NCBI GenBank assembly: GCA_965218585.1
Contig: CBDCLE010000009.1
Location: 32,001-96,000, forward strand
Direction: 5' to 3'
Length of the DNA: 64,000 nucleotides
DNA from: Terriglobia bacterium
Lineage (GTDB): Bacteria > Acidobacteriota > Terriglobia > 20CM-2-55-15
Shown here: in pieces, positions 1 through 64,000 of the stretch
Layout: every line of letters begins with the position of its first letter
Position numbering within the stretch: the first letter of the stretch is position 1
Translations under genes and position numbers: made by a program
Notes under the pieces: model-generated
Database searches by the model: none
Told to the model about the DNA's origin: nothing
Seen by the model: only the letters and a program-made list of their open reading frames with translations

Positions 1-1
1 G

Positions 2-493
2 AACACGCTCCGGTTTGAGTTCGACCATGGAGATCAGACCCGCATGGTCTATTTCGATCAGTCGATGTTACCGGGCGAGCGTTCCTACCAGGGCCACGCC
101 ACCGCCGAGTGGATCGATACGCGCGTGCCAGCCCGTGGGGGATTCGCCGGCCGCGGCGGTGGATTTCCGGATGTCGAGCCGGGTTCAGGTCCCCCGAGAC
201 CGGGCGGCTTGGAGGTCGTCACGACGAACCTGCTACACCAGTATCACCGGCAGAATGGAACACCGGTCAGCGAGAATGCCGTTGTGACCGATCAGATCGA
301 TCTTGTTGCCGGACCGGCCAATCAGGACTGGCTGATCGTCAAGACCATCATCGAGGATCCTCAATACATGTTTTCTCCGATGGTCACCAGCGCGCAGTTC
401 AAACGGGAGTCCGACGATTCCAACTGGAACCCGCAACCCTGTCAGGTCGAACTGCCGTTCGAATCAAGGCTTCCGAACCTGAGGCTCAACTAG
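2..493 (+). CDS. Uncharacterised protein (5'-partial), paralog of 6374..7246
   Basis: Frame is open from base 2 (NTLRFEFDHGDQTRMVYFDQS...). The C-terminus is nearly identical to 6374..7246 (VELxFESRLPNLRL). Confidence 0.85.
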   Translation, partial: NTLRFEFDHGDQTRMVYFDQSMLPGERSYQGHATAEWIDTRVPARGGFAGRGGGFPDVEPGSGPPRPGGLEVVTTNLLHQYHRQNGTPVSENAVVTDQIDLVAGPANQDWLIVKTIIEDPQYMFSPMVTSAQFKRESDDSNWNPQPCQVELPFESRLPNLRLN

Positions 494-510
494 CAGAACC
501 GTCACTTCCT

Positions 511-573
511 CTGTAGGTGCGGTCTATGGCCGCACAAAAAAAAGAGATGGGCGTTCATAGAGCGCCCCCCCAG
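511..573. repeat. REPIN: inverted pair of GTAG-type REP palindromes
   Basis: CTGTAGGTGCGGTCTATGGCCGCAC..GGGCGTTCATAGAGCGCCCCCCCAG. Same family at 1537, 2582, 7306, 14453, 19747 and 62397. Confidence 0.8.
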
Positions 574-604
574 TTCATGCTGACTGTCCGTTAGGAGAAT
601 AACG

Positions 605-1528
605 ATGCGTATGGCGAGGCTGATCGGACTCGTTGGGCTGTCCGTTCTGGTCCTGGCTGGAATGGGGTCCCCGAGTGAGGCTTCGGCTCAGGCCGTCATC
701 GATTTTTCGGGCGAGTGGCTGGACAACTCGTTTGAATCGGACGATCGGGGAGGTCCGCCCCGGCTGGGCTTGATTGCGAATGGCTACGACTCGCTGCCGG
801 GCAACCTCCTGGGGTTACCCTATAACGACGCCGGACGACAGAAGGCCGCCACCTCGGACATGGCCATCTACTCCCATCCGGCCTGGATATTCCGGCCCCA
901 CCCGATCCAGTATTCCATGCGTGGTTTTGGCCTCGGCAGCTGGAGGATGATCAAGGAAATCGATCCCGAAACGGGGCGTCTCTTAGCGTATCGTGTGACC
1001 GGAGGATACAACCTGGACCGCCTTATCTGGATGGACGGCCGTGAGCGCCCGCCCGACTATGCCGAGCATACGTACACCGGCTTTTCCACCGGCCGGTTCG
1101 AGCGCGACATGCTGGTCGTGACGACCACGCACATCAAACATGGGTACCACAGGCGAAACGGGTCTCCGGCCAGCGACCAGACGAGGATGACGGAATACTT
1201 CATTCGTCACGGCGATCGGATGACGCATGTTCAGTTCACTGAGGATCCGATTTATCTCGAGGAGCCGCTCGTCCGCACGACGGATCACATTTTTGCGCCA
1301 ACGCGTCAAGCCGGTACATTTCGTGCCCGCAGCCTCTGGAACACCGGCGAAGAAGTCATGTGGGACGAGGGCTACCTTCCGCACTATACCCTGGGCACTC
1401 CTCACACGCAGATCTCAGATTGGCTCGGGATCCCCTATGAAACAACGTGGGGAGGCAGCGAAACGCTTTATCCCGAATACCGGGAAAAGCTGAGGCAGCT
1501 GATGAGCGAGTCCGGAGGGGCAAGGTAG
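605..1528 (+). CDS. Secreted uncharacterised protein, paralog A1 of 4
   Basis: Signal peptide, AGGAG RBS, motifs DFSGEW and GFSTGRFERDMLVVTTTH. Highly similar to A2-A4. Confidence 0.9.
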   Translation: MRMARLIGLVGLSVLVLAGMGSPSEASAQAVIDFSGEWLDNSFESDDRGGPPRLGLIANGYDSLPGNLLGLPYNDAGRQKAATSDMAIYSHPAWIFRPHPIQYSMRGFGLGSWRMIKEIDPETGRLLAYRVTGGYNLDRLIWMDGRERPPDYAEHTYTGFSTGRFERDMLVVTTTHIKHGYHRRNGSPASDQTRMTEYFIRHGDRMTHVQFTEDPIYLEEPLVRTTDHIFAPTRQAGTFRARSLWNTGEEVMWDEGYLPHYTLGTPHTQISDWLGIPYETTWGGSETLYPEYREKLRQLMSESGGAR

Positions 1529-1536
1529 CGGGCTTG

Positions 1537-1565
1537 TGTAGGTGCGGTCTATGACCGCACCTACA
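1537..1565. repeat. REP palindrome (GTAG family)
   Basis: TGTAGGTGCGGTCTATGACCGCACCTACA hairpin in the intergenic space. Confidence 0.8.
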
Positions 1566-1597
1566 GTTGTGTTGACTCGTCCGGGAGGAGAACAGCG

Positions 1598-2515
1598 ATG
1601 CATATCGTGAAGGTGATTGGACTCTTCGGGCTGTCCCTTGTTGTCATGATTGGAATGGGGCCAGGCACTGAGGCCTCGGCTCAGGGGATCATCGATTTTT
1701 CGGGAGAATGGCTGGACTATTCGTTTGAGGAAGACGATCGGGGAGGACCGCCGAGATTGGGTCGAACCGCGGGTGGAGTTGACTCGCTGCCCGGCAACTA
1801 CCTGGGGTTGCCTTACAATGATGCCGGACGCCGGAAGGGCAACGCCATGGACATTTCCATTTATTCCCATCCGGCCTGGATGTTCCGACCGCACCCGATC
1901 CAGTATTCCATGCGCGGTTTCGGCCCCGGTGCGAGTTGGAGGATGATCAAGGAAATCGATCCGGAAACGGGGCGTCTCTTAGCGTATCGTGTGACCGGGG
2001 GATACAACCTGGACCGCCTGATCTGGATGGACGGCCGCCCGCATCCCCCGGACTATACCGAGCACACGTACAGCGGCTTTTCCACGGGACGGTTCGAGCG
2101 GGACATGCTGGTCGTGAGGACAACGCACATCAAACATGGATACCACAAACGGAATGGAGCCCCGGCCAGCGACCAGGTGACTCTGACGGAGTATTTCATC
2201 CGCCACGGCGACCGGATGACGCACGTTCAGTTTACCGAGGACCCGATCTACTTCGAGGAGCCTCTGATCCGCACGACCGATCACATCTTGGCGCCGACGC
2301 GTCAGGCTGGAACTGTGCGTTCCCGCAGAAACCTCTGGAACGCACCCGAAGAAGTCCTCTGGGAAGACGGCTACCTTCCGCATTATCCATTGGGTACGAG
2401 CCACACGCAGATCTCGGACTTTCTCGGGCTTCCCGTTGAAACGACGGGAGGAGGAAGCAAAACACTCTATCCCGAATACCGGGAACAGCTAAGGCAGGTG
2501 ATGAGTGAACCTTAA
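1598..2515 (+). CDS. Secreted uncharacterised protein, paralog A2
   Basis: GGAGGAG RBS, signal peptide, same motifs as A1. Confidence 0.9.
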   Translation: MHIVKVIGLFGLSLVVMIGMGPGTEASAQGIIDFSGEWLDYSFEEDDRGGPPRLGRTAGGVDSLPGNYLGLPYNDAGRRKGNAMDISIYSHPAWMFRPHPIQYSMRGFGPGASWRMIKEIDPETGRLLAYRVTGGYNLDRLIWMDGRPHPPDYTEHTYSGFSTGRFERDMLVVRTTHIKHGYHKRNGAPASDQVTLTEYFIRHGDRMTHVQFTEDPIYFEEPLIRTTDHILAPTRQAGTVRSRRNLWNAPEEVLWEDGYLPHYPLGTSHTQISDFLGLPVETTGGGSKTLYPEYREQLRQVMSEP

Positions 2516-2544
2516 GGTGCCAGGTAGTCGATCCGGAAATGAAT

Positions 2545-2576
2545 AGGGCCGCAGGAGGCTTCCTGCGGCCTTTTCT
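2545..2576 (+). terminator. Rho-independent terminator
   Basis: GGCCGCAGGA-GGCT-TCCTGCGGCC followed by TTTTCT. Confidence 0.7.
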
Positions 2577-2581
2577 CTTGT

Positions 2582-2640
2582 CTGTAGGTGCGGTCTATGA
2601 CCGCACGAATAGATCGGACGCTTATAGAGCGCCCCTACAG
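2582..2640. repeat. REPIN (GTAG family)
   Basis: CTGTAGGTGCGGTCTATGACCGCAC..GGACGCTTATAGAGCGCCCCTACAG. Confidence 0.8.
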
Positions 2641-2669
2641 TTGTTGATTTGTCTGGGAGGAGAAACACG

Positions 2670-3626
2670 ATGCATGTCGTGAAGGTGATTGGACTGGTTG
2701 GGCTATCCGTTCTTGTCCTGACCGGAATGGGGACAGCCAGTGAGGCTTCAGCTCAGGGGATCATCGATTTTTCGGGTGAGTGGCTCGACAATTCGTTCGA
2801 ATCGGACGATCGCGGAGGACCCCCGCGGCTCGGCTCGTTTGGATCGCGGGACGTCACCCGAGGTGGGGACGGGGTCGATGCGCTGCCGGGCAACTATCTG
2901 GGGATACCTTACAACGATGCCGGACGGCGAAAGGCCGCTGCCATGGACATGTCCATCTACTCCCATCCAGCCTGGATGTTCCGGCCGCACCCGATTCAAT
3001 ACTCCATGCGCGCTTTTGGCCCCGGTGCGAGTTGGAGGATGATCAAGGACGTCGATCCGGAAACAGGCGGTCTCGTTGCGTATCGCGTCACCGGGGGATA
3101 CAACCTGGACCGTATTATCTGGATGGACGGCCGTGGGCATCCTCCTGCTTACGCCGAGCATACGTACGACGGCTTCTCCACCGGCCGGTTCGAGCGGGAC
3201 ATGCTGGTCGTGACCACGACACATATAAAACATGGGTATCACAGGCGAAACGGGTCTCCCGCGAGTGACCAGGTTACGCTGACTGAATACTTCATTCGTC
3301 ACGGCGACCAGATGACGCACGTTCAGTTCACTGAGGACCCGGTTTATTTCGAGGAACCGTTCGTTCGTACGACCGATCACATATTGATGCCAACCCGGCA
3401 TGCCGGGGTGTTTCGTGCGCGCAACCTGTGGAACGTCGCCGAAGAGGTCTTGTGGGAAGAGGGCTACCTTCCGCACTATCCTCTGGGAACCCGTCACACG
3501 CAGACTTCGGATTTTCTCGGGATTCCCGTTGAAACGACAGGGGGAGGCAGCGAGACGCTCTATCCCGAATACCGGGAAAAGCTGAGAGAGTTGATGAGTG
3601 AGCCTGATACTGTGGACCTGAGATAG
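2670..3626 (+). CDS. Secreted uncharacterised protein, paralog A3
   Basis: ATG at 2670 follows GGGAGGAG. Signal peptide and the same motifs as A1. Confidence 0.9.
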   Translation: MHVVKVIGLVGLSVLVLTGMGTASEASAQGIIDFSGEWLDNSFESDDRGGPPRLGSFGSRDVTRGGDGVDALPGNYLGIPYNDAGRRKAAAMDMSIYSHPAWMFRPHPIQYSMRAFGPGASWRMIKDVDPETGGLVAYRVTGGYNLDRIIWMDGRGHPPAYAEHTYDGFSTGRFERDMLVVTTTHIKHGYHRRNGSPASDQVTLTEYFIRHGDQMTHVQFTEDPVYFEEPFVRTTDHILMPTRHAGVFRARNLWNVAEEVLWEEGYLPHYPLGTRHTQTSDFLGIPVETTGGGSETLYPEYREKLRELMSEPDTVDLR

Positions 3627-3646
3627 AAGAACGATCACACCGCAAG

Positions 3647-3686
3647 AAAAAGGGCTGCGGGTTAGTTCTCTGCGGTCCTTTTTTTG
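3647..3686 (+). terminator. Probable rho-independent terminator
   Basis: AAAAAGGGCTGCGG..CTGCGGTCCTTTTTTT. Confidence 0.6.
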
Positions 3687-3943
3687 CTTTCTGTTGGGAA
3701 GCAGTTGCCAAAACAACGGTCAATTCGCTTGACGTACGGTACGTACGGCGGTACACGTACTCCAGGTATCTGAAGAAAGCCGGATTGCTTAAAGAAATTC
3801 CATGTAAGAAGCAAGACTCTGCCGCTCAACGATCTTGTGAGTGTGAGTGGGTTGCTCTCTGCTGGCCTTATTGAACATGACCAGACACGCTCATGTTGCG
3901 TATTGTGTGGCGTATCCTTTCACTGCCTGACGGAGTAATGATC

Positions 3944-4861
3944 ATGCGTATTGGAACTGTAATGGGCCTTGTAGCGTTCTCTTTTCTCATTGTCATGACG
4001 ATGGGTTCGAACACGCCGGTGTTTGGCCAGGTGGTCGATTTTTCTGGAGAGTGGCTGGACAACTCGTTTGAAGAAGACGATCGCGGAGGACCCGCTACGG
4101 CTGCCTCGAGAGCTTCGTCGAGAGTGCTTTCCGACGGGATGATCGGCAATTACCTGGGGATCCCGTACAACGATGCCGGGCGTCAGAAGGGCGCCAGTTA
4201 TTCCCTGTCCATGTTCAGCCATCCTGCGGTCAAGTTTCGGCCCCACACGATGCAGTATTCCATGCGAGGCGTGATCGGCAATTGGAGGATGTCGAAGGTT
4301 GTGGACCCGGTAACAAAGGTGCTGGTTGCCTACAGGATAGAAGGGGGCTACAACCTGGATCGCACGATCTGGATGGACGGCCGGGGGCACCCACCCGACT
4401 ACGCCGAGCACAGCTATGTCGGTTTCTCGACTGGTCGGTATGAGCGCGGCATGCTGGTGGTGACAACCACACACATGAAGTTCGGGACACACAAGCGCAA
4501 CGGCGCCCCGGCCAGTTCCGAGGCGACGCTGACGGAATACTTTATCCGCCACGGCGACCGGCTAACGCATGTCCAGCTCACCGACGATCCGTCCTACCTG
4601 GAAGAACCCTACATCCGGACGACGGATCACATACTGGCTGTCGGTAGGCACGCTCGGGGAAACCAAAGGAACCTCTGGAACACGAGCGAAGAAGTTGCAT
4701 GGGAGGATGAGTATCTGCCTCACTTCCCCCTCGGGACCCGCCATACTGATCTGGCAGATATGCTCGGGATTCCGTTCGAAACGACGCAAGGCGGGAGTGA
4801 GACGCTTTATCCCGAATACCGGACCAAGCTCCGGGAGATGGTCAACGAGAGGGTGCGTTAA
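3944..4861 (+). CDS. Secreted uncharacterised protein, paralog A4 (most diverged)
   Basis: Signal peptide and the same conserved blocks. ATG 3944 chosen because it follows GGAG. Confidence 0.85.
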   Translation: MRIGTVMGLVAFSFLIVMTMGSNTPVFGQVVDFSGEWLDNSFEEDDRGGPATAASRASSRVLSDGMIGNYLGIPYNDAGRQKGASYSLSMFSHPAVKFRPHTMQYSMRGVIGNWRMSKVVDPVTKVLVAYRIEGGYNLDRTIWMDGRGHPPDYAEHSYVGFSTGRYERGMLVVTTTHMKFGTHKRNGAPASSEATLTEYFIRHGDRLTHVQLTDDPSYLEEPYIRTTDHILAVGRHARGNQRNLWNTSEEVAWEDEYLPHFPLGTRHTDLADMLGIPFETTQGGSETLYPEYRTKLREMVNERVR

Positions 4862-4867
4862 AGCCTG

Positions 4868-5910
4868 ATGGAGCGAGGAATGGGTCGAAACTCGGTAGCG
4901 AAATCGGGACCTGGCATCGTAGCGCTGACCTTCGCCCTGTCCTTCATGCTCAGCCTGCCTGCGCCATCCGACGCGCGGCAAAACCACCCCAGTCTGGCGT
5001 ACGACGCTGCTACTCCGATTCACGTCATGCATGTGAGGGCAACGTGTACATGTTGGTTGTCGGCGGTGCCGATGGAGTTAACATCGCAGCGCAAGTTGGG
5101 GATCAAGGCATTTTTCTGGTGGATTCGGGCCCAGCGGTGCTCGCAGACAAACTGCTTCAGACCCTTCGGGAAGAGTTCGGTGACAAGCCGGTCCGTTTTC
5201 TGATCAACACTCATTCCCATGCCGACCACGCGGGGGGGAATCTGGCCCTTGCGGAAACCTTCGGTACAGAGCTCAACAACATTCCCGGTAATCCATTGCC
5301 GGGTGTCGGTATCGATTCCCATGAAAACACGCTCAACAGGTTGAGCGGTTACACGGACGACCAGCGGGACGTGATTCCGATCGACGCTGCACCCGGTGTG
5401 TCTTTTTATACGGAAAGGATGGATTTCTTTCTCAACGGTGAGCCCATCGTCGCCTTCTCAGCTCCTTCGGCCCACACCGACGGAGACGTGATGGTGTGGT
5501 TTCGAAGTTCTGATGTTCTGGCTGCGGGTGACGTATTTGTGATGGGAAACTACCCCGTCCTCGATGCTTCACGCGGCGGAAGCCTGGGTGGTCTGATCAG
5601 TGCCGCTGACCACATTGTCGACGACATTGCGGTCGCTGAGGTCTATGCCAGTTTCGGAACCCGGATCATTCCAGGACACGGTCGCTTGACGAACGAAAGC
5701 GAAGTTCTGGATTACCAACTCATGCTGACTGTGATTCGAGACCGCGTCCAGGACATGGTTGATCAGGAGATGAGTCTGGACGAGATCAAGGCCGCGCGGC
5801 CGACTTTGGATTACGATGCAGTCTACGGCAGGAACAAGCCGTTCTGGACACCGGAAATGTTTCTCGAAGCCGTCTATGAAGATGCGGTTAGGAACCGCCA
5901 AGCAGATTAA
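4868..5910 (+). CDS. Secreted metallo-beta-lactamase-fold protein (cyclase-like), frameshifted at ~5037
   Basis: HSHADH, HTDGD and PGHG motifs. The signal-peptide ORF 4868 joins ORF 5044 if one G is added in GTGAGGGCAAC (giving VRGNVYML). Confidence 0.8.
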
Positions 5911-5958
5911 AGATCATCAAGTTTGAACCTTTTTCTTTCGTAAAGGAGGAAAACGAGA

Positions 5959-6360
5959 ATGAATCGTATCGTTGTTCTGATCGCTGTTGCGGTCGTGCTG
6001 GTTTGGACGGCGAGTGCATACTCCCACCATTCGGCGTCCGCCGTCTATGACGTTTTGGACGAGATGGAGATCCAGGGCGAAATCGTCCAGGTCTCGCTTC
6101 GGAATCCTCATTCCGCAGTCTTTGTGGAGGCGCCGGACGAGAACGGAGAAATGACGCGTTGGGGTGTTTCCTGGGGCGCGGCTACACGGTTGAGGGCTCA
6201 GGGAGGCGACAACTTCCGAGTGGGAGACCAGGTGGTGGTTACCGGTAACCCGGGACGCAATGCCGCGGATCACAGATTGCTCATGATTTCCATCGTCCGT
6301 CCGTCGGACGGATTGAGCTGGGGCCTCGAAGCGGGACAGGAAATCCAAGGCGCCCGGTAG
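5959..6360 (+). CDS. DUF6152-family secreted protein
   Basis: Signal peptide followed by HHSASAVYD and NPHS motifs. AGGAGG RBS. Confidence 0.8.
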   Translation: MNRIVVLIAVAVVLVWTASAYSHHSASAVYDVLDEMEIQGEIVQVSLRNPHSAVFVEAPDENGEMTRWGVSWGAATRLRAQGGDNFRVGDQVVVTGNPGRNAADHRLLMISIVRPSDGLSWGLEAGQEIQGAR

Positions 6361-6373
6361 GGGAAGACGCAGC

Positions 6374-7246
6374 ATGAATGGGCGAATACAGTCGAAACGT
6401 AAAGGTGAGTTGTCTCGAGTGGCCATCGCAACAGGACTTTTCCTTGCGCTTGGCATGTGGTCGACAACTGTAGATGTTCTGGCACAGCGTAGGGTTCCCC
6501 TAACGCCTCAGGCAATGGCCCCGGTTGATGTAACCGGTTACTGGGTTACAGCGATAACCGAGGACTGGCGGGTGCGCATGATGACTCCCCAACGGGGAGA
6601 TTTTCTAGGGCTTCCGCTCAATCAGGCAGGCATCGACCTTGCGAACGGCTGGGATCCGGACGCGGACATAGCGAATGGGAACGAATGCAGAGCGTTCGGA
6701 GCCGCCGGCATCATGCGAAGTCCCACTCGGATCCACATCATCTGGGAGGCCGAGAACACGCTTCGAATGGAATTCGATCATGGCCAACAGACGCGCCTGG
6801 TTTACTTCGATCAATCGACGCCTGCGGGTGAACGTTCGTGGCAAGGCCACGCTCTGGGCGAATGGGTCGACATGACACCGCCCGGAGGCGCCGGCCGTGG
6901 CAGAGGCGGTCGCGGTGGAGGTGGCGACGGTGCCGGCATTGGTTTCGGAAGACCTGGAGCTTTGCAGGTCGTTACGACTAACCTGCTGCATCAGTATCAC
7001 CGTCAGAATGGGACCCCCGTCAGCGAGAACGCGATCGTCACCGACATAATCGATCTTATTCCGGGTCTGGGCGGGGGAGAATGGCTGATCGTGAAAACGA
7101 TGATCGACGATCCCGAGTATATGTTCTCTCAGATGGTGACCAGTTCGCAGTTCAAGCGGGAGCCGGACGATTCCAAATGGGATCCGCAACCCTGTGCGGT
7201 TGAACTGCTTTTCGAGTCGCGCCTTCCGAATCTGAGACTTGACTAG
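6374..7246 (+). CDS. Secreted uncharacterised protein (paralog of 2..493) with a Gly/Arg-rich loop
   Basis: Signal peptide, DVTGYW and TEDWRVRM motifs, GGAGRGRGGRGGGG loop. Confidence 0.85.
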   Translation: MNGRIQSKRKGELSRVAIATGLFLALGMWSTTVDVLAQRRVPLTPQAMAPVDVTGYWVTAITEDWRVRMMTPQRGDFLGLPLNQAGIDLANGWDPDADIANGNECRAFGAAGIMRSPTRIHIIWEAENTLRMEFDHGQQTRLVYFDQSTPAGERSWQGHALGEWVDMTPPGGAGRGRGGRGGGGDGAGIGFGRPGALQVVTTNLLHQYHRQNGTPVSENAIVTDIIDLIPGLGGGEWLIVKTMIDDPEYMFSQMVTSSQFKREPDDSKWDPQPCAVELLFESRLPNLRLD

Positions 7247-7268
7247 AGAACATCCGGAGAAGGTAGCA

Positions 7269-7300
7269 GGGGCCGCGGGTGACTCTCCCGCGGCCCTTTC
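7269..7300 (+). terminator. Probable terminator, followed by a truncated REP (7306-7322)
   Basis: GGGCCGCGGG-TGACTCT-CCCGCGGCCC-TTT. Confidence 0.6.
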
Positions 7301-7431
7301 CATTCCTGTAGGTGCGGTCTATTAGCGTTCATATGGCCAGGCGCGGACACAGAGCAGAGGAAAAATTATTGATTGTCGAGGGCCTCTTATAACATCCTCG
7401 ATGGGCGATTATTTCGTTTGAGGTTGTCTGA

Positions 7432-8091
7432 ATGAACGGTATCCATGATGTTGGCGGCATGACCTGCTTCGGGCCGGTCCTCCACGAAGAGAACGAGCCC
7501 GTGTTTCATGCCCCCTGGGAACGGAGTGTCTTCGCCCTGAACATTGCGGCGGTTGCCTTCTACGGTCCGGTGGACCGGGCCCGGCATGCAATCGAACGCA
7601 TGGATCCGGTGCGCTATCTTTCCCTGAGCTACTACGAGAAGTGGATGGGACAGATCGAGACGCTCGCAGCAGAGTTCGGCGTTCTGACACCGGAGGAGAT
7701 CGAAACCGGGGTTTCGTCTTCACCCGGCCCCGAATTCTCGGCACCTGACGCCGAACACATCGAGCACGTGGTTCACCAGGGGATACCGGGAACCCGCGAC
7801 GACGGCCGGCAGGTTCCCGTCTTTCAGGTCGGGGACACGGTTCGTGCGAAGAACATCCAGCCCGAAGGCCATACCCGCCTACCCCGCTACATCCGTGGTC
7901 ATGCCGGTATTGTCGACAGGATTCACGGCACGTTCGGGTTTGCGGACACCTTGGCCCACGATAGGGGAGACAATCCGCAGCCCCTCTACAGCGTTCGGTT
8001 TGCCGCCACCGAATTGTGGGGCGAAGGTTATCCACCGAAAGACCATGTCTACATCGACCTTTTTGAAGATTATCTGGAACAGCCGGACTGA
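7432..8091 (+). CDS. nthB: Nitrile hydratase beta subunit
   Basis: MNGIHDVGG, RHAIERM, SYYEKW, GHTRLPRYIRG and YIDLFEDYL. Confidence 0.97.
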   Translation: MNGIHDVGGMTCFGPVLHEENEPVFHAPWERSVFALNIAAVAFYGPVDRARHAIERMDPVRYLSLSYYEKWMGQIETLAAEFGVLTPEEIETGVSSSPGPEFSAPDAEHIEHVVHQGIPGTRDDGRQVPVFQVGDTVRAKNIQPEGHTRLPRYIRGHAGIVDRIHGTFGFADTLAHDRGDNPQPLYSVRFAATELWGEGYPPKDHVYIDLFEDYLEQPD

Positions 8092-8099
8092 AACAAATC

Positions 8100-8744
8100 A
8101 TGAGCGACCACAAACATCCGCACGATGCCCCGCCCAATCCCTATTTCCAAAGCCATCGGAGCGAACAGGACGACGAAGCGCTGACCGCCCGCGTTCGGAA
8201 GATCGAACAGGTCCTGATCGAGAAGGGCGTCGTCAAGAAAGACACACTGCGAAAGCTTGCCGATATCTATGAGAACGATCTGGGTCCCATGAACGGGGCT
8301 CGGGTCGTGGCGCGCGCGTGGGTCGATCCCGATTTCAAGAAAAGGTTGCTCGAAGATGGAACAGCCGGGATCCGGGAGCTCGGATATGGAGGCCTGGATG
8401 GCGAACATATGGTCGTCGTCGAAAACACGCCAGAGGTGCATAACGTAGTGGTCTGCACCTTGTGCTCCTGCTATCCCTGGCCTGTGCTCGGGCTGCCACC
8501 GACCTGGTATAAGAGCGCAGCCTACCGTTCCAAGGTGGTCATCGATCCCAGGAGCGTGTTGAACGACTTCGGGACGACACTCGACGAAGGCGTCGAAGTG
8601 CGCGTGTGGGATAGCAGCGCCGACGTGCGATATATCGTGTTGCCGGAACGGCCAGCGGATACCGATGGAATGACCGAAGAACAGCTCGTCGATATTGTGA
8701 ACCGCGACAGCATGATCGGCGTGACGAAGGTGCAGATCCAGTGA
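8100..8744 (+). CDS. nthA: Nitrile hydratase alpha subunit, cobalt type
   Basis: Metal-binding motif VCTLCSCY (Thr/Tyr signature of Co-type enzymes) and GARVVARAW. Confidence 0.98.
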   Translation: MSDHKHPHDAPPNPYFQSHRSEQDDEALTARVRKIEQVLIEKGVVKKDTLRKLADIYENDLGPMNGARVVARAWVDPDFKKRLLEDGTAGIRELGYGGLDGEHMVVVENTPEVHNVVVCTLCSCYPWPVLGLPPTWYKSAAYRSKVVIDPRSVLNDFGTTLDEGVEVRVWDSSADVRYIVLPERPADTDGMTEEQLVDIVNRDSMIGVTKVQIQ

Positions 8745-9043
8745 AAGAGCGCGACACTAACGAAGAAATCGCCGACATGGGAGAGGGCACTCCGCTTCCC
8801 AGAAAGAATGGAGAGATCGTTTTTCAGAATGAATGGGAACGGCGCGCGTTTGCGATCGCCGTGAGCCTTGCTGAAAGCGGTCATTACAAGTGGCGCGAAT
8901 TTCAGCAACAGCTGATCGCGGCCATCGGTGACGCCGAGAAACACGATCCCCTGAATCCGAGTCGTGGTTACTTTGAAAGCTGGCTCGTATCCCTCGAAAA
9001 TATCCTCGACGAGAAAGAACTCCTCAAGAACGATCAGAAGTAG
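8741..9043 (+). CDS. Nitrile hydratase accessory/activator protein (P14K/NhlE-like)
   Basis: GTGA overlap with nthA. Motifs F..EWERRAFA, WREFQQQL and YFESWLVSLE. Confidence 0.9.
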   Translation: MKERDTNEEIADMGEGTPLPRKNGEIVFQNEWERRAFAIAVSLAESGHYKWREFQQQLIAAIGDAEKHDPLNPSRGYFESWLVSLENILDEKELLKNDQK

Positions 9044-9171
9044 CGCCGACTGCGTCCGGAAGGTCGTTGAACCCCCCCGTTGCCTGATTTGGCCTGTTAC
9101 AAGCCAGGTCAATAAGGTAAATTATTTAGATCGTAGTGCTTATCCATAGATTCGCGAGGAAACCCACACTG

Positions 9172-11421
9172 ATGTTCAGATTCGTTTTTATCTTTGTCTT
9201 ATTGATTGGTTCGTTTGGACTTGAAGGCGCAGCTCAAGAGGGAATCTCCAATTTCGAAGACCGCCGGACGATGACGGCTGCGAGAATCCCGGACGGCGTG
9301 TCCATCGATCTTGACGGCCGACTCGACGAGGCGGCCTGGGAATTGGCTTCGCCGGCGACAGACTTTATTCAGATCGAGCCTGATAACGGTTCGCCCGCCA
9401 CCGAACGGACCGAGGTTTTCATTATCTACACCGACAGTACGCTCTATATGGGCGTTATCGCTTACGACTCGGAGCCAACCGAATTGAAAGGGAACACGAT
9501 GGCCCGCGATGCGTTTCTCTCCGCGGACGATCGGTTCATGTGGATCTTTGATACCTATCTGGATGAACGGACCGGCTACTTCTTCGAGATCAATCCATCG
9601 GGCGCTATGGGCGACAGCCTCGTTGGAGGTGGCGGTGGGAATGGTGGTGGCGGCGGAGGTTTCGGAGGCAATTCCGCTCGCGCGTGGGACGGCATCTGGA
9701 CTGCACGTGTACGTCAGAGCGAGATCGGATGGGTCGCCGAAATCGAGATGCCGGTCCGAACCCTGAACTTCGATCCGAACAGCCAGGCGTGGGGCATCAA
9801 CTTTCAACGGACCGTGCGCCGGAAGAACGAAGAAATGATCTGGAATGGCTTTGCCCGCAACGCAACGCTCCAACAGATGTCCAACGCAGGACTGGTGACA
9901 GGTCTGGAGGGGCTCAATCAGGGTGTAGGTCTGGACATCAGCCCGTATGCCGTGGGTTCTGCGCTTTATGATTCGCGTGTCACAGATCCTAACAATCGAA
10001 CCTCCTACGCCGGCGATGCGGGTGTGGACTTTGTCTACAGCGTGACGCCAAGCCTTCGCGCGAACTTCACGATCAACACGGATTTTGCCGAAACCGAAGT
10101 CGACACCAGGCAGGTCAACCTGACGCGTTTTCCGCTTCGATTCCCTGAAAAGCGTGAGTTCTTTCTCGAGGGCAACAACTTCTTTACGCTGGCTGATTTC
10201 GGAGACGCGTTCTTCAGCCGTCGTATCGGTCTTAACGAAGGCTTACCCCAAAGGATTGAGTATGGAGCCAAGTTGACGGGTCAGGTGGGCGCGCAGGACA
10301 TCGGGGCCTTGCAGGTTCGGACTGCCGACGAGAATGGCCTCCTCGGCGAGGACTTCACTGTCTTGCGAGGGAAGCGGCGGTTCTGGAGTGAATCTTTCGT
10401 CGGGATGCTCTACACGCGCCGCGCAGCGAGAGAAAGTGACATCATCAGCCCGGCGGCACCGACGACGCCCGACCTCCACACCGTCGGATTTGACTTCAAC
10501 GCGAACACGAGGACCTTCCTGGGAGACAAGAACCTCAGCTTTCAGTCGAGTTATATCCACACGACGAATCCGGCCGACACCGGGAAAAGTGCCCGTTACG
10601 GCATCAAACTCGACTACAACAACGATCTGATCAACTCGGGTTTTCATTTCAGCGAGACGCAGGCCAATTTCGATCCCTCCCTTGGGTTCGTCACGCGGCG
10701 AGGCGTCAAGGAGATCCGGTCGGGTTTTATGGTGTCCCCCCGTCCAGCGAATCATCCGTTGATCCGGCAGTACACGTTCATGATCATGTTGATCCAGGCC
10801 ACGGACAGTAAGAATCAGCTGCTCTCGCGCGATCTCAATCTAAACCTGTTCCAGCTGAACTTTCATTCAGGGGACAATTTTTCGATCCAGATTGTGCCTT
10901 CGTATGAGCGCCTGGAACGGAATTTCAGGCAGGCCGATCGGAAGACCGTTTTGCAGGCGGGAGAAGAGTATCGATTTACCCGATATAACTTCAACTGGGG
11001 GACGAGCGGTCAGCGACCCCTCGCTCTGGGCGGCCGTATTTCCTTGGGGAGTTACTTCAACGGTACTCGACGGGATATCAGTCCCAGCCTGTCGCTGCGC
11101 CCGCAGAACGGACTGATCATCAACTTGAGTGCCCAGTTCAGCCGGATCGATCTCGAAGAAGGCAACTTTTCGACCAGTCTCTTGCAAGCCGACTTCAACA
11201 AGCAGTTCAGCCCGTGGATCCAGGCCTCGAGCAACATCCAGTACGATACGGTCAGCCGGATTCTCGGATGGCAGGCACGGTTCCGCTGGATCCTCAGACC
11301 CGGCAACGACATCTTCTTTGTTTACACGCAGAACTGGCTCTCAGATCCAAACGGAGTGAACGGGCTGGAGACTATCGACCGGAAAGCAGCGTCCAAGCTC
11401 GTTTACACCCACCGTTTTTAG
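9172..11421 (+). CDS. CBM9-like / DUF5916 outer-membrane protein
   Basis: Signal peptide, LDGRLDE..W, NTDFAETEVD, PEKREFFLEG, FFSRRIGL, and a beta-barrel-type C-terminus ending in F. Confidence 0.8.
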   Translation: MFRFVFIFVLLIGSFGLEGAAQEGISNFEDRRTMTAARIPDGVSIDLDGRLDEAAWELASPATDFIQIEPDNGSPATERTEVFIIYTDSTLYMGVIAYDSEPTELKGNTMARDAFLSADDRFMWIFDTYLDERTGYFFEINPSGAMGDSLVGGGGGNGGGGGGFGGNSARAWDGIWTARVRQSEIGWVAEIEMPVRTLNFDPNSQAWGINFQRTVRRKNEEMIWNGFARNATLQQMSNAGLVTGLEGLNQGVGLDISPYAVGSALYDSRVTDPNNRTSYAGDAGVDFVYSVTPSLRANFTINTDFAETEVDTRQVNLTRFPLRFPEKREFFLEGNNFFTLADFGDAFFSRRIGLNEGLPQRIEYGAKLTGQVGAQDIGALQVRTADENGLLGEDFTVLRGKRRFWSESFVGMLYTRRAARESDIISPAAPTTPDLHTVGFDFNANTRTFLGDKNLSFQSSYIHTTNPADTGKSARYGIKLDYNNDLINSGFHFSETQANFDPSLGFVTRRGVKEIRSGFMVSPRPANHPLIRQYTFMIMLIQATDSKNQLLSRDLNLNLFQLNFHSGDNFSIQIVPSYERLERNFRQADRKTVLQAGEEYRFTRYNFNWGTSGQRPLALGGRISLGSYFNGTRRDISPSLSLRPQNGLIINLSAQFSRIDLEEGNFSTSLLQADFNKQFSPWIQASSNIQYDTVSRILGWQARFRWILRPGNDIFFVYTQNWLSDPNGVNGLETIDRKAASKLVYTHRF

Positions 11422-11571
11422 GGTTTTGTAAAAAAACTGGGCAGGATTCCTTAAACCGAATATTATCCGGTGAAGTCCAAACGCACGAGATATTCGTTTT
11501 ACGGGGAGGCTTAGCCTCGTAGTAGCGCTTCGCATTTTAAAAAAGCTCGATCGGTCGAGGAGGTTCCTCTG

Positions 11572-14433
11572 GTGGACGCTGTTTGGCAAGACATCAAGTA
11601 CGGATTACGGATGCTGTTCAAGGATCCGGCGTTTACGGCAGTTGCAGTCCTGACGCTGGCCCTGGGCATAGGGGCGACCGCGGCCATATTCAGCGTCGTC
11701 AATGCGGTGATGTTGCGGCCGCCTCCGTTCCGTGATCCGGACCGGGTCGTTCAGGTGTTGATCGACAGGGCTCCGGGAGCCCCAACAGGAGGTTTTGACA
11801 CCTTACCACTTCCCCGAGATGATGTCCTTCCCGTCCGAGAGCAGTCGGAAACGACCCTCGGTCTCGGACTGGTTGAAAACCAGGACTATACGCTGACCGG
11901 CTTTCAGACTCCTGTGCGACTGAACGCAGCCCGAGTTTCCCCCGCCCTGCTACGGACGCTTGGGATTGTGCCTATCCTTGGGCGCGTCTTTGAAGACGAT
12001 GAAGAAACGCCGGGCAACGATCGTGTCGCGCTTCTGGGTGAGACGCTCTGGCAGCGACAATTCGAATCTGACCCCGACATTCTTGGTCGGGTAATCACGC
12101 TGGATGACGATCCTTACACTGTTGTCGGTGTGTTCGGAAGCGATCTCAACTTTCCCCAGCCAGAGACGGAACTATGGGTCCCGGTCGCTCTCTCGCCTGC
12201 GTCAGAACGGGTGCAGGGTCGCGTCGCCGTGACCGGCCCGGCCATCGCACGCCTGGGGGACGGCGTCAGCATCGAACAGGCTACGGCTGAAATAAACACG
12301 ATCTTCAGACGGCTATACCCGACAGTTTCCGCTACCGACGTCGGTCCTCAAGGTCCCCAAGGTCCTGGAAGGGGTACGGGAGTCGCCCCCAACGCCACTG
12401 GCGGGCGAGGTCAACGAGGGGGTGGTCCGGGTGGCCCCGGTGGTACAGCAGTTGCGCGAGGTGGGCCGGGCGGCCCGGGCGGTGGTCCGGGTGGTGTTGA
12501 GGTTGAGCAAGGCGGTCCCGGTGGTACAGCGGTTGCGCGAGGTGGTCCGGGTGGCCCCGGTGGTACAGCAGTTGCGCGAGGTGGGCTGGGCGGCCCGGGC
12601 GGTGGTCCGGGTGGTGTTGAGGTTGAGCAAGGCGGTCCCGGTGGTACAGCGGTTGCGCGAGGTGGGCCAGGTGGCCCGGGTGGTACAGCCGTCGCTCGAG
12701 GCGGCCCAGGCGGCCCGGGAGGCCCAGGTGGTCCGGGCGGCCGGGGGCGTGGACAGGGTCCCGGGGGAAGAGGCGGTGGACCAGGGGGCAACCCGATGGC
12801 GGATGCCACTGTCCGCCTGGTCCCTTTCCAGGAGCAGCTGATCAATGACGTTCGACCCGCGCTCCTCGTTCTCATGGGAGCGGTCTCGCTGGTCTTGCTG
12901 ATAGCGTGTGCCAATGTTGCCAACCTTCTGTTGACACGTGCCAGCGGTCGATCCATGGAGATGGGCGTTCGTGTAGCGCTCGGAGCGGGGCGGGTCCGTA
13001 TTCTAAGACAAGTATTCACCGAAAGCATTGTCCTGGCGATCACGGGTGGTGTTTGTGGCGTGGTGTTTGCCTATGGAGGTGTCCGCGCCCTGAACGTTAT
13101 TCAACCCGGGACGATACCGAGGATCGAGAGCGTCAACATCGACTCCACAGTTCTCTTATTCACACTGGGAATCTCGCTTCTGACCGGTCTCGTTTTCGGA
13201 CTTGTCCCCGCGTTTCGGCTCTCAAACTACGAACGTTCCGAGGCGCTGAAGGAAGGGCGGACTCTGGCCTCTGCCGGAAAGACGCGCGGAGTCCTGGTGA
13301 TGACTGAGGTTGCCCTGGCCGTCGTTCTTTTGATCGGCGGGGGTCTGCTGATCGGAAGCTTCACGAATCTTGCCAGCGTAGATCCGGGCTACGACCCCGA
13401 AAACGTCCTGACGTTCAGCATGGATCTGCCCGAAACACGGTATGCCGAGCACCCGCAACGCAAAGCCTTCTACGATCGACTGCTCGGGCGGATTCGGGAA
13501 ATGAACGGCGTGGAGACTGCCGGGGCAACGTCTGCCGTTCCGTTGGTGGACGAGATCATTCGTCTGGGATTCCGTCTTCCCGGGGAAACCGAGCCGCTTT
13601 TTACCGATCTTCGAATCGTGACGCCGGGCTACTTAGAGACGATGGGGATCGAGTTGATCGAAGGCCGCTCACAGACCGACCAGGATCGGAACGGACTGAT
13701 TGTCGTCAACCAGGAGTTTGCCAGCCGTTACTTTCCTGAGGGTGCGCTCGGACAGCAGTTTCAACTGGGACCGCTTGGTAACCTTGAAATTATCGGCGTG
13801 GCTGGGGACATACTCAATCAGGGCCTGGAGGGCACACCACAACCGGGAGTCTACATAAACTACGCCGAGGTGGGTGCAACAGGCATAGCCGGTATCGGGT
13901 TGATGATTGCTGTCAAGACTACGGGCGAGCCTTCGAATCTTATTAGTAGCGTTCGGACCGCGGTCCTCGACATCGATCCTTCCATCCCTCTGGACGACGT
14001 TCGAACGATGGAAGAACGTCTCTACTCCTCGGTGGCCCAGCCCCGGTTTTACGCGATATTGCTGGGGATCTTCGCAGGCTTGGCACTCGTCCTGGCGTCG
14101 GTTGGGATCTATGGCGTCCTGGCCTATTCGGTCGCACAAAGAACCCGGGAAATCGGGATCCGGATGGCTCTGGGTGCCCAGAAATCCAAGATTCTCGGTA
14201 TGATCGTTTCCCAGGGAATGTTTTTGACGCTGATCGGGATCGTCGCCGGACTCTTCGGTGCTTTCGCGCTGACGCGTTACCTGGAAAGCCTGCTCTTCGG
14301 TCTGACCTCGTTGGATCCGGTGACGTTCTCGGGCATGACGCTTATCCTGATCCTGACGGCGATGGTCGCGTGTTACCTGCCGGCGCGGCGAGCCACGCGT
14401 GTGGATCCAATCGACGCCCTACGCCACGAATAG
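11572..14433 (+). CDS. ADOP-type duplicated ABC permease (MacB/FtsX-like) with a Gly-Pro-rich insertion
   Basis: [42 protein letters not shown] and [15 protein letters not shown]. Confidence 0.92.
12421..12720 (+). repeat. In-frame 120-bp tandem repeat (about 2.5 units) encoding [13 protein letters not shown] / GGVEVEQ
   Basis: 12421-12540 and 12541-12660 are almost identical, followed by a degenerate partial unit. Confidence 0.9.
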
Positions 14434-14452
14434 TCCAGAAACGTCGTAGAAT

Positions 14453-14538
14453 CTGTAGGTGCGGGCATCCCTTAGCATGGGGCCCACCGTCCTTCGGCCG
14501 GTTCCCCCGTGCCGAGGGGCGCGACAAAAGGCCTGCAG
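14453..14538. repeat. Composite REP element with an internal hairpin
   Basis: CTGTAGGT..CCTGCAG ends. The inner TAGCATGGGGCCCACCGTCC..CGGTTCCCCC is shared with 19747-19856. Confidence 0.65.
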
Positions 14539-14543
14539 AGCAC

Positions 14544-15497
14544 ATGACGGATACCGATCTCACCCAGCTCTACGTAGACGTACGCGATGCCCATCTCCAG
14601 CCGCTATGGGTCGATACGAGTTCGTATATTCCGGCCCAACCTGGTCCCGAGGTCGTCCCGGCGCACTGGCCGGCCGAAGAGGTGTTCCCACTGCTTCGTG
14701 AGGCGGGGCGGAAGGTTCCTCCCGAGCTCGCCGATCGGCGGGTCCTGGTTTGTAACAACCCGGCGTCGCCCTCGTTTTCGGGAACCACGCAGACTCTCTA
14801 CGCCTGTGTCCAGCTACTCCTGCCGGGTGAGGGGACGTCCGAGCACCGGCACTCACAAAGTGCTTTCCGGTTCGTTTTGAGCGGTGAAGGGGCCGCGACG
14901 ATCCTGAACGGCCGTGAAGTTCCGATGGCCAGGGGCGACCTCATCGTCACGCCTCCCTGGACATGGCACGGCCACGTCAACGATTCTTCGAATGAAATGA
15001 TCTGGCTCGACGGGGTCGACAACGCCATCGTTAAACTGTTCGATGCGACGTTTCTGGAAAGCCGTCCCGAGAAACGGTCCGGTTTAGATGACATGCCTTA
15101 TTGGCATTATGAGTGGACGACGATGAAACGTCGATTGGATGAGCACGCGCAGTCCGGAACCGCCGATCCGTCGCATGGCTACCGCATCCGGTATCTCGAT
15201 CCAAAGACCAAGAGTGACCCGTTGCCGACGATGGCGGCCTATCTCGGCCATCTTCCCGGAGGCTTTAAAGGGAAGCCGTACCGATCCTCCGACAGTGTTG
15301 TGTGCGTTGTGGTCAGCGGTCGCGGGCGGACGATGTTGGAGGGGACCACGATCGAGTGGTCCGAAAACGACATTTTCACCATCCCCACGTGGGCAACCTA
15401 CCAGCACGAGGTCAGCGAGGATGCCGTTCTGTTTTCTTTCTCGGATAGAACGGCTCAGGAGAGACTGGAATGCTGGAGAGAACAGCCTGGTGGCTGA
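14544..15497 (+). CDS. Gentisate 1,2-dioxygenase-like bicupin
   Basis: RRVL..NP, QLLLPGE..HRH.QSAFRFV, WTWHGH, WLDGVD and LFSFSD. Confidence 0.85.
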   Translation: MTDTDLTQLYVDVRDAHLQPLWVDTSSYIPAQPGPEVVPAHWPAEEVFPLLREAGRKVPPELADRRVLVCNNPASPSFSGTTQTLYACVQLLLPGEGTSEHRHSQSAFRFVLSGEGAATILNGREVPMARGDLIVTPPWTWHGHVNDSSNEMIWLDGVDNAIVKLFDATFLESRPEKRSGLDDMPYWHYEWTTMKRRLDEHAQSGTADPSHGYRIRYLDPKTKSDPLPTMAAYLGHLPGGFKGKPYRSSDSVVCVVVSGRGRTMLEGTTIEWSENDIFTIPTWATYQHEVSEDAVLFSFSDRTAQERLECWREQPGG

Positions 15498-16320
15498 GAT
15501 CGTCTCCAGACTCCTTCCGACGAAGCCTCGAATTTCCATCGCAAGCGCGGGCCGTGGAGACTTCATCGTGTTTCTCCATGGTCTGGGAAGCACGAAGGAG
15601 AACTGGCACCCCCAGCTTGACCATTTCAGCCGGACACACCACGCCGTCGCCTGGGATGCACGCGGATACGGAGAAAGCGATGATTACGAAGGCGAGCTCG
15701 TGTTCGGGCGGGATTTTGTCAGCGATCTTCTGTCGGTGATGGACTTGCTCGAGGCCGGGACCGCACATCTTGTCGGCCTTTCAATGGGCGGCATCATCGC
15801 TCAGTGCTTCTATTTTGCCCATCCCGATCGCGTCCGAAGCCTTGTCCTTGCAGACAGTTTTCCAAGCTTTCAGGTAATCGGCGCTGCCGCCGTTAAGGGC
15901 TTCCTTGCTGCGCGGGTTGATCCGCTGTTGGAAGGTGCCACGCCGGCCGATCTGGCTTCGGAAGCAGCGAGGGCTATGCTGGCTCCCGGCGCGCCCGAGA
16001 GTGCGCGCGAGCTTCTGTTGGCAAGTTTGTCCAATCTACGAACAGACTCTTATGTGAAAGCCGCCCGTGCTCTGGCCGCACAGGAAGCTGTCGGGAAGTT
16101 GGAGGACATAGCGGTTCCCACGCTGGTGCTGACTGGAGAATTAGACCTTCTGGCGCCTGTCTCCCTTGCCCGCGAAATGTCGGAGCGGATTCCCGGTTCG
16201 GAGTTGGCCATTATCCCGGAAGCCGGTCACATTTCAAATCTCGAACGCCCCGAAGAGTTCAACAGGGTGGTGTCTCGATTTGTCCAGGGTCATTCAGTTG
16301 TGGCCACGGAGCTCGCTTGA
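15490..16320 (+). CDS. Alpha/beta hydrolase (PcaD/BioH-like)
   Basis: HGLG, DARGYG, GLSMGG nucleophile and AGH..NLE. The GTG start overlaps the upstream stop. Confidence 0.88.
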   Translation: MAEIVSRLLPTKPRISIASAGRGDFIVFLHGLGSTKENWHPQLDHFSRTHHAVAWDARGYGESDDYEGELVFGRDFVSDLLSVMDLLEAGTAHLVGLSMGGIIAQCFYFAHPDRVRSLVLADSFPSFQVIGAAAVKGFLAARVDPLLEGATPADLASEAARAMLAPGAPESARELLLASLSNLRTDSYVKAARALAAQEAVGKLEDIAVPTLVLTGELDLLAPVSLAREMSERIPGSELAIIPEAGHISNLERPEEFNRVVSRFVQGHSVVATELA

Positions 16321-16760
16321 AAACTTTCCCGTTTCGATCGTGGTTTGTCTGGGTCTTGCTGTCGAGCTTCGTCGCCTCGGGCTGCGGCCCCGCAAATCCA
16401 GGTCTGGAGAGATTCGAAGAAACCGAATGGATCGAGCTGGGATCCGTCGATGTGGAATCGATGGTCGGAGATAGACGGGGTTCCGATGTGGATGCCACCG
16501 GCGTCTTCACCCTGGGTGGGGACCGGATGATGCTTTCGATGGAATTCGTTCTGGGTCCACCAGCACGCTTCGTCGAAGGCCGGCATAACTCAAGGATCGG
16601 ACAGACGTCTTTTGAAGGATCGTTGTCGGCTGAATCCGTGACGTTCCTTGGTGGACAAAACGCTCGGCCATCCATCGGAGGAGTCTTCCTCTTCGAGAAT
16701 CTTACCGATGGCGTGCGCTATCGGCTTCGCTTCCCACCAACCCCGATTCTCCCGTCCTGA
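16317..16760 (+). CDS. Hypothetical lipoprotein
   Basis: Lipobox-like ASGC, translationally coupled to the hydrolase. Confidence 0.6.
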   Translation: MKTFPFRSWFVWVLLSSFVASGCGPANPGLERFEETEWIELGSVDVESMVGDRRGSDVDATGVFTLGGDRMMLSMEFVLGPPARFVEGRHNSRIGQTSFEGSLSAESVTFLGGQNARPSIGGVFLFENLTDGVRYRLRFPPTPILPS

Positions 16761-16763
16761 TTC

Positions 16764-18950
16764 TTATTCAAACCCCGGACGGTAACGCCGGATCGTCGCG
16801 CGCTCTACGTCTTCGAGTGTGTAGGCGACGCTTTTCATCTCCCCTTGGGCAAAGAGCGCGGCCTGGTCCCAGTGATGGGGCGAATCTTCCTTCGCGCTCT
16901 GGCCGTACCCTAGGATTGAGTAGGCGCGAGGAGGATCTGTGAACTCCACCGCGATGACCCATCCATCCCCGCCATCGACCCGTCGTCTGCCATCGTTGTC
17001 GTCGTCGAAGTTAAGAACTCGGAAGCAACCCATCGCGCTACGGCATCCACTCACCGGTGCATCCACTGAACCCCGGCGAACACGGTGGGCCTCTCCCCAG
17101 GCGACGTCGACAGATCCGAAGCGGCTCGTGGTTTCCTCTATGGCGTCCTCGAAGAGCTGAGCCGCGAGATCCGGGTCCGCAAGTCCACGTGGCGTATCCA
17201 TAGGTGCATCAGGCGCCCATTCGTCGGCGAACGGGATGGCGTCCTGCTCGTCGCCACCTCCGAGTGTCCGGGTGTAGATCCGCCACCACTCGTTAAAAAG
17301 CACAGCTCCCCGGCTTTCCGCGCTTGCCGTGTTGTCCCAGCGCTCGAGCAGGGCGAGGGCGGCGTCTTGTCGCGGATCAGCCGGCGCCTCTCGATGGGTC
17401 CGGACAGCCTGGATGAGTTCGTTCTTGACTCGATCGGCCAAGAGCATGCGGTAGCTGTGCTTGAGTTCGACGACATCTTCGAGTGAGAAGCGCTCGTCGT
17501 TGTCTATCAAGAGAACAGAGTGTTGGCTTCTGAGTCCGAATTCGTTTTCCTCGAAGTAATCAGGGTAGTCTGCCGGATCCAGCGGTTGTCGCATGTTCGT
17601 GAACCACGGCCCGTCGTTTTCATCGCGGATGTAACCGCCCGTCGGATTCAGCAATTGAGGCAGGGAATCCAGATCGTGAAGCTCGGTCCAGATTTCTTCG
17701 GTACGTGAGGCGGGGACGGGAAGATCCTCGCCGGCCGGATGAGGTCTTACTGGAATGGCCGCATTCCATATGTAGAAGATGTTGCCCTCGGCATCGGCGT
17801 ACGTGAAGTTCGAGCTCGGGTGAGCCCTCAACTGCATGGCGTCTCTCCATTCTTCGAGGTTGGTTGCCTGAATCAGTTTCAGGAATTGCTCTCCTGCGCG
17901 GAACTCGCCGTCTTCGGCTGTCCGCATCACGTAAATCTGGCCATCCTGCTGATGAATGACTGGGCCGATGTGTGTTGAAACTCTCTGGCGGGTCTCCGTT
18001 CTCAATACCTCGCCGTCCAGGTAGGGAATCATCAGCTCGTCCTTGATCAGTGGCATCGATGTGCCGTTGAACAGGTAGTAGTCCTCACGGTTCGGGTCTG
18101 CTTCCAGTCGGTAAACCTCTGTCCGGTTGGCCGAGTTGTTCGTCGTTGCGAATCCAAGCTGGCGATTGAACCCACCAATGATTCCCAGGGGGCCTCCGAT
18201 GCGAAAGTCGCCGTAGAAGTCCAGTCGACCCGGCATGACCGCGTGAACCTCCCAGTAGCCGGCGTCCCACCCGAGATGGGGATTGCGCATCAGGATGGCA
18301 GCGTTCGATGTCGTGCGGCTCGGGGCCAGAGCCCATGCGCTGGAGCCTTCTTCTATAGCACTGTCGGCGTCGGGGTTCTCGTCTGGATCGATCGACACGG
18401 CGGTGTCGGTGCCTTGAATGCGCTGGATCCATCGGCGTATCTGTCGCGGATTCGTTCGATAGACATACAGCGCGGCTACGTCGTAACCGGTGAAGTTGGG
18501 TTCCATCCACGGCAGAAATTCGTCCGCGTGACGCTCGACATAGCGGTTGACGCCGGCGGCGAAGCCCTCGTATACGTCGCGCGTGTCCTGCTCGAGCTGG
18601 GAATAGACCTCAATCGCGAGAAGGTAATACGGTCGGCTCTCGAAATCGGAGTTGAGCGCCCGACGACCCTCGTAGCGGGCCAGCTCGCCACGGGCACGAA
18701 TCATTCCGATTGGCACGCGGTCGCCATAATCCTCGAGTTGGAGATATCCCAACGCGTAGCCCAGAGCCTGGAAGTTGTCCGCATATATGTGAGGGACGCC
18801 GTAATCGGTACGAATCACTTCCACCTGTTCTGCCAGCGCCGCAGGTTCAGGCCGTGACAGAAGTCCGGGCGTTGGGGCCGGTCGCCGAACTGCAGGCGCG
18901 CAGCCCGCCAGAACGAGCACCAAGATTGCAATAGGATGGGTCCGTCTCAT
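16764..18950 (-). CDS. Penicillin/cephalosporin acylase family Ntn-hydrolase (S45), lipoprotein
   Basis: Lipobox LAGC, YGVPHIYA, GS(S)AWA beta-chain start, NPHL.W and GQS..SPH..DQ. Confidence 0.9.
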   Translation of the reverse strand: MRRTHPIAILVLVLAGCAPAVRRPAPTPGLLSRPEPAALAEQVEVIRTDYGVPHIYADNFQALGYALGYLQLEDYGDRVPIGMIRARGELARYEGRRALNSDFESRPYYLLAIEVYSQLEQDTRDVYEGFAAGVNRYVERHADEFLPWMEPNFTGYDVAALYVYRTNPRQIRRWIQRIQGTDTAVSIDPDENPDADSAIEEGSSAWALAPSRTTSNAAILMRNPHLGWDAGYWEVHAVMPGRLDFYGDFRIGGPLGIIGGFNRQLGFATTNNSANRTEVYRLEADPNREDYYLFNGTSMPLIKDELMIPYLDGEVLRTETRQRVSTHIGPVIHQQDGQIYVMRTAEDGEFRAGEQFLKLIQATNLEEWRDAMQLRAHPSSNFTYADAEGNIFYIWNAAIPVRPHPAGEDLPVPASRTEEIWTELHDLDSLPQLLNPTGGYIRDENDGPWFTNMRQPLDPADYPDYFEENEFGLRSQHSVLLIDNDERFSLEDVVELKHSYRMLLADRVKNELIQAVRTHREAPADPRQDAALALLERWDNTASAESRGAVLFNEWWRIYTRTLGGGDEQDAIPFADEWAPDAPMDTPRGLADPDLAAQLFEDAIEETTSRFGSVDVAWGEAHRVRRGSVDAPVSGCRSAMGCFRVLNFDDDNDGRRRVDGGDGWVIAVEFTDPPRAYSILGYGQSAKEDSPHHWDQAALFAQGEMKSVAYTLEDVERATIRRYRPGFE

Positions 18951-19133
18951 AAGGACACTAACGAAAGAACACCAGGTATCCGATTGCGGCCAGAATAGCC
19001 ATGTAGAGAAGCAAAGAGACAGGAAAGATCCAGACCGATCGCAATTCGCCTTCGGGCTTGTCGCTCATCGTTCAATCATCACTGAAGCGAAAGGTCAGGA
19101 AGCAGGCTCCTCGGTCGGCCTGCCTCCTAAACC

Positions 19134-19624
19134 TTAGTCCTCTTCTCCCGCAGCGACTATGGCGGGGACGTGTTGTTCCAGGGCGCCGTGGACCATGTGG
19201 ATCATCCAGCTCCCGCCGGTCTGTTGGAGGACAACGCTGGCTGTCCCGGGAAGTGTTACCGGGTTCCCCTCGAATAGCGACACGAATTCATAGTTGAACG
19301 AAACCCAGCCGGTGTTCTCCCAGACCTCGCCGCGCATGCCCGAGATCTCGATACTCTCACCCTCGCCGGTGACCCTGCCGACTCATGCGGGAGCCGGCAG
19401 TGCATGCCCGTCTTCATCCAGGAAAAGGCGCCCTCCGCCAGCATGGCCATCAGAGCGTCTTCGTCGTGACTGTTGATGGCTTCGACGATGCCGTTGGCGA
19501 CATCCTGCATCGCCTGTGGGGGCGCGGCGCCTCGGCCTCGACCTCTGCCTCTTTGCGCCGAAGCCGGCACGCTGGCGAGGAATACGAGCGTCACGAGAAT
19601 TGTTACGAATTTGAGTCTGTTCAT
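19134..19624 (-). pseudogene. Secreted NTF2/SnoaL-like protein, disrupted
   Basis: Signal-peptide ORF shifts frame at ~19424 and meets an in-frame TGA at 19383-19385 before the C-terminal W.IHMVH segment. Confidence 0.6.
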
Positions 19625-19746
19625 GGGGCTCCTTGTACTCGATCGTTCCTGAAAGTGTTGTTTTCGAGATCCCGTTCGGCGGGGCGGACCTCCATCCTGT
19701 TCGCTACAGTATGGATAGCAGAGGTGAAATTGACAAGAACGCTCTT

Positions 19747-19856
19747 CTGTAGGTTCCGGACTGTTTCCTAGCATGGGGCCCACCGTCCTCCGGACGGTTC
19801 CCCCATGCCCTGACCGCGCGTTCTTATTGACGTGCGGTCATAGACCGCACCTACAG
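19747..19856. repeat. Composite REPIN
   Basis: CTGTAGG..[hairpin shared with 14453]..GTGCGGTCATAGACCGCACCTACAG. Confidence 0.75.
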
Positions 19857-20275
19857 TTAGCGCTGCTAAGGAGTCGTGGTGTTTTCGAGTTTTGAAGCCC
19901 GATGGCAGGGACTTCCTTGGACTCGGAAGGGAAGCTCCAGATATAGCCAAGAACGGCGGTCATCATTCCAACGAGCCCTATACGGACCCATAACGGGAGT
20001 GGGCCGAAGAACACCGGGTAACTCATCGTGAGAGCGACCAGGCTTGTTGCGATGCACTTCACGTGGAACCGGATCACGTGATTCCTCTGCCAGTCCTCCA
20101 GAACCGGACCGAAGAGGGGTTGGGAGAGCAACCATCTGTGCAGGGTTTTAGACCCCTTCGAAAAACAGAACGTGGACAGGATGACGAGGGGAGTCGTGGG
20201 CAACAATGGCAGGAAGATGCTAACGAAGGCGAGTCCCAGACAACCGAGGCCACAGCTTGTGTATACGAGTTTCAT
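19838..20275 (-). CDS. YbaN/DUF454 family membrane protein
   Basis: LPLLPTTPLVIL...CF.KGS..LH.WLL..P.FGP....W. Confidence 0.85.
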   Translation of the reverse strand: MKLVYTSCGLGCLGLAFVSIFLPLLPTTPLVILSTFCFSKGSKTLHRWLLSQPLFGPVLEDWQRNHVIRFHVKCIATSLVALTMSYPVFFGPLPLWVRIGLVGMMTAVLGYIWSFPSESKEVPAIGLQNSKTPRLLSSANCRCGL

Positions 20276-20446
20276 TCTTTCCTCTTCTGCTTGGTGCTCA
20301 GATATGCATACGCATTGCCAAAGTGATAGGAGAGGATGCCTGGGTTTAAGTGATTGGTACGTGTCGGGTTAGGTGTCGTCCGTGTCGAGGGAGGATTCCC
20401 GGCTGTGACGTGGGAGATCGGGCCAAGGCAGAAATTTGACAGGTCA

Positions 20447-20776
20447 CTAGGTCAAAAGCAACGCCACGACGCCCGCGAGCAGGAGCAGGACCGATCCGGC
20501 TAGAACAAGATTCCATACCCGCTGGCGCTTTTGAATCTTGAGGAGCACTTCGTCCTGTGCGTTGAGCATCTGAACCAGCACTTCGATATTGCGGTCCACC
20601 ACAGAAATGCGTTCGTCCACTGCTTGTCGCCATTGATCGATGTGTTCGGCATCTTTGGGTGGAGTGTGTCTTTTCTTGTTAGTCGCGCCAGACCGGAGAT
20701 CACTGATGATCTCCTGACCCACATCTGTAGTGGCAGCTTCGCGAATCAGGCCCAGGGCCAATCTAACCCAGCTCAT
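20447..20776 (-). CDS. Hypothetical protein with a coiled-coil region and C-terminal TM helix
   Basis: ATG overlaps the upstream gene end. Hydrophobic C-terminus. Confidence 0.6.
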   Translation of the reverse strand: MSWVRLALGLIREAATTDVGQEIISDLRSGATNKKRHTPPKDAEHIDQWRQAVDERISVVDRNIEVLVQMLNAQDEVLLKIQKRQRVWNLVLAGSVLLLLAGVVALLLT

Positions 20777-21455
20777 CGTCGTAAAATTCCAGGGGATCGA
20801 CACGGTACTGGGCCCATTCCCAGGGTTCGGTCGAGTCCTCAAAATATCCGTTCACGTCTTCTTCGGTCAGATCCAGCGCTGTCGGAATCAGGCTCAGCGT
20901 GTTTCCGACAAGCTGCTTGTCCTCAGGTCTTCGAAAATGCGCGACAAGTCCGAGAAGATGGGCGTGCAACTGTCCGGCGAGACCGGAACTCTGAAGTTGT
21001 TTGCGCAATGCATCGAGGACGGTTTCCATCGAGTCGGGATGCAACACTCCAATCCCTTCCAACCCCGAAGCGGCCATGGATCGAATCGTGGGGTGAAGTC
21101 CCTCATCTTCTAACACGGACCGGAGAGGCTCGATCGCATCGCTTCCAATGCGGGAAAAGACCACAGGCAACTCTTCCAGGACGTCTTCGTTGTTCGTGCT
21201 GTAGGCCAGAAAAATAGCGTCGACCAGTTTAGGGAGCGAAGAGGCGGCTTTCATGATTCCCAACAGCTTCACTGCGTGGAAAACAGCTACCCGCCCTGCC
21301 TCATCGGTGTGCCAGAGCCGGACATTTCCCAGCAGTGTCTCCAGGCTGGGCGTGAAATTCTCTCCACGACCGAGTATTTCGGCGACGGTCTGGGAACTCA
21401 GTCGCACTTCGCCTTCCAGCAATCGGGTCAGCAGGTCCCTATCAGAGGTATTCAT
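20763..21455 (-). CDS. HEAT-repeat / DUF1186-like protein
   Basis: Helical repeats (HAVKLLG, IG.DAIEPL). ATGA coupling with the methyltransferase. Confidence 0.65.
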   Translation of the reverse strand: MNTSDRDLLTRLLEGEVRLSSQTVAEILGRGENFTPSLETLLGNVRLWHTDEAGRVAVFHAVKLLGIMKAASSLPKLVDAIFLAYSTNNEDVLEELPVVFSRIGSDAIEPLRSVLEDEGLHPTIRSMAASGLEGIGVLHPDSMETVLDALRKQLQSSGLAGQLHAHLLGLVAHFRRPEDKQLVGNTLSLIPTALDLTEEDVNGYFEDSTEPWEWAQYRVDPLEFYDDELG

Positions 21456-22219
21456 AGGTTTCCGGACTGGTCTTCTGAATTGATGGAAGCGTTCCTCTCT
21501 GCCAACCACACTTCGGTGGTGTAATCCAAATCGATCGCTCCTGGCTGGCTGCTCATTATGCGCTCAAGATCGCGTCCAAAGTCACTGAACTTCTCGTCCC
21601 CTATGATTCGAATATAGGATGTGCTTCGAGCCAGACCTTTCCAGGACTCGACCGACATGGCCTCAGTGTGATCGTAACCCTTACGCTCGATCATGCGGAA
21701 CAAATTGGTCTGCTCTACGACGCCCGACCAATCCTTATCCCGGTAAAGGTGACGGTGTTCTGGGTTGTAAGTCATGATAAGACGTTCGTATGCAACTGTA
21801 TGCGGATTGCTGGCCTGACGGGTATTCCAGTAGAGTGCGAGGTGCCCTGTGGGCTTGAGTATCCTTCGAAACTCCCTCAAAGCGGCTCGCGACTGGAACC
21901 AGTGGAACGACTGTCCACAGACGACGAGATCTGCGACAGATTCGGCAAGGGCGGTCTCCCGGGCCTGGGCGCACACTCTTTCCGCATCCCTTAAGATTGA
22001 TCCTGCACCGAGCATCTTCTCACCGGGATCCACGGCGATGACTCGAAAGTCGCGTTCCAGAAAGCCTGCCGAACCCTTGCCGGTTCCTGCTCCGACGTCC
22101 ACAATGACCGAATCGGGATTCAGCCTGCACCGGTCGATGAGAAAATCGAACAGTTCCCGAGGGTACGGGGGACGATAGGCGTCGTAGTCGGCCGAGCAAC
22201 TTTCGAATAGCAGTTTCAT
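21452..22219 (-). CDS. Class I SAM-dependent methyltransferase
   Basis: Y..YRP.YP, DVGAGTG, QSFHWF and RILKP.G. Confidence 0.9.
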   Translation of the reverse strand: MKLLFESCSADYDAYRPPYPRELFDFLIDRCRLNPDSVIVDVGAGTGKGSAGFLERDFRVIAVDPGEKMLGAGSILRDAERVCAQARETALAESVADLVVCGQSFHWFQSRAALREFRRILKPTGHLALYWNTRQASNPHTVAYERLIMTYNPEHRHLYRDKDWSGVVEQTNLFRMIERKGYDHTEAMSVESWKGLARSTSYIRIIGDEKFSDFGRDLERIMSSQPGAIDLDYTTEVWLAERNASINSEDQSGNL

Positions 22220-22241
22220 CACGTCATGAATTGATGTTGTT

Positions 22242-22889
22242 GTGAAAGATCGAGACATCCAACATGTTGTCCGGATTCTCCGAAAAGAGGTCCGGCGCTG
22301 GCCCGTTCCTGCGATTGGCCACTACACCCGGACTCCGTTTACAACACTTGTGTCCTGCATTCTCAGCCTGAGAACTCAGGACAGGACCACCAGTCAGGCC
22401 AGTGAACGTCTTTTTAACGTTGCCGAAACGCCGGGTGCGATCCGCAAACTCTCTCGGAAGAAAATTGAACGCCTCATTTATCCGGTTTCTTTCTACCGGG
22501 TGAAAGCTGGCACAATTCGCGAGATTTCATCGATCTTGCTGAAACGTTACGAAGGTGCTGTGCCCGACAGGCTGGACGAACTGCTTACGCTGCCAGGCGT
22601 AGGGCGAAAGACCGCCAACATCGTCGTGACGCTGGCGTTCAATAAGCCCGGCATAGCCGTCGACATCCATGTCCATCGAATCTCAAACCGCCTCGGATAC
22701 GTCTCTACAAAGACTCCGGACGAGACGGAGACGAGGTTGCGGGCGAAACTGCCCCGTAGATACTGGATCGTCATCAACGACCTGCTCGTCGCCTTTGGTC
22801 AGAACCTGTGCAAGCCCGTCAGCCCACACTGTTCAATCTGCCCCGTCGAGCGTTACTGCGAACGCGTTGGAGTGAATCGGAGTCGCTAG
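22242..22889 (+). CDS. nth: Endonuclease III (HhH-GPD, 4Fe-4S)
   Basis: LPGVGRKTAN, VD.HV.RISNRLG and C-X6-C-X2-C-X5-C. Confidence 0.92.
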   Translation: MKDRDIQHVVRILRKEVRRWPVPAIGHYTRTPFTTLVSCILSLRTQDRTTSQASERLFNVAETPGAIRKLSRKKIERLIYPVSFYRVKAGTIREISSILLKRYEGAVPDRLDELLTLPGVGRKTANIVVTLAFNKPGIAVDIHVHRISNRLGYVSTKTPDETETRLRAKLPRRYWIVINDLLVAFGQNLCKPVSPHCSICPVERYCERVGVNRSR

Positions 22890-22904
22890 CTAGGGCGGTA
22901 TTGC

Positions 22905-23309
22905 TTACTCGCCCCGGAGGACCCGGGCCAGGCGCTGGAGTAAGGATTCGGGAAGTTGTGTGTGTCTGGACAATGCCGCCAACTCTTCGTCCTTGTTCTC
23001 TTCGATCGGCGCGTCCAGGATGTGACGGCACGAGTTGCATCCATCACTCCCGTAAACGACACGGGCCTTTTTCGAGTATGCGATCAGTCGAATGGATTCG
23101 CTGTCTCTGAGCGGATGTCCGCTTGCCTGATAGCCGTCGGGAGCCGCCAGCCAGACTTCCGGTTCCTCTCCGCGTTCAGCTGCAACGACCTGACGGATTG
23201 AATCCACATCAAAATCGATCAGTTTCCTGGCTTCTTCGGATAACTCTTTGTTGTTGTCGTAGTAGATCTTCATAGCAATACACGAATGGCCTGCGACGAT
23301 ATTCTTCAT
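22905..23309 (-). CDS. Hypothetical protein (start uncertain)
   Basis: ORF fills the gap between nth and the next gene and contains GCNSCRH. Confidence 0.55.
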   Translation of the reverse strand: MKNIVAGHSCIAMKIYYDNNKELSEEARKLIDFDVDSIRQVVAAERGEEPEVWLAAPDGYQASGHPLRDSESIRLIAYSKKARVVYGSDGCNSCRHILDAPIEENKDEELAALSRHTQLPESLLQRLARVLRGE

Positions 23310-23387
23310 GTTATCACAATGAAATTGAAGCCTTTCGGCTGTCGGAGAGGGGTTTAATTCGGGGACAGTGAGCAATTAATTAATTGC

Positions 23388-24353
23388 TCACTGTCCCCGA
23401 ATTAACGGCCGCTTTCTGGGCGTCTTTTTCCAGAGTTCTTCACGTATTCGCCGGACGTGTTCGGGCCCGGTTCCACAACACCCTCCGGCCACGTTGAGCC
23501 AGCCCCTGTCAGCGAATTGGGCCAGTGACAGGGCGATCCGATCGGGTGTGTCCGGATACTGTCCGCTGGGTCCGGGAAGTCCCGCGTTCGGATGACACGT
23601 CACAAACGACGTGGCGACTTCAGAGAGTTGCTCCAGATGAGATTCCATCACGCTCGGGCCCAGCGAACAGTTGATGCCGACAGCAAAGACGCCGTGCTCT
23701 GCGACTGACTGCCAGAAGTCCCCGATCGTTTCGCCCGAAGGCAGGACCCCGGCCCCGTTGATCGTAGCGGAAATCACAACAGGAATCCGATGCCCCCGGG
23801 TGCTGAAGCATTGGTCAAAGGCATCCAGTGCGGCAATCGCGTTGCGGGTGTCAAAAACCGTTTCCAACAGCAGGACATCGACACCGCCATCCAGCAGGCC
23901 GAGAACCTGTTGGGCGTACGCTTCGGCTGGGGCATCGGGAGCAGAGACGGCCCCTGCAACGAAACGCGGCCTGTTGGGCACGGCTTTCTCCACTCGGTCC
24001 CGAACGCTGGAGGCCAGCTCGGCTGCGGCCAGATTGACGGCGTAGACATTCTCCGCCAACCCGTAGCCTCCCATCGAAAGGAGGTTCGCTCTGAACGTGT
24101 TCGTCGTGATGATGTCCGCGCCGGCCTCGAGATATTCCAGATGGATCGATCGAATCAGATCGAGCTGTGTGATCGAAAGCATCTCGTAGTTGCCCATCAC
24201 AGGTGCATCGTGGTTTCGGAATTCTGCGCCCCGATAGTGCGCCTCGCTTAGAGCGTATGCCTGGATTCGGGTTGCCATGGCGCCATCGAGGATCGCGATC
24301 CGCTCCTCAAGGAGGTCTTGGAGCATTACCCTCCGGTCTGGACTTAGAGTCAT
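23388..24353 (-). CDS. Stand-alone homocysteine S-methyltransferase domain (MetH N-terminal-like)
   Basis: LDGAMAT, YLEAGADII.TNTF, GINCSLGP, PNAGLP and GGCCGT Zn ligands. Confidence 0.9.
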   Translation of the reverse strand: MTLSPDRRVMLQDLLEERIAILDGAMATRIQAYALSEAHYRGAEFRNHDAPVMGNYEMLSITQLDLIRSIHLEYLEAGADIITTNTFRANLLSMGGYGLAENVYAVNLAAAELASSVRDRVEKAVPNRPRFVAGAVSAPDAPAEAYAQQVLGLLDGGVDVLLLETVFDTRNAIAALDAFDQCFSTRGHRIPVVISATINGAGVLPSGETIGDFWQSVAEHGVFAVGINCSLGPSVMESHLEQLSEVATSFVTCHPNAGLPGPSGQYPDTPDRIALSLAQFADRGWLNVAGGCCGTGPEHVRRIREELWKKTPRKRPLIRGQ

Positions 24354-24405
24354 CTGTACTATTGTAGTGTCGGGATACACCCGGGAAGTGAAAAGCGGAG
24401 GCCAT

Positions 24406-25365
24406 ATGACGGATGTTTCTCTCAAGCAGACGGCCCGGACGCTTCTGATGATCCGGCCCGCCAGCTTTGGCTTCAATGAAGAGACCGCAGGAACGAACCT
24501 GTTTCAGTCACGGCCCGGCGAAACAGATGCCGACTCTGTTTCCGATCTCGCAGTCCAGGAGTTCGATGACCTGGTCGATACGATCCGCAAGGCCGGTTCG
24601 GAAGTCATCGTCGTTCGAGACCGGCCCGAACCTTTGACAACAGACGCCGTCTTCCCAAACAACTGGATATCTTTTCATTCCGACGGAACCGTTGTGTTGT
24701 ATCCGATGCACGCTCCGAGCCGACGACTGGAACGGCGCGACGACATTGTCCCGATGCTCGAAGGAAGCCACGGGTTCGATGTCACGCGCATCGTCGACCT
24801 CGGCCATCATGAAAAGGAAGGCCGGTATCTGGAGGGTACCGGCAGCATTGTCTTCGACCACATGAACCGTTCAGCCTACGCCTGCCTCTCGGCGAGAACC
24901 GATCCCGCACTTGTTGACGAGCTTGCCAAAGTATTGGGATATGAGCCTGTTGTGTTTCATGCGTCGGACAGGGAAGGGAACGATGTCTATCACACGAATG
25001 TCGTCATGAGTATCGGAATTGACTTTGCCGTTGTGGCGACCGATGCCATTGCCGATTCCCAAGAGCGTCGAAGGGTCGTCGAGGGTCTGGAGGCCACGGG
25101 CCGCCACCTGGTCCGGATTGATCTTGACCAGATGACACGGTTCGGGGCCAACATATTGGAAATCGAAGGCCGGGAGGGCGATCGAGCCCTCGTGATGTCC
25201 ACCTCAGCCCGCGATGCCTTCAAGCCGGAGCAGGTTGCGATCCTGGAAGACTCCGCAAGGATCGTCGCGCCACCACTTCCGACGATCGAAGCCGTGGGTG
25301 GGGGAAGTGCCCGATGCATGCTGGCCGAGGTGTTTCTGCCCGGGAAAGTGGGAGATGCTCTATAG
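24406..25365 (+). CDS. Amidinotransferase-family hydrolase (CtlX-like)
   Basis: MIRP..FGFNEET, DAVFPNNW, LEGTGS, YHTNV and GGGSARCM. Confidence 0.9.
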   Translation: MTDVSLKQTARTLLMIRPASFGFNEETAGTNLFQSRPGETDADSVSDLAVQEFDDLVDTIRKAGSEVIVVRDRPEPLTTDAVFPNNWISFHSDGTVVLYPMHAPSRRLERRDDIVPMLEGSHGFDVTRIVDLGHHEKEGRYLEGTGSIVFDHMNRSAYACLSARTDPALVDELAKVLGYEPVVFHASDREGNDVYHTNVVMSIGIDFAVVATDAIADSQERRRVVEGLEATGRHLVRIDLDQMTRFGANILEIEGREGDRALVMSTSARDAFKPEQVAILEDSARIVAPPLPTIEAVGGGSARCMLAEVFLPGKVGDAL

Positions 25366-26094
25366 GCCGGCGAGATACCGAGTGCCGCCCAGGGCCCTGA
25401 CAGCTTCCATAATCTGGTTTGTCCGTCCGAGGACATACTCTGAAGGGTCCGCCGCCGACATCCGCTTGGGATTGGGCAGAACCGCAACAAGTGTGGCAGC
25501 CTCCTCGGGCGTCAGCTCCCGGGAGGGCTTTCCAAAGATGTGTTGGCCCGCCGCGCCTGCTCCGAAGATCCCGGGCCCGAATTCAGCAACGTTCAGGTAG
25601 ACCTCGAGAATCCGTTGCTTGGGCCAGAGCAGTTCAATCCAAAGAGTCAGGTAGGCTTCCGCACCTTTCCGAACGAAATTCTGTCCGGGTGAGAGGAACA
25701 GGTTCTTGGCCACCTGCTGAGATATCGTGCTGGCACCACGAAGCCGCCCTCCATCCCGGTTCGATTCGAGCGCGTCCGCAATTGCGTCCAGATCGAAGCC
25801 ATGATGCGTTGGGAATTTTTGGTCTTCTGTTGCCACGGCAGCTATCGCCAACTCCGGTGAGATTTCAGACCATGGGATCCACTGGTAGTGGACGGGGTCG
25901 TCCGTGGCGGCGCGTTCCCGAAGAATAAAAGCTGTCGTCGGGGGAGCGATCCAACGCCACGGAAGAGTGAGAGCGATACTGGCGAGGAGAATGACGAGAA
26001 CCGACCCGGCTGCGATACGAGCCACACGTCCAAACGAGCGTTTCTTCCTGGGGGCCTCGGGCGACGAGTGACGAAACAGCTGTCGGTCGACCAC
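25360..26094 (-). CDS. mtgA: Monofunctional peptidoglycan transglycosylase
   Basis: EDQKF..H.G, RGASTISQQVAKNLFL, RKG.E and KQRILEVYLN. Confidence 0.93.
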   Translation of the reverse strand: MVDRQLFRHSSPEAPRKKRSFGRVARIAAGSVLVILLASIALTLPWRWIAPPTTAFILRERAATDDPVHYQWIPWSEISPELAIAAVATEDQKFPTHHGFDLDAIADALESNRDGGRLRGASTISQQVAKNLFLSPGQNFVRKGAEAYLTLWIELLWPKQRILEVYLNVAEFGPGIFGAGAAGQHIFGKPSRELTPEEAATLVAVLPNPKRMSAADPSEYVLGRTNQIMEAVRALGGTRYLAGL

Positions 26095-26316
26095 TGGATA
26101 ACTCCTGCTCCGGAATTCGTTCCATCCATTCTAATCGAACTCACCTAGAAGGCCTTTTATCCTGAATCTTTATCTTTCACTTAAATAGAATTCAGATACG
26201 GATGCAGTCGACTCGCTGCTCAGTTCGAACGACATTCCGTTTGCTGAAAAATAGTCGCCGAGATCTATAATGCTCTCGGAGATCAAACGAAAAGAATACC
26301 GGCAAGGAGAGGGTCC

Positions 26317-28224
26317 ATGGACAATTCTAAGAAGGGTGCTCTTGATCGTCGCAAGTTCTTGAAAGGCGCGGCCGTGGGCGCGGCAGCTCTGGTTACCGAG
26401 GCCCCGGCGGCAAAGGCACAACAGGCCGAACTGGCGCGTCCCACCGCGACGGTTCCATCTGCGAGCCAACTGGCCGCTGAGACCGAAGCCGTTCCTATTT
26501 CAGCAGACGTGTTAACCTCGGGACGCCCGACGTCCGACTACATGGTGGATGTCCTCAAGTCCCTGGATTTCGAGTACATCTGTTCGAATCCGGGATCGAG
26601 TTTCTGCGGGCTTCACGAATCGTTCATAAACTACGGTGGAAACAGGAGCCCGGAATGGATCACCTGTCTTCACGAGGAACAATCGGTTGCCATCGCTGAC
26701 GGTTACGCACAGATCGAGGGTAAGCCTCTCCTGGTGATGGCTCACGGAACGGTTGGCATCCAGCATGCATCGATGGCGATTTACAACTCTTTCGCCTCGC
26801 GAATTCCTGTATACATCATTGCCGGTAACAGTCTTGACGCGACCGAACGCAGGCCCGGTGTGGAGTGGGTGCACAGTGTTCAGAATGCAGCCGCCATGGT
26901 CCGCGACTACATTAAATGGGACGACACGCCGCTTTCTCTCCCACACTTCGCCGAGTCGGCTGTCCGTGCATACAGAATCGCGATGTCCAGCCCGATGGCT
27001 CCTGTAGTGTTGGTGGGCGACAGCGGACTGCAGGAAACTCCGGTTCCGGACGGGAACGATTTTCGAATTCCGAAATTGACCGTGCCCTCGCCGCCACAGG
27101 GCGAATCGGGAGCTGTGGCAGAAGTGGCACAGCTTCTCGTGGATGCGGAAAACCCGGTGATCGTTGCCGGGGACGTCATCCGCTCCCAGGAGGGCATGGA
27201 TCAGCTGGTCGAACTGGCTGAGTTGCTCCAGTCCCGTGTCCAGGGTGGACGGAATATGCCCACTCTCCATCCCTTCAACCAGGGTGGTGGCATCGGCAAC
27301 GCCGACGTAATAGTCGGTTTTGAAGTCTGGGATCTGTGGGGAACGCTCAATTTGATGCGGGATCAGTTGCATCGAACCGTGACGCCAAGAATCCAGGCAG
27401 ACGCCAAAGTCGTCAGTATTTCGACGAAGGACCTGTACCTGAAGAGCAACTACCAGGGCTTCCAGCGTTATCCTGAGGTCGACATCGCGATTGCTGCGGA
27501 TGCGGAAGCCACATTGCCTTCCTTGATCGAAGCGTGCCGCCGTCTGATCACGCCGGACCGTAGACGGACCCTCGATGAGCGAGGGAGAGCGTTGAGGGCC
27601 AGCAAGGAACGAGCCTTGGAGCGGGCGAGACGGGATGCCGCATACGGATGGAATTCCAGTCCCATCAGCACTGCCCGTGTGTCGGCTGAGTTGTGGGACC
27701 TGATCAAGGACAAGGACTGGGCCAGTGCGGGAGCGGAGAGCCCCCTGTGGGATTCGACGAGACATTACCAGAGGCTCGGCGGAGGGCGAGCAGCCGGCGT
27801 AGGCTACCACGCGCCTGCTGCCCTCGGTGCTGCACTCGCTCACAAAAAGCATGGCCGGCTCCTCGTCAGTCGCCAGAACGATGGTGACCTGATGTATGTT
27901 CCGGGAACGTTGTGGACAGCTGCACACCACCGTATTCCCATGTTGAGCGTCATGCGCAACAATCGGGCATATCATCAAGAAGTCATGCACCTGCAGCGTA
28001 TGGCCAACCGCTATCAGAGGGGGGCAACTGCGGCAAGCATCGACATCGGCACCAAGATCGAAGATCCCAACATCGACTTCGGGATGATGGCACGCAGCAT
28101 GGGCGTGTACGGTGAAGGACCGATCACCAATCCAAACGATCTTAGGCCAGCCCTCAGGCGGGCAATTGAAGCGGTGGAAGGTGGCGAAGTCGCTCTCGTC
28201 GACGTCGTGACGCAGCCTCGATAA
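26317..28224 (+). CDS. ThDP-dependent enzyme (acetolactate synthase-like family) with a Tat signal
   Basis: DRRKFLKG Tat motif, NPGSS, catalytic HEE, and ThDP motif variant NDGDLMY..NN. Confidence 0.88.
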   Translation: MDNSKKGALDRRKFLKGAAVGAAALVTEAPAAKAQQAELARPTATVPSASQLAAETEAVPISADVLTSGRPTSDYMVDVLKSLDFEYICSNPGSSFCGLHESFINYGGNRSPEWITCLHEEQSVAIADGYAQIEGKPLLVMAHGTVGIQHASMAIYNSFASRIPVYIIAGNSLDATERRPGVEWVHSVQNAAAMVRDYIKWDDTPLSLPHFAESAVRAYRIAMSSPMAPVVLVGDSGLQETPVPDGNDFRIPKLTVPSPPQGESGAVAEVAQLLVDAENPVIVAGDVIRSQEGMDQLVELAELLQSRVQGGRNMPTLHPFNQGGGIGNADVIVGFEVWDLWGTLNLMRDQLHRTVTPRIQADAKVVSISTKDLYLKSNYQGFQRYPEVDIAIAADAEATLPSLIEACRRLITPDRRRTLDERGRALRASKERALERARRDAAYGWNSSPISTARVSAELWDLIKDKDWASAGAESPLWDSTRHYQRLGGGRAAGVGYHAPAALGAALAHKKHGRLLVSRQNDGDLMYVPGTLWTAAHHRIPMLSVMRNNRAYHQEVMHLQRMANRYQRGATAASIDIGTKIEDPNIDFGMMARSMGVYGEGPITNPNDLRPALRRAIEAVEGGEVALVDVVTQPR

Positions 28225-28252
28225 GGAGGCTCGGTTCCGGGAGGCTTACCGA

Positions 28253-28609
28253 ATGCGCTCATTGATTCTTTTGCAGCTTGTGCTCGGATTTTTGCTCGGC
28301 TCTCCGGCCCAGGATGAAGGAAGCGTGCCCGGGGGAAATACCGACCAAGGGCAGTTCATCTTCAACGACCGTGGATGCTATGCCTGTCACGGCTATGAAG
28401 GTCATGGTGGAGTCGCTGGAGCACGACTGGCTCCGGACCCCATCCCATTCCAGGTGTTCTCGCGATACGTTCGCGAACCGACAGGTCAGATGCCCCCCTA
28501 CACTCGCACGGTGCTTTCGGACACGGAACTGGCAGACGTTTATGTCTTTTTGTCGTCGATACCAGCTGCCCCTCCTGTGGAGAGCATTCCGATACTGGAC
28601 GACGACTAG
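28253..28609 (+). CDS. Monoheme cytochrome c
   Basis: Signal peptide, CYACH and distal MP. Confidence 0.9.
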   Translation: MRSLILLQLVLGFLLGSPAQDEGSVPGGNTDQGQFIFNDRGCYACHGYEGHGGVAGARLAPDPIPFQVFSRYVREPTGQMPPYTRTVLSDTELADVYVFLSSIPAAPPVESIPILDDD

Positions 28610-29571
28610 AGCTTGAACAACCCACGGGCATTGGTACGACCGATCTTAATGCGGTCTGTTTCCGACATGGAGGCCTCATCGAACCAGTTCGCGGCCTCGA
28701 TGGCTTCCTCGAACGGATAGTCGACTGAGAACAGAATTCGATCGGATCCGACCTCCAGCATCGCATCGATCAGCGACTGCGTCCGGAAATTGCCGCTCGT
28801 CGTGTGAAAGAAGTTCTCGCGAAGATAGTCCGCCATCTTCTTCTTGGCCCGGATCCCGCGAGGCGTCCTGCTGATCCGATGATCAACCCGCCAGATCATG
28901 TAGGGCAGACCCTCGCCGAGATGGCCGAGAATGACGTTTATTTTTGGATATCGGTCAAACAGGCCGCTGCCCATGAGACGCAGCGCGTGAAGCGCTGTTT
29001 CGGCTCCGAACGCCCATGCCGAACCTCGAAACCAGGGATGTCCTTCGTAGATAGCTTCGCGGCTCACCGGGTCACGGGGGTGGAGGTAGAAGGGGACATC
29101 CAGCTTCTCGACTTCTGCCCAGAACGGCAGATACCGCTCGTCGTCCAGATAGACGACCGCACCGGCTGTGCCGATCTCGGAAAAACCGTTTACGTTTGCC
29201 CCTTTGAAGCCCAGTTCCTTGACGCAGCGGGTCAGTTCGACGATCGCGGCGTCGGGATCCTGCATCGGCAGTGCAGCGAAGCCTCCCAATCGATCACTCC
29301 TTTTCGCCACTGCTTCAGCCAATACATCGTTGGCTTTCTTAGCCAATTCGATAGCCTGGTCGGCCTCTGGTACGCCCTGCACCGCCGGATTGTGCAGCGA
29401 CAGGATGGAATATTCGATCCCGTGCTTGTCCATCTCTACCAGACGCAGGTCGTTCAGGTCGAGCAGGCGTCGCCGCATGTCATCCCACGCCGCGAACCAA
29501 ACCTTGTACAACTCGTCCTGGAGCGTTTCTTCCAGCGCGAAATGCTCTTCCAGGGCAATCTTGCCTTCCAT
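28606..29571 (-). CDS. Amidohydrolase_2 decarboxylase, gamma-resorcylate (2,6-dihydroxybenzoate) decarboxylase-like
   Basis: GKIALEEHF, FYLHPR, GHLGEGLPY, TTSGNFRT and FSVDYPFE. Confidence 0.85.
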   Translation of the reverse strand: MEGKIALEEHFALEETLQDELYKVWFAAWDDMRRRLLDLNDLRLVEMDKHGIEYSILSLHNPAVQGVPEADQAIELAKKANDVLAEAVAKRSDRLGGFAALPMQDPDAAIVELTRCVKELGFKGANVNGFSEIGTAGAVVYLDDERYLPFWAEVEKLDVPFYLHPRDPVSREAIYEGHPWFRGSAWAFGAETALHALRLMGSGLFDRYPKINVILGHLGEGLPYMIWRVDHRISRTPRGIRAKKKMADYLRENFFHTTSGNFRTQSLIDAMLEVGSDRILFSVDYPFEEAIEAANWFDEASMSETDRIKIGRTNARGLFKL

Positions 29572-29815
29572 TCTTTCAGGTCTCCAATCTTTATTTAGAT
29601 TTAGACGCCGTGTTCGTAGTCGCGTGCAGCCCTCGAGTGTGATCGAACGTCACACGCCTGTCCAAACTGAACGGCGAGTGTAACAGCGCCTAATAATAGG
29701 TCGTCGAGTCAGCCGAGCCAAGGGAGAGCTTCCTTGAAATATGGAGAGATATATCTATGCCTAAGCCGGCCGGAGTCCGACCTTGGGTCCGACTACCAAT
29801 GGCGCAGCCCTACTC

Positions 29816-31180
29816 GAGGTCGTTCCAATCGGTGTGTAAAAAGAGAAGGCGGTGTACGCTTTCAGTGAATTCGAAACCGTAAGCAATCCCGGCAGCAATC
29901 GGGAGAAAGGTACACCACCCATGAAGAAGAAGAACATACCGGCATCAGTGGCGTCAACGAACGCGTATGAAGGTTTGGAGGACTGGGCGCGATCCCGGGT
30001 CCAAGTCTGGCTACAGGAGCTGCTCGAGGACGAAGTCACTCAATTTCTGGGTCGGGAAAAGTCGGAGCGGAGTCCGAATCGACGAGGATACCGGAACGGT
30101 CACGGGAAGCCGCGACGCTTCGCAATGATGAACGGTACGATGGAGGTTCGACGACCTCGGGTTCGAAACACCGCCGAGCGGTTCGAGAGTCAGATCCTGC
30201 CGTATTTTCGACGGAAATCGAAACAGCTGGGCGAGCTACTTCCCGATCTCTACCTCCACGGTCTGGCCACAGGGGACTTCGAGCAGGCCATGCGCGGACT
30301 GCTTGGCGCTGGCGCTCCGTTGTCGCGAGCATCGATCCAACGACTGAAATCGACCTGGCAGTTGGAGTATGACGAGTGGGTCCAGCAGGACCTGTCCGGC
30401 CTCGAGGTCGTGTACCAGTGGGCAGACGGCTTGTACGTGAAAGCGGGGATCGCGAAAGAGCGAGCGGCATTGCTGGTGATCATCGGAGCCTTGTCAGACA
30501 GGCGCAAAGTGCTGTTGGCCTGTGAGAGCGGGCAGCGGGAAAGCAAGGAGTCCTGGAGCCGCATTCTGCGCAATCTCCAGAGACGGGGCCTGAAGCTGGG
30601 ACGGCTGACTGTCGCGGACGGTCACCTGGGCATCTGGTCCGCGCTGGCCGAGCAACAGCCCCAGGGCCAGGAACAACGCTGCTGGAACCACAAGTCGATC
30701 AACGTGGTCGATCATCTGCCGAAGACCGAGCAGCCCGCGGCCAGACAGCTGCTTCATGGGATGGCCTTCGCGAACTCCCGCGCGGCCTGCGAACGAAAGC
30801 GGGATCAGTTCGTCCGCCGATATGAGAAGAACTATCCCAAAGCGGGTGAGACGCTGTTGCGGGACTGGGACCGGATGATTACTTTCTATGAGTTCCCGAA
30901 ACAACACTGGGTGCATCTGAGAACGACCAACATCGTCGAATCGCCCTTCGACATGGTTCGTCTCCGCACCAACGCCGCTCGCCGATTCAAGCGTGTCGAG
31001 AATGCAACGGCAATGATCTGGAAGCTACTACGTGTCGCTGAGAAGGCTTGGCGACACTTAAAAGGATCCGAACTCTTACAAGAGGTCTATGATGGTCAGC
31101 AATTCGCTGACGGCATCAGAGTCGTGATGAAATCGAAGGCCGCCGCCTGATGACTTTTACACACCTTTTGTAATGACCTC
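29816..31180 (+). mobile_element. IS256-family element, copy 1 (1365 bp)
   Basis: Imperfect 26-bp TIRs GAGGTC..GGTGTGTAAAA. 8-bp TSD CCCTACTC at 29808-29815 and 31181-31188. Confidence 0.95.
29921..31150 (+). CDS. IS256-family DDE transposase
   Basis: GYRNG, WADG, ADG, QRCW.H and RTTN..ES. Confidence 0.95.
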   Translation: MKKKNIPASVASTNAYEGLEDWARSRVQVWLQELLEDEVTQFLGREKSERSPNRRGYRNGHGKPRRFAMMNGTMEVRRPRVRNTAERFESQILPYFRRKSKQLGELLPDLYLHGLATGDFEQAMRGLLGAGAPLSRASIQRLKSTWQLEYDEWVQQDLSGLEVVYQWADGLYVKAGIAKERAALLVIIGALSDRRKVLLACESGQRESKESWSRILRNLQRRGLKLGRLTVADGHLGIWSALAEQQPQGQEQRCWNHKSINVVDHLPKTEQPAARQLLHGMAFANSRAACERKRDQFVRRYEKNYPKAGETLLRDWDRMITFYEFPKQHWVHLRTTNIVESPFDMVRLRTNAARRFKRVENATAMIWKLLRVAEKAWRHLKGSELLQEVYDGQQFADGIRVVMKSKAAA

Positions 31181-31275
31181 CCCTACTCCAGGCGTTTTGA
31201 CTATCTGCAGAAGCATCCTTGCTGTAAAGTAAGGCGATTTTTCAGCGAAACTCGTTTCTGTATGGAGGTCCAGAC

Positions 31276-32256
31276 ATGCGTCGAGTCTTGATCGCGCTAC
31301 TTTTATTGGTTCCCTTGTCGCTCACCATCGACGCTTCGGCTCAGGGCGACGCTGAAGCTGGCGGGATTCTCTGGCAGAACCGTGGCCTGAACCGTTGCGT
31401 GGATTGCCATGGCACGAACGGGGAAGGGGCTTTCGGGCCGGATCTGGCGGGACGTGGGTTGACGCTGGGCCAGTTCATACGGGCAGTGAGGGAGCCATGG
31501 GGCATCATGCCCGCCTACCCCCCGATCCTGTACAGCGACCAGGATCTCGCAAACCTTCATGCCTATCTGACGAGTCTGCCCCGAGTTGAAGAACCCGGGT
31601 CCTGGCGCATCCCGCTCCCACCCAACGCACCCCGCGCGCAGGAGCTACTGATCGGAGGCGTGGGCTGTGCACAGTGTCATGGGGATGGACTGGGGGGGCC
31701 CCGCGCCGACGCAGGTTCCCTCGACGCCGACTTCAAGTGGTGGAAGGACCTGGTCTACGACCACGCGACCACCATGCCGGGAGTTCGGGCGGACCTCGGG
31801 GAGAATCCCGGTCCCGTTCGGATGGGCAACTATTCGCGCGCGCGGTTGCCCGAGAGTGTTCTCGAAGAGATCTTCGTCTATCTTCATGACGTACTCGGGT
31901 ACCGGGTGGCTATTTCTTCGAGGGTAACGCGAGGGGATGCCCCCGGCTCCTACAACCTTGTGATCGAGAATGAGGGGAGGGAAGGACTCGGACTAACGGC
32001 TGAGAACATCAGTGTCACGCTTATGCTGCAGCCGGGCAGCAGCATTACCGATGCTGCCGGCTCCACCTTCCAGGGGATCGAGAGCGGCACCGAAGCGGTC
32101 TGGCGGATTCCGAGGTTGGGTCCCCAGGAGGAACAAGCCTATGCCTTTACCGTGGGCGATGGTGGAGGGATTGTGAGCGGCCAGGTCGTATGGCGCCGGG
32201 AGGGGAGAAGCGACCGCGACCAGGGTGCGGTCGCGATGCCCCCTGCGACTCCCTGA
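31276..32256 (+). CDS. Diheme cytochrome c with a C-terminal beta-rich domain
   Basis: Signal peptide, CVDCH and CAQCH. GGAGG RBS. Confidence 0.88.
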   Translation: MRRVLIALLLLVPLSLTIDASAQGDAEAGGILWQNRGLNRCVDCHGTNGEGAFGPDLAGRGLTLGQFIRAVREPWGIMPAYPPILYSDQDLANLHAYLTSLPRVEEPGSWRIPLPPNAPRAQELLIGGVGCAQCHGDGLGGPRADAGSLDADFKWWKDLVYDHATTMPGVRADLGENPGPVRMGNYSRARLPESVLEEIFVYLHDVLGYRVAISSRVTRGDAPGSYNLVIENEGREGLGLTAENISVTLMLQPGSSITDAAGSTFQGIESGTEAVWRIPRLGPQEEQAYAFTVGDGGGIVSGQVVWRREGRSDRDQGAVAMPPATP

Positions 32257-32392
32257 CGCCTCGTGAACTGGCCTGTGTGCGGTTGTCGGTCGTCCGTGCT
32301 TTCGGCTTCGAACTGCACCTGATACGTTCTTCGAACAGGGACGTTTGCGACTTCGAAAGCCGCCACGTCCGTTTACCCAGAATCGATCGTTT

Positions 32393-33880
32393 TCAGAACG
32401 ATGCCGGGACCACCCGAGCAGCCAGATAGAAGACTACAAGGGAAACCAGCGGAATGATTAACAGCGTAATCGCGATTCCGCCCTTCACCATCCGTCCCAT
32501 CCGCACGTAGCCGCTGGCGAACACCATTGCGTTGTACGGCGTGCCGATGGGCAGCGGAAACGCCATCGAAGCGGCCACGCCGACGGCGACCAACAACGGT
32601 ATCGGATCGATCCCGGCCGAAGAGCCAATGCCCTGTACCAGAGCTCCGACCATCCCGACTGCCGCGATATTTGACACGAAACTGGTCATCACGACGGTGA
32701 ACGTCACCAATCCGAACACGAAGACTATTTCCGAACCTGCCACTCCATTGAAGGCGATGATGCTCTGCTCAAAGAATTGCCCGAGTCCCAGGGTCGGGTC
32801 GGCGAGGGTGTTGCCTAAAGCGAGAGCTGCGGCGATCAATGCCAGAGTTCCCCACTCCACGCCCTTAACAGCTTCATTCCAGGTCATGGCAAACTCGCGG
32901 TTCTTCCAGTCCACTGGAAGAAGAAAAAGAACCGTCGCCATGATGATCGCCGTAACCGACCAACTGAGGTGTGTCGTCACCCAGACGCTCCATGGGTGAT
33001 CTCGTCCACCGGCCAGCAGCAGTGGAAGTACATCCGGAAGCAGCCAGAGCAGCATTGCCCCGATAAACACAAACGCCGAAAGCTTTTCTCCGAGTTTCCA
33101 TGGTCCGAGCTTTTTCAATTCGTCCTGAAGGAAAGACTCAGACAGCCACCGGTCCGGTCTCTCCGGTCGCAGGACATAGTGGATCACCCCGAACATCACT
33201 ACCAATCCAATCACCGACATCGGCACACAGATCACCATCCATTGAAGAAAGCCCACGCGATATCCGATTGAGTCTGCCAGGCCGATCGCGATCAGATTCG
33301 TCGGTGCACCAATCGGGGTGGCGATTCCACCCATCGTAGCGCCCCAGGCGATGGACAGGAACATAGCCTCCGGGTAACGGCTGCCTGGTTCCAAATTGAG
33401 CGTACTGACGAGTCCAAGTGCTATCGAAAGAAACACCATCGTGGTGATGACGTTCGAAAGCACAGGGCTCATGACTGCAGCGCCGACTCCGAATGCCATC
33501 AGGAGACGTCGTGGACTTCCACCGACCAGAGAGGAGCCCGCGATGTGGTACGCAATCCGGCGTGCAAGCCCATGCAACTTCACGGCATGACCAATGATGA
33601 ACGCTCCGAGGATAAATATGACGATCCAGTTGGACCAGGTGCTAAACGCGTCCTCTACCGAAAGAACCCCACAGAGGACGAGCATCGCTAACGCGAAAAG
33701 GGAAGTGGCCGGTATCGGGATTGTTTCAGAGAACCACCATGCGGCCGTCCAGAGGAAAATTCCCAGAGTCCGCATGCCTACAACCGTCACGCCATCCAAC
33801 GGAGGCGACAGGACCGATACAGCAAATAACAAAGGTCCCAGCCAAAGCCCGATCAGCTTCATGCGCTTCCTCCTGGACAA
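32393..33880 (-). CDS. DASS/SLC13 family anion transporter
   Basis: WW..E.IP, SN motifs, GG.ATPIG.PTN and P.GTP.NA. Multiple TM helices. Confidence 0.92.
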   Translation of the reverse strand: MSRRKRMKLIGLWLGPLLFAVSVLSPPLDGVTVVGMRTLGIFLWTAAWWFSETIPIPATSLFALAMLVLCGVLSVEDAFSTWSNWIVIFILGAFIIGHAVKLHGLARRIAYHIAGSSLVGGSPRRLLMAFGVGAAVMSPVLSNVITTMVFLSIALGLVSTLNLEPGSRYPEAMFLSIAWGATMGGIATPIGAPTNLIAIGLADSIGYRVGFLQWMVICVPMSVIGLVVMFGVIHYVLRPERPDRWLSESFLQDELKKLGPWKLGEKLSAFVFIGAMLLWLLPDVLPLLLAGGRDHPWSVWVTTHLSWSVTAIIMATVLFLLPVDWKNREFAMTWNEAVKGVEWGTLALIAAALALGNTLADPTLGLGQFFEQSIIAFNGVAGSEIVFVFGLVTFTVVMTSFVSNIAAVGMVGALVQGIGSSAGIDPIPLLVAVGVAASMAFPLPIGTPYNAMVFASGYVRMGRMVKGGIAITLLIIPLVSLVVFYLAARVVPASF

Positions 33881-34042
33881 TCTTCACCGATGTTGCCCGC
33901 AGAACCAGTGAGTTTAGAGCACTTTTCGAACCCCTGGGAGTCGAATTACCAAACCTCCACAGTCTGTTGAAATTTCTCGACATGATTGTGGGTTTACCAC
34001 ATACCGGACCGGGCTCTTGATGAGTAGTTTAGAATCAATTGA

Positions 34043-34128
34043 GCCTGGGTGGCGGAACTGGCAGACGCACCGGACTTAAAATCCGGAGTCCCTTACGGGA
34101 CGTGTGGGTTCGAGTCCCACCCCGGGCA
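34043..34128 (+). tRNA. tRNA-Leu(TAA)
   Basis: Cloverleaf with GCCTGGG/CCCGGGC acceptor, CCGGA-CTTAAAA-TCCGG anticodon arm, long variable arm and TTCGAGT T-loop. CCA is not encoded. Confidence 0.97.
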
Positions 34129-34234
34129 TTTCATTGCGATTAGTTAGTCACATGACGTTTTTGTCGTTCATCGTCAAATTCGGCTGACTTCGTCCGAACT
34201 ATTCCCGTGGACTCATTGAGGTAGGCTTCCACTG

Positions 34235-34395
34235 CTTGTGCCGCCGCCTTCACATCGTCCTCGTTCGTGATGTTGTAGCGGTCGAAAATCGAACTGGTTG
34301 GTGTCCGCAGATCGCCATTGCGACTCGTTCAGGAACGCTAGCACGGACGAGATTGCGAACACCCGTTCGCCTGAAGTCGTGTGTCCTCAGCGAGA
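34235..34395 (-). pseudogene. Tyrosine recombinase C-terminal remnant
   Basis: HDFRRTGVRNL..MAICGH (box II), then after a frameshift TSSIFDRYNI with the catalytic Tyr. The N-terminal part is absent. Confidence 0.85.
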
Positions 34396-34553
34396 CACGG
34401 TTGGTCGTCTGGGTGATAGCGGTCGCGATCGTGGAGGCTGGCTTCCTTAAGTTCGTCACCAACCTTCTTTCACCCGCCCCGCCTCAAATCGCGTCCAATC
34501 GGCTATATCTCCTTCTGTTTCAATGGAATGCTGCGACATCCGAAGCTCACCGA

Positions 34554-34593
34554 TTCTCAACGTCCGACAAGATCGTTTGCGAGGACTTGAGAA
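34554..34593 (-). repeat. 40-bp cassette-end site, left end of cassette 1
   Basis: Reverse complement TTCTCAAGTCCTCGCAAACGATCTTGTCGGACGTTGAGAA matches the sites at 39185, 40783, 44133 and 48340. Confidence 0.85.
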
Positions 34594-34669
34594 TTTAATA
34601 GCGCCTAACTTACTCCGCTAGTATCCTTTACCGAGTTTTTCACGGCTTTTCCAGCGACACACGTAAATC

Positions 34670-34714
34670 ATGCAATCCGGCGCCAAACTCGGCCACTACG
34701 AAATCCTGTCCCTT
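34670..34714 (+). pseudogene. N-terminal stump of a Ser/Thr kinase gene
   Basis: MQSGAKLGHYEILSL versus MESGTKLGHYEILDL at 44274, with a similar upstream leader (CGACACAC..AAA..ATG). Confidence 0.8.
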
Positions 34715-35033
34715 AAATCCCCCGTGCGACGGCCTGTGGCCACGCGCCAGGTTTACATAACGCCGCATTATCATGACGTTCTCACCGCTGCCATAGTCGT
34801 CGCGCACTGCTTGAAAGGCTTATCCGCAGAATCCAACCACATATAATACCCGCTAGAATCGGAGGTTTTTCGACGGCTATTACGTCTTCTTTGATTAGAA
34901 GTGTGTGGGAACGCTCTGAATCATGAGAGGCGGCTAAAAATTACCCATTGAGCATTATTCCTAGGAAAATGAGCTACTGTTACAAATCTATAATTGATAC
35001 AATACCTGCAATCTCAAGTAGCAGGAGGCTATC

Positions 35034-35342
35034 TTGAAAGTCCAGCTGAAACAGCGAGACTTGGCTATTGTCAGTGATGCACTGATGCTGTTTGTGCCAA
35101 GTGCGCCTCGCCGAAGACGACTTTTTCGTGAAACCTCTCGAATGTTCCAAGAGGCAGAAGCGAGTCAAGATCTCGAAGTGAGCCCGACCCATCTTGAAGC
35201 AGCACTGGATGCTGTAAAGGCGTATGCAAGACAAGTGCCAGAGCACCGACGAAATAGAGTAGAGGATGCTACAGCAACGATCCTTGAGATGCTGTTTCGT
35301 CAACATAGATCCTCATTTTCAGGGGGGAGTTTCACCACGTGA
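35034..35342 (+). CDS. Hypothetical helical protein, similar to an internal domain of 36343
   Basis: AGGAGG RBS before TTG. Aligns by eye with residues ~110-197 of the 36343 protein. Confidence 0.65.
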   Translation: MKVQLKQRDLAIVSDALMLFVPSAPRRRRLFRETSRMFQEAEASQDLEVSPTHLEAALDAVKAYARQVPEHRRNRVEDATATILEMLFRQHRSSFSGGSFTT

Positions 35343-35495
35343 ATTGCTCCCCTGAGGGTCCGGCAGTCTCTTTTTTTGCGTTCAGGCTGTCGGACCCAAA
35401 AGATTTCAGAGAAGGTGTTCTGTCCAGGGTGATCCTCAGAGAAACTGCCTTTTAGAAAACCCGTGATGACTTGCTCGGAATTCATAAGTGAACTA

Positions 35496-36307
35496 GGGCG
35501 TGTTAACACTACGTAGTCCTCGACGATGAGTGCGAAGTGAAGGAAGGCGAGGAACATGACGTCGAGTTTATCGAAACGGGAAAAGATACGCCGAAAACCC
35601 TTGAGTCGGCGGAAGAGCCTCTCGACTTCGTTCCTGCGGCGGTAGAGCACGCGGTCGTATTCCCACGGCTCCAGGCGGTTGCGCTTGGGCGGCACGACGG
35701 GAATCCACCCAAAATCCAGAGCCAATTGGCGGGTCTGGTCGTCCTGGTAGGCACGGTCCATCAGCAGCGGCAGCGGCGCGGGCAACGGCCCCAGGCCGGC
35801 GAGCAGATCGCGGCCCTGCGGGGCGTCGTGCGCTTGGCCGGGCGAGAGCGCAAACGTTATCGCCGTTCGAGCATTCGCGGCAACCAGATGAATCTTGGTG
35901 GTCCATCCACCGCGGGATTTGCCGATCGCTTGCGGACCGTTTTTTTTAACGCTCCCGTGCCGTCGGGATGCACCTTCACAATGGTCGAGTCCATCGAAAC
36001 GGCTTCCACCCGGATGCGCACCAGTTGCTCGCGCTGGAGTTTTTCGAAGACGGCGTCGAGCACCCCGTTCTTGGACCAGCGGTTCATCCGGGTGTAGATG
36101 GTGTGCCAGTTGCCAAAGCGCTTGGGCAGACCGCGCCACTTGCAGCCCTGCTCAGCCACATACAAAATGGCGTTCAAGACCGTCAGGTTCGAAAGACTGA
36201 CGTTGCCCCGCTGACGCGGCAGTTCCGGCTCGATGCGACAATACTGCTCCTGTGTGATCTCCATGCCTGATTATAAAACATTCATGCTCATTAGTGTTAA
36301 CACGCCC
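35496..36307 (-). mobile_element. IS5-family (IS427-like group) element, 812 bp, two-ORF transposase
   Basis: TIR GGGCGTGTTAACACTA in a CTAG context at both ends. orfA 35857-36264 and orfB (KNGPQAIGKSRGG, DRAY, R..VER.F..LK.FR) are joined at an A8 slippery site (~35940). Confidence 0.92.
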
Positions 36308-36342
36308 TAGACAAGGTTCATCATCTGTTCAAATGGAAACTT

Positions 36343-39120
36343 GTGTCCGACACTGGTGCCGAATCGGAACAGAGATCTCAATCGCGCTTCTGGATCCGGG
36401 GCACTAGTAAGGATAAACCCGACGGCTTCGTATTCGAAGCGATTGGTGCGGTTTGCTACATACGGACAGCGAAGCAGTATGGTGTTGACAGTTGGATGGA
36501 AGCAGCCAACACACTTGGGTTGTCGGACATTGATGCCAGAGACTTGTGTGCTGCCTCAAACGACTCGACCTGGCGGACCATGGATGGACGGCGCGAGCCA
36601 GATCCACGATTGCAGTCGCTAAGGGAACAACTGGCGGAAGCAGTTCGTCTCAGAATATATATAGAGCCCAAGTTAGTCCTCCGCTTCAGCCAGGAGGAAT
36701 TGGTTGTTGTCGTCGGTGCGTTAGTTTCATTTCCTATCACCCAGCCTGAACAGGGTCAACCGTATTTGCGGGCACTGAATGCATTCCGAAGGGCAGCCGG
36801 CTTTCAACCCTTCGAGGCGACTCTCGAAAACCTTGAAGCCGCATTACGAGCGCTGGTCTCTCATAGGGACCGAGTGGCTCCCGAGCAACGCGATGCCATA
36901 GAAAGCGTTGCGGCCAAGATTGCCAGTATTTCATTGGCTCAATCTCGACCTAGGGTGGATCGTCAGGCGGATGAAGTATTCATCAACAGGCATCCGATCT
37001 TTCAGTCGAATCTCAATACTTTCGCCTACGAACTGCTTGCCGAAAGGGAAAATGCGACCGGCTATCTCGTCGTCACCCAAACCATCCTGGACAGGTTCAC
37101 AGACCAAGGACTGGATCAGTTCGTGGGCAATCGGCTGGCGTTCATCAGTGTGTCGCAGGGAGCCATTAAGGCCGGCCATTGCGATGCTATGACCAAGGAA
37201 CGCACGATTCTGGAAGTGCTCGACGGCGCCGAACCGGACAAAGACCTGTTCCGCGCACTGACGAAACTCTTCAATCAGGGTCATCGGATCGCTATAGCGG
37301 ATTCGCTCATACGGTGGAGCGACTATCCACTAGCCTCAATAGCGAACGTCATCAAGTTCGATCTTGCGGATCTCGGAAGGCTTGCCATCGAAAACCGTCT
37401 AGAAACCCTTAAGGAAGTTAAATCACAGTTATTGGCGGATCACGTGGAAACTCATGACGATTTTGAATTTGCTCGTGGTGTGAGCTTTGATTATTTTCAA
37501 GGCTCCTTTTTCTGCAAGCCCCACATTACGGGCCAAGTTATTCCGGTCAACCGCCTGGCCACGATGCACTTGCTGGTACGAGTACGAGATCCTGAAGTTG
37601 ACCTTCAAGAACTGGGAGAAATGATCAGCCAGGATTTGCCACTAGCTTTCAAGTTGCTCGAGTTGAGGTCGTTCCAATCGGTGTGTAAAAAGAGAAGGCG
37701 GTGTACGCTTTCGGTGAATCCGAAACCGTAAGCAATCCCGGCAGCAACCGGGAGAAAGGTACACCACCCATGAAGAAGAAGAACATACCGGCATCAGTGG
37801 CGTCAACGAACGCGTATGAAGGTTTGGAGGACTGGGCGCGATCCCGGGTCCAAGTCTGGCTACAGGAGCTGCTCGAGGACGAAGTCACTCAATTTCTGGG
37901 TCGGGAAAAGTTGGAGCGGAGTCCGAATCGACGAGGATACCGGAACGGTCACGGGAAACCGCGACGCTTCGCAATGATGAACGGTACGATGGAGGTTCGA
38001 CGACCTCGGGTTCGAAACACCGCCGAGCGGTTCGAGAGTCAGATCCTGCCGTATTTTCGACGGAAATCGAAACAGCTGGGCGAGCTACTTCCCGATCTCT
38101 ACCTCCACGGCCTGGCCACAGGGGACTTCGAGCAGGCCATGCGCGGACTGCTTGGCGCTGGCGCTCCGTTGTCGCGAGCATCGATCCAACGACTGAAATC
38201 GACCTGGCAGTTGGAGTATGACGAGTGGGTCCAGCAGGACCTGTCCGGCCTCGAGGTCGTGTACCAGTGGGCAGACGGCTTGTACGTGAAAGCGGGGATC
38301 GCGAAAGAGCGAGCGGCATTGCTGGTGATCATCGGAGCCTTGTCAGACGGGCGCAAAGTGCTGTTGGCCTGTGAGAGCGGGCAGCGGGAAAGCAAGGAGT
38401 CCTGGAGCCGCATTCTGCGCAATCTCCAGAGACGGGGCCTGAAGCTGGGACGGCTGACTGTCGCGGACGGTCACCTGGGCATCTGGTCCGCGCTGGCCGA
38501 GCAACAGCCCCAGGGCCAGGAACAACGCTGCTGGAACCACAAGTCGATCAACGTGGTCGATCATCTGCCGAAGACCGAGCAGCCCGCGGCCAGACAGCTG
38601 CTTCATGGGATGGCCTTCGCGAACTCCCGCGCGGCCTGCGAACGAAAGCGGGATCAGTTCGTCCGCCGATATGAGAAGAACTATCCCAAAGCGGGTGAGA
38701 CGCTGTTGCGGGACTGGGACCGGATGATTACTTTCTATGAGTTCCCGAAACAACACTGGGTGCATCTGAGAACAACCAACATCGTCGAGTCGCCTTTCGA
38801 CATGGTTCGCCTCCGCACCAACGCCGCTCGCCGATTCAAGCGTGTCGAGAGTGCAACGGCAATGATCTGGAAGCTACTACGTGTCGCTGAGAAGGCTTGG
38901 CGACACTTAAAAGGATCCGAACTCTTACAAGAGGTCTATGATGGTCAGCAATTCGCTGACGGCATCAGAGTCGTGATGAAATCGAAGGCCGCCGCCTGAT
39001 GACTTTTACACACCTTTTGTAATGACCTCACTCGGCAACCTTACTGGTGCGAAGATCCGAGATCGTTACCTGGATTCGGTAAGCTGGGCTCAAACGCATG
39101 CCGAAGGGCTGAGCATCTGA
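36343..39120 (+). pseudogene. EAL + modified HD-GYP (HDOD) protein (YuxH/CdgJ-like) with N-terminal extensions, broken by IS256
   Basis: R.PIF...AYELL, LADHVET and FDYFQG.FF.KP, then the HDOD start. A C-terminal remnant (LGNLT..RYLDSVSWA..*) resumes at 39031-39120. Confidence 0.8.
37665..39029 (+). mobile_element. IS256-family element, copy 2 (transposase 37770-38999)
   Basis: Same TIRs and length as copy 1. No matching TSD (CTCGAGTT versus ACTCGGCA). Confidence 0.95.
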
Positions 39121-39184
39121 AGAGCTTGTAGATTGTTTGCCATTGGCTGGCGGCTTAGGGGAAGTTAGCGGAGACGAAGATGAC

Positions 39185-39281
39185 GGTTCAAGTCCTGTTA
39201 AATCATCTTGTCGGACCTTGAGAACCCCCGTTTTTAGGCCTTTCTCACTGTCCAACGATGTCGTCTCCCAGGACTTGAGAA
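39185..39281. repeat. Cassette junction: two inverted 40-bp sites (39185-39224, 39242-39281) with a 17-bp spacer
   Basis: Forms a long imperfect hairpin and is homologous to 40783-40880. Confidence 0.85.
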
Positions 39282-39322
39282 TTTAATAGCACCTAACTCA
39301 CTCCTCTAGTATCTTTTACCGA

Positions 39323-39442
39323 AACACGCAGAACGACGCCAACCACATCCACAGCGTGTGGCGCGACTTCAACGGCGATTTCGGCGAGGACCTGCTGGCC
39401 TCCCAATACCGGGCGCACCCGCATCTCGCGCCGGAGGAATAG
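39323..39442 (+). pseudogene. 3' fragment of a DUF3500-like gene
   Basis: [25 protein letters not shown] begins abruptly right after the cassette leader. Confidence 0.65.
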
Positions 39443-39457
39443 AGGAGGAATACAGCT

Positions 39458-40729
39458 ATGTCGATTCGATTCCCAGCACTCGTGATCACGCTACTCGCGC
39501 TCGTGCCCTCGACCTTATGGTCGCAGGCGGCAGACGGCCCCGAGGCGCGCTGGACGATCCTGCACGCCGGCACGGTGCTCCCAGTTCCTGGAGAGCCACC
39601 GCTGACCCAGCAGTCGGTCGTCATCCGGGGCGATCGGGTCGACCGGCTCCTCCCCGGCTATGCGACCGCCGAGTCCCTCGGCCTCGATCCGGCCGGGGTC
39701 GACGTGATCGACCTGACGGAGTATTTCGTCCTGCCGGGCCTCATGGACATGCACGTGCACCTCACCGGCGGAGCGCCCAGCGGGGTTCCGTCCGAGGCCG
39801 CCGACCTGTACCGCCTCACGGGGGGCATCGTCAACGCCCGCCTGACGCTGCGGGCCGGCTACACGACGGTGCGCAACCCCGGCTCGACGGGATGGTCGAT
39901 CTTCGCGCTGCGCGACGGCGTCGAGGCCGGCGATCTCGAGGGCCCGAGGATGTTCGTCGCGGGGCACACGATCCGCAGCTCTGCCAGCGACGGCTCGGGA
40001 TCCTGCTACAGCGTGGAGAGCTGCCATGAGGCGGTGCGGCGCCAGATTCAGATGGGCGCCGATCTGATCAAGGTCTACGTAACCTGCAGCGGGACCGACC
40101 CCTGCGCCCACCCGGACGCGCCGGCCCTCTTCCTCAAGGACGAGCTGGTCGCCGCCGTGGAGACAGCTCGGACGCGCGAGCTGAAGGTGGCGGCACACGC
40201 CCATACGACCGCCGGCATCAACCTGGCGCTGGAGGCCGGGGTCGACTCGATCGAGCACGGCTCCTGGCTCGACGAGCGCTCCTACGAGCTCCTGGGTCAG
40301 ACCGGCGCCTACCTCGTGCCGACGCTGGCAGTGAAGGAGGTCATGCGGCAGAGGCTCGACCAACAAACGCCGGAAAATCGCGCACGGCTCGAGGCCTCTA
40401 TCAGGGAGCACCCGCGGAAGGTCTTCAAAGCTTTCCAGGCCGGCGCCAAGATTGCGTCGGGCAGCGACGCCACGGGCTCGCGGAATGGCGAGAATGCGCG
40501 CGAGCTCGAAACCTACGTCGACATCGGCCTGACCGAAATGGAAGCGATCGTCACCGCGACGGTCAACGCGGCGGCGCTGCTGGGCGAAGCCGACCTGGGC
40601 ACGCTCGAGGCCGGCAAGTTTGCGGACGTCATCGCCGTATCGGAGAACCCGCTCGAGAACATCTCGGCGTTGACCGACGTCGACTTCGTCATGAAGGGCG
40701 GCACCGTCTACGTGACCCTTCGCGACTGA
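39458..40729 (+). CDS. Secreted metal-dependent amidohydrolase (Xaa-Pro dipeptidase-like)
   Basis: PGL.DMHVH, IK (carboxylated Lys position), AAHAH, IEHG, GSD and G.LE.GK.AD. Visibly GC-rich. Confidence 0.92.
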   Translation: MSIRFPALVITLLALVPSTLWSQAADGPEARWTILHAGTVLPVPGEPPLTQQSVVIRGDRVDRLLPGYATAESLGLDPAGVDVIDLTEYFVLPGLMDMHVHLTGGAPSGVPSEAADLYRLTGGIVNARLTLRAGYTTVRNPGSTGWSIFALRDGVEAGDLEGPRMFVAGHTIRSSASDGSGSCYSVESCHEAVRRQIQMGADLIKVYVTCSGTDPCAHPDAPALFLKDELVAAVETARTRELKVAAHAHTTAGINLALEAGVDSIEHGSWLDERSYELLGQTGAYLVPTLAVKEVMRQRLDQQTPENRARLEASIREHPRKVFKAFQAGAKIASGSDATGSRNGENARELETYVDIGLTEMEAIVTATVNAAALLGEADLGTLEAGKFADVIAVSENPLENISALTDVDFVMKGGTVYVTLRD

Positions 40730-40782
40730 AGGTCAGGCATCGCGTCGGCGAGCGGTCTGCGCGGTGACAACCGTGAAATCCA

Positions 40783-40880
40783 TTCTCAGCGCCCGATAAA
40801 TCATCTTGTCGGACGTTGAGAACCACTGTTTTTCAGGCCTTTTTCACTGTCAGAGACGGTCGTTTAACGGGAGTTGAAAC
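40783..40880. repeat. Cassette junction: two inverted 40-bp sites (40783-40822, 40841-40880) with an 18-bp spacer
   Basis: Spacer CCACTGTTTTTCAGGCCT resembles CCCCCGTTTTTAGGCCT at 39225. Confidence 0.85.
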
Positions 40881-41634
40881 TTTGATCGCGTCTAACCCCT
40901 CCCTCAGTATTCATTATCGAGTTTTTCACGGCTCGCTCTCCCAGTCAGGGCCGCAAGCTAAGGTCAGAGGGTGTTACCATCCCTGCTTGCCTGTAACAGC
41001 GATCTATAGCGGAAGGTTCCCATGGCCTTGATCACTCGTCGAGCCTTCCTTGCGCAGTCGGCTCGGGCGGTCGGCGGTGGCCTCTGTGCGTTCGAGGCGC
41101 TACAGTTGGTCGCGTGCGAACGGGGAACGCCAATCGCTCCTTCCATCGGCTATGGGCCGCTCCAAGAGGCCGGTCCCGAGCTGGCGTTACCTACAGGTTT
41201 CCAGTACCGCGTGTTCGGGGTTGAGGGATCGACCATGTCGGACGGACGGCCCACGCCTTCAAGGCATGACGGCATGGCGGCATTCCCACTTCCCAACGGC
41301 AACATTCGCCTTATCCGCAACCACGAGGTCAGCAATGAGCCGCAGAGTGGAGCCGCATTCGGCAACCTCGGGCGGGCATACGACTCGCTGGCGGGCGGGG
41401 GGACCACCTCGCTCGAGATCAACCCCGTGACACGCGAAGTCGTTCGCGACTTCGCGAGCCTCTCCGGGACCATGCGAAACTGCGCCGGCGGACCCACGCC
41501 GTGGCAGTCATGGCTTACCTGCGAGGAGCACTTCGGCGATCAGCGGCAAGGCTATCAGCAACCGCACGGCTATGTCTTCGATGTCCCAGTGTCCGCGGAA
41601 CAGGACGTGCCGGCAGTACCGTTCCGCGCCCTAG

Positions 41635-41756
41635 CAGCCTGTCGGACTAACACCAAATCAATAATCTAAGTCATTCATATGACCGTGTTTACAGTTTCGA
41701 GCTGAAAAGGGCCGTCGTTGAAAACAAAGGACTTACGCCGAAAGTCCGACAGGCTG
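41635..41756. mobile_element. 122-bp MITE
   Basis: 14-bp TIR CAGCCTGTCGGACT, flanked by CTAG on both sides, no coding capacity. Confidence 0.85.
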
Positions 41757-41760
41757 CTAG

Positions 41761-43302
41761 GAGTCTGCGCGGCAGAAGGACCGAAATTGGGCGGGAATGG
41801 ATGGAAGATAGGGCATGCCACGAACTTACCGAGCCTATATTCCAGAACAGAGCCTGCTGATGCCACCGTCGCTGAGCGATTGGCTGGCCGAAGATCACCT
41901 GTCGTACTTCATATCGGATGCTGTGGACGCGATGGATTTGAGCGGGTTCGAACAGAGGCATGGAACTGACGGGCCTGGCAATCAGGCCTTCGATCCGCGG
42001 ATGATGGTGAAGGTGATGATCTATGGGTACGGGACCGGAGTGTTTTCATCCAGGAAGATCGCAGCGAAGTTGAGAGAAGATGTGGCGTTCCGGATGTTGG
42101 GAGCCGAGAACTTTCCCGCGCACCGAACGATCTCGGATTTTCGCAAACTGCATCTTGAGGAGTTCGGGAAGCTGTTTGTGCAAGTGGTGATGATGGCGCG
42201 AGAAGCGGGTTTGGTGAAGATGGGGACGGTAGCGGTGGACGGAACCAAGATGCGGGCGAATGCGAGCAAACGCAAAGCGATGAGCTATCAACGCATGAAG
42301 AAGCAGGAGACCGAGTTGGGTGAGCAGATTCGGGATCTGTTGAACCGGGCGACCGCGACCGATGAGGACGAAGACCAGCGTTACGGCAAGGACCGGCGCG
42401 GAGACGAACTACCCGACGGGTTGGCGACCCGTAAGAAGCGTCTGGCCACGATCCAGGCGGCGATGAAGCGACTCGAGGAACGTCAGATGGCTGCGGACCA
42501 GGAAGCCGGACGGAAACCGGGAGACGACGAACCGGGAAGCGGAAAGAAGGGCAAGCCATTCAAACGCCCCATGGGCGAGCCCAAGCCCAAGGCCCAGGAG
42601 AACTTCACCGATCCAGAAAGCCGGATCATGAAGACCTCCACGGAAGGGTTCCAGCAATGTTACAACGCGCAGGCGATGGTGGATTCCGAGGCCCGGATCA
42701 TCGTGGCGACCACGGTGAGCGACAATGCGTCGGATGTGGGGCAGTTGGAGCCGACTCTGGATGCGGTGAACAACAACCTGGGAGAGTCTCCAGGCCGCGT
42801 GCTCGCTGATGCGGGGTATCGATCCGAGTCGAATCTGGGGATGTTAGAACAACGCCAAATTGATGGGTATGTCGCCATGGGGCGGGAGAAGGACCTGGAC
42901 GATGCCCCCCTCCCGCCACAAGATACCGCGCTTGGTCGGATGACGAGAAAAATGAAATCCCCGTCTGGGCGTGATCGCTACCGGGCCAGAAAGCACATTG
43001 GTGAACCGCCCTTCGGGTGGATCAAATCGGTGCTCGGATTCCGACAGTTCAGTCTGCGAGGTTTGGACAAGGTGACCTGTGAGTGGAACCTGGTGACTCT
43101 AGCAGTGAACTTACGACGGATGAACGGGAAGATCGAATGGGCCTAATCCGGAAAACCGGGACCGCCACCCTTATCACACGGCTTACTACTGGAGTCCGCA
43201 CCGGTCTGAGTTCATCATAACGGCAGAATCGGTCCGGTCGCCTCCGACAACACGATCAAATCCCAATAAATCCAGGTTCTTTCCGCTCTGCCGCGCAGAC
43301 TC
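41761..43302 (+). mobile_element. IS1182-family element (transposase 41815-43146)
   Basis: 16-bp TIR GAGTCTGCGCGGCAGA with CTAG TSD. Motifs SSRKI, DGTK..ANAS, TDPESR.M, ADAGY and EP.FG.IK. Confidence 0.93.
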
Positions 43303-44060
43303 CTAGGGCGGTTTGTTCACGAGGCCGTCGCCGTCGATCCCGCGACGGGGATCGTCTACGAAACCGAAGATCAAAGACAGGCCGGCTTCTATCGCTTCGT
43401 TCCAGACAGGCCCTACCGACCGGGAGAGCGTCCTGATCTTACGAGCGGACGCTTGCAGATGCTGGCCGTGCGGGATCAACGGCAGTACGACGCGGGAACC
43501 GGGCAGAGTCCAAGAGCTGTGCTCCCCGTCGGCTGGCTGGACATCCCCGACCCGGACCCTGTTGGGGAGGCCGTCACGGTGAACGCTGTCTTCCAGCAAG
43601 GATGGGATCAAGGTGGAGCGCGGTTCGCCAATGTCGAAGGCTGTTGGTATGAGGACGGCGCTATCTACTTCGCCTCCACCAACGGGGGCGATGCCGGAGA
43701 GGGCCAAATCTGGCGCCACCGTCCGGGAGCGGACGGCGGAGACCTCACGCTGGTGTTTGAGTCTCCGGGACCGGACGTTCTCAAGCGCCCGGACAACATT
43801 TCTACTACACCCAAGGGGGCGTTGGTCATATGCGAAGACGGGCCCGGCTCGTGTTTCCTCCGTGGCCTGACCCGCGAGGGCGAGATCTTCGATTTCGCCC
43901 AGAACATCGCGAACGACTACGAACTCGCCGGAGCCACGTTCAGCCCGGATGGGCAGACGTTGTTCCTCAACATCCAGGAGGCTGGACAGACGGTGGCAAT
44001 CTGGGGACCGTGGGAGTCTGGCCCTTTCTAGCCGACACTGGGGCCCCACCCTGACATAGA

Positions 44061-44116
44061 ATCAACATCGTCCTGAACTTGTTTGAAGAACTGAAAGAAC
44101 GGGTCCGGTTCCCTAA
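44061..44116 (+). pseudogene. C-terminal stump of a Ser/Thr kinase-PD40 gene
   Basis: INIVLNLFEELKERV versus INIVLNWFQELRERVPVP* at the end of the 44274-48323 gene, directly followed by the 40-bp site. Confidence 0.8.
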
Positions 44117-44132
44117 ACGACCATGAAAATGA

Positions 44133-44172
44133 TTCTCAACGCCTGTTAAATCATCTTCTCGGACGTTGAGAA
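44133..44172 (+). repeat. 40-bp cassette-end site, right end of cassette 3
   Basis: TTCTCAACGCCTGTTAAATCATCTTCTCGGACGTTGAGAA. Confidence 0.85.
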
Positions 44173-44273
44173 TTGGCGAACTACTAAGCGCTGACAGTTT
44201 TCTTGCTAATAAATCCCACCTGTAGTTGAATTTACAAAGAATTTCACAGTTCAGTTAACGACACACTAAAACG

Positions 44274-47200
44274 ATGGAATCCGGCACCAAACTCGGCCAT
44301 TACGAGATCCTGGACCTCCTGGGCAAGGGGGGAATGGGAGAAGTGTGGCGTGCGCGAGACACGAAACTCGGGCGCGAGGTTGCGATCAAAACGCTACCTG
44401 AAGAGTTTGCCAAGGATGCAGATCGGTTGGCACGCTTTGAGCGTGAAGCGAAGTTACTTGCGTCACTGAACCATCCGAACATTGGCGCGATCCACGGGTT
44501 TGAAGAAGACAACGGAACACACTTCCTTGTTCTCGAACTCGTTGAGGGCGACACGCTGGCTGATCAGATCAAGCGTGGGGCGATCCCTGTTGAGGAGTCG
44601 CTGAAACTCGCTCTTCAAATCGCCGAAGCCTTAGAAACAGCACATGAGAAGGGTGTCGTCCACCGTGATTTGAAACCGGCGAACATTAAAGTTACGCCCG
44701 TGGGTAGGGTCAAGGTCCTCGACTTTGGCTTGGCAAAAGCGTTTGCGGAGGCGGGGCCAAGGTCAACGGCGTCTACTCTAACCCTGACAGGAACAGAAGC
44801 CGGAGTAATCCTGGGAACTCCCGCCTACATGAGCCCAGAACAAGTGCAGGGTCAAAAGGTTGATAGGCGAACCGACATTTGGGCTTTCGGGTGCGTGCTG
44901 TTTGAACTCTTGGCTGGAAGGCGCTCCTTCGACGGAAAGACTGTCGCCGACCTTTGGGCTTCGATCCTCAACACCGAGCCGGATTGGACGAGTCTGCCAA
45001 GGAATCTCCACCCAAGAATCCGTCTGATGCTGGAAAGGTGTCTGGAGAAGGAAGCTAGAAGCCGTTATCACGACATTTCGGACGCAAGGGTAGACATCGA
45101 GAAGGTGCTAGCCGATCCGAGCGGCGTGTTTGTGCAGTCCGGTACTGAAGCTGCGCAGGCAGCGCCGCAGGCGAAACTGCCTTGGATTGCGGCCTTCCTT
45201 TTGGGACTGGTCATCGCTGGCGTGGCCGTCTGGAACCTGAAACCCATACCGAATCCTCCCCTCGTCACCCGCTTTGATCACAAGTTATCCGAAACACTGA
45301 GCTTTAGGAATATGGGTCGGTTAGGCATCGCAGTCTCCCCGGATGGCCGTCAGGTCGTTTACAACACCACAGAAGGCGTGTATCTCCTCTCTATGGACGA
45401 ACGGAGGTCGTTCCAATCGGTGTGTAAAAAGAGAAGGCGGTGTACGCTTTCGGTGAATCCGAAACCCTAAGCAATCCCGGCAGCAACCGGGAGAAAGGTA
45501 CACCACCCATGAAGAAGAAGAACATACCGGCATCAGTGGCGTCAACGAACGCGTATGAAGGTTTGGAGGACTGGGCGCGATCCCGGGTCCAAGTCTGGCT
45601 ACAGGAGCTGCTCGAGGACGAAGTCACTCAATTTCTGGGTCGGGAAAAGTTGGAGCGGAGTCCGAATCGACGAGGATACCGGAACGGTCACGGGAAGCCG
45701 CGACGCTTCGCAATGATGAACGGTACGATGGAGGTTCGACGACCTCGGGTTCGAAACACCGCCGAGCGGTTCGAGAGTCAGATCCTGCCGTATTTTCGAC
45801 GGAAATCGAAACAGCTGGGCGAGCTACTTCCCGATCTCTACCTCCACGGTCTGGCCACAGGGGACTTCGAGCAGGCCATGCGCGGACTGCTTGGCGCTGG
45901 CGCTCCGTTGTCGCGAGCATCGATCCAACGACTGAAATCGACCTGGCAGTTGGAGTATGACGAGTGGGTCCAGCAGGACCTGTCCGGCCTCGAGGTCGTG
46001 TACCAGTGGGCAGACGGCTTGTACGTGAAAGCGGGGATCGCGAAAGAGCGAGCGGCATTGCTGGTGATCATCGGAGCCTTGTCAGACGGGCGCAAAGTGC
46101 TGTTGGCCTGTGAGAGCGGGCAGCGGGAAAGCAAGGAGTCCTGGAGCCGCATTCTGCGCAATCTCCAGAGACGGGGCCTGAAGCTGGGACGGCTGACTGT
46201 CGCGGACGGTCACCTGGGCATCTGGTCCGCGCTGGCCGAGCAACAGCCCCAGGGCCAGGAACAACGCTGCTGGAACCACAAGTCGATCAACGTGGTCGAT
46301 CATCTGCCGAAGACCGAGCAGCCCGCGGCCAGACAGCTGCTTCATGGGATGGCCTTCGCGAACTCCCGCGCGGCCTGCGAACGAAAGCGGGATCAGTTCG
46401 TCCGCCGATATGAGAAGAACTATCCCAAAGCGGGTGAGACGCTGTTGCGGGATTGGGACCGGATGATTACTTTCTATGAGTTCCCGAAACAACACTGGGT
46501 GCATCTTAGAACGACCAACATCGTCGAATCGCCCTTCGACATGGTTCGCCTCCGCACCAACGCCGCTCGCCGATTCAAGCGTGTCGAGAATGCAACGGCA
46601 ATGATCTGGAAGCTACTACGTGTCGCTGAGAAGGCTTGGCGACACTTAAAAGGATCCGAACTCTTACAAGAGGTCTATGATGGTCAGCAATTCGCTGACG
46701 GCATCAGAGTCGTGATGAAATCGAAGGCCGCCGCCTGATGACTTTTACACACCTTTTGTAATGACCTCGGACGAACTGGATGCCAGACTTATTCCGGGGA
46801 CCGAAGGGAACCTAAACAACTTAATGTTTTCGCCCAATGGTGAGTGGTTGGCTTACTTGTCTGACGGGCAGTTGCAGAAGATAGCCGTTAGTGGTGGTGC
46901 ATCTGTGGCGCTGGCAGACGTGGTCGGCAACTTTTTTGGTGGGAACTGGCAGGCGGACGGCACGATTCTGTTTTCGGCACAACCGGGACACGGGGCGATC
47001 ATGAGAGTTTCTGCAAACGGAGGAACTCCTGAAACGCTTTTCGAGCTAAGCTCGGAAGGGATTTTTAGTACAGCCTATCCGCAGTTGTTGCCAGACGGAG
47101 ATTCCGTGCTGTTTACCTTCCTTGGTACAGAGGGAACGCAAATCGCAATACAGTCCCTCGGATCTGGGGAGACTGAAGTGCTTTTCGCTGGAATCGGCGC

Positions 47201-48323
47201 TCGCTATGTTCCCACCGGCCACATCGTTTATGGGTTGGAAAGTACGCTATTCTCCGTTCCATTTGACCTAGGCACGCTTGAAACGCTTGGCGGGCCCGTT
47301 CCTGTTGTCGACGGTGTCCTTGGTACCGCCACCGTTTTACAGTTCGGCATATCGGACGGCGGCACGCTTGCTTATATTCCGGGTTCGGCGGTAGCCGCAG
47401 AGCGATCGCTTCTCTGGGTTGATCGAGCAGGCATGGAAGAGGCGCTGACGGCAGAACCTCTCGGCTACGAATACCCTCGAATCTCCCACGATGGACAACG
47501 AGTGGCTGTAGATGAGGCGAACCAATTTGGGGATATCAAGGTCTGGAACTTCGCAAGCAAAAACCTCGTCAGGCTAACATCTGGTGGAGGCGCGGATCTT
47601 TACCCAGTGTGGACGTCGGACGACCGGCAGATAGCATTTGGCTCCCAGCGATCAGAATCAAGCAACGTCATCTATTGGAAATCCGCCAACAACACAGGGG
47701 TTGTGGAGCCGCTCACTCCCGCCTTGGGTAACGGTACGCAACCTCCGAACCCGTATTTCTTTGCTGCTGAGGATCAGGTATTGGTCTTTAGAGAACAAGA
47801 GCATCCAGATACTGGAGACAACATTGGAATCATTTCGTTGGAAAGCGATTCGGAACCAGTTTGGCTATTAGCCAGCCAGTTCGACGAAAGAAACGCAGAG
47901 TTGTCACCAGACGGAAACTGGATGGCCTACCAGTCGGATGAATCAGGTCAACACGAAATTTACGTCCGGCCATTCCCGAACGTCGAAGATGACCTACGGA
48001 GAATATCTACAGCCGGTGGGTTTAGTCCTCTCTGGGCACGAGACGGACAGGAACTGTTTTATATCGAGCCCGGTACGCCACGACACCTTATGGTCGTTCC
48101 GGTCCAGACCGATCCGACGTTTGAACACGAGGTCCCTCTGGAACTGCTGGAGTGGCCTTATTTCTTAGGTAACGAAGGTCGGGCATACGATGTCTCACGG
48201 GATAGCGAGCAGTTTCTCGCTATCAAAGGGAATAGTAACGAAATCGACGAAGAAGATCGTCCACAAATCAACATCGTCCTGAACTGGTTCCAAGAGCTGC
48301 GCGAGCGCGTGCCGGTGCCGTAG
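44274..48323 (+). pseudogene. Hanks-type Ser/Thr kinase with a TM helix and C-terminal TolB/PD40 beta-propeller, interrupted by IS256 copy 3
   Basis: GKGGMGEV, VAIK, HRDLKPAN, DFG, SPE and SPDG repeats. Removing the IS restores LSMDELDARLIPG. Confidence 0.93.
45404..46768 (+). mobile_element. IS256-family element, copy 3 (transposase 45509-46738)
   Basis: Same TIRs and length. TSD GGACGAAC (45395-45402 and 46769-46776) with one extra G on the left. Confidence 0.95.
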
Positions 48324-48339
48324 ATGACCGTGAAATTGA

Positions 48340-48379
48340 TTCTCAAGTTCTGTTAAATCATCTTGTCGGACGTTGAGAA
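48340..48379 (+). repeat. 40-bp cassette-end site, right end of cassette 4
   Basis: TTCTCAAGTTCTGTTAAATCATCTTGTCGGACGTTGAGAA, 16 bp after the kinase stop. Confidence 0.85.
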
Positions 48380-48483
48380 ACGGCGAGCTTCGGAATCCCC
48401 GTCCACTTTTCCCCAATAGTCTGGCTATACTGCCCCACGGCCTCTTGTTGGTTCCTAGCCGCAGTAACAGAGAAAGGACAGAC

Positions 48484-48969
48484 ATGGCATTTGAAGCTCA
48501 ACTTCAACGGCAGATCATGGGACGGTTCGCAACGGGTGTGACGGTGGTGACCACCCGGTATGGCGATGGAGCAATTACAGGGATGACGGCCAATGCGGTA
48601 ATGTCGCTTTCTCTGGATCCGCCGCTTGTTGTGGTCTCAGTGGATAAGAAAGCGATGATCTATGGATGTTTGAACGATGGGCAGTGTTACGCAATCAATA
48701 TCCTGACCCGCGATCAGGAAGATTTATCGACACGTTTTGCCACACCGGGACCGAAAGACTTATCGGACCTGGAGTGGACTGAGTCCCAGACCGGGGCGCC
48801 GATTCTTAAGGACACGCTGGGATACCTAGACTGCAAGTTGACAGGCGTCCTGCCGGCAGGGGATCACGATATGTTTGTCGGTGAGGTTGTCGCAGGTGAT
48901 CTCGGTGAGGGGGTGCCCCTTCTCTTTTATAACGGGAAATATAGGGAGCTTGGGGAACAAGAAGACTAG
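48484..48969 (+). CDS. Flavin reductase family protein (HpaC-like)
   Basis: FATGVTVVT, S.SLDPPLV, GAPIL and AGDH. Confidence 0.92.
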   Translation: MAFEAQLQRQIMGRFATGVTVVTTRYGDGAITGMTANAVMSLSLDPPLVVVSVDKKAMIYGCLNDGQCYAINILTRDQEDLSTRFATPGPKDLSDLEWTESQTGAPILKDTLGYLDCKLTGVLPAGDHDMFVGEVVAGDLGEGVPLLFYNGKYRELGEQED

Positions 48970-49041
48970 TGGTGTTGATATGCCCAATGAATGACCCGCT
49001 CTCAGAGCCCACCGACCTTTACCAGGGACCTCCAATCCCTT

Positions 49042-49100
49042 CCGGATTTAGAATCCGGTGTCCCTCACCGGGCGTGCGGGTGCGATACCCGCCCCAGGCG
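49042..49100 (+). repeat. Displaced tRNA-Leu 3' fragment (att site)
   Basis: 46/59 identical to 34070-34128 with no gaps. Anticodon and T stems can still pair. Confidence 0.8.
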
Positions 49101-49210
49101 TTTCGTTGAAACCGATTGGTCTTATAACGTTTTTTCGTTCATCGTCGAATTCGATTAACTTCGCCTGAAACAGCCTGTGGATCAAGGCGAGTCGTTGGTG
49201 AGGAGGCCGA

Positions 49211-50241
49211 ATGAGGTTTTTCGGGTTGCCGTACAGGGAAATGTTTGACAGACCGATGCGTTTGATGAGAGTTGCGTGTGTCGTCCTGCTGGTGTCCGCT
49301 TGCACTCCGCCGGAAGAAGGAGATAGCGCGGTCGAAGCACCCGCCCAGATCGTGAACATCACCGGTGAGCTGTATGAAGTGCGGTCCGGCACTCACAAAG
49401 CCGTGTTTCTGGTGACGCCGGAGGGAATCATATTGAGTGATCCCACCAACCTGGAAGTCTCCGAATGGCTCAAGGCGGAGTTTGCACGGCGTTTCGATCA
49501 GGCCGTGACGTATGTGATCTACAGTCACCATCACCCCGATCATGTCGCAGGCGGCACGGCGTTTGCCGACACGGCCACGTTCGTGGCGCACGAAAATGTG
49601 ACCAGTGCGCTCGCGGCGCCGCTTCCGAGCAACGCGGCGACCCTGGACCAGAACGGGGACGGGCAGCTCGATCGGTCCGAGGCGACGGCACTCGGGTATG
49701 GCGGGCAGAACTTCGACCGCTATGACCGAAACGGGGACGGCACCATGACGGGGGTGGAGATCAATGCCGAAACACCGGTGCCCGACATCGTGTATTCCAC
49801 AGACATGACGATCACTCTGGGCGGCAGCTCGGTGGAGTTGATGCATCCCGGCCGGGCGCACTCCGACGACATGACGGTTCTATTCTTCCCCGACCAGCGC
49901 GCCCTGTTCGCCGTAGACTTCATGCAGGTCGAGCGTTTTCCGGCGACTCTGGGGGATATCCCCTCGCCAGTTACGTGGATGCGATCGCGAAAGTGCAGGC
50001 CTTTGACTTCGATATCGCCATTCCGGGCCACGGTGACGTCGGGGAAAAGGCGGACGTAGCCCTCTTCCTCGAGTTTCTTCGGGCGCTCGACACTGCAGTG
50101 GCAGAGGGGATCGCCGAGGGGCGAAGCCTCGATGAGATGCGCGAGAACCTGTCTTTTCTCGGCTATGAGGACTGGCTTCGCTACGAGACCCAGCGGGCCA
50201 ACTTGATCACCGAAACTTACGAGCTCTTGACCCGACCGTAG
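49211..50241 (+). CDS. MBL-fold lipoprotein with two EF-hand-like loops, frameshifted at ~49953
   Basis: HHHPDH, AHSDD and PGHG. DQNGDGQLDRSE and DRNGDGTMTGVE loops. Adding one G to the G5 run joins the two ORFs. Confidence 0.8.
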
Positions 50242-50298
50242 CCGGGACCCCTCGATTGCCTTAGGGCTATGTGGCCAACCCAGGCAGCGTTCGATCGA

Positions 50299-51525
50299 TC
50301 AGTTCGAATAGTCCCTCGACGACATGATCGCCGTTCGCAGGTGAGATGGATTCCCGGCCTCTGTCCATGCCATCACCAACCGCTCGGAATTTCCCACCAG
50401 TTGCGGAAATCCGCTGGAACGCTCTTCACTCGTGTTGGTGACGGTCCAGAATCCTGTCACGCCGCCCTGATCGACCTGTTTGAGGCGTATTTCGGCTCCA
50501 TCGTCAGTTTGCTCCAGCCAGGCCACAAATGCCGAGGAAGACAGGGTCAAGACCTCGATTCTTCCCAGCGGTCGTCCGTCATCGATCCGGATGGGTGAGC
50601 CGAACGTTTCTCCTGCGTCATTGGAGAGGACCAGCCACACCGCGGGCTCGTCGTTAGCGCCCGTAAACCACGATACTGCCACGTCCTGGGCCGAGGCGGA
50701 TATCGAGGGGCCGTTCACCGGACAACCGTAAATCTCCCACCCGTCCTTGGACAATGCTCTGGGCTCGGACCACGCACCGTCCCGGTAGCTCAGGATCGAA
50801 ATGTCCCGAATCTCCTCGGCGGACCGATCCCGGTAGACAACGAGCTGTCCCCCGGGTATTGCCGCGGCCGCCGTCTGGCAGCAATCGCAGATCCGGTCGT
50901 CGAGCAAAGTCTCGGCATGGACGGATCCGTCCGGACGGATCAGCGCATGCCTCAGGGACATGGCCCCGCCGTCGGGCCCCGCCGTCTGCCTCCCATCCAA
51001 CCAGACCGCCGACACGGACCCGTCCGCAGTGGGAAGCATGGAAACAAAACCATGCTCGGTTTCGGTTCCGTCGCTGTGGGGCGTGATCGGATCGCTCCAG
51101 TTTCTTCCGCCATCGTCCGACAACGCGATATTCACGGCGTACGCGTACGTGTCCGGACCGGTCTTCGCCAGCCAGTGTGTCGCCAAGCGCCCCGCGGGCA
51201 AAGCGATCAACGATGGAAAATCGGCCCAGTTCACAAACCAGTCGGTCCCTTCAGCCACCGTTTCGGGACTGGACCATTCCACACCACCCGGTTCGAGAGC
51301 GGCAAACCGCAGCCTGTCCCGGTCTTCTTCTCCCGGCTCGATCCAACTCAACAGGACCCGCCCCGCGGAGTCCATCGACAGATTGGGTTCGGCGCTACCG
51401 GCACCCGCCGGCGGGTCGATCGTCGGAATCGATCGAGGATCGGAGACATCGACCGGCTGGCCCGTGCAACCGGCGACGAGGCTCAGAATCAGGCAGGCAA
51501 AGACCAAAGGTTTAAGGGAAAACAT
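50299..51525 (-). CDS. BNR/Asp-box (sialidase-like) lipoprotein
   Basis: Lipobox VAGC, SDDGG.NW Asp-box, NWADFP, CDCC and GCPVNGP. Confidence 0.8.
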   Translation of the reverse strand: MFSLKPLVFACLILSLVAGCTGQPVDVSDPRSIPTIDPPAGAGSAEPNLSMDSAGRVLLSWIEPGEEDRDRLRFAALEPGGVEWSSPETVAEGTDWFVNWADFPSLIALPAGRLATHWLAKTGPDTYAYAVNIALSDDGGRNWSDPITPHSDGTETEHGFVSMLPTADGSVSAVWLDGRQTAGPDGGAMSLRHALIRPDGSVHAETLLDDRICDCCQTAAAAIPGGQLVVYRDRSAEEIRDISILSYRDGAWSEPRALSKDGWEIYGCPVNGPSISASAQDVAVSWFTGANDEPAVWLVLSNDAGETFGSPIRIDDGRPLGRIEVLTLSSSAFVAWLEQTDDGAEIRLKQVDQGGVTGFWTVTNTSEERSSGFPQLVGNSERLVMAWTEAGNPSHLRTAIMSSRDYSN

Positions 51526-51632
51526 AGCCGAGAGTATGACACACGCTGGGGGAGGTGACGAGTGACTCTGCACGACGAGACCCTGAGCCTCCCTAGGTAA
51601 GGGTAGAATGGTGGATCCGGCTCTCGGGAGGC

Positions 51633-52880
51633 GTGATGGATAAACTCTCCAACTTGAACTTCCTTGAAGAGACAGAGCAGCTTCTGGCCACGGACACCCC
51701 CTTTCCTGAGATCCTTGCCGCGATGGTCGATCGCGTCATCGACTTCACCGATGCCGATCGCGGGATGCTGCTGGAAACCTATTCACCGGAAGAACTCAAG
51801 GCGCGCTTCGCTCGCGACCGGAATGGTTTCCTGGGCCTCGATGCCGTTTCTCCCGATGAAGACGTAATCGAGAAGGCGCGATCGACAGAAACCGTTGTTG
51901 TCGTGGAAGCCACTGCCGGCTCCGGTCAGCTCTCCGTCATGGCTCTTCCACTTTTGTCTGAAACGGATCCGGAGTTCCTGGATTTTTATCTGAACCTCGA
52001 AGGCGGCACGCTGCTCGGAGTTCTGTATCTGGACAGTCAGAAGTCGGATGCTTTCGAGAAACTGACAGCTTCGGCCCGGGAGGCGCTGGGGAACGAAGCG
52101 GCCCGTGTTGTGGGCGCTGTGTGGCGGGCCCAGCGGGAGCGTGGTCAACGCGAACTGTACAGGGCCGTACAGATTGCGCGACAGATCCAGCGCCGTCTGC
52201 TCCCCGAGAGCCTGAGCAACTACGGTTTTCTTGAAGCGTCCGGAATCAACGAACCTTGTCGTCCAATAGGGGGTGACTACTTCGATCTGGTCGAAATGGA
52301 ACCGGGCCGCCTCGCTTTCATCATTGCCGACGTGACTGGCAAAGGCCTGGCCGCAGCTCTTCTCGCCTCCATGATTCAGGGGGGCTTTTTCGGGATCACT
52401 CTGACGTCTGATCCAGCGAGCCACGTAGGACGGTTCAACGACTATGTCTGGAAACGATCCGATCCTCAGCACTATGCAACGGCCCTCATCGGTGTCATCG
52501 ACAGGAGTGGGAATGCGAAAGTCATCAACGCGGGACACCGGTCGGCTCTTTTGGTCCGGGGCGATACGATAGAGTCTCCATTCGATTCCGGATCTTTTCC
52601 GATCGGGTTGTTCGAGGAGTCTGTTTTCTCTCCCAGTTCCGTCAAACTCGAGCCGGGAGACTACCTCGTGATGTTTACCGACGGAATTGAAGAGGCCGAG
52701 AACAGGGAAGGTGAGCCGTTCGGCATGGATCGACTTTCGGAGGTAGTGTCAGCGAACCGGGGCTCCTCGCCCGAGGCTATGCAGCGCTCCATCCTGGATG
52801 CCGTAGCAGCCTTTTCGCTGGGAACCCTGCAAGAGGACGATATAACGTTGCTCATCATGAGGTACACGGGAGAGGTCTAG
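51633..52880 (+). CDS. GAF + SpoIIE/PP2C phosphatase (RsbU-like)
   Basis: GGDYFD, ADVTGKG, NAGH, FTDG and DDIT. Confidence 0.92.
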   Translation: MMDKLSNLNFLEETEQLLATDTPFPEILAAMVDRVIDFTDADRGMLLETYSPEELKARFARDRNGFLGLDAVSPDEDVIEKARSTETVVVVEATAGSGQLSVMALPLLSETDPEFLDFYLNLEGGTLLGVLYLDSQKSDAFEKLTASAREALGNEAARVVGAVWRAQRERGQRELYRAVQIARQIQRRLLPESLSNYGFLEASGINEPCRPIGGDYFDLVEMEPGRLAFIIADVTGKGLAAALLASMIQGGFFGITLTSDPASHVGRFNDYVWKRSDPQHYATALIGVIDRSGNAKVINAGHRSALLVRGDTIESPFDSGSFPIGLFEESVFSPSSVKLEPGDYLVMFTDGIEEAENREGEPFGMDRLSEVVSANRGSSPEAMQRSILDAVAAFSLGTLQEDDITLLIMRYTGEV

Positions 52881-52899
52881 CACTACCTGCGCAGTCACG

Positions 52900-53420
52900 A
52901 TGCCCACCGACGAGCTCAAGCAAGCTGCCGCCGATTGGATCGAATGCCTGAACCTTCAACCCCATCCTGAGGGCGGCCACTATCGCGAATCCTACCGGAG
53001 TGCTCTCGAGGTCGACGCCTCGAAGCTCGGCCCGGGATTTTCCAGATCGAGATCCGTATCGACCGCAATCTATTACCTCCTTGAAGGTTCTGATTTTTCA
53101 GCGTTCCATCGCATCCGGTCCGATGAGATGTGGCACCATTATGCGGGTGCGGCGGTGACGATCCATATGATCGATCCGGAGGGCGAATATGCTTCCCGCA
53201 GGTTGGCCTCCGAACTCGAAGATGGCCCGAATCCCCAATGATCGTACTAGCCGGGACCTGGTTTGCTGCTGCACCTGAAGATCGATCAGGCTATTCACTG
53301 GTTGGATGCAGTGTGGCTCTGGGTTTTGATTTCGAGGATTTCGAACTTGCGCGGCCCGAAGAACTGGTCAGCCGGTTTCAGGCGCACCGAAAAATTATTG
53401 AGACATTCACGCGAGCATAG
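52900..53420 (+). CDS. Cupin_5/DUF985 protein, frameshifted at ~53237
   Basis: PHPEGG.YRE, TAIYYLL and FHRI.SDE.WH, then in the other frame LVGC.V..GFDF.DF. One A is missing in CCCCAATG. Confidence 0.8.
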
Positions 53421-53876
53421 ATGAAAGGACGAAATCTCATGTCGGGTTCCATATTTTTGATCTTGATGCCGATCGCTGTCGGTATTTCCATCGTCTTGCA
53501 GGCGGTTTTCATGGCTCAGATGGATAGACGGATGGGGACACTGGAGAGTGTGTTCATTACTTACGGTGTGGGGTTCCTGCTCATTGGCCTTGTTATCCTG
53601 TCACGGCGGGGTGGTGGCCTTACGGATGCAGTCGGTCTGCCGTGGTACGTGTTCACTGCCGGCTTTTTTGGCCTGTTGATCATCGGTGGCATCTCCTTTT
53701 CCGCAGCGCGCGTCGGACTGGTGTCGACGTTTGTGATCGTCGTAGCTACGCAGTTTGTCTGCAGCTCGCTGTTCGATCACTTCGGTCTCTTCGGTCAGAC
53801 CGTCCGTGTTCTGGATTTTGCCCGTGTCTCAGGCATCGGGATGTTGTGGGGCGGTGTCTGGCTTATTCTCCGTTAA
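53421..53876 (+). CDS. DMT family (YdcZ/DUF606) membrane protein
   Basis: PWY...G..G and Q...S...DHFG.FG. Confidence 0.85.
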   Translation: MKGRNLMSGSIFLILMPIAVGISIVLQAVFMAQMDRRMGTLESVFITYGVGFLLIGLVILSRRGGGLTDAVGLPWYVFTAGFFGLLIIGGISFSAARVGLVSTFVIVVATQFVCSSLFDHFGLFGQTVRVLDFARVSGIGMLWGGVWLILR

Positions 53877-53888
53877 ACTGCACTTCCC

Positions 53889-55196
53889 ATGAGCACGAAC
53901 GTCGGACCGGCAGGTGTGGATGTAGAGGGTTCGGAATCCAGCATCCGGATCTTTCTCAGAAGCTTCGGGCCTGGTTTGCTCTGGGCAGGAAGCGCCATCG
54001 GTGTGTCTCATCTCGTGCAGTCGACCCGAGCGGGAGCTGATGCCGGCTTTGCGATGGCCGGAGTCATCCTGTTTGCGTTGATCCTGAAATATCCCTTCTT
54101 CGAATTCGGTCCCCGCTACGCCGCTGCGACCGGTGAGAGCCTCGTCGAAGGTTATCAGCGAATCGGATCCTGGGCGGTCTGGCTGTATTTTGCAGTCGTG
54201 CTGTTAACGGTGGTCATCACTCACGCCGCCATCGCTCTCTTTACTGCGTACCTGGTGTTGTATGCCCTGGGTTCGGACGCTTCGGTGACGCTTGTTGCCG
54301 CTATCCTTTACGGCGGTTGCATCGCCCTGTTGTGGTTCGGTCGTTTTAAGGCCTTAGATCTTGCTATCAAGCTCGTGCTCTTGTCGTTGGCCGTATCAAC
54401 TCTGATAGCCGCATTCGTCGTGATTCCGCGAGCGGACTTTACAACAGCGAGTTTCATGCCGGTGCCACCAGCGGCGAGCGCTGTGCCGTTGGCTTTTGTC
54501 CTCGCCCTAGCGGGTTGGATGCCTACTGACATTGCGATCTCGGTCTACAGTTCGCTCTGGACGCTGGCCAAGAATAAATCCAGCGGCGTTCGCGCCAGCG
54601 TCGGGACAGTGCGACTGGATTTCATGATCGCGTACGTGGGGACCGGTATTCTCGCCTTCGCGTTTCTCATGCTCGGAGCCACCGTCATGTACCGCTCCGG
54701 GGAAGCTTTTAGCGATGCGGGGACAGTGTTTTCAACCCAGCTGATCGATCTCTATGTCCGTACTCTGGGAGGCTGGACGCAGCCGATCATCGTTGTTACG
54801 GCGATCACTGCGATGTTTTCAACGATGCTCACGGTAATTGACGGATACCCGCGCGTGATCGATAGAATCATCCAGGTCATTCGGGAGAAGAATCCGGATG
54901 TCACTCGGAATCGGGGAGTTTCACCCGCTTACTGGATATCCATGTTTGTCGTCGGGACGCTGACGGTGATGGTGGTGTATTTCTTTGTAGGTAATCTGAC
55001 CCAGATGGTGGACTTCGTTACGATCGTTGCCTTCCTGACGGGTCCGGTCCTTGGCTTCCTGAACTTGAAAGTAATCACGTCTGGGGCAGTACCTCCCGAG
55101 TATCGTCCGGGCCCGGCGATGCTGTTCTATTCCTATGCCGGTCTCATCGGACTGGGCACTCTCGCCACTGTCTTTCTGATCAGCCTGATCTCCTGA
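53889..55196 (+). CDS. Nramp-related divalent cation transporter
   Basis: GPGLLWAGSAIGVSHLVQSTRAGA, KYPFFEFG, GWMP and DGYPR. Confidence 0.85.
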   Translation: MSTNVGPAGVDVEGSESSIRIFLRSFGPGLLWAGSAIGVSHLVQSTRAGADAGFAMAGVILFALILKYPFFEFGPRYAAATGESLVEGYQRIGSWAVWLYFAVVLLTVVITHAAIALFTAYLVLYALGSDASVTLVAAILYGGCIALLWFGRFKALDLAIKLVLLSLAVSTLIAAFVVIPRADFTTASFMPVPPAASAVPLAFVLALAGWMPTDIAISVYSSLWTLAKNKSSGVRASVGTVRLDFMIAYVGTGILAFAFLMLGATVMYRSGEAFSDAGTVFSTQLIDLYVRTLGGWTQPIIVVTAITAMFSTMLTVIDGYPRVIDRIIQVIREKNPDVTRNRGVSPAYWISMFVVGTLTVMVVYFFVGNLTQMVDFVTIVAFLTGPVLGFLNLKVITSGAVPPEYRPGPAMLFYSYAGLIGLGTLATVFLISLIS

Positions 55197-55242
55197 CCCT
55201 AACTCCTGAAAAACAAGGGCTTTTGGACCTGATCTGTCCGTC

Positions 55243-55632
55243 GTGGGCTGGATCCTTTACGGAGTTGTCGCGGTCTTTCAAGCGCCCGTCGGCCCGTGGG
55301 CACCTGTTCCGGTGTTCAGCGAGGCTGCGTGCACGTCGGGATGCACTTCCCAACAGATGGTTTGTTTCGAGGTGAATTCCGGCCGTGCGGAGTTCGGAGG
55401 AAACACGAAAGTACTGGATTTCGAGTTGGACTATCCCGGGTCTCTGGAATGGGGCGGATCTCGCCCGACCGTTGACCTGACCCGCTGCACTCGTTGTGGT
55501 CAACCCTGGGGTTTCGAACTCATCGAACGCGTCGAGATGTGGAATTGCGATTACTGCGGATACGAGGCCCGTGAGAAATCATCCGATTACTGGCGGATGC
55601 TCGTTGCCGAGCAGGAAGCCTTAATCAGTTAG
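55243..55632 (+). CDS. Hypothetical Cys-rich protein (possible Zn ribbons)
   Basis: CTSGC, CTRC and CDYC. Start uncertain. Confidence 0.4.
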   Translation: MGWILYGVVAVFQAPVGPWAPVPVFSEAACTSGCTSQQMVCFEVNSGRAEFGGNTKVLDFELDYPGSLEWGGSRPTVDLTRCTRCGQPWGFELIERVEMWNCDYCGYEAREKSSDYWRMLVAEQEALIS

Positions 55633-55683
55633 GGCGTCCATTAAGACGTCGGGCGTCTTGAATCGACCCCGGCTCTGTTGTCC

Positions 55684-56322
55684 CTAAGACGGCTTGGACC
55701 GTCGTTGCTTGAGGTGTTTTCGCTGGGCCGTACTGAGATCGGGAACGCTGAGGACCCTTTCAAGGAGCTCTGTATTCCCGGGTTCGAGCTCCAGTCGATT
55801 GACGTCCGCAATGGAGATCCCGTGCGAGGATTTCCAGAGGCGCCTGATCGCATCGCCCACGCCGAGATCACCTTCCTGAACCACTGAAAAGTAGAAGCCG
55901 GACCGGCCGCTTTCGCGGAAGAGCTTGATGATGTCCCCCCGCTCGAGTTTCACGGCCAGTTTGTAACAGGGCAGGCGGGGCTGGGTCACTTTGAGAATGA
56001 CGCTGCCCACTTGGTATCTATCCCCGATACACACGTCGCTTTCCAATAGGCCTCGAGTGGTCAGGTTCTCGCCAAACGCAGCCCAATCGAGTTTGACCCG
56101 AAGGCGCTCTTCCCAGAACGGGTAGTGTTCCGATGGGTACGCGTAAACCGCCTTTTCCGGACCCCCATGGACAGAGAGATCGGCCTGAGCGTCGCCTTCG
56201 AGATTGTTATCCCGGACTGGTATTCGCCCCGAGACGGGCTTCTTGAAAATCCCCGTGGTAAAGGTGCGATCGCTGTGGGTGACCACTTGGGGAAGGGCTA
56301 CATTGACTGAGATAAGTTTCAT
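55684..56322 (-). CDS. MOSC domain protein (YiiM-like)
   Basis: HGGPEKAVY, FGENL, QPRLPC and G.SGFY. Confidence 0.92.
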   Translation of the reverse strand: MKLISVNVALPQVVTHSDRTFTTGIFKKPVSGRIPVRDNNLEGDAQADLSVHGGPEKAVYAYPSEHYPFWEERLRVKLDWAAFGENLTTRGLLESDVCIGDRYQVGSVILKVTQPRLPCYKLAVKLERGDIIKLFRESGRSGFYFSVVQEGDLGVGDAIRRLWKSSHGISIADVNRLELEPGNTELLERVLSVPDLSTAQRKHLKQRRSKPS

Positions 56323-56735
56323 ACGACTTCTGTGAAGACGTCGTTAACTTTAGCAGAAGGTGGAGGGGTGGTTTGAAGGTTGGAGGCTTTTGGCTCCAAA
56401 GGGATTTCGCTCGGTCGTTCATTCGGTCATCCTGACCGAACGAGGGGCGACCCCCGCAATCATCACTCCTGTGCATGCCGAAACGTAGAAACAAGTCCCT
56501 GGAGGACCCGCACCGGTCCCCCGGTGGCGGGTGGACAACGAGGCTTGCCGAGGCGTCAGTGTCAGAAAATGATTGAGGTTGGATGTCGTGATTCAAGAGA
56601 CCGGGCCACCGACACCGTTTACGTCTTGCCCTTCGAGGGGTCCCCAAAGCTCAATGAAGGGCTGTCTTATAGCTCGTGGGGAAACAGGGTCTTGTCCCGA
56701 TTTATTGGGGATTCCTTCCTAAGTTCGTGAAATAC

Positions 56736-58499
56736 ATGCCGATTTCCAAGGTGATCAAAAAAATTGATGGCTGGTGGAAGGCGCAGGCTTCGCTTCGGGT
56801 CCAGATGCGAAAGCTGGCGATCCAGATTCGGCATCGCGAAGACCAGCTGTTCATGTTTCTGACGCTGGTGATCGGCGCTGTAGTCGGACTGACGATCGTC
56901 GCGTTCATTCTGCTTACCGAGAACCTGGGTTCCCGGATGTATCCCGTTGGCACGGAACTGCAGTTCAGAAGGCTTCTGATTCCAGTTATCGGATCGTTGG
57001 TCACCGGCTTTCTCTTATATCGATTTTTTCCCGATGCCCGGGGCAGCGGTATTCCACAGACCAAAGTCGCTCTCGCCGTCCATGGAGGGCGGATCACGCT
57101 GCGATCCGTGCTCGGGAAGTTCTGGCTCTCGGCAGGTTCTCTGGCAAGTGGAGTGGCGCTTGGTCGCGAAGGACCCTCCGTTATGGTCGGATCGGGTATC
57201 GCGTCGGTGATGGGGCGCGCCCTGGGTCTCAAGCGCGACAAGATTGAAGCTCTGGTGCCAGTGGGCGCGTCGGCAGCTCTGGCCGCGGCGTTCAACACTC
57301 CGATTGCCGCTGTGCTTTTTTCCCTGGAAGAGGTCATGGGAAACCTCCACGCGCCGCTCCTGGGTTCGGTTGTGTTGAGTTCGGCCACAGCCTGGATTGT
57401 TCTGAACCTGATGTTGGGCGCCGAGGCTCTGTTCAGTGTGCCCGACTATGAGCTGGTGCACTTTTCAGAACTGGGTTTTTACGCGATCCTCGGAGTGGCT
57501 GGCGGCTTCGTGTCGATTCTGTTTGTTCGGATGCTGCTCAGGATCCGTCAGCGGTTCATCGACATGCCCGAACGGACGCGATGGGTTCAGCCTGTCGCAG
57601 GCGGGCTGACCGTAGGCGTGCTTGGATTCTTTGTGCCGCAGGTTCTGGGTGTCGGTTATGGCCAGGTCGGGGAGGCGCTGAACGGAACCATGACGATATG
57701 GTTCATGGCCTTGCTTCTGGTGCTCAAGCTGATCGCGACGGCTACCTGTTACGGTTCCGGAAACGCGGGCGGGATTTTCGGTCCCAGCCTGTTCATTGGG
57801 GCGATGCTTGGAGGCACGGTCGGAAGCGCGGCCAACTTCCTGTTGCCCGACTTTACGGGCAGTCCGGGGGCGTACGCTCTGGTCGGGATGGGTACCGCAT
57901 TTGCAGGCATTATTCGCGTGCCGTTTACCTCGGTGATCATGATCTTTGAGATGACCCGCGACTACTCGATCATCGTGCCCCTCATGCTTTCGAACATGAT
58001 CAGCTATTTCATCGCACGCCGCTATCAACGAAAGCCGATCTATGAAGCGCTTGCCGAACAGGACGGGATACATCTGCCTGCAGCGGCTATACAACACCGG
58101 CAGGGACGTCTGCGTGTCCGGCGGGCCATGCGCGTACCCAACGTCGTTCTCGATGCCGATATGGCGTTAGACGACGCCCGGGTGCGGGTTCGCAATAGTT
58201 CCTGGGATGCCTGGCCGGTGGTGGACAAGAGGGGACTGGTGGGAATGGTAACTTCCGACCAGCTCCGAAACGCAACGGGAGAGAGGTTGGTTGAGGCGGC
58301 TCACGTGAAGGCAGGAGCTCATCTCCATGACGACCATGTTTTAGACCTTGCCCTCGAGCGTATGGGCGAGGCCGGTGTCAATGTGCTTCCGGTTGTGAGT
58401 CGGCTGGATGCCCGGCGACTGGAGGGCATCGTAGGTCTTCCGGACGTCATGAGGGTCTATGGGTTCAGCCAGTCCGGCAACGATTTCGACGACCCGTAG
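56736..58499 (+). CDS. ClC chloride/H+ transporter with a CBS pair
   Basis: GSGIP, GREGP, GGIFGP and IY signature motifs. Confidence 0.93.
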   Translation: MPISKVIKKIDGWWKAQASLRVQMRKLAIQIRHREDQLFMFLTLVIGAVVGLTIVAFILLTENLGSRMYPVGTELQFRRLLIPVIGSLVTGFLLYRFFPDARGSGIPQTKVALAVHGGRITLRSVLGKFWLSAGSLASGVALGREGPSVMVGSGIASVMGRALGLKRDKIEALVPVGASAALAAAFNTPIAAVLFSLEEVMGNLHAPLLGSVVLSSATAWIVLNLMLGAEALFSVPDYELVHFSELGFYAILGVAGGFVSILFVRMLLRIRQRFIDMPERTRWVQPVAGGLTVGVLGFFVPQVLGVGYGQVGEALNGTMTIWFMALLLVLKLIATATCYGSGNAGGIFGPSLFIGAMLGGTVGSAANFLLPDFTGSPGAYALVGMGTAFAGIIRVPFTSVIMIFEMTRDYSIIVPLMLSNMISYFIARRYQRKPIYEALAEQDGIHLPAAAIQHRQGRLRVRRAMRVPNVVLDADMALDDARVRVRNSSWDAWPVVDKRGLVGMVTSDQLRNATGERLVEAAHVKAGAHLHDDHVLDLALERMGEAGVNVLPVVSRLDARRLEGIVGLPDVMRVYGFSQSGNDFDDP

Positions 58500-58524
58500 C
58501 CTCCTTTTCAGAACGAATAGGAAA

Positions 58525-58556
58525 AACGCAGAGGCGCAGAGACGCAGAGAATCTTA
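58525..58556. repeat. ACGCAGAG-type short dispersed repeat
   Basis: AACGCAGAGGCGCAGAGACGCAGAGA, related to 61126-61195. Confidence 0.6.
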
Positions 58557-58662
58557 TTTCTCCCATCTGCGACCACTTTGCGTTGGTTCTTCATGACCCC
58601 GGCCTTGATCGTGGGCCGGTGGTTCGTGTTCCGGACTCTTGCCACATGTTACGATTGCGATC

Positions 58663-60390
58663 ATGGCAGCAGGGTTGAAACTGAGGCTGGCGATGGCGCA
58701 GATCGACTCTGTTGTGGGCGATCTGGAAGGGAATGCGGCCAAGATCGTCGACTGGATCGGAAAGGCCCGGGATCTTGAAGCGGACCTGGTGACTTTTCCA
58801 GAACTCGCCCTGACCGGTTACCCACCCGAAGACCTTCTTCTTAAACCCCGTTTCATAGAACGTAACCTTGAGATTCTCGATGAGGTGGCCGCCCAGGTCA
58901 AAGACATTACCGCCATCGTGGGATTCGTCGACCGTCGGGACGATATCTACAACGCGGCGGCGATCCTCAGGGATGGTCAGAGTGCGGGCGTTTACCACAA
59001 GATTTATCTGCCCAATTACGGCGTGTTTGATGAGTTCCGCTACTTTCAGGTCGGTAAGCTATCGACGTTGATTGAAATCGGAAAGGTGCGCGGCGGTCTC
59101 AGCATCTGTGAAGACATCTGGTATCCGGACGGCCCTGTGGCTGAGCAGGCGATGGGCCGAGGCGCCGAAATACTCATCAACATTTCCTCGTCTCCCTATC
59201 ATGCCGGCAAGCGGCACTGGCGGGAGCGCATGCTTTCGACACGGGCCACGGACAATACGGCCATCGTGGCTTACAACAATATGGTGGGCGGGCAGGACGA
59301 ACTCGTTTTTGACGGCGATAGTCTCGTGTTCGATGAAAACGGCGTCATTCTGGCCCGTGGCCGTCAGTTCGAAGAAGAGTTGATCGTGGTCGATCTGGAT
59401 CTGGATGCTGTCTTTCGCCGACGTCTTCGAGATCCACGGCACCGGCAGGGCGGGGATTCCCGGAGTGGACCAGTGGTTTCTGTGGCCGCTCCCAGCGCTG
59501 ATAAGAAACCCCTACCCGAACAAGAAATTCCAGAACCTCTCGAAGACGATGCCGAGGTGTATCGGGCGCTTGTTGTCGGGACGCGCGATTACGTTTGCAA
59601 AAACAAGTTCTCGAAGGTCGTTATAGGCCTCAGTGGAGGCATCGACTCCGCTCTCACAGCGACCGTAGCCGTTGACGCGCTGGGAAGCGAGAACGTTGTC
59701 GGCGTGATCATGCCCTCACGGTTTTCTTCCGAAGGCAGCGTTGAGGATTCGAAAGCGCTCGGAAAAAATCTGGATATCGAACTGATCAAGATTCCTATTT
59801 CACAAGTAATGGAAGCGTATGCGTCCGTTCTGGAGCCGTCGTTCAAAGACCGCGGGCCCGACGTTGCGGAGGAGAACCTGCAGGCGCGGATTCGTGGAAA
59901 TCTCGTGATGGCCCTGTCGAACAAGTTTGGATGGCTGGTGCTGAGTACGGGCAACAAGAGTGAGGTCAGCGTGGGTTACTGCACGCTCTACGGTGACATG
60001 GCGGGCGGCTTTGCTGTTCTGAAGGATGTCCCAAAGACGACTGTCTTCAGCCTCTCCGAGTACTGTAATCGGGCGGCGGGATCGGAACGCATACCTCGTG
60101 CCATCATCGACAAGCCGCCGTCGGCTGAACTGAGGCCGGACCAGAAGGACACCGACTCGCTGCCGCCTTATGAGGAATTGGATCCCATCCTCCAGGCGTA
60201 CGTCGAAAATGACCACAGCGTTCGGGAAATGATCGATATGGGATTCGACCCCGATACAGTCCGCCGCGTTGTGGGTCTGGTGGATTTCAGTGAATACAAG
60301 CGCCGTCAGGCCGCGCCCGGCGTGAAAATCACACCGCGCGCTTTTGGCCGGGATCGGCGGATGCCGATCACGAACCGGTTTGGTCACTAG
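58663..60390 (+). CDS. nadE: Glutamine-dependent NAD+ synthetase
   Basis: Nitrilase domain (FPEL, ICED) plus SGGIDS, ENLQARIRG, NKSE and PPSAEL. Confidence 0.97.
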   Translation: MAAGLKLRLAMAQIDSVVGDLEGNAAKIVDWIGKARDLEADLVTFPELALTGYPPEDLLLKPRFIERNLEILDEVAAQVKDITAIVGFVDRRDDIYNAAAILRDGQSAGVYHKIYLPNYGVFDEFRYFQVGKLSTLIEIGKVRGGLSICEDIWYPDGPVAEQAMGRGAEILINISSSPYHAGKRHWRERMLSTRATDNTAIVAYNNMVGGQDELVFDGDSLVFDENGVILARGRQFEEELIVVDLDLDAVFRRRLRDPRHRQGGDSRSGPVVSVAAPSADKKPLPEQEIPEPLEDDAEVYRALVVGTRDYVCKNKFSKVVIGLSGGIDSALTATVAVDALGSENVVGVIMPSRFSSEGSVEDSKALGKNLDIELIKIPISQVMEAYASVLEPSFKDRGPDVAEENLQARIRGNLVMALSNKFGWLVLSTGNKSEVSVGYCTLYGDMAGGFAVLKDVPKTTVFSLSEYCNRAAGSERIPRAIIDKPPSAELRPDQKDTDSLPPYEELDPILQAYVENDHSVREMIDMGFDPDTVRRVVGLVDFSEYKRRQAAPGVKITPRAFGRDRRMPITNRFGH

Positions 60391-60427
60391 CAGAAGGATT
60401 TAACGAAGCTCAGAACGAGGAATCGAA

Positions 60428-61093
60428 ATGCATCGTCCTTTTGCCATTCTCGAAGAGTGGGTCAAAGAGGGACGGATCCGTCTGGCCCGTAATCCCAAAA
60501 ACACGCCGAAACCTCGGAACCCGCCACCCGCCATCGGTCCGACCCTCGAGGACAACTCGTCACACCAGTCGGATGCTGAGGCATTCGAAGCTGCGATGCG
60601 CGACGTGCATCGGTTCGATAGGAATCAGGGACCCCTGCGCGAGACTGAACCCGTAGCGATTCGTCCGAGCCGGGATGAAGAAGAAGCCTTGAAGGCTTTG
60701 GAAGAATTCTGCAGGAGCGGTCGCCTCGAGCCCGAGCACACGCGCGAATACGTAGAGCATGTCGCAAACCCGGCAGGGCGCGTCTACCTGGACGACCTGC
60801 GTGCGGGCCGATTTTCGATACAGGCCCATCTGGATCTCCACGGCCTCAACCTGGATCAGGCCCGTCCAGCGTTAGATACGTTCATAGAGGCTTCGGTCCG
60901 CGCCGGTTACAGCTCGGTCCGTGTCGTCCACGGGCGGGGACGCCATTCTGAAGGGCAGAATCCGTTGATGAAGAAACGGGTTCAGCAGTGGCTCAGCCAC
61001 CGCAGGCTGGCACGTTTTGTCATCGCCTATACTTCTGCGCGACTCGTCGATGGAGGTGGAGGCGCCGTCTATGTTCTGTTGAGACGGGCCTGA
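60428..61093 (+). CDS. Smr/MutS2 domain protein
   Basis: LDLHG, VVHGRG..S and GG.GAVYV. Confidence 0.92.
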   Translation: MHRPFAILEEWVKEGRIRLARNPKNTPKPRNPPPAIGPTLEDNSSHQSDAEAFEAAMRDVHRFDRNQGPLRETEPVAIRPSRDEEEALKALEEFCRSGRLEPEHTREYVEHVANPAGRVYLDDLRAGRFSIQAHLDLHGLNLDQARPALDTFIEASVRAGYSSVRVVHGRGRHSEGQNPLMKKRVQQWLSHRRLARFVIAYTSARLVDGGGGAVYVLLRRA

Positions 61094-61125
61094 CCTGGAA
61101 GCAAATCGGCTCGTCAGATTCGTTT

Positions 61126-61195
61126 AACGCAGAGACGCAGAGAAATCTTATCTTTTCCTCCTGCGTCCTCTGCGAACCCAGCGCCTCTGCGCTGA
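61126..61195. repeat. ACGCAGAG-type palindromic repeat between convergent genes
   Basis: AACGCAGAGACGCAGAGA..CTGCGTCCTCTGCG..GCGCCTCTGCG. Confidence 0.65.
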
Positions 61196-61221
61196 CTGTC
61201 CTCAAGTCTTTAGCCGCCGGT

Positions 61222-61842
61222 CTAGACTCGGAAGACGCCGATGACCTTCCCGACGATTCCGAACCGGGTTGCTTCCGATTCCTGAATCCGAATCGGTTCA
61301 TACGCCGGATTTTCAGGCCGAAGTTCCACCGAATTCTTTTTCCGGTAGAAACGTTTGACCGTGGCTTCGTCTTCGATCAAGGCGACGACGATCTCACCGT
61401 TCGAAGCGGTTTTTGCTGGGCGGACCATGACGTAATCCCCATCGAGGATGTGGGCGTCCTGCATGCTGTCGCCTTCGATTTTTAGCAGGAAGGCACCTTC
61501 CGGTGCCCAGCCGTCGGGGAGGCGCACGACGTCCTCGATGTTCTCTTCGGCGAGTATAGGAGCGCCCGCCGCGACCCTTCCGACGATCGGAATCTCATTC
61601 GGCGTGGGATGCGCCCTTTCGGTTGATTGTGGTTTGACCACAACAAGTGACCGGGACCGTTTGGGCTGACGGAGGAGACGGCCCTTTCTCTCGAGTGCCT
61701 TGATGTGGTCGTGGACCGTGGCGGGATTCAAACTGAATCGATCGCCGATGTCCCGCACCGACGGGGGAAACCCGTTTCGCTCGGTGTGGTCCTCGATGAA
61801 GCTGAGAACCTCGGCTTGCCTCTCAGTTAATTCTTTCACCAA
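61222..61842 (-). CDS. lexA: SOS repressor LexA
   Basis: N-terminal wHTH (LTERQ, PPSVR), VAAG cleavage site, GDSM Ser and TVKR Lys. Confidence 0.96.
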   Translation of the reverse strand: MVKELTERQAEVLSFIEDHTERNGFPPSVRDIGDRFSLNPATVHDHIKALERKGRLLRQPKRSRSLVVVKPQSTERAHPTPNEIPIVGRVAAGAPILAEENIEDVVRLPDGWAPEGAFLLKIEGDSMQDAHILDGDYVMVRPAKTASNGEIVVALIEDEATVKRFYRKKNSVELRPENPAYEPIRIQESEATRFGIVGKVIGVFRV

Positions 61843-61962
61843 ACATATGTTGGTATAAGAGCTATCTCCGAGTCAAGCTTTAGAACGCCGTTCTACTACA
61901 ATCGCGATCGCGTACTACCCAAAAGATTGAAAGAGGTTTCTTGGCCTGGTACAGGCCACTAG

Positions 61963-62070
61963 GAGTCTGCGCGGCAGAACGATTTTGGGTCATTGTGACC
62001 ACAGCATAGTGTGTGTGCGCAGCACTTAGCATCGACATGGAGTACCGAGTTTCTTCTGCCGCGCAGACTC
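61963..62070. mobile_element. 108-bp MITE with IS1182-type ends
   Basis: TIR GAGTCTGCGCGGCAGAA is identical to the left end of the IS at 41761. CTAG TSD. Confidence 0.9.
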
Positions 62071-62373
62071 CTAGGTATTAGCTGGCTGGCGCCGGCGTTG
62101 CGCTCTGGCCCAATCTTCGTAGATATATTTAACGCGTTCTTTGTAGATAAAGAGGTTTGTGTCTCTGTCACGGGTCAGTCGGACCATGTCCCGGTCGTAG
62201 TATTCGATCCATCCCCGCACTTCTTCATCGTCCACAAGCTTTACGACGACTGGAATCTGGTTCTTCGACAGCCAGTCGAAATAATCCGACTCCCGACCCG
62301 TGGATTCGCCCGGTGACTGACGTCGCCGTCCTGTCAGTGGGTCATCGCCTCCAAACTGACTCACGTGTGTCAC
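62071..62373 (-). CDS. Hfq-like (Sm-fold) RNA chaperone; start uncertain
   Basis: E..YF..L.KNQIPVVVKL..GWIEYYD..LFIYK Sm1/Sm2-like pattern. Confidence 0.7.
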   Translation of the reverse strand: MTHVSQFGGDDPLTGRRRQSPGESTGRESDYFDWLSKNQIPVVVKLVDDEEVRGWIEYYDRDMVRLTRDRDTNLFIYKERVKYIYEDWARAQRRRQPANT

Positions 62374-62396
62374 GAGTTCCAGTATACATGCGGGCC

Positions 62397-62455
62397 CTGT
62401 AGGTAAGTTCTCGGAGCGCACGATCGAGCCGTGCGGTCATAGACTGCACTTACAG
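62397..62455. repeat. Degenerate REPIN (GTAG family)
   Basis: CTGTAGGT..GTGCGGTCATAGACTGCACTTACAG. Confidence 0.7.
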
Positions 62456-62476
62456 TTCAGGTGTTAACATTTGAAG

Positions 62477-63145
62477 ATGGGAATCGAAGCCATTCTGTTT
62501 GACCTCGGCCGTGTCATCGTGGATTTCGACATGACCGAATGCGAATCGATACTGGCTTCGGAATCCGACCTCGATAACGATGAATTCCTTGGTGTGCTCT
62601 GGGACACGGGATGGATTCGTCGTTACGAACGGGGAGAACTTTCGACCCAGGAGTTTCACGCGTTCCTCGCCGCAGAAGGCGCTCTCCGGATGGGATATGC
62701 CCAGTTTTGCCGTGTGTGGTCTGAAGTCTTCGACCCGGTACAGATCCTACCGTCGGGTCTCTTATCCGGCCTGGCGAGTCGTTACGCGATGACCCTGATA
62801 TCGAACACAAACGAGGCACACGCAGACCACATCCGCCGCAACTACGATGTTTTTGACTGGTTCACCCACCACGTTCTTTCCTACCAGGTGGGTGCCTTGA
62901 AACCGGATCCGAAGATATTCCATGCGGCCATCGAGGCGGGTGGGCACAGTCCCGAGACAGTCCTTTTTATCGACGACAGGGAAGAGAACGTCGCAGCGGG
63001 TCGCGAGCTCGGGATGCAGGCCCATCGATTTGCCTCCTCCCCAGGTCTCAGGCAGGCGTTCGAGGAACTGGGCGTCGAATTCGAATGGCCGGGGGACGAT
63101 CAGAACCCGAATCCGTCCGATAGCCATCTGACAGACAACCGGTGA
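62477..63145 (+). CDS. HAD family phosphatase (YihX-like)
   Basis: FDLGRV, SNTN, KP and FIDD. Confidence 0.9.
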   Translation: MGIEAILFDLGRVIVDFDMTECESILASESDLDNDEFLGVLWDTGWIRRYERGELSTQEFHAFLAAEGALRMGYAQFCRVWSEVFDPVQILPSGLLSGLASRYAMTLISNTNEAHADHIRRNYDVFDWFTHHVLSYQVGALKPDPKIFHAAIEAGGHSPETVLFIDDREENVAAGRELGMQAHRFASSPGLRQAFEELGVEFEWPGDDQNPNPSDSHLTDNR

Positions 63146-63705
63146 GAGGCCCATTATCGATCGTTCGCGCCTCTCTTATCGGGTACGCGATTCTTTTCGC
63201 CATGTCCCTGGCCTTGGCGTTTTGGCAGGGGCGGCTCGTGTCGATGTTCGCTTTTCCCGGCTGGCCTCGAACTGGAACGAACGTCCTGATCGGGGTTCTG
63301 CTCGCAATCGCAGTGCTTTCTGGTGGCCGGGCGCTGGGAGGAACCTTCGAATGGGCCCGGCGACTTGAAGCTGAATTTCGCTTCCTCCTGGCTCCATTGG
63401 ATCTGGGAGGAATCTTCCTCCTGGCAGTCGCGAGCGGGATCGCCGAAGAAACGTTCTTTAGAGCGATCATGCAACCCGCATTCGGGCTGTGGGTTACGAG
63501 CCTGACCTTCGGATTGCTCCACTATCCGATGAACCGCCGTCTCATTCCCTGGACGATCATTGCCATTGCCATGGGATTCGTTTTCGGCCTTGTCTATCAG
63601 TCTACCGGAAGCCTGCTTGCGGTCGCGTTGGCTCATGGATTGATCAACTTTTTCGAGTTGCGTCGGGTTGGGGGGCAGCGCCCGCCCGAGCCTCCAGCCG
63701 CCTGA
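63142..63705 (+). CDS. CPBP/CAAX intramembrane protease
   Basis: EE..FR, F..LH and H...N. Confidence 0.9.
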   Translation: MRGPLSIVRASLIGYAILFAMSLALAFWQGRLVSMFAFPGWPRTGTNVLIGVLLAIAVLSGGRALGGTFEWARRLEAEFRFLLAPLDLGGIFLLAVASGIAEETFFRAIMQPAFGLWVTSLTFGLLHYPMNRRLIPWTIIAIAMGFVFGLVYQSTGSLLAVALAHGLINFFELRRVGGQRPPEPPAA

Positions 63706-63866
63706 CCCGAGCCCGCTCCCGACGTCGAATCGAACTCTCATCACCGGATTTTGTAAAATATGCCGTTTCCGGGACGTACTGTAGGTGTAAGGGCTTCTGT
63801 TTGAGCAGGTTTGCGGTTAAAATGAACGCGTTCCGGCCCATTGGGTGAAGGTGCGTTGAATCGGAT

Positions 63867-64000
63867 ATGAAGCGACTGATTCCGGTCATCTGTCTGGTCT
63901 TACTGCTCTCCTCCGAGGTGTTGCCTCGAGCGCAGATCATTGGTGACACCGTGGCTGATGGTTCGGAGTTCGTTTTTGCCCGTCTTGTGTACGGGTCAGG
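63867..64000 (+). CDS. Secreted protein, possibly DUF4159 (3'-partial)
   Basis: Signal peptide followed by EFVFARLVY. Runs off the window end. Confidence 0.5.
   Translation, partial: MKRLIPVICLVLLLSSEVLPRAQIIGDTVADGSEFVFARLVYGS

Follow-up and report, generated by a model that had tools for sequence, protein, structure and literature searches.

The window analysed here is a 64,000-nucleotide stretch of the 4.55-Mb genome of a Terriglobia bacterium (assembly GCA_965218585.1, contig CBDCLE010000009.1, forward-strand positions 32,001 to 96,000), and it carries an island of gene modules bounded by a 40-bp palindromic site. This site exists as two subtypes: R, which lies directly 3′ of genes, and L, an inverted copy ahead of a conserved leader. 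The left edge of the island is a tRNA-Leu(TAA) gene (34043..34128, plus strand; ARAGORN, Rfam tRNA 59 bits), followed on the minus strand by a decayed, frameshifted C-terminal remnant of a tyrosine integrase (34150..34440) that is recognisable as integrase-type peptide in two frames and is 68% identical in DNA to C2:80081-80420, which adjoins a weak integrase match. The array starts with an L-type site (34554..34593, minus strand, E 2.9e-10), whose conserved outer flank (34463..34553) is of the ~107-nt long-spacer type found between R and L elsewhere, is 81-84% identical to C2:547229-547319, C9:142211, C5:5856, and C4:202411, and belongs to a downstream cluster of six. On the plus strand, the leader block and the first ~13 codons of a family kinase (34594..34708) follow, a head remnant recognised by sequence with which ~17 other loci align as far as 34705-34710. 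The cargo of this first module is an EAL-like gene (36343..37663, plus strand; Pfam EAL E 8e-6, under the gathering score), preceded by an unrelated insertion on the minus strand, an IS fragment or element with a DDE_Tnp_1 transposase (35450..36320; Pfam; ~24 genome copies), and split by a second one on the plus strand, an IS256/Mutator-family element with a 432-aa transposase (37664..39030; Pfam Transposase_mut E 1e-60; inverted repeats 37664-37690 and 39004-39030) that is present in ~65 genome copies at ~99% identity. An R-type site (39185..39224, plus strand) ends the module.

The second module opens on the minus strand with an L-type site (39242-39281) and a truncated leader block (together 39242..39322), and holds on the plus strand a captured segment (39317..40763) comprising the 3′ end of a small ORF and an amidohydrolase gene (39458-40729; Pfam Amidohydro_1), closed by a short kinase-tail remnant and an R-type site (40766..40822, site at 40783-40822). 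The third begins likewise with an L-type site (40841-40880) and leader block (40841..40940, minus strand) and carries a plus-strand PhoX gene (41022..44031; Pfam PhoX, DDE_Tnp_1, DUF772) interrupted at 41633-43306 by a 126-nt repeat and an IS5-like element with 20-nt inverted repeats (41757-41776 and 43287-43306); it ends in a kinase-tail remnant and R-type site (44060..44172, site at 44133-44172, plus strand) belonging to direct-repeat families D2 and D8. The fourth follows at an R-only junction without L, through a plus-strand linker and leader block (44173..44273) whose downstream cluster is common to six other loci in three species, and consists of a family Ser/Thr kinase with a PD40 propeller (44274..48323, plus strand; Pkinase E 3e-51, PD40 E 7e-19) carrying an IS256 insertion at 45404-46768. 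The module had been described as lacking a left site, and its left boundary is in fact the R site at 44133. The last R-type site and its 15-nt tail (48340..48394, site at 48340-48379, plus strand) form with 34539-34594 a 56-nt inverted repeat (I1), 86% complementary, that encloses the whole array, and the right edge of the island is a partial tRNA-Leu-like copy with repeated tRNA-distal flank (49042..49169, plus strand; direct repeat D12), 76% identical to 34070-34198. The window had also been said to hold no intact recombinase, which needs correction, since three Mutator/IS256-family ORFs (432 aa) and one DDE transposase ORF (443 aa) are intact; these are IS insertions unrelated to the 40-bp sites, as are the ends of the IS256/Mutator element.

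All seven sites claimed in the preliminary description are present at the positions and on the strands given there and are recovered by a profile search (E 1e-7 to 3e-10). Its two junctions of facing R and L sites (39185-39281 and 40783-40880), with spacers that measure 17-18 nt, are real as well. Its consensus is less secure as a strict definition, as only three sites (40783, 44133, and 48340) lie within 3 mismatches of it, with none expected from 100 shuffles, and the other four are more diverged; nor is the site exactly 40 bp long, since conservation extends past it on each flank, positions 1-3 are variable, and the conserved core spans approximately positions 4-40. Single-stranded folding is weak for both junctions (-14.1 and -13.8 kcal/mol; z -2.5 and -1.8) and for single sites (-2.1 to -7.9 kcal/mol), and of 155 distinct copies 54% form a standard pair at stem positions 15-26, close to what is expected, with scant compensatory change.

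The genome as a whole yielded 83 profile matches (E<1e-3), seven of them in the window, so that no further sites lie there, as had been claimed, while the supposed confinement of the site to the tRNA island does not hold. Clustering is pronounced, with 69 of the 83 sites at most 6 kb from another copy, whereas random placement gave 15.9 on average and at most 33 (1000 trials). Across the five genomes of the genus, this one and four sister species, the strict 25-nt core occurs in 47 (this genome), 125, 78, 6, and 1 copies, and among 36 genomes outside the genus in one copy each in two, with none for the reversed control. Arrays are runs of same-strand R sites with an inverted L at the head; R sites outnumber L roughly four to one (144 vs 34 in the set examined), and R variants are partly genome-specific. 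That the sites delimit co-oriented, mostly single-gene modules is borne out by the short R-R intervals, since in 36 of 52 the longest ORF shares the strand of R, and in 31 of 52 a same-strand ORF spans 60% or more of the interval. The 119 array ORFs match 114 Pfam families.

Imperfect 40-nt palindromes at the 3′ ends of genes, confined to one genus and very uneven in copy number, are also what would be expected of REP/BIME- or MITE-like repeats that an HUH (RAYT-type) transposase, or one of another kind, has scattered through intergenic DNA and that are tolerated chiefly in islands, with the cassette pattern as a by-product. The two subtypes alternate in orientation and are joined by a few conserved kinds of linker, of 17-18 nt or ~107 nt, an arrangement known from mosaic REP clusters (BIME), and two IS110-family elements have each inserted twice at an identical point of the R loop, a habit of IS that target recombination sites or REPs. 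High-copy hairpins adjoining class 3 Y1 transposases are further reported from Acidobacteria (PMC6006769). We nevertheless consider this origin improbable: the 40-bp sites are strongly clustered, strictly co-oriented within arrays, and mark homology breakpoints; one flank is a kinase tail of variable length and not a fixed element end; and no target duplications were seen at the sites, the repeated 17-nt "spacer" being a linker conserved across genomes. Nor is the site the REP that accompanies the RAYT-like gene (C10:115411-116243), which is flanked by a different repeat (39 matches, mostly inverted pairs ~62 nt apart, dispersed in the genome), and a second Y1 gene has no 40-bp site nearby.

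The sites had been taken for recombinase or transposase sites; R and L do not stand free, and are the 3′ and 5′ flanks of a family of PD40-type Ser/Thr kinase paralogues. Kinase tails of 23-134 nt precede 70 of the 144 R sites, the other 74 having no detectable tail, and N-terminal remnants adjoin L sites; intact family kinases in tandem at C2:547-553 kb retain the same layout, and in most modules another gene, here the amidohydrolase, PhoX, or EAL-like gene, lies in place of the kinase ORF. Junction blocks form families conserved across three species, and 95 downstream flanks are singletons without a conserved leader. From the tandem kinases, and from the position of the sites at gene ends and directly upstream of leaders, it might be argued that they are only conserved parts of the untranslated or regulatory sequence of the family, for instance an operator, terminator, or RNA-stability hairpin, with no role in DNA exchange and with arrays formed by tandem duplication and decay. 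This seems very improbable to us, because none of the sites or leaders has a predicted sigma-70-like promoter or intrinsic terminator (the region holds 5 promoter-like and 20 terminator-like predictions, all away from the sites), the hairpins are weak and have no T-run, and there are ~59 R-type sites vs ~7 intact family kinases in this genome. It would also leave unexplained the pattern of sharing between genomes described below.

Genes that are whole and intact, together with 20-90 nt of their native flank, recur inside the scaffold, captured from ordinary contexts. Over 1447 nt, the amidohydrolase segment (39317-40763) matches C4:189526-190971 at 96.8% identity. The small ORF upstream is complete at that locus, only its 3′ end being in the window; here the segment occupies the gap between the leader and the tail with R. 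Uninterrupted PhoX homologues are found at G004:C21:1376770-1378127 (85%), in a genome with one strict site only, and at G003:C2:4116339-4117940 (83-92%), and the DNA homology to the former extends from ~20 nt ahead of the start codon to the stop codon. Cargo is common to different species at 93-99% identity, always with different neighbours, compared with 76-79% for an island-adjacent core gene. Twelve pairs of R sites have one flank in common (at least 85% over at least 200 nt), and none of the twelve has both. A mosaic array at G003:C1:1593-1602k joins adjoining pieces matching G000:C13 (99.3%), G001:C12 (97.3%), and G001:C10 (93.9%), and two G001 arrays each contain a copy of one 3.9-kb module, the copies being 99.7% identical and extending from R site to R site. 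The preliminary description had contrasted a cassette system with a site scattered genome-wide at invariant boundaries: the scatter is real, with strict copies in all four sister species, and the invariance clearly is not, as cassette content and order vary between genomes exactly at the sites.

The downstream limit of homology at R is sharp, although these boundary counts are small and come from a few related genomes that are not independent of one another. In all five unique pairs that have the downstream flank in common, module homology sets in inside the final ~8-13 bases of R; the R copies still differ at site positions 27-33 and are identical from position 34 or earlier, and the upstream flanks are unrelated (identity 0.21-0.33). 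Among four aligned upstream-sharing pairs, identity reaches the R end in one, stops ~35 nt before R in two, and stops further upstream in one; in one case a different tail module follows the same cargo. A simple attC-like rule fails to predict these variable upstream boundaries. They are better accommodated if no dedicated machinery exists and the tail with R and the linker with leader act as 100-250-nt homology arms, being conserved flanks of kinase paralogues, so that RecA-type recombination or gene conversion between arrays, with occasional illegitimate joins, exchanges the DNA they enclose, the palindrome serving a regulatory or RNA-end function. The tie of R and L to kinase tails and heads, the conserved junction-block families, the partly genome-specific R variants that gene conversion predicts, and the negative recombinase search all suit this possible but rather unlikely explanation. 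It fits less well with the five crossovers past positions 27-33, which lie at the extreme edge of the shared block and thus where homologous exchange is least likely, with the tail-less R sites and singleton flanks, at whose junctions only about 40 nt of homology would be available, and with the recurrence of intact genes with native flank.

If R instead behaves as an integron attC, a site-specific recombinase acting in trans is expected. No recombinase co-occurring with the sites was found in the genomes examined, so that site-specific strand exchange of the integron- or pdif-like kind originally proposed is something we infer. An integron integrase is absent from this genome, where the best match scores 84 bits against a cut-off of 265, and so is an IS91 transposase; both of its Xer-like genes resemble ordinary housekeeping copies. 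True integron integrases are encoded in three sister genomes. In a 40-kb stretch taken around each of these intI genes, which covers about 10-30 kb from the gene, no 40-bp site occurs, and site abundance does not follow IntI, as G002 is IntI-positive with 6 sites and this genome (G000) is IntI-negative with 47. In agreement with the original reading, the site matches neither attC nor dif: a covariance model of the attC of the genus (40-102 nt) matches none of the copies, which rules the site out as that attC, and the 11-6-11 XerC/XerD layout of dif is lacking, the sole dif-like candidate (C10:37495) sharing only a 6-8-nt word with an arm.

Integron arrays and CALINs are nevertheless similar in having one imperfect palindrome 3′ of each mostly single, co-oriented gene, unrelated accessory genes, a site that moves with the upstream gene and takes its downstream partner from the last bases (here G/TTGAGAA), and IS110-family insertions within the site; the outer arms of the 40-bp site, TCTCAAC ... 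GTTGAGA, come close to RYYYAAC and GTTRRRY, the core motifs of attC. They differ in that this genome has no IntI and the sister-genome integrons use another attC family, many modules here carry their own leader and kinase-gene remnant, an inverted L heads arrays and some modules, and upstream boundaries vary. The pdif/Xer modules of Acinetobacter plasmids likewise have short sites of alternating inverted orientation and no dedicated recombinase gene nearby, but here adjoining modules are separated by an R and an L that face each other, or by a lone R, in place of a single site common to both. Mobile insertion cassettes and Pack-MULEs also place inverted terminal repeats of ~40 bp around a passenger gene without a transposase and keep the subterminal parts of the parent while the interior is replaced, as the kinase head and tail are kept here; in contrast, no autonomous element with 40-bp-site ends and no target duplications were found, and R sites exceed L. 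IS91/ISCR rolling-circle capture picks up adjacent genes with one precise and one variable boundary, and the module start right after R is precise here, but in the genus IS91 copies do not vary in step with the number of sites, and G001 IS91-type copies near sites sit at different positions.

The gene-capture reading, examined on metagenome contigs, is partly supported. A module consists of an optional inverted L, a conserved leader that may act as a promoter, usually one gene, and R at the 3′ end, often preceded by the final ~20-130 nt of the PD40 Ser/Thr kinase gene, whose former ORF place a foreign gene occupies in most modules. Such modules are stacked head-to-tail in IS-rich islands, here at the tRNA-Leu gene, and would be carried between arrays and between species by recombination at R, possibly through a circular intermediate, R staying with the upstream gene and the downstream partner starting in or just after the last ~8 bases (GTTGAGAA). 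That the palindromes are boundary repeats of a genus-wide module family moved in this way by a recombinase in trans is the account we tentatively prefer, at somewhat less than even confidence. The exchange resembles that of integron cassettes but uses different sites and a putative enzyme; the 40-base palindromes themselves are real ends of mostly single-gene modules, stacked in arrays and swapped among related soil-type Acidobacteria.

All seven copies of the 40-bp imperfect palindrome listed in the preliminary description between 34554 and 48379 were found, each in the position and on the strand assigned to it. The consensus proposed there matched three of the seven (40783, 44133 and 48340) with up to three mismatches, and none in 100 shuffles; the remaining four are more diverged. 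When the seven are combined into a profile, every one of them is recovered, with E-values of 1e-7 to 3e-10. Copies located 3′ of genes are termed R here and the inverted copies preceding a conserved leader are termed L, so that a module is a stretch ending at R. The two junctions at which R and L face each other across spacers of 17–18 nt are present; their predicted single-stranded folds are only moderately stable (-14.1 and -13.8 kcal/mol, z of -2.5 and -1.8), and those of individual sites are weak (-2.1 to -7.9 kcal/mol). The outermost copies, at 34554 and 48340, form a 56-nt inverted repeat that encloses the whole array. The site had been described as exactly 40 bp long, which is correct as to its existence but not its extent, as conservation continues beyond 40 bp into blocks on both flanks. 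Within the site itself, positions 1–3 are variable and the conserved core spans approximately positions 4–40.

The array lies, as proposed, in a tRNA island between tRNA-Leu (34043–34128) and a partial tRNA-like repeat (49042–49169), with a decayed tyrosine-integrase C-terminus adjoining the tRNA gene, and an Rfam scan of 33000–50000 at E ≤ 1 returned tRNA only, with nothing at the sites. A transporter gene beside the island is conserved across the genus (80–81% in amino acids, 76–79% in nucleotides), and gene order around it, compared in one genome per species, is not. The claim that the window holds no intact recombinase is wrong as written, since intact transposase ORFs are present: three of 432 aa from the Mutator/IS256 family (29852, 37701 and 45440, in elements at 29815–31181, 37664–39030 and 45404–46768) and a 443-aa IS5-like DDE ORF, accompanied by a further DDE fragment. 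The transposase elements of the array are insertions into cargo: the EAL-like gene and the kinase are each split by an IS256 copy (two of the three in the window), PhoX by the IS5-like element. The IS256/Mutator element occurs in approximately 65 copies of ∼99% identity in the window's own genome (G000), which points to a recent burst. A 126-nt segment adjoining the IS5-like element (41631–41756) has many copies at 90–97% identity in the sister species G002, is also found in the sister species G003 and G004, and may be a miniature element. A MITE or mobile insertion cassette was rejected as the identity of the 40-bp site, given that the inverted ends of the window's IS elements are unrelated to it and that the sequences flanking L…R units are conserved linkers, seen at many loci, rather than target duplications.

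Across the 4.55-Mb genome the profile has 83 matches at E < 1e-3, including the seven in the window, and 69 of the 83 have a neighbor within 6 kb (mean of 15.9 and maximum of 33 in 1000 trials of random placement). Unlike REP sequences, the sites are therefore not dispersed over the chromosome; they form arrays on many contigs, such as C2:94–112 kb, C4:186–202 kb and C24:149–170 kb. Under a strict search for a 25-nt core, allowing at most two mismatches, G000 has 47 copies and the four sister species of the genus (G001–G004) have 125, 78, 6 and 1. Outside the genus the core has one match each in two of the 36 genomes searched; a reversed control pattern had no match. A pattern scan of public contigs found the core in one record, titled Terriglobia MAG. 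Spread in the manner of a REP or MITE is unlikely. Two Y1_Tnp genes were found in G000, one of them, RAYT-like, flanked by inverted copies of a different repeat family; no 40-bp site adjoins either gene, and the site was accordingly rejected as the REP of the RAYT-like gene. That other repeat is a REPIN-like family with a 15-nt core and 39 matches dispersed over G000, mostly as inverted pairs ∼62 nt apart, which lie at C10:115411–116243, flanking the Y1 gene, and in ∼18 other places, including C1:148702/148765 and C26:71039/71101. Full-text literature searches returned no description of the 40-bp site or its arrays. The Acidobacterial hairpins listed in the additional files of PMC6006769 might bear on the REP explanation.

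The two subtypes of the site differ in their loops and surroundings. R copies carry the loop ATCATC and lie just 3′ of stop codons; L copies are inverted, carry the loop ACGAYC and are followed in the gene direction by a conserved block of ∼70 nt that reaches the start codon of a PD40-propeller Ser/Thr kinase. In a set of 144 R sites, drawn from G000 and from eight fetched array regions that cover parts of G001 and G003, 70 are preceded by 23–134 nt of the 3′ end of this kinase family, hereafter the tail. The ORF upstream of such a tail is usually that of a different gene, ending 40–350 nt earlier. Only about seven intact kinases of the family are found in G000, together with many N-terminal remnants of 12–70 codons beside L sites. 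Three kinds of sequence occur 3′ of R: a spacer and an L site (15–18 such doublets), a leader belonging to one of several families that all three species have in common, or unique sequence (95 examined flanks). Scans for sigma-70 promoters and intrinsic terminators gave no prediction at any of the sites or leaders, so the word leader names a position only, and compensatory changes among 155 distinct site copies give no clear support for a selected hairpin. Neither result supports a purely regulatory element, an explanation that we regard as very improbable.

The cargo of these arrays is captured from ordinary contexts, as judged from sequence comparison with two uncaptured copies. The amidohydrolase segment of the window (39317–40763) is 96.8% identical to C4:189526–190971, where a small ORF upstream of the gene is complete; in the window this ORF is truncated where the leader block adjoins it. 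On the right, the segment ends 34 nt past the amidohydrolase stop codon and gives way to a 17-nt tail remnant and R. PhoX has an uninterrupted homologue in G004, the genome with a single strict site, with DNA homology extending from ∼20 nt before the start codon to the stop codon, and in G003 it occupies a module with the same upstream junction as in the window. A copy derived from a transcript would fit the size of these pieces, each about one gene with short native flanks, and the 5′ truncation of the operon fragment in the amidohydrolase module. Reverse-transcriptase ORFs (for example, G000:C20:71804, C17:204217, C1:61828 and C4:44195) occur in each of the five genomes of the genus, with 13 matches in G000, and show no specific link to the arrays; many of them are of group II intron size at 430–500 aa, and several are multi-copy. 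The range of cargo is wide: in the arrays of G001 and G003, 119 ORFs of at least 200 aa match 114 Pfam families, and many IS are present. Of 52 short same-strand R–R intervals, 36 have their longest ORF on the R strand and 31 have at least 60% of their length taken up by a same-strand ORF.

Array segments are common to species at 93–99% identity, against the 76–79% of the transporter gene. A region of G003 (C1:1593–1602 kb) is a mosaic with best matches to G000:C13 (99.3%, 2.9 kb), G001:C12 (97.3%) and G001:C10 (93.9%), the second and third pieces of which abut inside one R site. Its first piece, G003:C1:1593848–1596776 (locus L039) against G000:C13:3501–6431, stands at 99.3% over 2.9 kb where a core gene of the two species is ∼78% identical; this segment lies inside a module, is not bounded by R, has a second copy (88%) beside the RAYT-like gene (C10:116656–119082), and has the appearance of a recent transfer. 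In G001 one 3.9-kb module, running from R to R, is present in two copies (99.7% identical) whose neighbors differ on both sides. With a cut-off of at least 85% over at least 200 nt, seven pairs among the 144 R sites have a common upstream flank (-600 to -90) and five a common downstream flank (+120 to +650), and no pair among these 12 has both; at least one downstream-sharing pair reflects an IS256 insertion and is uninformative. Contigs of four public metagenome runs gave only joints between repeat copies, with no usable evidence on junctions.

The two sides of R behave differently in these pairs. In the five unique downstream-sharing pairs the R copies differ, the last difference falling at site position 27–33, and the upstream flanks are unrelated (identity 0.21–0.33), which suggests that R travels with the preceding gene. 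Identity starts by position 34, at an invariant TTGAGAA, so that the next module would begin in or right after the last eight bases of R. In the four upstream-sharing pairs that were aligned, identity reaches the last base of R in one, within a single genome, ends ∼35 nt before R in two, and ends further upstream, with a different tail module, in one. The numbers of pairs behind these boundaries are small, and the genomes are related. R is also a point of insertion: two elements of G001 (ORFs of 397 and 383 aa; two Transposase_20 matches), which we take to be of the IS110 family from their N-terminal motifs, are each inserted twice at the same point in the R loop (G001:C10:419020, C9:941392, C10:234700 and C10:425330; loci L048–L051 and L024) and appear to target the R site.

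The tentatively favored explanation is a trans-acting enzyme that recombines modules at R. It rests on the sharp downstream boundary, the co-oriented single-gene arrays, the modules common to several species and the recurrence of IS110-family elements at one point in the R loop. Under a site-specific enzyme acting on R, homology boundaries would concentrate at one or two bases of GTTGAGAA. The main rival, homologous recombination between the conserved tail-and-R blocks and linker-and-leader blocks, accounts for the variability of the upstream boundaries, for R variants specific to particular genomes and for the failure to find an enzyme. It does not readily explain why crossovers lie at the outermost end of the common block, or why many junctions have nothing in common but the 40-bp site; we consider it possible, if doubtful.

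The preliminary description had likened the sites to those of integrons or of pdif modules, while stating that they match neither attC nor the 28-bp dif layout, and the latter statement is supported as regards the genus' own attC family and the dif layout. The outer core motifs of attC are RYYYAAC…GTTRRRY, and the arms of the 40-bp site, TCTCAAC…GTTGAGA, depart from this consensus by one base in each 7-mer, with site positions 1–3 variable. From the integrons native to the genus, 12 attC were taken to construct a covariance model. This model finds four further attC in the same integron loci at E ≤ 0.007 and matched none of the seven window sites and no 40-bp site in seven array loci searched at E ≤ 10, and membership of the genus' attC family was therefore rejected; the near fit of the arms may still reflect a distant functional likeness to attC. 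An attC remains attached to its upstream gene, with the crossover where the 3′ core starts; for R, the downstream boundary falls past position 27–33 in five of five pairs and the upstream boundary at the site end in one of four. No integron integrase was found in G000 (95% complete), where the best match to TIGR02249 scores 84 bits against a cut-off of 265. True integron integrases, scoring 440–458 bits against the same cut-off, are encoded in G001 (C9:714608–715549, integron locus L052), G002 (C41:5422451–5423395, L056) and G003 (C2:3040327–3041268, L054), and G004 holds only a fragment with stop codons. The integrons of the first three species are classical attC arrays with sites of 40–102 nt, some only 40–43 nt long, and no 40-bp site occurs in the 40 kb fetched around each intI gene.

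The pdif sites recognized by Xer recombinases have a 28-bp layout of a XerC arm, a 6-bp center and a XerD arm, and the 40-bp site is without this 11-6-11 arrangement. The one dif-like 28-nt candidate in G000 (C10:37495, minus strand) has eight mismatches to the dif consensus, and what the 40-bp site has in common with it is limited to a short word in one arm, so that a dif or pdif identity was rejected. G001 also contains a multi-copy element in which an IS91-family transposase is preceded by a Xer-like tyrosine recombinase (C12:567600–570250, locus L035), with at least seven more copies in that genome and more than 20 in G002. In at least five of the eight G001 copies the recombinase gene starts 125–325 nt from a 40-bp site, with differing insertion points. 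The pair was rejected as the enzyme, as the element is absent from G000.

Taken jointly, these observations could be read, speculatively, as an undescribed gene-cassette system of Acidobacteria, in which a palindrome from the 3′ flank of a kinase gene would serve as attC, modules would carry their own leader, whole genes would replace the kinase ORF, and a recombinase other than IntI would stack modules and exchange them between islands and species. Within such a system, capture from ordinary chromosomal contexts may proceed through a transcript copy, because the captured pieces are gene-sized and have short native flanks.

To our knowledge, no system other than the integron is well understood in which single genes are stacked behind short recombination sites, and the initial formation of integron cassettes has yet to be explained. 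In the arrays described here, the flank of an ordinary gene family can be recognized as the source of the site. If the exchange is site-specific, the arrays would constitute a second cassette system, independent of integrons, in a phylum that is both abundant and little studied, and would offer a natural series of intermediates for the study of cassette birth. If homologous recombination drives the exchange, they would still show clearly how conserved gene flanks can serve as a modular platform for swapping accessory genes between species.
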